Assembly: GCA_013115145.1 (NCBI GenBank)
Contig: JAAPAO010000215.1
Span: forward strand, 1-51,871
Direction: 5' to 3'
From: Perkinsus chesapeaki ATCC PRA-425
Lineage: Eukaryota > Protista > Perkinsozoa
DNA: 51,871 bases
How positions within the stretch are numbered: position 1 is the first letter of the stretch; each line of letters begins with the position of its first letter. The notes under the pieces are model-generated. The model ran no database searches. It was not told the DNA's origin and saw only the letters and a list, made by a program, of their open reading frames with translations. The translations under genes and the position numbers were made by a program. Positions 1-51,871 of this stretch are shown here, in pieces.

Positions 1-15
1 CAGTACGCAGGCTTC

Positions 16-101
16 GGTTCTATAGTGTATTTTACACTGTGTAACGGTTAGCACTACAGACTTTGAATCTGGCGATCTGGGTTCAAATCCCGGTAGAACC
101 T
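16..101 (+). tRNA. trnQ-TTG: tRNA-Gln(TTG) with a 14-nt insertion in the D-arm region (possible pseudogene or non-canonical intron)
   Basis: Acceptor GGTTCTA(16-22)/TAGAACC(94-100); D-stem GTGT/GCAC; anticodon loop CT-TTG-AA (61-67); T arm CTGGG-TTCAAAT-CCCGG. Removing TTTTACACTGTGTA (30-43) gives a standard 72-nt tRNA-Gln. The top anticodon-stem pair is an A:G mismatch. Confidence 0.9.
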
Positions 102-159
102 TGTACATACTAGTAAAGGGTGTCCCATAGCTTTGCATCCAATTTTGAATGAGAGTTTC

Positions 160-1554
160 TCACCAACCAGGAGGTGTTTTAAAATGAAATTCTGAAGGTA
201 CTGTTTCCGAAACAGTACAAGTACGGCGGCTGCCCTCCAAAAAGTATTCGGTAACAGCCGCTTCAAGCAGCCGATCGTCTGGAGGCCGCTAGATGCACAG
301 TCATAGTGTTTTGCGGCATGTGGGTCCGAAGTAGAAGTGAATAGAACTCAAAGGCTATTGGGTGGACCCGGCACTGCTTAACGAAAGCTTCATGACTTGA
401 AACGGCACGTCATAGGATTGATCCAGCCACATCAGTCTAGGTCTACCAACTTTATATTCTCTGGTAATTCCTCAAGTTCTTCGGGTCTGCGTTTTATCAT
501 TCGAGACTTGAGCAGTTCAAGACATTCGCTGTTTACCTCAGCCTCGAGTGTGCGACCGAGGGATAATATGAGACGACCGTCCCGCTTGAAGAAGAAGAGG
601 TCGCTTTGCTGTATTAAGTCTTGAGAAAGATATACGATAACAAAGTAACCAGAGAGGCTTGCCACGGCTGGATCTACCATGTAGAGATAGTCATCGTTCC
701 CACGCGCCCCACACAGAATCTTTCCCGAAAACGTCTCGATCTGAGGATTCCTGAAATCTTGCTCAACGACCTTGCTAGCCACCGAATGAGTAGCGCTGCA
801 TATGGAACGATCGAAGGGAATATCGCAGTTGACCACGAGCCAGCGCACGTCGGCAGAAGATACTTTCGGTTGGCCTCCCAACTTCATAGGCACATAAAGA
901 GCGCCTGCGTCTGATCGCTCCAGCCGATGTCGAGAACTAAGAAAAAAGTGCTCCGTCGCAAAGACTGACCCCCGAGCTCACTTCCGTATGCATCCGCTGC
1001 TAGCTTGCTCGCGCTCGACCCACTCCAACTTCTCTGTTCTGCTATATCTCGTAGGCTCGAATCGGCCATCTCTCACAGAAATAGGCAGAAAATGTGTTAT
1101 AGCGGTTCGTGATAGCAGCCCGTAGCTTGGGCAGGGGATCCACTCCCCCTCAGAATTCCGTACCGGGGGCCTTGGGATATGCAGGTCCACCAGGGATGGG
1201 GACCGACGCTCGCCTGTGAAGGTCAGACGGCCAAACACATCTTGTAGAGTTAGCTGCTGCCTCAGGAAAGCTAGCCACTCCGCGAAAGCCATTGGCGCGG
1301 TCGGTGGAAGATGCCGAGCTACTGAAGCCGGAAGTAGCAGTGCCTGCGGATGCCCCTGAGGCGAAAAATATCGAAGGTTACCTGACCTGTATCGTCTTCA
1401 CAGCCTCAACGGCAACCGCTGGCTTCTTAATGTACGCCGCGAAGTATCGGCAAGTAGCGCTGAGATTGAGGACAAAGCTTAGGCCGATTGTCAGGGAGTA
1501 GTCAGCGATGAGCTCAATAATTTCAAGAGGTATCCTAGGAGACTGAGCCGTCAT
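160..1554 (-). CDS. F-box domain protein, multi-exon, C-terminal region unrecognised
   Basis: Exon 1 from ATG 1554 reads MTAQSPRIPLEIIELIADYSLTIGLSFVLNLSATCRYFAAYIKK, an F-box-like pattern. It splices into ORF 978-1292 and then 432-893. A plausible last exon RPPDDRLLEAAVTEYF...TPPGW* ends at 160. Confidence 0.6.
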
Positions 1555-1780
1555 TCAGAACAGAGAAATAACATTAACAGAACTGATCGGCTAGTGACCG
1601 TGACAGCCAGTACTCCAATGGCTTCTTGATCGCCGTCTATGTAGTGAGGCCATCCACCGTAATGGCAATGTGGCGATACGAAGGCTTTACTGGTGCTACT
1701 AAGAACGCAACTCCAGAACGAGGCATGAGAAGCTGTTTTAGATACGACTGTATGCATGCGGCGCTACTGTAGCTCACTTC

Positions 1781-4153
1781 CTAACGCCCACAACTGCTGC
1801 TGCCCTTCTCTCTTCCTCGTGCTTTACTGGACTCGAACTCTCCTCGAGGGTGGGCCATCCCTCCTGTGATAAAGTCTGCAGGAGATTCCTCTCCCGCCTC
1901 CCCGCCCCTCAGAGAATACTGTCGCATCTGTATTTCCATGTTCTGCTTTCGTAGCGCCATTCTCATTCGGTGCATCCTCCTCAATATGCTATTAACCTCT
2001 TTCCGTCTTCTCTCATCCTCATCCCCGCCTGCTTCACCCTCTTCCTCTAATGAATGCAACAGCCGCCGTTGGCGTGATACCTTCGTCGGTGACCCTCTGT
2101 TGACCGACGGTAATGGATCAACGCTAGCAGCACGCAAGCGAGACCTCGGCAACACAGGTACTGCCTCGTGGCCACGCGGTCGTCTAGCTTGGCCTGCCTC
2201 GGGCGTCCCCTTCGATGCCACTATATAGGTGTCAGGGTCCAGGGGTGCACCCGATTCCGTTGTGGCTGATTCGCGGCTGATGCTACCAGCTCCATAGTAG
2301 GTTGTAAATGATGTGGACCGGTACACCATCCCAAGTTCATGAACAGACGGCCGAGGATCCCTGGCAGTTGCCGGATAATCTTCCATTCCTTCTCCTCCTC
2401 CTGGGCGGCAGCGGCGATCTATCGGAGGTACCACCATCCGCAGGCCGTGTGGTGAATTCACTACTGGATGATGCACTGGCTTGAAAGGGTTAGCTAGATT
2501 CTCCTTGCTAATGTGATCGTACTCTAGCAGATAGGTGAGACCCGCTACGTCCTGCCTATCCTTGCTGTTCCCCCTGCGGTGAGGTCTGTGTGGCACTGGC
2601 TCCAAAGCCCGATCTCTGTCCCGAGACTCGGACCTAGCCCTTCGCATCCCCTCCCATGGCCCTCTGAAATCAGGTCGGCCTGGTCGACTACTATAAAGCT
2701 TCAGCTGCAAGTCTTTTAGTTCTTGCTCTGTCTGCCTCTTTTCCTCCTCGGCCAACTGAAGTTCTTGAATCATGTCATCTTGAGATTGCGGCCCAGTATT
2801 CACAGAGGGCTCAACCACCCTTCGGAGGCCCATTGCATCGAGTTGCCCAACGAGCGTCCTATAAGCCTCCTGAGCACCTCTCGCTCCACTATGAGATTTG
2901 ATACAGGAGCACACTCCTGCCACAGTAGCCGCTATTCTGGAACGGACTGCCGGAAGGGTTAGAATGGCCTGGAGGCTGGGCCGATGCTTGGTGCTATCAG
3001 ACAGCATGAGGACTATGAGATCCTGCATGCCCCTGCTACAGGTCATTCGACCGTACTGACCCTGCATTATCTTCAGCGCCAACCCTTGGAGTGTGTCCCC
3101 CTCAAAGGCATATCGGCCATGGAGGATCTCATAGAGGATGCAACCGAGCCCCCAGACGTCCGACTCGTAACTGTATGGTTTGCCCTTGTAAATCTCAGGT
3201 GACATGTACACAGGTGTTCCGATCATTGTGGAGGCTAGTGCAGCCCTGCCCAAAGAGGGGTTGGAGGAGGGACCTTCCAGCATCTGTCTAGGTCGTTTCT
3301 TAATGCTAGAATGATCAACACTAACTTACCTTACTCACGCCGAAGTCTCCCAGTTTCAGGACAAGGCACCCGTCTGAGGCAGGGCCGGCAGGTTTCAGAA
3401 GAAAAACGTTCTCAGTCTTCATATCGCGATGAAGAACCTATGACGCCCGTCTCATTAAGCCTCCGCGGAAGTACACCAACCTTCTGTGAATGCATCGCTT
3501 GGAGAGCCAGACATAGCTGGATGAGCCAATTAGTGGCCGTGTCTTCCAGAGCCGGTGACAGCGGCCCTCCGGCACTCCACATGTTATGAATGTGGACACC
3601 GAGGTCACCAGATGAGCAGTATCTTGACAGAGCCAGTGTCAGCCACAATTCAGCTCAGAAAGGTCCAGTACTCCATCACTATGCATATGGCATCATCAGG
3701 AGTTACAAATGACTCTTTATGCCTAAAAGAGCCTCCAGATGCTTGCACTGGTCTGTCTCTCACCAGACGATGTTGGGATGGCCCTTGAGAGCTTCCATGA
3801 GGTGCACTTCCTGCTTCACTTGCACCTGCTGCCGATTCCCTACGTCCCTGAGTGGCACCCTCTTCAAACAGTACAGCTTATGGTCCAGGGAAGATTCAAC
3901 CACAAATACCTGAGGCTCATATCAGCTACTTCATCGTTAACTCCACCAGCCCTACCTCACCGTATGCTCCTTGACCCAACGTTCTTGTTACTCGATAAGT
4001 ATCCCCGTCATCTCCCCCACCTCTTAAAATATCACCCACTCTTATTGACCGAGGCTCAAAGGAGGCAGGTGCTCCATGATGATGGTGGTGGTGGTCAAGA
4101 TGCCGTCGATTGTCAGATGAGCCGACTATGTATGATGGGCCAACACGTGCCAT
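1781..4153 (-). CDS. NEK (NIMA-related) Ser/Thr protein kinase, multi-exon
   Basis: Spliced motifs LGQGAYGEV, YCLKRV, EVHLMEALKGHPNIV, IQLCLALQAMHSQK-VLHRDMKTENVFL, KLGDFG, STMIGTPVYMSPEIYKGKPYSYESDVWGLGCILYE, RPSLQAIL. C-terminal coiled-coil and low-complexity tail; HHHHHH run near the N-terminus. Confidence 0.93.
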
Positions 4154-4351
4154 AGGGTGGACCCTAGGCAATGACCCCGCCGGTTTCACCAGTTTCGCGC
4201 CTTTGTGTACTAACAACACAAGCGTTCCTTTTAGTGTGGAAATGATAAATGGAAATGAGTTATGACGTGATGATTACGATTACGACAACAACGTAACGAT
4301 ATTCTTCTTGACGATCTTGGATAATATATCTACAGTAATGGTAATAGTCAA

Positions 4352-6934
4352 TCAACCTTCAGCAGCAGAGCTGCTTTGGCTTGCGAACGCCGGGCTGTGC
4401 TTAAGATACTGCAAGTGAGGCGTCCAGAACGATGCCGCCGAGGACGGCTGTAGTCCTGGCGAGTTGGCAAAAGTTAAGCATGTCGCTGCTGCTATGTTAT
4501 TGCTGTTGTTATTAGCAGTAGGAGTAGTGGCTGCTGTAGTAGACGATGAAGCCGAGCTAGCACTTGTAGCAGTGCTTGTTGCTGCTACCGCTCCTGTCGT
4601 TTGAGGATAAGATACGACAGTAGCGGATGACATAGTCGTCTGATAGGGCATAAAGGTTGGACTCAAAGCATAGCCAAATGAGGGTACAGCTTTACCGTAT
4701 ACGCTACCGTCCACTCCAACCGCCGACGACGACGATGAGCCACCAATAGCACTATCTTCCAGCTGGATGTCATCATCCATCATAGGACCATCACCGTTGC
4801 TCGGCCCAAAGGAGGGCATCCGAGATGGGGTGATCTGGGTAGCAGGGAAAGCAGGACTTCGCAAGTACTTAGGTAATGCTGATGAGAACATGCGGCTCGA
4901 CAACGGAGGAGAGCCAGGGTTAAATAAGGGTGATAAAGGTACATAAGATGAAGCTGTTGTTGACGTTGACGTTGTTGGCAGAGTTCTAGCTCGCTTGGCA
5001 TCGGAGGGGGTGACCGCGGAGGCGGTACCATCACCACCATCTCCTCCGGCACCAGGAGGATCGGCTGCGATTTCAATATCGGTGGTGGAGAGAGAGCTCT
5101 GACCACTGCCGCCGAAAAGGACACTATCAGCCAGTTTAGTGCTATCCAGCTTCACACCACTCCTACCCGCCTCCTCTTTAGCCACAGACCGGTCTCGCTT
5201 CCGGGATGGTCGTGGCAAGGGCGGGCTCCTGCTGGTGCTGGCCATCGGCCTCGGCCACATTGTCGATGGATAAGGCATCATAAACGGCATAGACATCATA
5301 TTACCAGGTCGGGCAGTGCCATAAACAGCTTGTGCCAATGATGGTACTACACCAGGCCTTCTAGACTGTTGAGATGACATAGAGTTCTGCACCGAGGGTC
5401 GAGGATCAGCTGCTCCCGAAGCCGAGTTATGAGTGCCACGCTCCGCCCTCAGCTTGGCCACCACTTCTCTTATCATCGTGTGACTCTCCTCAGCGATAAA
5501 TGATTCCCTGGCCTGATCCGACTCGAAAGTCTTATGCTGCTCCTCAATCATTCGCTCCACTTTAGCTCTTGCCGAATCAACCGAGTCCTCCATAACCCTG
5601 CGGTCGGATACAGCATCCGCCAGATTCCGCCTCAATGGACCGTAAATACGTTTCTTGTTAACATATATAGTAGCATTGTAACCGCCATTATTCCGCCAGA
5701 CACCTTTAGGCGCCGCATAGGGCTTCTTTCGACGCTTAATCCCAGCCACCGCCTCCGCCGCTGCCGACGAACTACTTCGCATTCCATCTGGTCTCATCAT
5801 CTCGCCTCCCTGGCCATATCCTCTAGTGCCTGGATAGCCTCCCCCATAGTACCATGGATTGCTGCTCATAGCAGCAGCATAGCTCCACTGGTTATACTGT
5901 AGCTGCTGAAATTGCTGCCAGGTCTGAGTATCCACTCCTTGCATATTGCCATCCGCCCCCCCAACAGCAGCAGCAGCTACTGCCTGCGTATCCGGAGCAA
6001 CCTCTAGCGTAAACTCATTGCACTTCATATCATCACCGTTGTCAGGGCCACCATCCAGGGAGCAATCCTCTGTGATGGCCACCAAGGGTAACGTGCCGAC
6101 CTCGGACTCGGCCATGTGATCATCATTTGAGCCAACAACGCTCGCCGTCGGAGAGGTATCTGCCTTGGGAGTAATGACCCCGAGATCCAATGTCTTGGTG
6201 TCATCACTGTTTGCCACCGATGGCGATGAGCTGCCAGGGGAATGGACTCCAGCCGATAACAACGCCGCTGTCAGTTGGCCAGACATACCACCACCGCCGG
6301 CAGAGGAATGTTGCACGCTTCCTACAGCAGGAGACGGCAACTGGGCCTCGACAGTAGCCGGACCTTCGCCAGACAGAGCTGGCGGCCGCGGTGGTGACGT
6401 AGCGGAGGCCTTCCCCCCTCCTCCTCCTGCTGCTGCACCTGCTCTCTTCATTTGTGCGTGGGCAATAAGTGCCTGTTGCTGCTGTAGCAGCATATACTGC
6501 TGCCATTGTATCTGTTGATTCATATTCTGTAACTGTGCTGCAGCCATAGCAGCTCCCATCATCGACATAAACACTGGATTCTCCCCATCACCCGAGCTTG
6601 TGACGCCGCCACTCGATGCATCTAAAACGTCACCTCCGCCAATAGCCTCCAACAGCTCCGGTGGAGACTTCTCCTGTTGACCATAACTGCCATCGTCATC
6701 CATCATAGAGTGATGACTTGATGTATCCATAATAGGATAAAGCTGTGATGCCGATGAAGATGGCGGTGGCGGTGGAGAAGGCTCATGTAGTTGATGGTTG
6801 GACAGTGAAGTGACGTGCGGGACCATTGATGAGATAGAGGATGATGGCGATGAGGCCCCACCATCTATCAGCCCCGCAGGCCGATGCTCTGCGCCGCCGC
6901 CGAGCGACGGAATCTCTGGTAAACTCTCTGACAT
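4352..6934 (-). CDS. AP2-domain (ApiAP2-like) putative transcription factor, single exon, 860 aa, mostly low complexity
   Basis: Uninterrupted ORF. KRRKKPYAAPKGVWRNNGGYNATIYVNKKRIYGPLRRNLADAVSDRR (about 5590-5740) fits the AP2 three-strand plus helix pattern preceded by a basic NLS-like stretch. The flanks are Ser/Gln/Ala/Gly-rich. Confidence 0.72.
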   Translation of the reverse strand: MSESLPEIPSLGGGAEHRPAGLIDGGASSPSSSISSMVPHVTSLSNHQLHEPSPPPPPSSSASQLYPIMDTSSHHSMMDDDGSYGQQEKSPPELLEAIGGGDVLDASSGGVTSSGDGENPVFMSMMGAAMAAAQLQNMNQQIQWQQYMLLQQQQALIAHAQMKRAGAAAGGGGGKASATSPPRPPALSGEGPATVEAQLPSPAVGSVQHSSAGGGGMSGQLTAALLSAGVHSPGSSSPSVANSDDTKTLDLGVITPKADTSPTASVVGSNDDHMAESEVGTLPLVAITEDCSLDGGPDNGDDMKCNEFTLEVAPDTQAVAAAAVGGADGNMQGVDTQTWQQFQQLQYNQWSYAAAMSSNPWYYGGGYPGTRGYGQGGEMMRPDGMRSSSSAAAEAVAGIKRRKKPYAAPKGVWRNNGGYNATIYVNKKRIYGPLRRNLADAVSDRRVMEDSVDSARAKVERMIEEQHKTFESDQARESFIAEESHTMIREVVAKLRAERGTHNSASGAADPRPSVQNSMSSQQSRRPGVVPSLAQAVYGTARPGNMMSMPFMMPYPSTMWPRPMASTSRSPPLPRPSRKRDRSVAKEEAGRSGVKLDSTKLADSVLFGGSGQSSLSTTDIEIAADPPGAGGDGGDGTASAVTPSDAKRARTLPTTSTSTTASSYVPLSPLFNPGSPPLSSRMFSSALPKYLRSPAFPATQITPSRMPSFGPSNGDGPMMDDDIQLEDSAIGGSSSSSAVGVDGSVYGKAVPSFGYALSPTFMPYQTTMSSATVVSYPQTTGAVAATSTATSASSASSSTTAATTPTANNNSNNIAAATCLTFANSPGLQPSSAASFWTPHLQYLKHSPAFASQSSSAAEG

Positions 6935-7103
6935 TAGTCAGGGTAATAACTAAACGCGCCTTCGTGCACAACACAGCAGCAGAATTAGTACGCAAGTTCA
7001 GCCAAAGCAAGATTGCGCAAACTTGCTTTCTTACGATTTCTCAACGCATGTGCCCAACGCGTCACACCTCACTGGCTCAAGGCAAGAATGGTTAAAGAAA
7101 CTA

Positions 7104-10089
7104 TTATTTATTGCTCGTACGTCTTGATTGGTTTGTCCAGGGTAAAACACGACTGGACGGGGCTGATGAGCTGGCGGCCGGGAATAATGGCACCTGAGAG
7201 AGCTATTGCAATGACAAGACGTCACCATACATCCTCTTACTGAGGCACTCGGCTGATGGCTTCGAGACATAGACGAAGGCGCATTATCAACGCCATCGTC
7301 ATCATCCTCATCATCAGAATCAGCGTTTAAGAAGTCAGCGAAGCTGGTTGGCCCTCCGCCTGTGCTCGTCTTAACCCGTTTGGTCCGGTCAGGAGGCGGG
7401 CCCGCGGCCGTTTCTCGCGCCCGTTTAATTGTGCGAGATGCGCTCTTCGCCTTTGGCTTGGCCTTGGCTTTTGCTTTGGCTTTCCCTTTCGCCTTGGCTT
7501 TTGCTTTGCCCCTGGGCTTTCCAGCCACTGGCTGGACTGACCGGAAATCATCATCTGAATCCATCCCGTCCAACTCAGACTCGCCGAACTCTTCCTTCAC
7601 AGCAGGTAGTCTTCCCCGAGAACTTGTCGAGTTCGAGGAAATCCTCGACGAAGCTGCTCCAGGTGATGACATGCCGCTCTGCTGCCCAGCAGTGGTATCC
7701 GGCTGAAATAAACCATCCAGCCTAATCGGGTCTCCTACGGCTCACCTCCGATCCTCCAACAGCGTTTCGCCGCACCCCTTCCGCTCGTGTCCTTGCTGCT
7801 TCCCTAATAACCCCCTCCTGGGCCGGTACGTGTGCCCGATCAGCCTCTATTGAGTCCGTAGTTTGCTTCACCACATCCGATACGAACTGCGTTATCGCTG
7901 TTGTCTCATTCTTGTGTACATACCTGTAACCATACTTGCCATCCCCTTTCCTTCTTCACCTTGGTCCGTTGGTCCTTACTCTTGTACCACTTCGTTGAGC
8001 CTGGTCTCCGGGATAAGGTCGAGGCAATCCGCACCATTAACGTAGTGGAATATGATATCCTGCATTTGGTCTCTATCGGCTCCCGCGTCTCCACCAACTC
8101 CACCGGCCGCATGGTCCTCCAAATTAATTTGCACTGAGGAGATACACCTTCCCCATCTCACAACAACAACAACGCTCCGTCATACACTCATTTTTCTTCT
8201 GTCTCGGTGCTCGCTTTTTCTTTTTATGCAACAGCAGTATATCTGCCGGATTCGCGACCTCCTCGAGAAACTGTTGACCGAACTTCTGGTTGGGTATGAC
8301 GGGATAGCTGCTCCCCGCTGGCAGGCCACCGCCACCACCATCGCCGTCCTCGTCTTCATCCACTGTCACGTCAACTCGTAACCGTATCAAAGGTCTGGCC
8401 TGAACCGACCACTCACCCCAGTAACCATCCAGACTGCACCCTTACAGCGCGGGCAGAATCTCGCTTGTATAGAGGGGTGACGCCACTCTCCTCAAGCCAC
8501 TGTTTGTAGGCCTTAACTTGCTGCTTGCCAAGATCTTTGCCGTGGGACACCATTGCCTTCACCACTCCACTGAGAGAGTTCCAGGCCTAACCAGGAATAA
8601 GTCATCGTCAGCGATAACCTGCTAACCCACCAGCTCTTCCATAGATTCACCGCTGCCATCTGACCGCCGCTCCCTCTGTGCTATCAACTCCTTCATCGAC
8701 TGACGAGACACAGTCGTGCTGAAACCGTCACAGATCTGGCGCTCACCACATCCTGGACCAACAGCGGTCTTGGGCTTGTTAACGGTATGGGCGTTGTACG
8801 CCATCCTCGCCCCTTCAGAAGCTCCAACAGGAAGATATGCTTGGGCAAACTCTCCCCGGCAGACAGAGAGGTCTGCATCTGCCAGCGGAGAGGAGGTGCG
8901 CACCCGAAAGATTCTTCAAAGGTTACCGAAGAGCCTGGTTGGAGTACAGAGAATCCTTGAGCCGTCTCCACTGGGTCAACGATGGACTCATGCTCGTGGC
9001 CCCAGATAACCAAGTCAAGGAAACCTGACAGACACTGCCGTGGGTGACTCCATCACAGCCTCGACCGCCGCTTACTGGGGAGCTGAGCATTCTGTAGAGA
9101 GCTACTGCCAGGCACACCCCCGGCCGCTCCTTTATACCGATTCTGGTGGACCAGCATAACCGAGAAGTACTCGCTTTCCGAGTCGGCACTACCCTCTCCA
9201 GGAGGGACCTCGAACCTGACCTACTGGAGGAGACCGATGGTCATCAGCGCTACTGTCAAGGAGGCATCACCTTGCCAGCATTGATAGCTCTATTGAGCCT
9301 CTCATCCCGCATGTTTCCCAGCCCATAAAGAGCCAGCTTCGTCTCCCCCTTCTGTATGAGTATAGGCCTTATCACTATTCGATCCAAGTCCATCTGCTGA
9401 CCGAAGTAATTCACCTGAAATCGCCAATAACTCTGTTAAGCTCTTCCTCAACCTACGAGCCTGTTAGTGTGCAGTAGGTCTATAACGGACATGTTGCCCG
9501 CCCCTCCGGGCTCGTCATGATTCCCATGAATCATAAACCTGCTCAAACACTCCTCCCAGCTGCTTCCAGGCCACCATAAGCTCACACTGGCAGCCCCACA
9601 TTGTAGTTGGGGTCCTCATAGTTCGGCGGCTCGTCCCTTATAACTCCGTTCTCGTCTTGTGTGGGAAGCACCTAAATTATCAGGTATCTGCAACAGGGAG
9701 ACCGCTTCTGCCAGACTTGAATCCGAATCGGTTGGTCTCCCATGACAGTCTGTCGGAGTATCTCGTTAACTTGTTTCATAGTCAATCGATCTGGCCTAAC
9801 AATATATTGCTGAAAAGCAGCTTTCTGACACCTCTAGCTGCTACCTTGCAACATCAAAAAGGTCTCCGCCGTGAACAACTAAGTCGACCTGAGCCAACTT
9901 GGCTCGCTGCATCGCCTCCTCGAACGCACACACTGAATCGAGGCTCCTCACCGGATCGTCCTGAGTTTGGCAGAATAAAGCGGCGCACGGTCAAGACCAA
10001 CCCACCAGCTTATGGCCGACATGGTTATCGGTGATGACCATAATCCTCATCAATGACTCGTCGCCGACATTTCCATCATTCGAAGCCAT
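7104..10089 (-). CDS. MRE11: Double-strand break repair nuclease MRE11, multi-exon
   Basis: Phosphoesterase motifs RIMVITDNHVG, VVHGGDLFD, YEDPNYNVGLPV..IHGNHDEPGG, VHQNR, VIWGHEHE, QPGSSV, GESLPKH; capping-domain IRLRVD...NQKFGQQFLEEVANPADILLLHKK. ATG at 10089; inferred stop 7104-7106. Confidence 0.95.
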
Positions 10090-10321
10090 CTTTCATAATA
10101 TACAAATCAAACTACCAGGACTACCGCGCGCCGCAAAATTCATAATTCCATCAAATCTCTCCATAAATCCATATTTTACGTGCAAGGTGAATTCTGCAAC
10201 CAATTGAGGTCGGGATGCCCCTGGACTTCGACGAGCGCCGGTCATTTACAACACGATACGTAACGAGTGATAAACATCTGTTTTAACAACACCCGAACAT
10301 GATATTAATTTTCAACGATTA

Positions 10322-13300
10322 TTAACAACAAGTTTTAACCAGTTTCGCCAACATAGCGTCCGCCAAAGCAGATCCAAGCACGCCAGTTGTCAGAATGAGC
10401 TCTCTTGTATGAAAATTGAGTGTACTCCTGAAACAGATGTCAATAACTTACGCCAGGCCCGGGATTCGTGTCCGCGACCGACTTCCCAGGGCACGTTCCA
10501 TATCAAAGCGGGCGATTATCGTATAGTTTAGGACCCACTAAAGGTTGCTCTAGCGTCAGAGAGCGTTCCTACTATAGAGACGTGAGGGTGTGGAAGATGA
10601 TAAATATGTTCCTAGTAGAAGTGAAACTCACCCCACTGGGCCACTGGTAACACGTTCTACTGTGGAGCATATGTCAGACATAGTCAGTCCGAGAAATCAA
10701 ACAATACCACTCCCTGTCTCTCACCGGCCCATCGCCATCGTCACTTCCTGAGGTATCCTCCTCCAATAAAGGCTGCTGTTCAGGAGCGGCCTCCTTCTCA
10801 GACTCCCTCTTGCTTGGAGGCGGCGGAGCCGGCTTATCATGAACGATGACTTCCTCCTTAATAATCGCATGGGGCAGCCAGGGATCCGAGTCCGGATGAA
10901 GGTGCAGGTCCACCTTCTGCTTGGGGTCACTCGGAGCCTGTGATCCCCTACTAAACCCGAAACCCAAAGCTTCCTCTTCTCACCTTAATCCCACAGAGCT
11001 TTGCCCTCTTGTACGGCGCCAGTTTATGGAAGACATGGTAGATCTCCCGCATGACTTCCACCCTACCTTCAAGTTGCGAGTATGTCAGTGTGCCTAATAC
11101 GCCACAGTCCGTGAGAGTGACCTCGCTGACTGCAGCCTACAGACTGATTTGAAGTCCTTGGAGCCTGCAGAGGTCTCCCGACTCAGCCTGGCAAATACAT
11201 AGTCCTCAGGATCGATCCTCTCTCCTTCCGGACGGACCCGATCCACAAATATCTCCACATTGAGTTGATACCTGATTTCGCGGATTTTCTGCTGTAGTCT
11301 GCAGGTCTCTTACGTTCGACATGGGAACATATCCTTTGATATGAGATTGGCCTCGTCCACCAATGGGTACAATTTCATAACCGTGAACTCCTCAATAAGT
11401 TTGTACTCCATGCTGCTCTTACCCCACCTGAATCAACGCTGAAGTTGATAGATACGTCGTAACCGCTCATATAGGGCATCATCCTGGAATGGAATAAAAC
11501 TAGCGCAGACAATTCCGCCAAGTTTTGCGCCTTTCGACACTAACCAGGGTTAGTACACCAAAAGACCGTGTGGGAATTCAAACTCCCCATCAATAAAACC
11601 AAACAGATATCCGGTCGCTTGTCTTGTAGCGATATATAGCCGATATGCAGGACCCTGCACAACCTACTTATCCCTGGCCTTCTGTAGGTAATGGGCCAAT
11701 TCAGATGGTAAATGGTTCTCCTGAACTAAAGCCCCGAAGGTCTTCGACATAGCCTCCTCAAAGGTCTGCCTCGAGCCTCCCATCTTAGGGTAGTGCATTC
11801 TCAACATAATAGCCTTGCCACACACCAGGTTGTCCAGATGGCGCCTGAGTGCTTCGACTGGCGGCGGCGGCGACCATCATCTTTCCTATTATTACAGCTT
11901 GGTAGGCTTCCCTCCCTTTTCGAGCTTCACGCCATTAAGGGTTATTACACCCTCACTTGATAACACCTCTACAGTGGTGTGTTGGTCAGCCGCGTCCGAC
12001 ACCACAAACTTGCATAGAGGTTCTCCTTCCGGAATGCCCAGTCCAGCCACGATAATCTACCAGCGATCCGACACGTGCCTTTCCGCTACCCAGCATCACC
12101 TTATCTCTCTTCTTATCGCTCCCCAGCAATATATCCCCACCGCTTCGACTTAGTTGCCAGGCCAGCGTCCCGTTCAAAAGAGGATCCGAGGAGACGTTCA
12201 ACAAATATGGCTTGTCCTTGTCGATGCTTTCCTGCGCCGGAAGGGCTTTGCAAACAACCAAGGCGAACTGCTCTCACCGTAGATACTAATCCTCGTTTCT
12301 CCATCTTCCTGGCTCTTTCCTCAGCCGCCTTTCGAGCAGCCTTCAACTGCTCCTCGAAGTCAGTAGCCATTGTCTTCATCCTTTGCTCTCTCTCCTCTAG
12401 CTCAGCCTACCATATAAGCAGTAGCAGCAATACACCATCGTTCAACTGGATCGTCTGGTACAGGCCAAACCCCTCCGCGAACAGAACTTGTATAGACGCT
12501 CAAGTGTGCAAAGAGGGTGGTAATCCTATTTTTATCCGGGTTTCAGGTTTGTGCCTTATGCTATTACCTTTAACCTTTTAATCTCCTCATCCTGCTCTTG
12601 ACTCCTCGCTTGTGAATCCGCCAGACTGCCCCCACGAGATGACAGCTGCTGTCCCAAATCCTGGAGTTCCTTCCGTAAGGCATCCAGCTCGGCATCAGGC
12701 TGAGCCATCAAATGCTCCTCCCCAGTGCCCATGAGGCTAACGCGAGCTCACCTTGACTTTATTCTGCTTTGCTTTCGTCTTCACCATTTTGGCAGAGTGA
12801 GCGAAGCGAAGCGTAGAAACAGTCTCCGACAATTCTGTCAGGGCCGGCGAGATGCAAGCAACCTGAAAAGAATCTTTGCGCGCTATAAAGATTTCCTCGT
12901 TCTACCATAAAAGTTTTGCTGTTCCCAGATAGCGAGTCCTTTAACAGGAACGTGAGCTTTGAGTTTCTGAAGGGTATATGTGCGCTCTTGCCCTCCGCCA
13001 AGCCAGATATAACCTGAGCATCTCCCAGTAAAGCCTGAAACTGACGCCAGAAAACGCTTACCCTGGCCAAAGTAGAAAGGCTCTGATTGATAGCAATGGC
13101 TTCCTTAAGTCGTCCTCCACTAGCACCGCTCTTGTCCTGCCTCTCGCTACCAGCCAAGTCCACCAAATTGATCCTAAAACCAGTACTTCCCACCTTATAT
13201 ATAGCCGAGCCCACCTGGCATCGAGATCTGGTTTCACTGTGGGGTCGGCTGAGACCCTCTGGAGCCTCAGTATGAACACAGCATGCGAACGGGAGGACTG

Positions 13301-14190
13301 CGCATTCATATTAGTAGCTCCCACCGCCCTATCAAGGAAAGATTCCTCAAGAGGTCGCTTGGAAGCCCCTACCGCTGGGCAGTGCCATAATCGAGCAAGC
13401 CCTTAACCTCCTTAATGTTGTCCACAGCCGCCTCGACCATTCCCGACACCAACACCCCCGACCCAGGTTTGTCGAATATTGTTACAGTCTCACCTAGATC
13501 CCTATCCTACCATCCATTAATCACTTCCCTTAGTACCATCCTTCTGCTCAGTGCTCAACAGGTCCTTAATCCTTTCATTGTATATTTCAAGATAAGACAC
13601 CCACACCCTCGTTTGAGCATAGCCCTCCTTCTTTCCCTTACCAGCAGCACTAAACAACGCCTTCGTTATCCTGGGTATGATACCTATCAGCACCACTGCC
13701 CCTCTACAGGTACGATATCCTACCAGGATCTCCCTTCCCCCCCAACATAGAGTAGCTCTTCCCTGACCCTGTCTGACCATAGGCGAACATACATCCGTTA
13801 TAGCCTTGTAGTGCGTTATTAAGCACGGCTTCTCCAAGGTCATTGTAGACCTAACGAACCGTCACTCTCCCCAGATCTGACGCTATCCCCCACCTTGGAT
13901 TGGTCAGCATAGTTAGAAGAGTTCTGGTTCATGCTATCATAGCAGTAATCAAACGCAAAGGTCTTCGTCTGGACTTGCTTCCCAGACCGAGCCTCCGCCA
14001 CAGAAGATGGGCCATTCTCCTCACTCACTACTTTGCCTGATATGTCTAGAGTCTTTCAATCGACCTCTAAAGTATCTTTACATTCGCCTCCAGACATTGT
14101 TACTGTGCTCTGAGCACCGAGATCGATCTCTCTCTGATTCAACGGTCGGACCCTGACGGCCACTTTAATGTTATCAGATTCAGCCACCAT
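10322..14190 (-). CDS. Kinesin-3 family motor (motor domain, coiled coil, FHA, stalk), multi-exon; 3' end approximate
   Basis: [106 protein letters not shown]. Kinesin-3 signatures [23 protein letters not shown] and [12 protein letters not shown] show that ORFs 11986-12379 and 10674-10967 belong to this gene. Confidence 0.9.
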
Positions 14191-14908
14191 CTTAACGACA
14201 CTACAACTGGACCGGTCACCGACTATTGGGCAAATCAACACTTCTCAATTAATGAAAAAGCAAAAACTGACATCATCCCATGAAGCGTATTGTCACTCAT
14301 CCACCCACTTAACGCAGCCTAACAAGGAAGGGAGTTCAACGGTGGATTTATAAGGGCAACCTACTTGAGAACTCTAAGAGCTGTACGAGCAACCTTATCA
14401 GGCATATTGGGGGCGTACTGAGTCCTTTTATGATGGACATAATCCATCATAATGTCATACCACTCCTTACGACGCAGAGGCACACAGTAGAAGTAGAACC
14501 TGCAACAGAGCCCTCCACATAAGACCTAGCACGAGCGCGCCTACCAAGCACCGCTGATGCCAAGAACGGCGGTATTGACAACACCACTGGTGTTTATATA
14601 CCTGGGACGGAGGGGATCAGCGACCTGCACTGTTGTGGAGGGAGCAGCAGTCATGGTTATCAGACGCAAAAATGCCTTAATAAGCACAGAGGCCGGAAAG
14701 CGATCTCTTGTCGGAGAATTAATGCTACAGATGGATCCTGCGATCCTGCAGATCCTGCAGAATGATCATAATTGATTCGAATCTAGATATCTTTCACCAG
14801 AAAGATATCGAGGGGCGCTTGTGACATTAAGAGACGGCATCGTTTATAGGCACAAGCCAGACGGCTGGCTCAAGGCGAGAAATCCATGAAGCTTGACAGG
14901 ATTCCAAC

Positions 14909-17322
14909 ATGACAGTGATACCTGCCTTCGATAAACCGTGTATTCAATCAATAACCGACGGGCAATGGACAGCACACAGACACAGAGACGCAACAAAACC
15001 GAGGTTAGTGGAGGAAATTGAGGGATGTATCTTAGTTTATGGGCGAGCGCTAAATGCATTGGTTACTCACTTTACAACAACAGGTGATGATGACGGCGGC
15101 AGCGGCCACTTATCTTCGAAGGACGTAAGCACTTTAAACCTAAACTGGTCCGAGAGCTACAGAGCCAGATCGTCGCGTGTCGCCCTTACCATTTTTATCG
15201 TGCTTTTGGTCTTCGTTGTTGTCTATGTCATCACGAAGCCTTCTTCCTCCTTCTTCTCCCCCTCCTCCTATCCACGTAGAGAGCACTACCTGGACCAGAG
15301 ACTCCCATGAGCTGTTCGACTATGAAAGTCGAAGCATTACCAAATCCAACTTCCAGATTTCAGGAAACGCACGGTTCATGAGAACTAATGGTAAAGGCGA
15401 TAGCGGCGGTTGGAGGGTAGTACCGTGCTTTGTTAGGAGAAGTTACGGTTGAAGCGGATAACGGCGACATAGTTGATCCAGTCGAGCCTACGGACTACCT
15501 ACTAAAATGCGTTAATTTTGACACTAAGTAGCTTGTCAATCATTGCCGGCTAGATTACCTTAGAGTCTTTATAATAGTTTATAACGCTTTATTAGATACC
15601 TCATACAACCAGCTGAAAAACAGCCAGAAGGATCTCGACTATCGGCGAAGAAGTTATGGATGGTTATAAGAGATGTAATTTCAACGCGCTCAAATTAACC
15701 TCTCATGTATCCTGCTCGCTTCAACTTTGGATTCGTCTTTCTTTCAGCTTGGTCCTTACAGCCTTAGTGAAGGAGACGTCGTGAAGCTTGGACGATTCAA
15801 GTTGAGAGTTCGGCAACTATGCGGCGACGAGTCCGAGGAACTGGTTCGCTGCCTTCGCTTCCAGCTCCCAGCTTAGACCCCCTCTTTATTCAGGTGAGGC
15901 CCGATTTAATGGGCCCCGAGTCTCAGACATCAATGGCTACTTGTGCCCCACCAGAGGCCGACGGAAAGCCTTGTAGAATTTGCCTGTTAGAGGTAGTAGT
16001 ATATTTCCCCTATCCGACTGTCCATTATGTTCTATCAATCCCAGGCTAGCGGATCAGATGAGGACCCTCTAGTTGAGGCGTGTGCCTGTCGGGGTTCTAT
16101 CCGTTATGTCCATCTCGGATGCCTTCGACATTGGGTTGAGGGTCGACTTTGTCTTAATTCTGGTACGTACAGCTCATCCCCATTACATCATTTTGATGCA
16201 CTCTCTTTAGGTTCAGAGCAACAGGGACCTGCTCATACGTACTATATGCATTCGGAGACCATGGTCGTCCATGATCTGATTCAGATACCTATTCCGTCAA
16301 CTTGCCTGTGAGCTCTGTCGTACAAATTATCCATTATATGTCAAGCTTCACGATGGTCATGTGGAGCAACTAGTACGGTATCTTGTCTCTGGCTAGTATT
16401 CACCATCTCGTGTGGTCAGGTGCCGATGCCCGAGACTCGAGCACCCTATATGGTTCTGGAGAACATGATGAGAGTCGATCCTATCGGTGGTGGACAGACC
16501 GAAGGTGCTGTAGTTTGTCGATCGGCCTAAGTGACAGTAGCTCATCATCTAAGGTACTGACAGTCAGTCTTCCGTCCATGCCCGTGGGGTCTATGTTATA
16601 TCACTGGCTGGGAAGAAGATGCTACGACTCGGGAGAGGCCACGAGAGTGATGTTCGAATTGCGGATGTGATAGACAGCAGCGTGAGAGTGATGTAGGAGT
16701 TAGGTGATTTGAGTTAGGTATCCATCTCTCGGTGGCATGCAACAGTCTCCTTCACCGAGGATGGTCGATTCGTATTAGAAGATCACAACTCTAAATTCGG
16801 CACATTAGTTGCTCTTCGAAGACCTCGAGTTATTGAGGCCGCTCCACCACCACCACCGCAATGTAAGCAGCTACCGTACGGTTGGCGATTTAAACGCCCC
16901 TTGCAGCGGCCGACGGAGAGGGATCACAGCAACCCGCCAAAGCTCCTGTGTTGACCGTCCAAGCGGGACGAACGGTTTTCAGGATCAGCCGTGATGTTCC
17001 ACCACCACTGATGCCTCCATCTAGGTAATAGTGATTCTATGAAATAGAAGCACGACAAGTCAGCGGTACTCTCAGGCCGGAGCCAGTTGCGGCTCAGCAA
17101 CTTGGGGCAGCCGATATCGACCACAACGCAACGGTGGCAATGATAGCAGCTCAACTTGGGAACGATTATCGAGCAGCGGCCATAGCCCTACAGCGACAGC
17201 AACAGCAAGCTCAGCAACAAGAAGCGGAGCGTGGTACCGACGAGAGACCTGATGATGATATGGCGGATGATAACAACGACTATAATCAGCGAGGAGGCCA
17301 GCCAAACGAGCCACAAGACTAG
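14909..17322 (+). CDS. FHA - RINGv (C4HC3) - FHA protein, probable E3 ubiquitin ligase, multi-exon
   Basis: TWTRDSHELFDYES; LSEGDVVKLGRFKLRVRQL (FHA end); CRICLLE...EDPLVEACACRGSIRYVHLGCLRHWV...CELCRTNYP (RINGv); LEDHNSKFGTLV (second FHA). This architecture is known from alveolates. Confidence 0.88.
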
Positions 17323-18259
17323 GAACCTCGATGTTTCTCAGATTGTTAAGTTCATACTCTTTGCTGCTGAAGTCAAGTAGTTCGATTGATATTGTCATTT
17401 CGTCATATTAGCGCCCCTAAATGGTGATATTATTAAGCATGGTCAATTACATTGATCAATAGCCGCCTTCGACCTGGGTCGGGACTCCTAAGGGTGTGGT
17501 ACTATACTCTCGACATCTTACGATAATCATACTATCTCTATGTTGATATGAACTATTACTGTTCGATTTTCGAGCGCTACATCATCGCTGCCACCACCGC
17601 AACCGCCGCCATTTGCTCGCTGATTCCCCCCCCGCATTGCTAACAACAACTGAGCCTCCGTGTGGTGGTGTCTGTTATTATGCACGCGGTATCGTGTATT
17701 ATTAGCGTTGGTACTCCTGTGATAGGAGCCCCGTCCTCAGTATTATCACCATCATCAACATTGTCAACCGGACGGCATTGGAGTAGGAGTTGCTTTGCCT
17801 TGCGATTAGTTTTGAGTTTTCCAGTTTGTGGGGTATGGATAAGCTACGACTACGTATGTAACCCTCTATCCCCTAAGTCTTACGGTCAATAGCTCCTTCA
17901 AATTTGAGACGCGTAAATGCACTGGGTTGAAGTGGTTCACCAAACATTCCTCCCCTGGGTGATTCTGTGTCATCAGACAGCTGTTCCAGCCAGTCAGTGA
18001 TCAAACGCGAAGTTTGCACTATGTTGATCGGGAACGTATCTCGCAGTTCAGCTCACTTGTAACAGAATTTGTAACACAAGGCACGCTTCATCTGGTGACT
18101 TCGCTCAGATTTGAGCGTAAAACCTACTGCGAGGCGATGTAATCCGTAAAAAGGGTCTTGTGTAAAAAGTTCAAGTTGTGTTCAACTTCTCCGATACAAG
18201 AATAAGTAAAAATAGTCCTACGATATGCCCGGAAGAAACTCGGTGTTAAAGGAAGAGAG

Positions 18260-19333
18260 TCAAAGCTGCTCTTCAAAGCCGAGGCGATTGGTGCTGCGGA
18301 GTGAACGTGGTCTCTGTGTAATGAGACTAATAGCATGCTTAACAGTACCCAATGCATTTAAAGCTCCTCCTCGAATAGTCTGAGGCATAAGGTCAGGCAA
18401 CTCACATGAAACAGGTTCGACGTTATCTAACATCAAACGTTTCACCATCGTCGGCTCCACATCCATCGAAAGGAGGATTGCGGCGACCCCAGCAATGATC
18501 GGGGCTGCTGCGGATGAACCATTAAAATAAGTTAACTCTCCAGCGGCATCTCGTCCAGTAAAGATATTCGTACCATATGTAGCGACATCAACTCTTTCAC
18601 CCCAGTTTGAAAAAGTTGACAATACATTATGAGTCTGATTATCGAGAAGATAGGCCGTACAGATACCAAGGGGGCCGCCGAACCAACAAGGATAAGTATC
18701 TGATGCCCTGCTAAATGAGTTACCAGCCGAGGATACGAGAAGGATACCATGCTGCTGAGCCTTCAGCAAAGCGTTCCACAAGAGATGTTGTTCGGTTAGA
18801 TTTTTGCGGCTGAGGCTGTAGCCAAAAGACATGGATATCACATCTACCTCCAAGTCGATGGCCATTTCAATAGCAGCTAAGAAGTTAGGTAAGGGCAGGG
18901 ATTCATCGTCGCCCAAGATTTGCAATGGTATAAGAGTAACATCAGGAGCAACACCAACCATACCATATGAGTTGTTACCCTTGGCAGCCAGTATCTTGCA
19001 TACATTCGTGCCATGCCTGTTAACAGTTGTCATATCCGGCGAGTTGGTGAAGAAGTTCCATCCGCCATCCAGATAACCCCCACTCTTCTTCTTAACAGTT
19101 TCCTTTAAAGAAGCAAAATCTTCATCTGTCCAGTCAATACCAGAATCGAGCACAGCCACCTTCACCTTTCGTTTAACATATGGACGTGAGATGCGCCAGA
19201 CCTCTCCCATTTGTAACCACTCCAAATGCCTCTGGTAATGAGCATCAGGATCATTCACGTGTAAAGAGGTATCAGACGAGGAATCAGTAGCTTCAGCATG
19301 CAAGGCGAATAGAAAGATAGAGAGGATGAACAT
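18260..19333 (-). CDS. Secreted subtilisin-like serine protease (S8), copy A, intronless
   Basis: Signal-like MFILSIFLFALHAEA; triad VAVLDSG / RHGTNVC / NGSSAAAP; oxyanion SSAGN; FSNWGERVDVATYG. Confidence 0.92.
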   Translation of the reverse strand: MFILSIFLFALHAEATDSSSDTSLHVNDPDAHYQRHLEWLQMGEVWRISRPYVKRKVKVAVLDSGIDWTDEDFASLKETVKKKSGGYLDGGWNFFTNSPDMTTVNRHGTNVCKILAAKGNNSYGMVGVAPDVTLIPLQILGDDESLPLPNFLAAIEMAIDLEVDVISMSFGYSLSRKNLTEQHLLWNALLKAQQHGILLVSSAGNSFSRASDTYPCWFGGPLGICTAYLLDNQTHNVLSTFSNWGERVDVATYGTNIFTGRDAAGELTYFNGSSAAAPIIAGVAAILLSMDVEPTMVKRLMLDNVEPVSCELPDLMPQTIRGGALNALGTVKHAISLITQRPRSLRSTNRLGFEEQL

Positions 19334-19770
19334 TGATGTAAATAAACTGCACATGTCAGATAAGCACGAGGTGGCTCAATGCATGTAGCGGCCATCCCGG
19401 TGTGGCTGAGAGAAGTAGATCGCGGCTAAGTAGTAGTCCAGTGCGGATGGGAGCTTTCACGAGACGGGTGGCACGGGTAGCTGGGCGACTGGAGACTGGA
19501 GACTGGAGACAAGGTCACCATCCGGCGTCTTTGATCTCCACGGTCACGTCTCCCTGCCCAAGTTGGCGATTGCAGCTGGTTCCGAAATTCGGAATCCGAA
19601 TCAGCAATGGAACTAGTGGTTTGACCATTCGTGATTGTCATTGTCAACTCAACTTCTTGTGTCTGCTTATCGTTCCCTCGTGAGCTCGCCCTTCATAGCG
19701 GACAGACGTTGGTGACGCGTAGCGAACTTAACAGCTCAAGACAAAGGACTATTGAAACTGTTAAGATGTA

Positions 19771-21397
19771 TTAAGAACCACATTCCTGCAATGCTAGTTT
19801 CACAGAGTTATAGACAGTTATATTAATTGCCATAAAGGTTCCATACCACACTGATTTCGCACATACTCCCCTGAAGAAGCCTATGGGGCCCTCGTTCCGC
19901 AGCAAGGCACCAGCAATGTCGACGGCCGTGGAAGGTGGACTCGACCCAACCAGAGAGGATGCTGCAACGCCTCGCCCGGCTACTTGGTATTGTGTCTTTA
20001 CGACATCGATTGGTGACGTGGCGGTGCCTGCGAGACACACGTTCTTGTCATTGAAAAAGACTGCTTTCAAGGATGTTATACGGGACTGCCTCACATGCGA
20101 TAACTCCGGCGATAAACCCCGATAAAGCTAGTGCCCCTGGCGCCATTCTATCCATGTTCTCCACTGTGTCTTGCCGGGCAGACAGACTTTTCAGTCTCTC
20201 GAATGACATAAACCAAATGGCCGACAACGGCGTCCATGTCAAACTGCCGATGACAGCTCTGACCAAGGGATATGACATGAACGTTCTAATAGACGCTAGA
20301 TGGACTTACCCTCGGTAAAAACCCCGAACCCCATTTTGGCTGTAAATTTGTCGAACAACGGTGCTTGGGTTGATGGACGACTGGGTCTGGACTTGCCTGG
20401 GGAAACATGATGCCAAGCTGTCCCTTATCGGCGCGATATGGGCAAAGATTATCGGACTTGACAGTTTAAGGATATCTCACGTCTGTGATTTCACCACTTC
20501 CTGTGGCGTCCATATGACCATCCCACATACGTTAGCCAAGGCACCGGCCGTCAGGTGTACAACGTCTTGACTCCACTCCTGCGGGAAGAATCGCGCTATC
20601 AACTACTCCCCTCCGCAGCGAGAGCTTCGCTACATTGAGTGTAGTAAATTCCCGCTGGTCAGGTGAAGTAGGAACACGGCGTATTCGGCAAACGCCAGCA
20701 GGTGATAAAGTTAGCAAAGTTATAAAGTTAAAATGGTAGGTTGGCGAATACGGTATCATGCTCTTACTTTGCCTGCAGCCATCGTGCTCATTCTAGACTT
20801 CAACGCTTCATATGTGAGATAATATACACCGAATGCCGGGCAGCTCGTCAGCATGACAACAGACAAACCCTTGTAGAAGCCACGGATACCCTGAAAAAGT
20901 GGCAGAGTGGAATGAGTAAAAGATGGGCAAATCAGGGAGGGCGGCGGAAATGTGTGAAAGCCCATCTGCGGGCTGCCCCGAAGATGCCTCCTTCTTTCGC
21001 TTTCCAAAGGCTTCCACCGCAGACACGCTATGGGCTCCCGACTGGACTCCCGTATTAATGCAGTGGAAGCAGGTGCAGTCTCACCTCGGTCCTGAGTATC
21101 GCTGAAGCCTCACTAAGCAGCGAGTAGCGCTGTAGCCGACTTGCGACCTTCTTCAGCCCTGTACTGTTCGACGCTCCGCGTAGCTCTTCGGGCATGGCGG
21201 GACCACGGTACCGTACCTAGGCTTATGATGAAATGCATTTACTTATGTATGCGGTCTACTTGCTGCCGGACCCGTATGGTATCCATGGGGAAAACGGTTG
21301 CATCACACACGAGGCCAGCAGTAGCACCGGCCAGGAAAGGCGCGATGGTCGCCAATCGAGAATGAGACACTTCTTGCTCATCAACTTGAAGGCCCAT
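19771..21397 (-). CDS. Mitochondrial carrier family (SLC25) protein, possibly SAM-carrier-like, multi-exon
   Basis: Three repeats with Px[DE]xx[KR]: FPMDTIRVRQQ, TPQEVVKSQT, SPIDVVKTQYQ; GIRGFYKG, GVRGFYRG, GPIGFFRG. Start inferred at MGLQVDEQ (21397). Confidence 0.9.
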
Positions 21398-21899
21398 TCA
21401 AAAGGTATGGCGATACTAATAGCAGGTGACCAGTCCGAGAAGATATGAACCTTTAGAGCTTATGAAGTAGCTGGTTACACTAGTTATACATATCAACACG
21501 GCAAGGACGCCGTTCCTGTTACTCACGAAATTCAGCCCTGGTTCGCCCTGGCCAGCACCGTGCAGAGTAACATGGGTGTTTTGTAAGAGTAAATATATCA
21601 TCTCATACGCACCCATAGATTCTCAAATGCTACATGGGTACTGTATTTCAACTGTGTAATACATTAGTATCTTATGCCTCATCAGAATTCCCCGCGTACA
21701 TCGTAAGCTGACTTCGTCGGGAAGGTCCCCTCAGACTAGACAACGCAAGATGAGGAGATGATATCCAATCGTAATAATAATACACTAATAGGGCACACGT
21801 TTGACCAGCGAGCCGAAGAAGAAGTAATGCATTGAGATTATGGTCTTAGATCGCTGCTGCTGGTGTCACCACAGTTAATTGGGCATATTAAGGGAATCA

Positions 21900-22587
21900 T
21901 CAAACATATATAACGTATTCCCGCATTCCACGCGAGACGTTTTCTCGTATCTCCACGCGCTTCGGCTGTAGCAGCTTTTCATCGTCTTGCAGCCAGAGGT
22001 CCCAGGACTTCAGGGACTTGGGGACCATCAGAGTGTTCTTCGCCAAAGTCTCGATGTTGGATAAACTTTTCTTTTTCGATGATGACGATGAACTTTTCTT
22101 GGCCCTTACATGATCAGGCCGGCCTCCATGTCGTTGACACAATCCCTGTCTCCTCGCCGTTTTGTCGCATCCTTCAACCTGAACAGCAGCAACGATAAGC
22201 AAACCGTCGACGAGCATCAAAAGCACTAACTGAGCATCTCCGCCCACCGCCATGAGCTATACAAAGCCTACCAGAACGAGCGTGTCGTGTACAATTTGAT
22301 ACGCTGCAATAGACCACTGGCATAAACGAGGCTAAGGCCGCAGCAGCAGGATTGACAAAGAGACTAACGCAACGAGAAGGAGAAGGAGAAGAAGTTAAGT
22401 CGTCTAACGGATGAGTGAGATGTCTTATAGTGGCGTCTTCCCATCCTGGCGAAACTAGCGGTTCGATAACACGCACTAGCGGCATCCGATAACATGAGAT
22501 AATACTAAATGATATATCGTACAGGCAATATATTAGGTAATCGTTTATAGGGGCAGCAGCAACAACAACAACAGTATCAACACTCAT
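21900..22587 (-). CDS. Protein with two WRKY19-like C-x4-C-x8-C-x2-H-GG zinc-finger repeats
   Basis: Removing the intron GTTAGT...GTTCAG joins CSVSNCTRHARSGRLCIAHGGGRRC to SVEGCDKTARRQGLCQRHGG, followed by a basic KKSSSSSSKKK tail. Start may be 22587 or 22485. Confidence 0.72.
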
Positions 22588-23140
22588 ATGGCAATATACT
22601 CCAATTCAGAGTGCACATCTGGATTCGTAAAAGACTAGTCAACTGCCTTTATAATGACGCCAAGCGACGTGGTAAATTACCACACGGTATTACCACTGGC
22701 AATATAAAGGAAACACAACTAGCTTTGTCGCCATCCTCCACTAGAATGAAAACTGCTTAGTTTTACAAGAATCACGATACAACATGCAGGCAGGAAGTCA
22801 TACACAGGAATTGTGGCTCCTCGGCAATTGTTGAAAATAGCAACCCATACCAGGACTGCAACTAGTATAGTGCGAAACAAGATATGAATCCGCCTGTCGA
22901 ATGGTGCTACTGTTAGCGATTAGATACTAAGGAAAGACTAAGATAAGCAACAGCATACACTACTATGGCCATATGATGGTCGGTAATAGTATCAAATAGA
23001 AATATAATGAGAGATGTAAGATCCTCGGTGAGAATGGTGATTACGAAACAGGATATGACGCAAAGATGATTATGATGATGAACGAGGGATCGTTGTATAA
23101 TGGTAGGAATCAACGACGACAGGCGTGACACGACGACGAA

Positions 23141-24664
23141 TCACATAGTATTTCGGCGATAAAATCCCCGTTCGTATTCCTCCAGTGTCATCTCATCCAC
23201 CTGAAAATCATACCGCTCTCTCATTTACGTCACGAAATTTTTAGCTTATTACCCTCATAACATCTTTACTAACTTTAGGATAATTATAGGTCTTATTGAT
23301 AACAGTGCTATCATTCTTCCATAACTTGTTTTGTACAGGTGTGGCCCATGTACCAGGGCTGGGATATCTAACCAAAGGCTGCCTTGCCGAGCCGGCCTCA
23401 TCCGCTCACTCTGTGCAGTTGCTGCCCGGTGTAGCTGTAGTCGCTGTTCGACTTGAAGTACCCGTTATATTACCACCGCACGAGTAGTTGGCAGCTAGCC
23501 AGGGGTGGGTCTTCGACAGGGGTATACGTATCTTATTGGAGAGACAGACTTGGTCAGAGGTGAAAAATAATAACACAATGGAGACAAAAAGGCATCTTAA
23601 TGGAGATCGAACAACCCAAACTTTAATGAATGTATTTACGTTTTAAGTATAATAAGAACAATATAAGTTTTATTCGACGATGCTGATTAGGAATGTAGAC
23701 TATAACAACTAAGTAGTCGCCTACAGTCAAGAGTGACATCATTTGTGTCCTTCATAAGGACCCCATCTACGTCTATTCGAATACCTACTCCCCATTATTA
23801 CTACCTTGGCCTCCTCAAAATCCCTTTTACTAACTCCAGCGCATACCAGTCTACCGTGCCGATAGACATGTTGGCCTGCTAACCTTCGCTGATCGGCCAG
23901 TTTACTCATCGATCGTAATATCTCCTTAGTTTCACGTACCCCATATGACCGGCCCTACAACGACACCAAATCATGTCACCCGCTGGGCCCGGAGTACTAC
24001 CTCCTTGTGGCAATTTCGTGGCGCGCAGTCGAGAGACCTGTTTGTCATACTGCGCTCTGAGTTTATGATCGATGACCGAGATGTCTAAGCGCCACTAGTG
24101 CCGAGTATTATTTCCTATCTAGCTACCTTGAGCAAGCCACGGTCAGAGATTCTAGGTACGAACGTGCGTGACGGAGCAGCTCGGCCATCAACTGGGAAAT
24201 CACCGTACGGTCCATCACCAGCGGCAGCCCCTTTATGCCCATCAAACGTTACCTACAAGAGTTCTCCAGATACCCCTATACACGTCTTAATAATATTACG
24301 CTCCGTACGACCTGAGGTGCTTTCTTTCTATTATCGGCTCGAAGGCTTGGACGCCGGCTCTGTGTGGGCGCCAATGTCGGGCGATAAGCGCTGGGAGAGC
24401 CATACACGGTATTCCGGCCGCCGCATATTAGATTAGAAAACCAGCGTGTGAACCGAGACCTGGTCTCGGGGACCTTCTTATCGTCGATAACGTCGATATT
24501 ATAGTCTAATACGACACTTGGTGGGTGGTCAGCTGGTGCTACTACTAGCCTTTCTGAGACATTATCAACTGAGCAATGGGGAGCGCTATGCCTAATAGAG
24601 ATAAAGTATAAATGTGTATATATCAATGCAATCACCTGTGCGAACTCCTCCAAGCTAACGGCAT
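23141..24664 (-). CDS. Hypothetical protein, multi-exon, boundaries approximate
   Basis: Consecutive open exons flanked by GT/AG (SVDNVSERLVVAP..., VTFDGHKGAAAGDGPYGDF..., WRLDISVIDHKLRAQYDKQ, RLVCAGVSKRDFEEAK). No family recognised. Confidence 0.4.
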
Positions 24665-24911
24665 TATAAGGCAACTGTAGAAAGTAAAGTGTTACAATAC
24701 TTGAGACAACATCTTGCTAATCTTGCATCTCCTCAACGATTTCTGCGCAAGATTATCGGCGACCGCCTCGAGCCCCGATTTCCACTGTACATTAACTGCA
24801 CTGTTATTTTTGAACGTTTCTAAACGTAGATCCGTGCAATAGCTCTCGCAGCATTCAGTATAGCAGCAAAGTACGATTTGTTTTTCAGTTCTTATCAAGC
24901 CTCTTGGTTTA

Positions 24912-25583
24912 ATGCAAGCTTCTTCTTCTCCTACTGGTGGTGGTTATCCGGCCCCTATGGCTCAGCCATTCTTCGATCATCAGTCTGTAATGGTAACATG
25001 CCCTAATTGCAAAACACAGGGCCCTACTAGAGTCTGGCATAGGATAAATGTTGGTAAGGGGGACTCGGGATAGAATAATAATCGATAATTACTAAACTAT
25101 CCTCACTGCTCCCCACAACACAATTTCCATGCAGTCTGCTCCAGCCGTTGTGTGAGCGTGCTAAGTAGACAGATCCACCAGAAATAGCTATGAGCTCATC
25201 TTTATATGAACAGCTACGCTCGTACTGGGGCCCTTTGGAGAAGTCGGCTTTTGTTTGACGGTGTGGGATATTTACATAGAACCTTACTCTCTTGATCTCA
25301 TTCGCCGAACCTATTACAGTTTGCCCTTTGCTCAGGTTCACTAGTGGCCATGGTAGTCATAGCTGTGGTATTCTTCCCTCTTTTCTGGCTACCTCTGGTC
25401 TGCCAAAGCTGCCAGTCAGCGGAGCACCATTGCTCAACGTGCAATTACAAAGTTGGGCAGAAATGCTTCCTACTAGATGACAGCCAGGATCATCCTGCCT
25501 ATGTCCAGCCCTCTACGTACACATATGGAACCACTCCTTCTCCTCCTCCCCCTCAAGTCCCTTCACACACGGCGAAGGAGTAA
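24912..25583 (+). CDS. LITAF-domain protein 1 of 7
   Basis: VTCPNCKTQGPT; intron 25054-25335; GSLVAMVVIAVVFFPLFWLPLVCQSCQSAEHHCSTC; Pro-rich tail. Confidence 0.9.
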
Positions 25584-25656
25584 TATCATTGAACCTGCTG
25601 TCAATACACAACCAATAGATTGGCGTTATCAATACTCTTCTCCGGACTAGGGGGGC

Positions 25657-26418
25657 ATGCTTTGGAGACATCCAGGAGATCATTCTCTCAGTAGTAGCCA
25701 TGCATTTACCATTGGCCATCAACACGTACTGACGGAAACAGCTAAGCCTGTTAGCTCATTCGTTCCTACTTACATGCAACCAGTCATTGGTGGGCTCCCA
25801 GCCCCGCCGGTGATGACGCCGCTCTTCTTCGGCGATGATCCTGTAGTGGTGGTGTGTCCCAACTGCGGTAATCAAGGGCCAACTCGAACTCGGCATACGA
25901 TAGGAATCGGTAAGGTAAACTTTTACATGATAACTGCCGATCGTTTGCATTATTTGACCTGTTCGCTCTAATTAAACGGGCCCGAGAAGAGTGGCTTCTG
26001 GATTCGTGCACTCGGTAGGGAGTGGGTGGTATGTGACTAGTGCCATCACCGTAGATGCAAAGATAAGGCTTCTTGGTCAGGTTCCTGGGCGTTTATGTTG
26101 CTTATAGCTGTTGTCTTCTGCCCTCTGTTTTGGTTACCTCTGGTATGCCATAGCTGCCAATCGATTGAGCATTGCTGTATGTCATGCAACTATAAGATGG
26201 GCGAGAAACCATTCTTCCTGGCCGACACACCTCAGCCTGCGAATGGCCGTCCGACAGTGATAAACATCAACGGGCCTCCCTCCAATGCACCTCCATATGC
26301 CCCTAATGCTTACCCTACTGCACCGCCGTATGCTTACGTTGATTCATCAAGTGCTTTTGCTCACGCACCCCCTGTTCAACCGGTCTGTGGCCTTTCTGTT
26401 TACCGGGGCCCTGATTAG
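25657..26418 (+). CDS. LITAF-domain protein 2 of 7
   Basis: VVCPNCGNQGPT; intron 25910-26080; FCPLFWLPLVCHSCQSIEHCCMSC; Pro/Tyr tail containing PTAP. Confidence 0.9.
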
Positions 26419-26520
26419 TTGGACAAGTGGAATGGAACCCATGATGGCACCATTTTACGCTGTTAGGCGCTTAATGAGTAGAGTTAACAATATCAGGATG
26501 AAGCAGTTTGATCTGTTCAT

Positions 26521-27200
26521 ATGGCAGCATCACAGAATTACATGCCCCTCACTGGGAGTGTGGCGGAGGCGGCGGTAGCATCCTCCACTGCCCAGCCACC
26601 AGTACCGCTGGCTGTCTGCTACTTTGACCATACCCCCACGGTCATCCGATGCCCCTACTGTCATTATACTGGCCCTACACAAGTAGAGCATAAGGTTGGC
26701 TCTGGTAAGGGAATATCTTCCAGTCCCTGTGGTTGTGTATAATACTACTCACTCCACATTATTTGCGAATCATAATAATAAGTAACACAGTAGAAGCAAC
26801 TCATGGCTATTTATATTGACTTCTCAAACGATACAGTTTCCACCAGTTCCCTTTGAATGTATTTTAACCACGAGGACGGCACCAACGCTTGGTCTAATAA
26901 TGTTATCTATTACAAATTTCAATCTTACTATGTCTATGTAACGTACGACTTGCGTAACCGGCTTCATAGTAATATGCTCGTTTCTGATACATTTGACCTT
27001 TTAAAGTCACGTGAGGTGTTCTGAAACAAATTTCACTGCATGACGGTGCTTGCTCAGGTACTTGGCTCTGCGTCGCTATAATAGCTATGGTATTCTTCCC
27101 CTTGGCTTGGGTACCACTGTGCTGTAAAGACTGTCAACAAGCCGATCATACATGCCCAAACTGCAACCTTAAGGTTGGTCAGAAATTATTCATTACTTAA
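26521..27200 (+). CDS. LITAF-domain protein 3 of 7
   Basis: IRCPYCHYTGPT; intron 26705-27057; FFPLAWVPLCCKDCQQADHTCPNC...LFIT*. Confidence 0.9.
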
Positions 27201-27302
27201 TAGCATCTAACCGTGTCACCATTAATTAGTTGTCATTCTCTGCTCTGTTGTGTTCTGCGCTGATGTGGCTATGATGTGAGTCAGCTCTAGTTCATTTGGC
27301 TC

Positions 27303-27660
27303 ATGTCCAGTGAGGAGTCCAAGCCCCTTAGTTCCGAGCCAGCAGCGCCGCCTCTCCTTCCCCCGGCCCCTATGGCCGGAGCTTACTTTGACCATGATCC
27401 TGCTACTATTACGTGTCCGTATTGCAGACATACTGGCCCCACCAAAGTCAACCACAACATCAGTCTTGGTGAGCAAGCTCCCTCGCAACTGTTCCACAGT
27501 TTTGGCGTTGTTAGGTACGTGGATTTGTGTTATCATTCTGGCCATCATATTCTTTCCTGTTGCATGGATTCCATGCTGCTGCAAAGCCTGCCAGCAGGCT
27601 GATCATAGATGCGTCAAATGCAACGTCAAAGTCGGCGAGAAAGTTTTCATAACACGATAG
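27303..27660 (+). CDS. LITAF-domain protein 4 of 7
   Basis: ITCPYCRHTGPT; intron 27469-27514; FFPVAWIPCCCKACQQADHRCVKC...VFITR*. Confidence 0.92.
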
Positions 27661-27772
27661 TTCGATGCCTTCAGCATGTTTTAGATAGGTTGCATTTGTT
27701 GACTGTTTCTATTTTGCGTTGGCCACACAGGGAGCGTGCTCCTAGCAGTTTCAGCGCAAGCCCTTCTGAATT

Positions 27773-28122
27773 ATGTCTGACGAGGAACAGAAAGCCTTCG
27801 TTGAGTCCCAGGCACCGATCGCCCCTGCTCCGATGGCCAACGTTTACTTCTCTGACGAGCCCATGCCGGTCACTTGCCCCTATTGTAAGGCCACCACTAC
27901 CACTATGGTCGAGCATAAGGTCAGCGCTGGTAGGTTCCTGGAGGGCCTCTGCCTCGTTGCTTAACTGGTTTGTCAGGTTCGTGGATTTGCGTGGCCATTC
28001 TTGTCCTGCTCTGCTTCCCCCTGGCATGGATACCTTGCTGCTGCGACTCCTGCCAGCAGGCTGATCATCGTTGTGGCAACTGTCACCAGAAGGTTGGTGA
28101 AAAGGTCTTCATCACCAGCTAG
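27773..28122 (+). CDS. LITAF-domain protein 5 of 7
   Basis: VTCPYCKATTTT; intron 27930-27976; CFPLAWIPCCCDSCQQADHRCGNC...VFITS*. Confidence 0.92.
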
Positions 28123-28240
28123 GAGATCGATATCGACGGCAAACGTCGATATCTTCAAGTTGTACCCGAACATGTCTGTGTTGTTATTGTAACCGTAGCT
28201 TGGTTTTTAATTGCCATACAATTCATATCAGCTTCCTTTA

Positions 28241-28703
28241 ATGACAGCACCGGATTCTTACGGCACCGAGCAGCCACTGGCTCCCGTAGCCTCCGTCGAT
28301 CTTGGACACTCCCCTGACTATGTTGAATGTTCACGTTGTGGCCATAAGGGGCTTTCAATTGTAGAGCACCGCAGCTCTTGTGGTAAGCATCATCACATCT
28401 ATACAGTATAAAGGAATATGTGAGGATAGACTTTACGTACCTCTACTCGCTTCTGAACTGTTACGCCCCCACCGACTCCAACGGCCGTGCTCGATTGACC
28501 AGGCCGGGCTTGCTGTGAATCCCTCGAATGAGGCATCGCACTTATTTTCGTTATTAGGTACTTTCATTTGCTCCTGTCTGCTACTTATCCTATTCTGCCC
28601 GGTGTTTTGGGTACCATTCTTCTGCCATAGCTGCCAGGAGGCCGATCACGTTTGCGCATCTTGCGGTGAACAAGTCGGGAAGAAAGTGTTCATTACTGAG
28701 TGA
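28241..28703 (+). CDS. LITAF-domain protein 6 of 7
   Basis: VECSRCGHKGLS; intron 28383-28557; FCPVFWVPFFCHSCQEADHVCASC...VFITE*. Confidence 0.9.
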
Positions 28704-28833
28704 TGATGGAGACAACAACTGCCTTCCTAAATCTTCAATGACTCATGTAGATGTTATGATGACGAACTTGTTGTGAATGGCATGGGTTTGAGTTTCGGGA
28801 TTAAGAAAAGTGAATACGTGCTCAGTTTCCACA

Positions 28834-29624
28834 ATGGATTCACATGATAATGAGCCGGCCTCAGTTAAGCAGTCTAAGGGAAGGTACCGCAGTAGACGGT
28901 CCAGAAAGCGTCAAGAAAGCCAGGGGACCGAGCAAGAGGAGGAGCCAGCCAACTCGGGCGACGAACTAGCCGTGGACGATGCCGTGCAGGGCGAGGCTCC
29001 TAGCCTTTGGCAAGCAGTAGCTGATGAACCGGAGACCGTCACAGTGGAACCAGGTGACCAGGGCAAGACCGTGACCGATGATGAAGTCGCTGACGATTCT
29101 GAGAAAGCAAAGTCGGACCCTGAAGAATCCAGGGAGCTGCGAGTGCACATTGAAGGGCTGGTGCCTCGAGACTTTCACGTCAAGAGCGAAGACGACGACG
29201 ACGATGAGGTTATTGAATTACACAGCGATGTTGTTGACCGAAAGGAGCCTGCTGGGGCGCCGACCGACCGAGAAGGTGAAGCTACGAAGCTTCTGGCCAC
29301 AGAGCATGCTATCTACGGTGCGTTTAAGGATGATATCTTCCCCCGGACAGAACCTGGTCACGAGCCCTTTGACCTCAAATGTCCGGTGTGCGGCCACTCG
29401 GGGTCGAGCGTTGTGACTCATGAACGTTCTTGTGGTGAGTCTTGGTGTGCTCGGGGAATAGAGAATTTAGTTATTCAGGTACGTACATTTGCATGGCCAT
29501 TTTGCTGGTGTTGTTCTTCCCACTGTGCTGGCTGCCTCTCTGCTGCGAGAGCTGCCAGGAGGCCACTCACCGGTGTGAGCACTGCGAGGCCTTCGTTGGT
29601 GAACAAGTGTTCATCACAAAGTAA
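28834..29624 (+). CDS. LITAF-domain protein 7 of 7, with long acidic N-terminal extension
   Basis: About 170 aa basic-then-acidic N-terminus; LKCPVCGHSGSS; intron 29435-29478; FFPLCWLPLCCESCQEATHRCEHC...VFITK*. Confidence 0.9.
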
Positions 29625-29742
29625 CCTTATTGTACCGCATGAGATCATGCTGAGCTTTTAAGCTGCTTGTCCTTTCATCGCGTCTTGTGTTGCTGACAGC
29701 CTGAGGCTCTTTTAAGTTGACTTATTATTAAATTAATATTCC

Positions 29743-32700
29743 ATGACATCTAAGGTGGAGCTCCCTAGTCTCCCCGGATACCAACCCCAGGTCGGTGGCA
29801 CTTTCTGTGCACGCTCCTCTCCCCTTTTGACGTTTTTTTTATAATGTTCGATCATTATCATTATGGTCAGGTTAAGAAGACGAGTTACCATCTCCATCAG
29901 ACTTGGGGGTTTAACAATGGTCAGTGTATAGAGAAGAGCTTATCGACACGAGAAAGACCGAAGCTTGTAGAGGTAAGGAGAACAACAACACGGGTATCAG
30001 AAAATTTACTCTGCTGCGATCGGCTATTTGCGTGTTGTAAAGAATCCTTGAAAAGGCGACACTAACAGTGTCTGTGAACGATGACCCGTTATAGAATTGA
30101 GCATTGCGTATCACTTTGTGCGTAGCTACTAGGAAAACGAAGACTACGAAGTGCTTCTCGTCTCAGGTCCCGAAGGCCCCAGAGGGATGGCGTGATGGCG
30201 ATACAATACCCAGGTCCACCACACGCGATGTCTTCGTCGCACCGAACGGTGCCACGGAGACCGAACAACTTCCAGCCTGGGATGCACTCGACCGTCATGT
30301 GTTGAGGTAAGGAAGACATATAGTCTTATTAAGATATAACAGGAGCATGCTCCTACTGTGTGACTCGGAACTGATACTTAATCCGGAGTCAGTGATTAAA
30401 GACATATCGTTGTTCACACCGTATACCGTTTCACGACGATTTAGGAAGGCTCGAATCCAGGCTTCACCTGTCGAAAGCTGAGCGTTCACCAAGCACTTGT
30501 TGTATTTTCGTAGATACTTTGGCTACTATAAGGAAGGCGTGGTGGAATCCAACCTAGAAAACTATCGGATCAGACCGTGCACTCTCTACTACTATCTCGG
30601 TAACCTGGCGACTATCCGTTGATCTTACCTATGTTATTTGTAGAGGATGACACTATGCATGTCAGCGAGCCGCGGGAAGATAATAGCGGTCTCAGTCAAG
30701 GGAAACTCCTCAAGCGTCACAGGTAGGCAGCAGCAGCGGACAGTGTGAAGACATGCCGGCTTTTCTCTTAGGATTCCTCGAGGTGACGGCAGCGGTTATA
30801 TAACTACTGCTGATATGGTGAGTCGTCCTGATAGTGTCTCTGTCTTACTCATTGTGTCTCAGAGAATCGGCGAGGGTATCAAAATATATGGTAGAGTTAT
30901 ACAGATAACAGCGGTTGACGGTTTTACCAGAAGTTACTACGAGAACGTAGGCAGGCGTTTGGTGGATATGTGCTTGGTATGGAGCGAACAGGTCTTGGCC
31001 ACGCCATTGGCTGATAATTTGGAAATACCAGAAGATACCTTCGCCCATACAAAGAAAGAGGCGAAAGTCGCAGGGGCAGCGATGGCACGTAAACCCGCAC
31101 AAGTTCGAATCCCAGCGTGGGCATATTCTGTTCTGATAGGCAATTATGAGAAGGTATATCGAGAAGTGATGCTCGGTGGTGGCCAGGCCAACGAGCGTAT
31201 GCAGCAATTCCTGGAGAAGGACAGAAAGGTAAACCAAACTGAGTGTAGACGAACTACCGTGGTCGATGCGCCGCAATCCTCAGGTCTGTCGCTTCTACGC
31301 TGTGATGGATGACCTTAGCACCGAGCAATACGAGAGAAGGCCTTTCACTATCTTTTACTTCCTCAGCGATGATACAATTGAGATTCGAGAACAGTAAGCT
31401 TATTGCTTCATATGCCTAGGCCTCCAACTGACCTCTAGATACCCCTTAAACTGCGGCCGAGATAACTTCCCAATATTCTTCAAGCGCGGCCGTGTGGCGA
31501 AAGGTTAGCCCTCGCCTAGTTCCGTGGCGTCCAATGCAGCTGTATGCAGATTCTATGCCTGTACTTGGCCCATCAGACCCTCTTCCCTCCCCTGGCTCCT
31601 ATTATAAGGCTGAAGACCTCTATGTCGGGCAAACCATCCGTTTGGTGAGTTCTGCCATGCTTCCCTTTATCTCCGGTTAGAAGGTCGCTTCAAGTTTGCG
31701 CCTTAAATTGTTTTGTGTGCTTCGCAAAATCAAACCTGCGCCAAATTTCGGCTCTGTTTGTTTGGTGCCAGACGGCTCGCACAATCTGTTTCCTCTCAGT
31801 TAAATAACGATCTCTTCATCTACGATGCGGATGCCTTCACAAGGGAGTACTTCAAGACCATTGGCAGTACGCTGGCCCGGAAGCCGTCTTCCTTCTTCCT
31901 CACTATTTGGTCTCAGTCGAGCTGGCTCCGAAGCGTGATGTTCGGTTACCAGAAAAGATAGTCCCCCGACCACCGACGCCACCGTACACTGGCTATGGCT
32001 CTTGGGATGACTCCATGGGATCGGTTTTAAACCTTGTCCCAAAGGTGCCGAAGAAGGACATGCAGAAGCTGATGCTCAATGAGGGTAGGTGCCTAACTGA
32101 TAGATACGTCTGCGGGATATCCTCGATCTCAGGGAAGATTCTGCGTTTTCTGGCTGTGTTCTCGAATCCGGAGCCAGAAGACGTCAACAGAAGGTCCGCA
32201 ATGTGGGCGAGCTCGCTGCGAAAAACTGAACCTCTTTAGGTTCGTGTTTAACTATCATCTATTTGACGATACTTTGTCCATACATGAGCCACCCCAAAGG
32301 AATCTGGGCATCGTCACCGGCAAGTTCCTGGAGAAGGGCGTCCATCTCAATGAAGCGACAGGTGAGCACCTTGCTGCCTCGACTAGTCCCCAGTTGCTCC
32401 CTCAGGTCGTCTCGTGAACCCCCTCGACCTGGTGCCTGGGAAGACTGTGGTTGTCTTCAATCACAGTTTCGTAATCACTGGCTGTGATCAGTAGGTCCTT
32501 ATTAAGTAATACCTCTGTTATCACCTTGTTTAGCTACACCTGTAAATACTTTGCAAAGACGTATCCGGACATAGAGATGAAGGCTGTAGACGAAGAGGGC
32601 ATGGATATCTCCAGCTCATTGGTGCCGGATGAAGAGTAAGCCTCAAGTCCATCTTGACACGTTTGATGCCTTATCAGGTCTGACCTTCGGGCGATCCTCG

Positions 32701-33569
32701 CGAAGCTCCGTGAAGCGTTGCTGCAGCAGTTCCCTCTAGTTCGGGATGTATTCCGTCGCTTCGATCGTGATCACAATGGAGTCCTAACTTGTAAGTCACC
32801 ACGGCCCGTTGTTTGCCTGTTACCTTTTTATCAGTGGCCGAGATCCGAGAAGTTCTATTCAAGTTCGGCTTCCAGCTCACCGAGGCCGACGCCCTCGCCA
32901 TTATGCGGGCGTTTGATACCAACAAGGACGGTCACATTTCGTAGGGCGAATCTACCAAATCGCCTCTCGACTATTTCGTCTGTATGGCTCAGGTACAATG
33001 AATTTTGTGATGCTATCCTCGAGCCGGACTATAAAGGATACGAAGGGGAGGCTCAGCCAAAGGCGCCATCGATTGTTAAGGAGGACAAGGGATACGCCGC
33101 TGCAGCAGCTTGTAGAGTAAGGAAGCTGACGCTTGGCGAGCTGGACGATTTCTGATTAGTCCTTGGAGGCTGCTGAGACCGCGAAGGTTCGACGCTCCGT
33201 TCGAGAGGTTGGCGATGTGTTCTATAAGCATCCGACGATGTCTCATAGGCTCATCAAGGAGCTCAGCAGTAAGACTCTATCGAGGGATCGCTTGGATAGG
33301 GTTCTATGCTCAGGGGTATCCAACAACCAGAGGACCGACACGAACCAGATCCGACTTGCTCTGTTGCGGCTAGGATTCCCGTTTGACCAGGACGATATTG
33401 ATCGATGTGTTTGGTAAGCGCTCGCTGGTCCCGATGCCTTAAGAGCGTGATTTTCAGTTTCGTGATGACCCCTGACAACAATGAGCATCTCGATCTTTGC
33501 CAAGTGAAGTTCGTGGACTTTGTCAAGGCTGTTGTAGCTTCTTATCACGATCTCAACGCACCAAGATAG
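29743..33569 (+). CDS. EFHC1/2 / Rib72-like axonemal protein (DM10 repeats plus C-terminal EF-hands), multi-exon
   Basis: [104 protein letters not shown]; EF-hands FRRFDRDHNGVLT and AFDTNKDGHISYNEF; last exon ends SYHDLNAPR*. Confidence 0.9.
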
Positions 33570-33849
33570 GTTCCGCAGTGAGCGAGTTTTTCGGCAGGCA
33601 TGCCCAGCTCGTTTTGATAAGTATAACATCTGTTCCTTGTTGGTCGTTAGCATGACTATTACCATGCAGCTTGTTGTCATGTGCCAGCCGTTGCGTTAAC
33701 CAGTCGTGTACACTGTGAACCACACAGCTCTACGATTCCGTCTTCGTCACAACTACTGCCTTCGGCGGAAACTCGAGCTGCCTTCCCGATTCCGGGATGT
33801 TAGCTCGGCACGGTTTCAAAGGGCTAACCGGTGGTATTTGAATTGTTAG

Positions 33850-34000
33850 AATTGTTCATCGCGGCGGTGGTGCGGTAAAATGCCTCGAGATGCTAATGAA
33901 TACTCTATAATAATAATTAATCTAATAATAGTCTGATACAACAACAGCGCTCATTCGCAGCAAGCTCATTGATCGGTTTTCCGTAGACCCTGCACAGTTC
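33850..34000 (+). pseudogene. Disrupted copy of the ubiquitin-like gene (paralog of 37207-37992)
   Basis: GTTCATCGCGGCGGTGGTGCGG...ATGAAT and GTCTGATACAACA...CTCATTCG match exon 1 of the 37207 gene, but an approximately 30-nt AT-rich insert with in-frame stops splits them. Confidence 0.65.
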
Positions 34001-34967
34001 TGGCGATACTTCCAGGCATGCCAGTCCCCGCGGCCCGGAGTCTTTGCCGGAGTTGATCTTCGCGAGACAGTGTCACTGTCTCAAGTTGAGACTCTCAGGC
34101 CTCCTTCTTGGTATCGATTCCGTCGATAGCAGATCCTTGAAGGATCATCCTTCTCCGATAAAACCGTAATAGTTTCCCTTCTTTAGATTTCTGGCTCAGC
34201 AGGTCGACCTTGCTAATTTCGCAGTGCGTTGCATACTGTACGCAGTGCTTTAATACTGTAGTTATACTGTGTACTGTCATAATGTATCTGCCTTCTGGGC
34301 TGTCTTCTACTGTGAGAGCCTGGTGTCTACTTCAGTCTGACCCTTTATACTGTTAAATGGACCCAGTAAGACATTCAAAGGTTGGGTAGACCATGAACCG
34401 TGTGGGTCATAAAAAGAGAATGGCTAGTGAATCTAAAAAATGCCGGGCTTATCGAAACCCTAGTGAATAATTAACTCTATCTGGAAATCCTGCAGGCTCT
34501 GGTGGTGGGGCGTCTTAGGCGGGAGCGCAGTGTCAGAGGAAGCCGAGTTTTGCATTGTTTATTCCTCGATCCTTAGTACCGAATCGCAGATCAGGTATTG
34601 TAACCCGATCCGCGATGCAATATCATTTTAACCTCATTCCGATTCAGATTAATGCGTATTCACAATTTGAGCCACCTACAGCCCTAAAGGCTCCGGGAGC
34701 CTCCGCCGAAAGGTCGTCCGCAGCCCAAGAGGTGTTCATTATTCCTCACTATCTCGTCAATTTCATGCTGCGGTGATGGCATTTGAATTACCGGCACCTT
34801 CTTTGTGTTGTATATCGAGTTCTGGTCTCCAATATTTCTTATGGGAGCTATTCCGCTCCATCGTCGAGGCACTAGGAAACATGTTACGGAGTTGGTCCGC
34901 ATGGGGGCGCAAGGCGCGATAGGCAGTTCCGCCCCAGCCAAGTAAAATATCGAGTTGGCTCAGAGGT

Positions 34968-36083
34968 ATGTTTATCTTTTATTGCTCTCTGCTCACAGTG
35001 GCTCTAGCGTATGACGCTTGCAGCTGTAATGAACATGGTGAGGGCTTTAGCATACCCATTAAACAAGTCTCTGACAAGTATGGGTCGTCCTTGAGTACGG
35101 TCACTGTGAGACTGAATGGCCAGACTCTGCATCCTTTCCTGGACACTGGTGCCTCGGGAACACTCATTCCTCATCTAGAAAGTTTCGGCACTGATGCGTG
35201 CAAGGATTATCCCTATGGTTGTCTCAGCTGTGAAGCAGATTCGTGCGCTGAGGGTGAAAAGGAAACTGTTGTGTACCCTGGAAACTGCAAGGGAACATTT
35301 GTCACTCGAATTGGCTCTTTAGAAGTGGGAAGCGCTTCAGTTCTGCACTTCCGCTATGGCTTGCTGGTATCTTGGACGAAAGGTTGCCCCATGCTTTTTC
35401 CTTGTGCAATCGGCCTCGAGGCTCCGCTTGACTCTCGTAGTAAGAAAAAAGACTTTTTGTATCAAATAGTGTACGGTGGTATCATCAACAATATTGTATT
35501 GTCTTTGGACATAGCCTCAGACTCGAAGGCTATGATCGTTGGTGGCGGTGTTGGTACACCTGATGTCTTATTCAAAACTACAGAGAAGGGCAGATGGTCT
35601 ACAGCCATCACCTCGTGCATTGCTTCGGGGAATAAGAAGTACTTCCCCATAAAAGTGGGTTCCCCGCCTATCAGTGTCCAGTTCGACATGGGCTCGTCAT
35701 ATATTTCTGGGCCCTTAAGTCCTGTTAAACAGATCATGGACGCGATCGGAGATATACTAGGTTTACGAGTTGGTGTTGGCATCTACAAGTATTCCCCAAC
35801 CAAGGAGTCGACTTCTTATTATGTAACTGACTGCTCGGTATTGCACTTGGATGACCACAAAGACACGTGGATAGGATTTGAGCTTGATCTGCCGTCTAAA
35901 TATACTGCTAGGGTTTTCCTAGCAGATCTGGTAACAGAGTACAAGAAGTCCTGCTTCTTCAACCTCCGCAGCAGAGGGTCACTATCAGAGTTCGACTGGA
36001 CCTTCGGCCAGCCTTTCTTCAAAGCTCATAAGGTTCGACTATATTACGAAACCTTTGTGGTTGGATTGACCGAGCACCAGTAA
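34968..36083 (+). CDS. Secreted pepsin-like aspartic protease (A1), intronless; second catalytic motif atypical (DMG)
   Basis: Signal peptide; FLDTGASGT; flap-like VVYPG; second lobe VQFDMGSSYISGP; C-terminal WTFGQPFF. Confidence 0.85.
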   Translation: MFIFYCSLLTVALAYDACSCNEHGEGFSIPIKQVSDKYGSSLSTVTVRLNGQTLHPFLDTGASGTLIPHLESFGTDACKDYPYGCLSCEADSCAEGEKETVVYPGNCKGTFVTRIGSLEVGSASVLHFRYGLLVSWTKGCPMLFPCAIGLEAPLDSRSKKKDFLYQIVYGGIINNIVLSLDIASDSKAMIVGGGVGTPDVLFKTTEKGRWSTAITSCIASGNKKYFPIKVGSPPISVQFDMGSSYISGPLSPVKQIMDAIGDILGLRVGVGIYKYSPTKESTSYYVTDCSVLHLDDHKDTWIGFELDLPSKYTARVFLADLVTEYKKSCFFNLRSRGSLSEFDWTFGQPFFKAHKVRLYYETFVVGLTEHQ

Positions 36084-36900
36084 ACTCATGACGATTCATT
36101 CGGCGATATGTCCGGTATATGTACGGATTTCGGCGTTTATTGCTGTCTACAATCTTGTTTGATCTATGTCTATTGTCAGAGTATGACTACCGGGGTTCAC
36201 GACTAGCCAAAGTAGTTGGGAATCTCCTTCTTCTCGTCTTAGGCTAATAAAGTTTTGTTGAGACCCACACCATAATGGTGTTCATTCGGGTTGAGCTATT
36301 CTGCGATTTTGATAATGCTCATTCGCTGCAGAAACTGTGGTTGGTTACCTCTGCGATACAGAGACAGTATCATTATTCGAGCTTTTTACAATCGCGCAAG
36401 CGGTCTATACGGCTGGAGTTATGAACTATGACTTGTACTCGATGGTTTCCACCGTCATTCATACTCTTTTGTTCGGTAGTCTATCACACTATGTCTTTGC
36501 ACGTCCAACGAAGCGGCCACGCCTGACGTCTATCGTACTGAAACCAATATTGATTGCGAGGTGTATGCGCACACCGAAGGACTAGTGTTCAGGACATGCC
36601 CGCCCTGGCCGGCGAAACGGCCTTAGTCTAGCCTACGGCCCCTGCTCATACTGTTACGCTACAATTGGGTTTTTGTTAAAAGGGGGCCCCCCGAGCGTCC
36701 TGCATGGAGCCCCTTAGTCTTCGCAGCCCGCTCGGGTTTTTGGCACCCAACCATGTACACCACCAGTTCCCATGCATATCCTATGTAGTTGCGTTAGTCC
36801 AAGAACACTAGTTTCTGCGATTATCGCTCAATTCTCGCAGTGACTCTGAAACCGAGGCAAAATCGGGCCTCAAGCGCGAAAGAGACTTCTGAAAGGGATA

Positions 36901-36979
36901 GATGCTTGCCAAGTAGAGTTCGTTGACTTTGTCAAGGCTATTGAAGCTTCGTATCATGATCCCAACGCGCCACGATAGG
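36901..36979 (+). pseudogene. Diverged remnant of the EFHC last exon
   Basis: Encodes DACQVEFVDFVKAIEASYHDPNAPR* versus DLCQVKFVDFVKAVVASYHDLNAPR* at 33492-33569. No upstream EFHC exons; in-frame stop at 36847. Confidence 0.75.
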
Positions 36980-37206
36980 CTGGCGCGTTTTTGGAACTTC
37001 CAAATTGGGAGCCATGCCAGACTCGGGCTGATAAGCACTGCTACTCCCTGTCAGTCCTTAGCATGATTATTACTATCATATCTAGTAGTATTATTAGCAT
37101 ATCCATTACGATGGATACTTTTTTCATTGAACGGTGACTTCATCGGAGATACTTACCCTAGCTCTTAAATTCTCAGCTCTCAGTTCGGTACGGTTTGATA
37201 CTTCTT

Positions 37207-37992
37207 ATGAGTAGCATTACGGTTAAAGTGCAAATCGTTCATCGCGGTGGTGGTACGGGAAGCTTCCTCAAGATGATAATGAATGAGTCTGATACTACAG
37301 AGGTCATTCGAAACAGGCTTGTTGATCAGCTCAAGTAGGTTCGGCTAACAGCTTATCTCCTGTCTCTCATATGATCTCGTTTTCAGAATGGATGCTGCCA
37401 TAGATCATTCCAGCAGCATCCAGCTGATCATCGATGGCCATCTAGTGCCCGAGGACAGCATACCCTCGGTGGACTTCGGACTGCGTGATGGAAGCACGAT
37501 AGTTGCAGTGGTGCCCGTCAATGAAGTGTCTGCATACCGTAGAGTCTGCGCAAGCCTGTAGGAATTATTTCTCCTTGGTCATATTTATGCTGAAGGTGTT
37601 CCTTTTTGTACGAGATCGTAAAGATACTGCGAAGCTTTTTCGAACTGTTGAGGGGATCGATGGCCTCATTTTGGATGGACCCGTGGGCGCTGGTGTGTTG
37701 CCGACTCGCCACTTCGCTGAACGTTACCAGTCAGGTACGGCCGAAAGAGTATTACTCGACAGCCGCACAACACGTCGACATCACCCCGACAGCTAGAGCA
37801 CAGTAGGGCTTTGCCGAAGGAACAATGTGGCTTCAATCCCCCTGTCGTGATCCTAGTTATTCAGACACGCACCTGGGCAAAATCCTAATGGGGAAGACTT
37901 GTCCCATTGGATGCTACAAGGAATGGCGGGAATGGGCTGATAATGCTGTCCATGAGTTTCTGAGAACGAATAATGTTGCGCTGCATTGCTAA
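37207..37992 (+). CDS. Ubiquitin-like (UBL) domain protein with C-terminal amphipathic/Cys-containing region, 4 predicted exons
   Basis: MSSITVKVQIVHRGG..SFLKMIMNESDTTEVIRNRLVDQLK / IQLIIDGHLVPEDSIPSVDFGLRDGSTIVAVV resembles a beta-grasp UBL pattern. Introns 37335-37386, 37558-37595 and about 37735-37806 keep one frame to TAA 37990-37992. Not detected as one ORF in the track. Confidence 0.65.
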
Positions 37993-38099
37993 TCGGAACG
38001 TAAGAGTCCCACGTAAGATTGACAGCACAAAAGCATCCCTAGGACAATAAACGAGATAACAGTACCCATTACACTACTTGTGATTAAATAACGCGATCC

Positions 38100-38270
38100 C
38101 TCGCAATGACTTTTGGGAAAGTAGAGGGTGGGAAGTACTACCGTAAGATAAGAGGCCATAAAATCAGAACTCAGAGTCCACAAGAGATGTTGTTCGGCTA
38201 AATTATAAGCGCTGAGAGTGAATCCCGAAGACATGGACACCACATCTACCTCCAAGTCGATGGCCATTTC
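38100..38270 (-). pseudogene. Subtilisin fragment; internal-deletion derivative of the copy B region
   Basis: 38178-38270 encodes MAIDLEVDVVSMSSGFTLSAYNLAEQHLLW (homologous to 39446-39540). It joins directly to TCAGAACTCAGAGTCC, which recurs at 38825-38840, 3' of copy B. Confidence 0.8.
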
Positions 38271-38941
38271 ACAAACGATAGTCCATGTGATTCACAACTG
38301 GCTTTTGATCTCTCAGTGTTTGCCACCTATCTGCCCGTCGCCTCCAGTACGCTACATGAATAACAGTTTGATGTGTTCTAAATCAACGAAAGCGGATTAA
38401 CAGGTTAGATAGACCGTATGAAAATCTAAAATGCTCTGATGAAGCTAGGTCACAATATTAGCGTTTCCACTTCCTTAAGAAGTGAATCATCGTTGCCAAA
38501 CCGCCACCAGACTCCGGTGACCGGAGTGGCACTACTTAAGAGTAACTCTTTCGTTTCCCTCTGGCATGTGAAAGGCAATGCGAAGCTTCAACGTAGATGT
38601 GTACATAAAAGCGAACAGTTAACAACGAACCCTCTCCACGTACTCACGAAATTTGCACTTTGTGAATGACCAATTCACAAAGCGACAAATGTCAATGAGT
38701 GCACGAGCCTAAGTAATGGCACCTTCTCTTGAGTATTTCCACTTGAATAACGCAACACTTGAGAGCACATTCCCGGAAGTGATCGGTGAGGATAACTATG
38801 TGAGGTAGAATACCGTAAAAGCCATCAGAACTCAGAGTCCTGTAGTCACTTACGGACATTTGATTATACTACTTGTGAGTATTCAAATTAGTGGGTGCGA
38901 AAGTCTCGACAAAACTAGGGATTAAGTGAAGATAACCCAAG

Positions 38942-40003
38942 TTACTCTCCGAAACCAACCTCACTGGTGCTCCGGAGTGAACGCGGTTTAATGAGACTAA
39001 TAGCATGTTTAATAGTACTTAATGGATCTAATGCTCCTCCTCGAATGGTCTGAGGAAGGAGATGAGGGAACAGACATGAGACGGGCTTGACATTAGCCAA
39101 CATCAAGCGCTTAATCATCTTCACCTCAACATCCATCGAAAGAAGGATTGCGGCGACCCCAGCAATGATCGGCGTTGCATAAGACGAGCCATTAGAATAA
39201 GTTAATTCTCCAGCGGCATCTCGTCCAGTAAAAATATTCGTACCATATGTAGCGACATCAACTCTTTCACCCCAATTAGAGAAACTTCTTAGTACATTAT
39301 GAGTCCTGTTATCCTCTAGATAGGCTACACAAATACCAAGGGGGCCGCCGAACCAACAAGGGTAAAGGTCCGATGCCCTCGTCATTTCATTACCGGCTGA
39401 AGATACAAGTAGAATACCATGCTGCTGAGCAGTAAGCAGTGCATTCCACAAGAGATGCTGTTCAGTTTGATTATAACGGCTGAGCGTGAAGGCGAAAGAC
39501 ATGGACACCACATCTACCTCCAAATCAATGGCCATTTCAATAGCAGCTAGAAAATAAGGGAAGGAAACGGTCCCATCATAATCGATTACTTGCAATGGTA
39601 TGAGAGTAACATCAGGAGCAACACCAACCATACCATATGAGTTGTTACCCTTGGCAGCCAGTATCTTGCATACATTCGTGCCATGCCTGTTAACAGTTGT
39701 CATATCCGGCGAGTTGGTGAAGAAGTTCCATCCGCCATCCAGATAACCCCCACTCTTCTTCTTAACAGTTTCCTTTAAAGAAGCAAAATCTTCATCTGTC
39801 CAGTCAATACCAGAATCGAGCACAGCCACCTTCACCTTTCGTCTAACATATGGACGTGAGATGCGCCAGACCTCTCCCATTTGTAACCACTCCAAATGCC
39901 TCTGGTAATGAGCATCAGGATCATTCACATGTAAAGAAGTATCAGACGAGGAATCAGTAGCTCCAGCATGCAAGGCGAATAGAAAGATAGAGAGGATGAA
40001 CAT
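38942..40003 (-). CDS. Secreted subtilisin-like serine protease (S8), copy B, intronless
   Basis: MFILSIFLFALHAGA; VAVLDSG / RHGTNVC / NGSSYATP; SSAGN. Near-identical to copy A in its 5' 430 nt. Confidence 0.92.
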   Translation of the reverse strand: MFILSIFLFALHAGATDSSSDTSLHVNDPDAHYQRHLEWLQMGEVWRISRPYVRRKVKVAVLDSGIDWTDEDFASLKETVKKKSGGYLDGGWNFFTNSPDMTTVNRHGTNVCKILAAKGNNSYGMVGVAPDVTLIPLQVIDYDGTVSFPYFLAAIEMAIDLEVDVVSMSFAFTLSRYNQTEQHLLWNALLTAQQHGILLVSSAGNEMTRASDLYPCWFGGPLGICVAYLEDNRTHNVLRSFSNWGERVDVATYGTNIFTGRDAAGELTYSNGSSYATPIIAGVAAILLSMDVEVKMIKRLMLANVKPVSCLFPHLLPQTIRGGALDPLSTIKHAISLIKPRSLRSTSEVGFGE

Positions 40004-40469
40004 TGATGTAAATAAACTAAGAGTCGAGTTACTTGAGTACGAGGTGACCCAAGGAACAGGATATCGGTTCTTTGGCATCGTGACTTAGGAGCAGTCTAAT
40101 GCTAACGAGAGCTCTTAGGAGACGGGGTGACAGCTATGCTGGGAGACTGGAGCCTGCGTCACTACCCGTGACCTACGATATTGCTGTCACGTCTCTTCTC
40201 GACGCTGATGCTAGTCACTCAACTGGGAAGATAGGAACGTTTGTTCACCTCTAACGTTCAACCTCGATATCAGACAAGACCCCCTCGTGGCGGTTCTCTA
40301 CAACGAAGGCCGATCTCTGTCCATACATGAGCTCTCGAGAGGGATCTCCAAGTATAGGTAACGGCATTCTTCTCAGCTAACTGATAACGACCTTATTGCC
40401 ACAAATAGCACTTTACAGCCTTGTGCCCCCTAAACACTCTTGGCTCCTTTGATCACACTGAAGGAGCGG

Positions 40470-40650
40470 GGAACTGCCCCGAAGTCATTTGGCGAGTCTG
40501 ATACAACAGAGGTCATTTGGAGCAAACAGGTTAGCCAGATCAAGTGAGGCTGGCTACCAGCTCATCTCCCCCATGTAGTCTTATTTCTATAATCCATGTT
40601 ACCAAGGAGCTTTCAAGCAGCATCCAACTGATCTTCAGGGTAGCCCATGC
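40470..40650 (+). pseudogene. Third, degenerate copy of the ubiquitin-like gene
   Basis: GAGTCTGATACAACAGAGGTCATT (ESDTTEVI), a donor after ATCAA|GTGAGG, and AGCAGCATCCAACTGATC (SSIQLI) match the 37207 gene. No intact start or acceptor found. Confidence 0.6.
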
Positions 40651-41551
40651 ATACCGTCGGATCTCCTCACACAAGTAGTTTTTGTTTTTCGTTCACTGGT
40701 ACTACGGAATCTTCCGACTTACCGAAGACAAGACACAAGCAGGATCGGTCGCTGTTCAGCTGCTCCTTGGCAGAACTTTTCACTAGCATTTTACCTTTAT
40801 GAGAGCGATCAGCATCTTGACTTCCGCTGAGCGGAACTCGTGAACTTCGTCAAGGGCCTTGACTCAAGGCCATTGCAGGTCCCTATCTCAACGTGTGACG
40901 GTATCCTTTACAAGGCCAAGCGTTTGGCAGGCTAGCCAGGCTGGCAGGACCTCCTCGTCCTCATCGCGCTTACACTCGGAGGAGATTACTAGTATGGTGT
41001 TCTCGCGTTCGTCTGAATAACACGTAGAGACGCCAGCGGGCATTTCGCTAAAGTTATCAGTGATAACTTATCACTCACGCTGGTTGACCCGAAGCGACAC
41101 CCGACTTCGCATTGACAGTCTGCTACGTACAAGTTTGGGTCATCTCCCGTTCGATCTGGCCTTCCTGACCAGTAATACCGAAGTGTCAACTCCTCGTTAC
41201 CTCGGTGTTCAATACGAGACGCACTACACGCTGAAGGTGTTGAACGGACAGTCCTGAGTCTCTGATGTGGACCACCTTGCCGTATTTCTTTGAGTATTCG
41301 ACTCGAGCAGTTCTCTTCGCCTTTTCACTAAGTTACACTTCTAATGTCTACGAGTAACCTTTGGGCTATATGGCAGTTGGTCCTCAGCCGCCGACGAGCG
41401 GCGAGCTCGTCCTAGATTGGCAGGTGGTTCGGACTGTGCCGTCAGGTGGCGCGGAGGACGGGCGAGTTGAGTTACTTAGCGAACACGACACACGATGATA
41501 GAAAAAGTAAAACTGATCTGCTGGTCCAGAGCTGGTAAGATTCAACATGGT

Positions 41552-44277
41552 CTACAAAGAAAGGCTTCCTTCCCTAAAGTCACTGCTGGCCAGCATGGCA
41601 TTAACCAGCACTGGGCCACGGGACTCCAATGCCGCCTGAGACGAGCCCCTGCATGACACGCAGAGGGAAAGAGTTCCCCTACCCTCCGAGCGGTGATGAG
41701 GGTCTCCTCGATATCCTCGTCTCTTTCCAATAGGAAGCTGATGTTTCCGCTGTAGCCTTCAGCTGCGGTGTGATAATTAACATGGGAGCCTAATGATTGG
41801 ACAGACAGGAAAGATGCGGGCAGGAGGAGGAAGAGGTCGACTCACCTAGTACGGCTGCTACTGGATCCTTGAGTAATCTCACTTGGTCGCGGTACCTGAC
41901 AACAGAGATGAACGAAGAGGGACGGGAAGGCGTACATCTGATTCCACTTCCCATCGTTGCCGACAATAGCAACGCAGGGGACTCTGTGGCGGGCCATGGT
42001 CTCGAACTCGGCCAGGGACCATCCAACGCTGCCGTCACCCCAAAGCAACCACACCGGCTCCTTGGCGTATTCCCCTGAAAGATGCATACTGCGATGACAG
42101 CTATCCGAGAGACCAACTCACCTGCCAGCACACCAGCAGCCACGGCGAAGCCGCCACCGACGCCGAGGGTCCCGAATACTCCTGGGTCCAGCCAGCCCAG
42201 AGCCCTTACGGGCCGCACGCAATATCTGGAGGAAGCGCTAACACAAGAGACAAGAGAGATTCTCACGATGCAGTTCCAACAAAATCTCCGCCGTCAGCCA
42301 CAATCGTCGCCTCGGTTCCCCACTCTTGGAGCAGCTTATCCAAAGCCTTCAGCAAGCGTACTGGACTGACCCGGCCTTCCTGTGTCGAATGCTTCGAACC
42401 TGAACCCACTGTCAGCTAGAAAATCAGTACCCGGTTTAGAGCACCCTGGGCTGCAATCTCCTTCTCTCGTTTGGCCTCCCTCTCCCTGCACGTGGTGATC
42501 CATTGCGATCTAACAACTTGATGTGGTCGACGTGATTCCACCAGCGACAGGTCTCGTAAGAACTGACTTGGGCATGCGTGGATGTACCTGTCAGAGCTCC
42601 GTCCTGTAAAGGGGCGAGTAACGTGTGTACTGTGTGGCGGCTCGAAGGTCTTTGTTTTTTAACAAGATGTCCTTGTTACTGTTGCATACAATAAGCGTGG
42701 CCTTTGGGTTCACACTTCTACCGTAGTTCAAGCGAAAGTCCAGCGGAGTGCCTGCCACCAGCTAGCGGCTCGGTGGCCGTGGTGTTGTTTATACCAGCAA
42801 TGATGACGAAATCAGCCTCCTTCAAAGCACTGCTGCGCATATGCATCATTTGGACGCTCTCTCCAGACTTCCTACCAAAGAGGCCTCGACACATCCCAGA
42901 CACCCACACGGGTATCTAAGTAATCATGACAGGTGACTGGGGATTGAAGTTGCCGACCTCCAGCGAGACAAGGGCCGCTCGGAGCTCCTCTATGTGGGCT
43001 ACATCCTGGGCGGCCTGTGATCCGACTACAATGACCTATGATGTGAACAGGAGATGGTGATAGCAGCTCTACAGGTTACCGGTCGTCTTGACTTCTCTAG
43101 GAGGGCTGCCACTTTCTCCGCTACGCTGAGTGCTACCGCCGGCCTCGAGACCTTATTCATAGTGTGGGAGCTCGACGAGGGTAGAGCGATCGCTGGTAGT
43201 CGGAAACAATGATCGGGAAGGAGTAAGGGCACGGGACGTACTCTTTGAAGTGGATTGGAAGTACTTGCCGAACATTGAGTTAACATACCGATCGAGATAC
43301 CACCGCTGGAGGCGTCCCGACAGACCTCTGGCTCCACTGCTGGATGATGCTATCACTGAAACGGAGACGTGAAGCATACCGAGGCAAAGGCCATTGTTAC
43401 TTGACTCAGCCATCGTTCTCGGCCATAGGACATCTAAAGGGAACTCTAGCAGGACTGGGCCAGGACAGGGGTTGTAACTTAAGGACTTCGGTGTACGATA
43501 GGGACCAGAGAGACACAGCAACACCTGGCTGCCGTTGTGGCCACTTCCAACATCGTAGGTATTATATCGCTGACGCACTTTAGTGAAGCCTGCTGTTTAA
43601 CGGTAGATTTAACCTGACCAGTAGTAGTAGGCGGTCACTGTTTGAGGCAGGCTGACCAGAGCCTGTTGGTCTATGTCCTGGAGGCTGCCCCTGCCCTTCA
43701 ATAGCATTGATGTTGCACCAACTAGGACTATCTGAGGGCAAATGGTGACTGGGAAAAGCTTAAATACCTACAATGGGGACCTCTGCCATCTTGGCATTTA
43801 CAATAGCCGTTATTGAGTTGGTAAGGCCCGGCCCAGCCGTCACGGCACATACCCCCTGAGAGGCAATGCCAGGAGAGTGGATGAGGACGCCTCACTATGT
43901 TGCTCGTGAGCCTCGCGTAGGCGTCTGCCGCGAAAACTGCCGCCTTCTCGTCCCTCATCTGACCAACAGGCATCAAGCACTTCGCCGTCATCGCAGTGCT
44001 CACATCAACCACTTTGATACCGACTGCGTTGCAGCCGACTAGTATTGGAGATATGTGGCCTCCTGTTAACGTGAAAATATGGCTCACGCCAAGAGCACGT
44101 ATAGCAAGGGCCACCAGGATGCCTGACTCAGGATCAGGAGCAATAAAGTGCTAATAAGGGTTGATGCAAGGGTTGCCTACCGCCGTGCTGGTGCTGTTGA
44201 GGTATGTCCGCTGGGGAGCTCCATGCTGGAGGACTGCCCGCCACATGAGCGGCAATGGTGGACAATCGCGATGCCAT
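41552..44277 (-). CDS. ILVBL: Acetolactate synthase-like TPP enzyme (ILVBL / 2-hydroxyacyl-CoA lyase-like), multi-exon
   Basis: [58 protein letters not shown] motif [38 protein letters not shown]-terminus [21 protein letters not shown]. Confidence 0.88.
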
Positions 44278-44557
44278 GGTACGGCTAAGGTCATCGAGGT
44301 TACACTCCTTCAACACAAAACTTGACAGAGCAAAGTAATAGTACTAAACATACTGAGGAAAAAGGAGACAACTCATTCCGAAGGCTGCGACTGTGAGGTA
44401 GCTGTCCGCTTCTCCTTGCGGGTAAGGGAACCTAATATACTACCTACAACGACGCCTATAGGAGGAATTGCTACCGGCCTCTAGCTGGGTCAGCTCTAGT
44501 GTACTTCGGCCCTTCTCATCTGGACTGGCGGTTTCTGAGAATTGGAGATGGTAGTTG

Positions 44558-46272
44558 TTAGCGAGGGGGACCGTCAAGCCGCCAACCTGGAGCTTCCTCT
44601 CTATCGGCGAACTCTGGCATTTCATCATCATCCTGTGCGGCCAACTCAATGCTTGTCTCGGGGTTCCGATTGCTCCTACCAAATATGCATCTGAAAATAT
44701 ACAATGCCGGACGACGGAGCGAAGCAGCAGCTGCAGAAGTACAGTACTTCAAAAAGGAGAGGTCATAGGGCAAGTAGCCCCAGCACCACATTATAACTAA
44801 TATCTGGACGACACCGAGGGTCTAAAGGGATTCATGTGGGGATGATGAAGACAAAGGTGACGTTACATAGCCGACAACGCTAGGTAGGAAAATGACATGG
44901 TCGTTGACATAGAAACCAAACATGCCCCATAAAACATTGCCTAAAAGGGAGTAGTAAAGGGAGCTTCAAGAGGATGGCTACCTAGGACCATATTGAGAGA
45001 GATAGGCAGAGGAATGCTGTCAGCATTACGGCTGTCGAGGACTGCACCCAACCGGGCCAATGGAGAGGCGCTAAGAATGATACCCTGCAGGCACATGGCG
45101 AACCCTGAAGAAAAGGCCTCTCTCGGGAATGATGGATGATGGTGGTTGTGAGTTACCGACGATCCTTGTTGGTATTATAGACAACACTGTAAGGGTGAGA
45201 CAGGTTAAGCAGGTTGCTAGTAGGGCAGAGTACAGTGGAGGGGGGACCACTGAGGAGACTGATGCCCCGTCCAGGTCAGGCAGAGACTTTGTTGAAGCCC
45301 GCCTCTCCAAAGCTCTCGTAGGTCTGTCAAAAGCGAGTCTATACAAAAAGCAAGCTGCATCGCGTACTTGTCCTTTTCCTCGGACCGCAATGAGGCAGCT
45401 CCAGAGATCCATCTGGCCGCAGCCATCCACAGTGTCTGTGTGGTGAGACCGAAGAGATTTGTGGCCCATATCGGCGGCGAGTTCACAGAGATGCCGTAAG
45501 AGATGGATATGAGACAAAGGAATGCCTGAGGAGTACTGGGGGGAGCGGAGGGAGATCGAGGCTACCTGGCTGAGCAGGAACGGCATAGGCAGGTTCGAGG
45601 CGTCCTGGGTCTTAAACGCTCGGATTACACTGCCTATTGGGGTAATGTAACCAACAAACGATATCATAGGGCACGTGATGGAGAGGATCGCCAGCAGCTT
45701 GGTACGGGGGACAAAAATAAGGAGGACCTGGCTGCTGGGATGATAGGTTGAGAGGCGACTTAGGCTACCTCTGTCAAGATAAAGAGAGACCACACTGCAG
45801 TGATGAGGGTAGCTAAGAACATTACAGCGGACACAGAAGGCCTTCGAAGAACCCAGGCGAGCTGCGGCCGGCTTAGTGTAAGTGAATGGAACATTTAACG
45901 GTACAAATCTTACTACGACAACTCATAGGGCCAACACAAAGCAAGTGGTGTGACACCAAGAGAGATACTTCATCCGTGAGTTCATCTACCTCCTCTGCGC
46001 CACAACGTACTCCCTATCAGCCACGCCCACACCTTCAGTCGACCTAGCTAGACGGCGCTGTATGAGGGCTGATCGGGCTTCGATCTGAGGGCGGGCTCCA
46101 CACCGGCCACCGGAGGTCCTACCAGCCTGAGCTTCCTCTCCCTGGCGGATTTGTTGGCATCCCTCTGTAAGAGTTTAGTATGCTTCTGGCAGGGCCGACC
46201 GTAACGGTGGAACCAATTTTCCAAAGCTGAGAATCTCAGAACAGATGTCCTCCCCACTGCTTCCAATACCAT
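44558..46272 (-). CDS. SWEET/MtN3-like sugar transporter, multi-exon; 5' end uncertain
   Basis: Repeat 1: ITPIGSVIRAFKTQDASNLPMPF...ATNLFG. Repeat 2: SASPLARLGAVLDSRNADSIPLP...VLWGMFGFYVNDHVIFLPSVVGY-TLGVVQ. Acidic C-terminal tail. Confidence 0.8.
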
Positions 46273-47259
46273 AGTGCCTTGCTATTTACTACATTAAAGC
46301 AAGGACAAAGAGGAATACTATATACGTAACAAAGATATTATAACGCCAGTGTTCTTGAGTTTTTACTACACAATAGGAGAGACGAGATGCATTGAATATC
46401 TCTGTATCATTGAGTACCAAGCATTGAGCGCCGGATATGCCCTCTGACCGTCTGGCAATGTGACTCGTGGTAATCTTGCTCAATTCCCCTTGCGAACTAG
46501 TGAATGGAGGCGACCACACGTAACACTATACAAATGACACTGTCCAGAACCACACAATCTCAAGTAAGCAGAAGAATGCCCGGAATTGACAGAGTAGATA
46601 TAGTGATATATTAAATACTAGCAAGCCAACTAGCATTCAACAAGGTAGTACAATGGGAGCCAGCAAGGGCCTCATAGTGTACTCGGCACTTCGATTGGGT
46701 TGGTGTATATTTCCTACTCTGCGCCCTTGTGTCTAGCTACATATTGGCCTGCCGCTACTCGCTACCCATCAAAGCATCCCTATACCCCACCGATAGGCAA
46801 GAAGCCTTCCTCGCCTATCACCAGCGAGCCATCCTCATAGTAGCTCGGATTCCGCACCTCCCTGCATTTATGCGCATCTGAGGCGCACCGACTTAGCGGC
46901 CTCTGTGGGATCGTGATGAAACCACATCAGTGCCGATTCCGCTCCATATGCTTACAAACGGTGATGACGAGGAGGAGGAGGACTTGCCCATTGTGTGCGG
47001 GGACACTTGGGCGAACCACTGCTGCATCGTCTCAGGAGGATGAGGTACCCAAACTGAAACTCCTTAGTGACTGAGAGCTCTTTGAATATCCCTACCATGA
47101 GGGGTGTACCTATTTAACGCTGGAGCAGTCATCGGCCTGCTTGTTGTTGGTAAGTGATGGAATCGAAGCTCAGGAGGCATGTGTCATCGAAGTAACTGCC
47201 CCGAGTCCCATCCCCCGTACAAACGATACAGTAGGGCTTCCGAAAACCGGCACTAGTAA

Positions 47260-48159
47260 TCACTCGCCTAGATTCACTCTAGGATCCACTCGTCTGAGAT
47301 CACCAGGATCAATGTTGTCAACAGCGGTACGATGCTGAGAGGGCGGCATGTCCAAGAGAGCCGTTTGCAGTATTTGCAGAACGTCTCCATGGCTTACGAA
47401 GACAACGGCCTTGTGTCCTCCCTGAACAGCAACCGGATGCGACCATTGCTATTGCCATATAAGCTCAGGAAGATTCTTCAGGCGTCGTGTTGCTCATTTT
47501 GGTAGTATAAAAGGAGTCAAATATTGTGATATGGAGCGGTGACACTAGCCTTAAGGTTCCTTAGATAAACCCATAAGCATGTCATTAGAAATCATTGCAA
47601 ACATATCGTTAAAAATGATAGGGTACACTACCGCGCCCCATGCTCCCCGAATATGACCTTGACATGGTCCTTAACTGCAGCCATGCTCCTTGCTGCCACA
47701 CTATCCGTGGATTCTGCTCCGATCGAATCTAGACTGTCCCCATCGGCATCCTTTTCCCACATTTTCTTATAGGACCCATCGTTGGCCATGTCAAAGCTCC
47801 CGAACCACCTTTCACGAAGTCGAGTGTCATACTGGATACTCTCGGCAGGGAAGCCTACTTCCGAGGCGAAGATCTCGGCGGTCTCTTTGGCCCGCAAAAA
47901 ATCGGAGGAGACTACTGCTATCTGAGACTACACCATATCCCTGGGCTGCTACACTAGTACGGCTTACATCACTCCTTGTCGCTGCACTATGTTCCTGTAC
48001 AAATGCCTTCGCTGAGGCCCGGACCTTTTCCCGGCCCGTGTCGGTCAGACCGTATGAGCTGCACCCAATGGTCGGGTTACTTACTATCAAATGAGCGACA
48101 TTGGCTTCCGATTGGCCATGGCGGAGGAGATAAATTGAAGGTAGTGGAGAGTTCGACAT
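47260..48159 (-). CDS. Histidine phosphatase / phosphoglycerate mutase family protein, multi-exon
   Basis: IYLLRHGQSEAN, LTDTGREK, VSSDFLRAKETA, RLRERWFGSFD, VVFVSHGDVLQIL. Confidence 0.92.
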
Positions 48160-49037
48160 TAAAGGCTGTGGTAAAAATATCTACGACGCGGCAGTAGGCA
48201 AAGGTGCTATATAGAGATGCTTGGAGGTTACCCCTAATGTGGGCTATGGCCGGTGAAGCATTCGATAGCACAGCCGCGGGCAAATGGGTGTAGGAAGAAC
48301 GGAGGTGAGTTATGTCCAGCATGCGCAGTGGATGGAAGGGAAGGAATCGTTCACCCGAATGCCAGAGGTAAAGTTGAGTCGATTATCAGGGCGCGCGCAT
48401 CGCTCACCGATATCAAACCCGAATTTCTGTGCTGTTGTTTCGGTTGTGGTGTTGCTGCCAGAAGCGAACATTTAGGGAGTTGACAAGCCTTAAATGACAC
48501 TATCATGATCACGTGGTCATCGGCTTCCCTTGAACTGTGTTAATACAGGTATCGAGTGCCTCCGGGCAGGGTTCGTAATGCGCACTTGTTGACAAACCTG
48601 TCGTGGAGTAGAAGGTTGAAAGTAAACATTTAGGGCTCCGTCAGGCTTTATTGTGCTACCGCTGAAACGGGCTAACAATACAACTCTAGAAACAGTGTAC
48701 GAATGCCTTATTCGGCCGTCAGTTCTCGACAGTACCCCCCATCCTGGCAATTCCGGACTCTTTTGCATCTCTGTGTTGGGAGGTAGTTGCCAAGAATGGT
48801 ACAGTGATAATTGACAGCTTTCATTATGGCCACCTTCAACCCAGCGCTCTTGCGATGTTCCATATTGCTTTGCGTTTCCCACACAGCTGACTGTATAGTG
48901 TTATTTTCAAACCAACGATGTAGGGGCTTTAAAATGGCCGCTTGCACGCCCTAACTTGGCTGTGGTGAAGATCTGGCTTTCACCGCCGCATCTTCAGTGA
49001 GATACTCAATGAAGATATTTAGTCGTCATTGTTACTA

Positions 49038-49847
49038 ATGCCAGATGCGTCCAGTCCTTCTGAATCCCTCACTTGGGAGGAGCGCATCAATGCTACTATG
49101 TATAATCTAGACCGGAAGCTCAATTGTGCAGTGAAGAAAGGGCTCAGTGGTGAGAGTACCTTCTATGCTATAGGGGGGCTTGGAGTGGTGTTAATGGCCG
49201 CTACAGCTATTGGTGCCCTCACCTTCAGAAGGTAAGACCGGTCGATAGATTCTAGTAGCCAACAACATTGGCTCATTTAGGAAAGCCAATGAGTTTGCCC
49301 GCCTCAATCCAGCCATGTTTGCCAAGCATGAGTTATCGCAGACTCATGGGCAAATGTAAGATATCAACGCGTATCTTTTAGGATTCTTTTGAGGTCAGGT
49401 CGGCTCCCCATAGGCCTGGTCCATTTATCCCTCTGGCATCCGCTGTCCTCACCCCACGTGAGACCGTTAAGCTCTTTGTGCTTCCATTCATCGTCGTTAG
49501 TGGTGGCATATTCGCTGGATGGAAGGTAATAATTTTCGGTGAGGTATAGAGGAACGTCAGTTGCTCCCGGAGGTTCCTATGGGAGTGTACTTCCTATTCA
49601 AACTTCCCGCGTATCTCCGCATTAAGAACACATTTCTTATAGGCCAGATTACCCTTTGGCCCTCTGGTCTATCACCGACAGGATCTTGTGACCAAAAAGC
49701 CTACCATGGTTGATCAGGTAACCCAGACCTTGACAGGCATGCAGCACCCATCTGAGCTAGTTGCTACCATGCAGTGGATACAGGGGGCTGCTCCGGCGCC
49801 GGAGTGGCGGAGACAGCAGCGCGAGCCGCCAGCCGAGGAAAGCTAAT
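49038..49847 (+). CDS. Hypothetical membrane protein, multi-exon
   Basis: Open exons joined by GT-AG introns with two hydrophobic segments (FYAIGGLGVVLMAATAIGALTF; LFVLPFIVVSGGIFAGW). Inferred last exon WIQGAAPAPEW...EES*. Confidence 0.45.
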
Positions 49848-49929
49848 TTTGTGAACGTTTCTTATACCAGCTCGAGCGTTGTGTGGAGTTGCTAGGCGTG
49901 CGAAGGGAAGGTTTAGTTTTGTATTGACA

Positions 49930-51454
49930 ATGACAAAGGAAATTGAGGACTCGTACAGATCTCTGGAGCAGTATCTGTTCCCCCGACCATGTCCGGAGCT
50001 GCCGAATCATGCAGAGTTCAGGAAGGTGTATTTGATGCCTAATCGACCGGGCTGTTTTAAGGTGTCGAAGGAGACAATGGGCTTAGCTGATGATTTCGCG
50101 GAGGACCCAGTTGGGTGGATGCTTGCCAACTTTGGCGATAAAAAGGTGCCTATAACGCGCAAAGTGCTGGGTGAAGATGAATGCAAAGAAGGTAATGCAG
50201 GGAAAGAACGCTGCCCACGGTAGTACTGGTGTCGAATATGGCCGCGAGGGCTACTCCTATACAGGACTCCGCCTCACGGTCATGTGCCCTGAGCATGATA
50301 TTAGCATTGACGATTCAGAAGACGAGAAGTGTTTGGGCTTCGACGATTCGGTGAACACACTAAGATTCTCTGTCAATCACCTTACAGTGGGGTTTATATC
50401 GTCCTAGTTTTCATAAATATTAAAGACATTTTTCATACAATTTATTCACAATCACTAGTTCCTTGATGTTTCATTATTGAGGGACCTTGAAACGACCAAA
50501 ACGCGGGTTTTTCATTTAATATTTTACAGGCTTCCACCATATCTTCGCCCCGCAGATACACTGAAGCATTGGTATGAGATACTACGGCACCACGAGTGGT
50601 ACCTAAAGGATTGGAATTTTCAATCTCAATGCGAGGGCCTGGGGATCGAACCCATGCCGTATAAGTGTCCAGCCCAGTTCTCTGATGACTGGTTGAATCC
50701 CTATTGGCATAGTATAGGGGATAAAGGAGGCAAGGACTATCGGTTCATGTATTGGGGATCAAAAGGCAGTACTACGCCCAATCATTTCGATGTTATGATG
50801 AGCCACAGTTGGACTTATAACGTCTGCGGTAGAAAGCTATGGTATTTTGGGGCGCGTGAAGGTGACAAAGAGCTCCATTTAGAGTTCGAGCAGGGCCCTG
50901 GTGAATTTGTTTTCGTTCCTAGTGGATGGTCTCATAGCGTTGTTAACCTCGACGAGGACACTATATCGGTGAACCATAATTGGTTCTGTGGTCCCAACAT
51001 TGATAGAGTTTATGGGGCGTTCCAAACTGATGTGAAGGAAGTGCTTAGAAATCTGGATGGATTTGGAGTTGTACGGGAGCCTGACCCGCAGTGGTACGAC
51101 GAGCATGTCCAGCTTATTCTTAAGGGCAATGACAGTATGGACATACCTATGCTGGCAGACTGTATATTAATGGGAGTTGAGAAATTGCAAGATGAAGCAA
51201 GTGATAGTAGTGATTGGATACCCTACTCTATATCGCAGGTACTAGGGGATAGGCTGGTGGCATTGGTGCTCTATAGGGCTAGCTGGTGGAGATCTCCAAG
51301 TGTTTTGTTTCAGGCTAGAGGAGTTCTTGTTGATATACTGAGTAAATACAGATCAGTGTTGAAGGATGATGTTATAGAGGAGATAGAAGCCCTTGTTAAA
51401 GGTGATGTTACTGCTAATCAAAGTTCCTATGTGAGACCTAATAACACTTTGTGA
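49930..51454 (+). CDS. JMJD4: JmjC-domain 2-oxoglutarate/Fe(II) oxygenase, JMJD4-like
   Basis: YLKDWNF, FSDDWLN, DYRFMYWGSKGSTTPNHFDVMMSHSWTYNVCGRKLW, QGPGEFVFVPSGWSHSVVNLDEDTISVNHNW; HxD...H iron ligands intact. Confidence 0.88.
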
Positions 51455-51490
51455 TCACTCACTTGCTCATTTGAGTTCGATGGTTGCTTT

Positions 51491-51826
51491 ATGATGTCAC
51501 AGTTGTTTGTGTGCTGTATGTCCCCTTGCGTGAAGCTGTCCCCATGCACCTATCTCCTGCTAGGCTTGTGCTATGGTGTTGTATTGGTGGCGATTATTTG
51601 CTGCTTAATATCAGTATATAGCATGGATGCTCAGCCTTACTGGGTCATCGTTCTCATATCAGTGGGAGGCTTTTGGCTTGTCCTTGGGGTTGCCTTCAAA
51701 TTTGTCTTTTCTGTACGGGATGATCGGGTTCGTCGGAGAATTGGCGATATGGATGACAAGCGGAACGAGGACCTCGGTGTTACCAGAGACCTCACTAATG
51801 TTAAGATGTTCCGTTCATTCTCTTGA
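51491..51826 (+). CDS. Small two-TM hypothetical protein with N-terminal Cys cluster
   Basis: 111-aa ORF with two long hydrophobic segments and a charged C-terminus, starting 36 nt after the JMJD4-like stop. Confidence 0.55.
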   Translation: MMSQLFVCCMSPCVKLSPCTYLLLGLCYGVVLVAIICCLISVYSMDAQPYWVIVLISVGGFWLVLGVAFKFVFSVRDDRVRRRIGDMDDKRNEDLGVTRDLTNVKMFRSFS

Positions 51827-51871
51827 CGCAACTCGTTGATGGATGCAGGCATAATGAATGAGTGAGTAGGC

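Follow-up and report, generated by a model that had tools for sequence, protein, structure and literature searches.

The Seven-Gene Locus

A stretch of 51,871 nucleotides from Perkinsus chesapeaki ATCC PRA-425 (contig JAAPAO010000215.1), hereafter the window, carries on its plus strand, at 24912-29624, seven intact two-exon genes that follow one another head to tail (Table 1). Gene models rebuilt from the sequence agree with a first-pass annotation of this DNA in giving all seven copies one common phase-1 intron position inside a Gly codon, and they reproduce exactly its spacer lengths of 73, 102, 102, 112, 118 and 130 nt. Every intron is bounded by GT..AG and divides the Gly codon as G/GT, and the same position recurs in a second array of this genome and in the orthologs from P. 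marinus and P. olseni. The predicted proteins span about 95 to 310 residues. Only the start of copy 2 is ambiguous: the first-pass annotation chose the ATG at 25657, and an in-frame ATG at 25775 would yield an N-terminus resembling that of copy 1 (MQ..., equal length) and extend the first spacer to 191 nt. A DNA repeat search aligns the copies with one another solely across exon-2 blocks, at 61-74%, while introns and spacers share nothing; neither an error of assembly nor duplication in the recent past can account for the array. An Rfam scan of 24000-30500 at E <= 1 returned no match, and hence no intron-encoded RNA was detected.

Table 1. Features of the LITAF-domain array in the window, with the first zinc knuckle and PF10601 scores of each copy. 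Exon 2 coordinates include the stop codon.
Feature	Position	Strand	Exon 1	Intron	Exon 2	First knuckle	Exon 1 (bits)	Exon 2 (bits)
Trans-splice acceptor AG, copy 1	24887..24888	+
Copy 1	24912..25583	+	24912-25053	25054-25335 (282 nt)	25336-25583	CPNC	15.9	32.8
Copy 2	25657..26418	+	25657 (or 25775)-25909	25910-26080 (171 nt)	26081-26418	CPNC	18.3	28.8
Copy 3	26521..27200	+	26521-26704	26705-27057 (353 nt)	27058-27200	CPYC	18.8	41.5
Copy 4	27303..27660	+	27303-27468	27469-27514 (46 nt)	27515-27660	CPYC	17.5	37.4
Copy 5	27773..28122	+	27773-27929	27930-27976 (47 nt)	27977-28122	CPYC	22.0	44.1
Copy 6	28241..28703	+	28241-28382	28383-28557 (175 nt)	28558-28703	CSRC		37.1
Copy 7	28834..29624	+	28834-29434	29435-29478 (44 nt)	29479-29624	CPVC		40.4

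A LITAF Domain Split Between Two Exons

Membership in the LITAF family was assessed with the PF10601 (zf-LITAF-like) profile at its curated Pfam cut-off of 23.8 bits, each exon being searched singly. Exon 2 alone surpasses this cut-off in all seven copies (28.8-44.1 bits, profile positions 27-69 of 70), so the likeness is not a product of chance and the family assignment made at first pass stands. Exon 1 of copies 1-5 matches the profile from position 1 or 2 to positions 23-25, and because these matches adjoin those of exon 2, they support the predicted junctions. No Pfam match is found in exon 1 of copy 6, though its CSRC knuckle is present. The division of labor is the same throughout, with exon 1 supplying the first CxxC knuckle and exon 2 a hydrophobic segment and the HxCxxC knuckle. 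Counted between the split Gly and the Cys cluster, the segment is 22 residues long in every copy (mean Kyte-Doolittle 2.17-2.56). The pattern F[FC]PxxWxPxxCxxCQxxxHxCxxC described earlier is indeed found in 7 of 7 copies, in copy 5 as CFP, and C25, H30, C32 and C35 are invariant among the 13 sequences compared. In copies 3-7 the protein terminates with this domain, and copies 1-2 run on into a tail.

Human LITAF, a zinc-binding protein inserted monotopically with both termini in the cytosol, likewise has a hydrophobic region of ~22 residues between two knuckles (PMC5142333). The array shares with human LITAF/SIMPLE and CDIP1 the CxxC knuckle, the 22-residue hydrophobic segment and HxCxxC at the extreme C-terminus (PMC5142333), as well as conserved F.D.P...CPxC and AG..W stretches, and by analogy its products would be expected to adopt the same monotopic topology. 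They nonetheless differ from human LITAF in several respects. An additional CxxC arises in each of the seven copies from one more Cys, placed three residues ahead of the invariant Cys, and none of them has the long Pro-rich N-terminus that bears PPxY in the human protein. In copies 1-2 the domain is followed C-terminally by their Pro/Tyr-rich region, and copy 7 possesses a long acidic N-terminal extension. An AlphaFold2 prediction for a copy-4 ortholog from a 4-sequence alignment gave an unusable model (mean pLDDT 44.9, pTM 0.22).

Conservation and Turnover Across Perkinsus

The synteny and copy-number comparison called for at first pass shows a locus conserved in both P. marinus and P. olseni, with differing copy sets. 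The P. marinus locus holds intact copies 4, 5 and 7 and a decayed copy 6, and lacks copies 1-3; that of P. olseni has six copies, corresponding to 1, 4 (with a recent duplicate), 5, 6 and 7, and lacks copies 2-3. Copies 2 and 3 are accordingly the two with no ortholog at either locus; copy 2 groups with copy 1 at 100% bootstrap, and copy 3 lies closest to the copy 4/5 group. Ortholog assignments carry bootstraps of 90-100%, and pN/pS is 0.08-0.21 for copies 4-7, with synonymous sites near saturation. Copy 1 corresponds to an annotated 140-aa gene in P. olseni. The copy 4 orthologs, P0001 (P. marinus) and P0004 (P. olseni), give pN/pS of 0.18-0.21, and both annotated proteins read straight across the predicted copy 4 junction. 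For copy 5 (P0003 in P. marinus, P0002 in P. olseni) the values are 0.14-0.16, with a bootstrap of 99%. Copy 6 has an intact, annotated ortholog in P. olseni (L031 2098-2433; pN/pS 0.13), with a 1-nt length difference near its end in one assembly of that species, and survives in P. marinus only as a decayed remnant that has lost its zinc ligands. The copy 7 pair has a bootstrap of 100%, with pN 0.06 versus pS 0.77; its P. marinus member is intact (L021 11441-12038 and 12082-12227), and the two exon 1 products agree at 45% of positions over 200 aa.

As judged from these substitution patterns, the retained copies are under purifying selection, and the earlier description of the genes as old and maintained is borne out by the orthologs of copies 1, 4, 5, 6 and 7. 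Taken with the LITAF identity of its members, the comparison makes it almost certain that the cluster is genus-wide, older than the divergence of the Perkinsus species and subject to birth-and-death evolution. The caution that automated annotation could miss such genes was also warranted. The copy 7 ortholog is unannotated in P. marinus and fused to the downstream gene in P. olseni, one assembly of which also carries no annotation for copy 6.

A census of the P. chesapeaki genome uncovered a three-gene LITAF array on contig C3193 and canonical single genes on C125 and C1962. The three-gene array resembles the seven-gene array in intron position, FITS end and head-to-tail packing, whereas the single genes look more canonical (KDxxHxCPNC) and have introns that interrupt the hydrophobic segment itself and not the Gly before it. 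The nearest proteins, P0001-P0004, which also lie in tandem, are 71-86% identical to copies 4/5 in exon 2 and have the intron position, FITS end and syntenic position in common with them. The P. chesapeaki array, all seven copies of which are intact, is larger than any other seen, those of P. marinus and P. olseni included. When the copy-4 core or a P. marinus/P. olseni profile served as query, word searches recovered only four Perkinsus clusters and, at that sensitivity, no non-Perkinsus relative of the array subtype; a word search with the copy-2 core produced no candidate and is uninformative on distant relatives.

Transcripts and the Spliced Leader

A splice-junction check against RNA confirmed the junction of copy 1, the one copy for which RNA support exists. 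The contigs derive from 4 small 454 runs on 2 samples of 1 marine metatranscriptome study, and the runs are so small (3-4 million letters) that absence of a copy from them means nothing. They are 100% identical to the genome and skip exactly the 282-nt intron (joint 25052/25335, GT..AG, 0 mismatches). The mRNA ends at about 25606-25608, some 25 nt past the stop codon and 50 nt before the next ATG. At the other end the contigs match the genome from 24887, where an acceptor AG lies 23 nt upstream of the ATG, and ahead of this point they carry 19-21 letters that are absent from the genome there and belong to a spliced leader of the dinoflagellate type; the final AG of the leader coincides with the genomic AG. 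This leader is the dinoflagellate variant, with T where the leader of the genome has C; the leader letters are therefore attributable to a primer, and the RNA of copy 1 demonstrates no more than the priming of a leader-like 5' end. The native spliced leader CCGTAGCCATCTTGGCTCAAG occurs 16 times in the genome as an exact match and equals PmaSL1 (PMC3101222); along with the synteny to P. marinus and P. olseni, this leader identifies the genome as that of a Perkinsus. The mRNAs of Perkinsus are trans-spliced (PMC3101222). Copies 2-7 each have an AG acceptor 6-22 nt before the ATG and downstream of every upstream ATG in the spacer. Each of these copies therefore probably yields a separate trans-spliced mRNA, which may be released from a longer precursor.

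Diversified Termini and Candidate Sorting Motifs

The domain is embedded in termini that differ as first described, with Pro-rich C-tails in copies 1-2, a FIT(x)-stop ending in copies 3-7 and an acidic N-terminus in copy 7. The tails extend ~35 residues past the domain in copy 1 and ~65 in copy 2, the longest of the array. Exon 1 of copy 7 comprises 200 codons (26% Asp+Glu), and its acidic extension of ~175 residues shares a polybasic KGRYR..KRQ stretch and a [DE]xxxLL motif with the P. marinus ortholog. A motif search found PPxY in none of the seven copies and a single P[ST]AP, the PTAP at residue 78 of exon 2 in the copy 2 tail; PTAP is not conserved between orthologs, those of copy 5 among them. 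No copy has the canonical N-terminal Pro-rich region with PPxY and P(S/T)AP. PPHY and PSAP do occur together in the C-tail of the copy 1 ortholog from P. olseni. As for potential partners, the genome encodes a UEV (Vps23/TSG101-type) domain on contig C3317 (57.4 bits), and WW and HECT matches exist but never on one contig, a weak negative in so fragmented an assembly.

A Probable Family of Membrane Anchors

Taken as a whole, the explanation of the locus as a genuine tandem cluster of seven LITAF/SIMPLE-like paralogs, with products that may work as adaptors, is very probable. The parts of this explanation differ in strength, with LITAF identity and the mode of cluster evolution close to certain, and the placement of the proteins as cytosol-facing monotopic adaptors on endomembranes, which is modeled on human LITAF (PMC5142333), having about an even chance of being correct. 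One ancestral phase-1 intron splits the LITAF domain at a conserved Gly, and the cluster grew by old tandem duplications and undergoes birth-and-death turnover. By analogy, the two knuckles would bind one zinc and hold the hydrophobic hairpin clamped in the cytosolic leaflet of an endomembrane, leaving both termini on the side of the cytosol. The diversified termini could then equip one shared anchor with distinct cytosolic modules for adaptor or sorting functions, the candidates being the short N-termini, the Pro/Tyr-rich C-tails of copies 1-2 and the acidic extension of copy 7 with its polybasic and dileucine-like motifs. Any involvement in endolysosomal sorting, in membrane repair or at the host interface is purely inferential.

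Whether all seven genes contribute to such a family, and how they are expressed, can be viewed differently. Several copies, especially 2, 3 and 6, might be silent or on the way to becoming pseudogenes, leaving an effective family smaller than seven. The missing orthologs of copies 2-3, the decay of copy 6 in P. marinus, its length difference in one P. olseni assembly and the restriction of RNA to copy 1 all point in this direction, although runs of such size make the last uninformative. Yet every copy keeps an open frame, canonical splice sites and each zinc ligand despite divergence to synonymous saturation, which would be unexpected without selection, and the pN/pS between copy 6 and its P. 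olseni ortholog is low; an effective family of fewer than seven is improbable. A second proposal concerns expression and is compatible with the seven-paralog explanation. The tight packing may reflect co-transcription of one polycistronic unit from a single upstream promoter, its precursor being cut by spliced-leader trans-splicing coupled to polyadenylation. One strand and short spacers throughout, the closeness of the copy 1 mRNA end to the next gene, the well-placed acceptors, the many spliced-leader genes and the trans-splicing of Perkinsus mRNAs (PMC3101222) fit this arrangement. No RNA contig bridges two genes, however, the mature copy 1 mRNA alone being seen, and the term polycistron has 0 occurrences in PMC3101222, so that a shared transcript is conceivable but doubtful.

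The function of the anchor is a separate matter. Roles in stress and cell death have been attributed to animal CDIP1 and to a plant LITAF-domain protein, and the Perkinsus proteins might share the anchor and have no ESCRT or ubiquitin-ligase sorting role, acting instead as stress or cell-death regulators or as anchors in parasite-specific membranes. The lack of PPxY, the short N-termini and the separation of WW from HECT matches favor such a departure, as does the non-canonical LITAF architecture of apicomplexans (PMC5142333). Against it stand the UEV gene, the PTAP of copy 2, the PPHY and PSAP of the P. olseni copy 1 ortholog and the conserved acidic-dileucine-like motif of copy 7, which together leave it a minority prospect, if a real one. 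These same PPxY-type, PSAP and PTAP motifs raise the idea that the copy-1/2 lineage moved the Pro/Tyr-rich adaptor region from the N- to the C-terminus, and that the array provides interchangeable cytosolic adaptors on one membrane anchor, with which the parasite would repair or shed, by way of ESCRT, membranes that attacking host haemocytes have damaged. This would be a long shot. A membrane-repair role for animal LITAF is ascribed to Stefani et al. 2024 in the citing statement of PMC13396504.

Significance

LITAF family expansions are common among eukaryotes, and lineage-specific ones have been described in general terms (PMC5142333). The Perkinsus cluster is an ordinary example and leaves knowledge of the LITAF domain unchanged. 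The novelty initially claimed for the array was overstated, as the P. marinus and P. olseni orthologs already bear the LITAF name in GenBank/UniProt and the annotation of P. olseni includes four LITAF gene models side by side; what stands is that no paper on the Perkinsus genes was found, and a literature search for LITAF in alveolates returned nothing relevant. The present work offers a checked gene model of the seven genes, a cluster that is broken up, fused or overlooked when annotation is automatic or relies on ORFs, and documents a Perkinsus-wide LITAF subfamily with a common intron and diversified termini. Perkinsus species are important parasites of shellfish whose endomembrane and host-interface biology is poorly known, and these conserved, small, predicted membrane anchors are reasonable candidates for tagging. 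Were the ESCRT-dependent repair idea true, the cluster would match, on the side of the parasite, the role in membrane repair reported for animal LITAF.

Architecture and domain identity of the array

Gene models rebuilt from the sequence over 24600-29900 comprise seven head-to-tail genes of two exons each, on the forward strand at 24912-29624. Every copy carries a single GT..AG phase-1 intron that, in copies 1-7, cuts a Gly codon (G/GT) located after the first CxxC and ahead of the hydrophobic stretch. The introns measure 282, 171, 353, 46, 47, 175 and 44 nt from copy 1 to copy 7, and the stop-to-next-ATG spacers 73, 102, 102, 112, 118 and 130 nt. The first-pass annotation had proposed these six spacer lengths, which the rebuilt models reproduce exactly, and a shared intron position and Cys/His pattern, each of which holds in 7/7 genes. 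Its description of the termini also stands: Pro-rich C-terminal tails in copies 1-2, a FIT(x)-stop end in copies 3-7 and an acidic extension in copy 7, whose first exon spans 200 codons with 26% Asp+Glu. Two in-frame ATGs, at 25657 and 25775, are candidate starts of copy 2; the latter would give an N-terminus beginning MQ and equal in length to that of copy 1.

The LITAF assignment was examined by a Pfam search run exon by exon, with the spliced halves kept separate. Against PF10601 (zf-LITAF-like; curated cut-off 23.8 bits), exon 2 alone exceeds the cut-off in all seven copies (28.8-44.1 bits, profile positions 27-69 of 70), in agreement with the domain identity originally proposed. Exon 1 of copies 1-5 scores 15.9-22.0 bits, from profile position 1 or 2 to 23 or 25. 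Because the exon-1 and exon-2 matches abut at the predicted splice site, they provide independent support for the junctions. In copies 6 and 7, exon 1 had no match in the Pfam search; the homologous place is occupied there by CSRC and CPVC, respectively. The 22 residues past the split Gly are strongly hydrophobic (mean Kyte-Doolittle 2.17-2.56), and exon-2 residues H30, C32 and C35 do not vary among the 13 sequences compared.

In a collection of 5.8 billion proteins, the closest relatives fall into four clusters, each of Perkinsus origin. The P. marinus pair goes under the name 'lipopolysaccharide-induced transcription factor regulating tumor necrosis factor alpha, putative', and the P. olseni pair under 'LITAF domain-containing protein'. 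These annotated relatives run ...SAGSWICV... uninterrupted over the junction predicted in copies 4 and 5. Combined with the PmaSL1-type leader and the conserved gene order (both below), they assign the window to a Perkinsus species distinct from P. marinus and P. olseni. Synonymous divergence from both species is near saturation (pS 0.55-0.95).

Transcription and probable trans-splicing

Four small 454 runs, all from one study with two samples and an RT-PCR library labelled marine metagenome, match the window. Each of the four holds a contig with 100% identity to copy 1, in which 24887-25052 is joined straight to 25335-25608; the 282 nt skipped have GT..AG ends, which confirms the copy-1 intron. 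The mature mRNA includes the Pro-rich tail and the stop, and its 3' end lies ~25 nt past the latter. The RNA check of splice junctions proposed in the first-pass annotation is thus positive for copy 1; coverage is limited to that copy, and runs of 3-4 million letters each are too small for the absence of copies 2-7 to count.

The 5' ends of the copy-1 contigs bear 19-21 non-genomic letters corresponding to the dinoflagellate spliced leader. The genome encodes its own leader, CCGTAGCCATCTTGGCTCAAG, which in Perkinsus marinus is known as PmaSL1 (PMC3101222). Since the contigs have a T for a C relative to this genomic leader, their leader letters derive from a DinoSL primer; a 5' end of leader type is nonetheless attached at the AG of 24887-24888. 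In copies 2-7, an AG lies 6-22 nt 5' of the ATG and 3' of all upstream ATGs in the respective spacer, a placement that would fit one trans-spliced mRNA per gene.

Leader sequences of the PmaSL1 type occur at 30 genomic places (e.g. contig C8 at 829-849 and 7019-7039, and C476 at 59540-59560), of which 16 are exact and 14 carry a single mismatch (CTG..., ACG... and TCG... starts); these variants suggest several spliced-leader gene variants. A transcript with a DinoSL-type leader and 100% identity to the Perkinsus genome studied here (24887-25608) is present in a library labelled marine metagenome. Evidently, DinoSL-primed metatranscriptomes capture perkinsid mRNAs too, the one-base leader difference notwithstanding.

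Origin and maintenance of the array

The array has counterparts in both sister species. Two P. marinus scaffolds (L021 and L022) are collinear with the window in gene order to either side of the array, and have no space for copies 1-3 at the syntenic locus. One P. olseni contig (L031) carries annotated copy-4, -5 and -6 orthologs consecutively. On a larger contig, from a second P. olseni assembly (L032, JABANP010000009.1), the flanks match those of the window: a subtilase, a mitochondrial carrier, a WRKY19-type zinc finger and an unknown gene, then the array and a DM10/EF-hand gene. The intron position is common to the array genes of all three species. Within a G/A run, a single base separates copy 6 in L032 from the intact L031 gene; either a sequencing error or a frameshift allele may explain this.

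LITAF genes related to the array in sister species and elsewhere in the P. chesapeaki genome
Feature	Locus	Position	Remarks
Copy-4 ortholog	P. marinus syntenic locus		annotated
Copy-5 ortholog	P. marinus syntenic locus		annotated
Copy-6 remnant	P. marinus L021	~11169-11300	between copy-5 and copy-7 orthologs; decayed, Cys/zinc ligands gone; also in L022
Copy-7 ortholog	P. marinus L021 (GG677981.1)	11441-12227	intact with acidic extension, unannotated; also in L022
Copy-1 ortholog	P. olseni L032		140 aa, C-terminal tail
Copy-4 orthologs	P. olseni L032		two identical genes
Copy-5 ortholog	P. olseni L032
Copy-6 ortholog	P. olseni L032	~11085-11354	unannotated; 1-nt length difference near end
Copy-7 ortholog	P. 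olseni L032	11730-16184	merged by annotation with downstream DM10/EF-hand gene, 895-aa model
Second array, gene 1	P. chesapeaki C3193 (L018)	~2297-2757	phase-1 Gly intron, 56 nt
Second array, gene 2	P. chesapeaki C3193 (L018)	~2971-3329	phase-1 Gly intron, 50 nt
Second array, gene 3	P. chesapeaki C3193 (L018)	~3429-3813	phase-1 Gly intron, 46 nt
Single gene	P. chesapeaki C125	~30.0-30.3 kb	minus strand; more canonical, KDxxHxCPNC
Single gene	P. chesapeaki C1962	~0.88-1.12 kb	more canonical, KDxxHxCPNC

For neighbour-joining, counts from the two ungapped exon blocks were added up while the sequences themselves stayed separate. The resulting tree pairs copies 4, 5 and 7 with their P. marinus orthologs (90%, 99% and 100%, respectively) and copy 1 with copy 2 (100%), while its deeper nodes have no resolution. 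Ortholog pairs of copies 4-7 give pN/pS of 0.08-0.21, with synonymous sites near saturation, and paralogs inside the array have pN of 0.23-0.48. An assembly artefact as the source of the array can be ruled out, as DNA of different copies is alignable in exon-2 blocks only, at 61-74%. Taken together, the synteny of orthologs, the low pN/pS and the divergence of the copies indicate an old array under purifying selection that has gained and lost members, and the initial view of the genes as old and maintained is supported. The accompanying warning that annotation could miss the array was likewise justified: copy 7 is missed in P. marinus, where an opposite-strand 77-residue model (11768-12001) overlaps it, and is fused in P. 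olseni, and copy 6 is unannotated in L032.

A PF10601 census of the genome revealed a second array, on contig C3193 in the stretch 83000-89000 (L018, on which the positions in the table are counted), with three head-to-tail genes, the same intron position and a FITS end. The array-type exon-2 profile has exactly ten strong matches in the genome, seven in the window and three on C3193. In contrast to the arrays, the single genes on C125 and C1962 have introns (~47-49 nt) inside the hydrophobic segment rather than at the Gly. In the first C3193 gene, the N-terminus is Gln/Pro-rich and includes PTAP. The window's array is bracketed on the minus strand by two paralogous subtilase (Peptidase_S8) ORFs (18260-19354 and 38942-40078), with an aspartyl-protease ORF downstream (34968-36083, plus strand); subtilases surround the array in both sister species too.

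Divergent termini and putative function

The human LITAF domain binds zinc, and its hydrophobic region enters the membrane without crossing it, leaving both termini cytosolic; interaction motifs sit in the N-terminal Pro-rich region, and the order Pro-rich then LITAF is canonical everywhere but in apicomplexans (PMC5142333). Compared with this arrangement, the Perkinsus copies retain the anchor and lack the canonical N-terminus. In such a monotopic hairpin, tails at either end would lie on the cytosolic side, so the copy-1/2 lineage may have its adaptor region at the opposite end. A motif search found no PPxY in any of the seven copies and P[ST]AP in copy 2 only, in the C-tail; the C-tail of the P. 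olseni copy-1 ortholog holds both PPHY and PSAP. Pro-rich sequence readily produces short motifs of these types, and the copy-5 orthologs do not have PTAP in common. Among possible partners, the genome has a UEV-domain gene on contig C3317; no contig of the fragmented assembly carries WW and HECT together, and both domains match many places genome-wide. Contig C3022 has a 602-aa single open frame (14368-15558, plus strand) with nine WW-domain matches in succession.

The copy-7 extension (exon 1, 28834-29433) contains a polybasic KGRYR..RRS.KRQ near its N-terminus and a [DE]xxxLL motif ~50 residues ahead of the CxxC. Both are kept in P. marinus, and the remainder is loosely conserved. Whether the copies serve as one anchor with different cytosolic adaptor ends is close to an even call. 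A tie to membrane repair, a role reported for animal LITAF (Stefani et al. 2024, cited by PMC13396504), would be a low-probability lead for the Perkinsus array.

Place among LITAF expansions

The novelty originally suggested for the array was overstated. We found no paper describing a Perkinsus LITAF array, and the ten papers retrieved that pair Perkinsus with LITAF all deal with the LITAF of the host bivalve. However, orthologs are already public under LITAF names, including four adjacent gene models in the P. olseni annotation, and large lineage-specific LITAF expansions have been noted (PMC5142333). The array observation is correct, and it belongs to this already known kind of expansion. 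Beyond the annotation errors at the array locus in the sister genomes, what it adds is modest: a common intron, a C-terminal Pro-rich region in one sub-lineage and a conserved acidic extension in copy 7.
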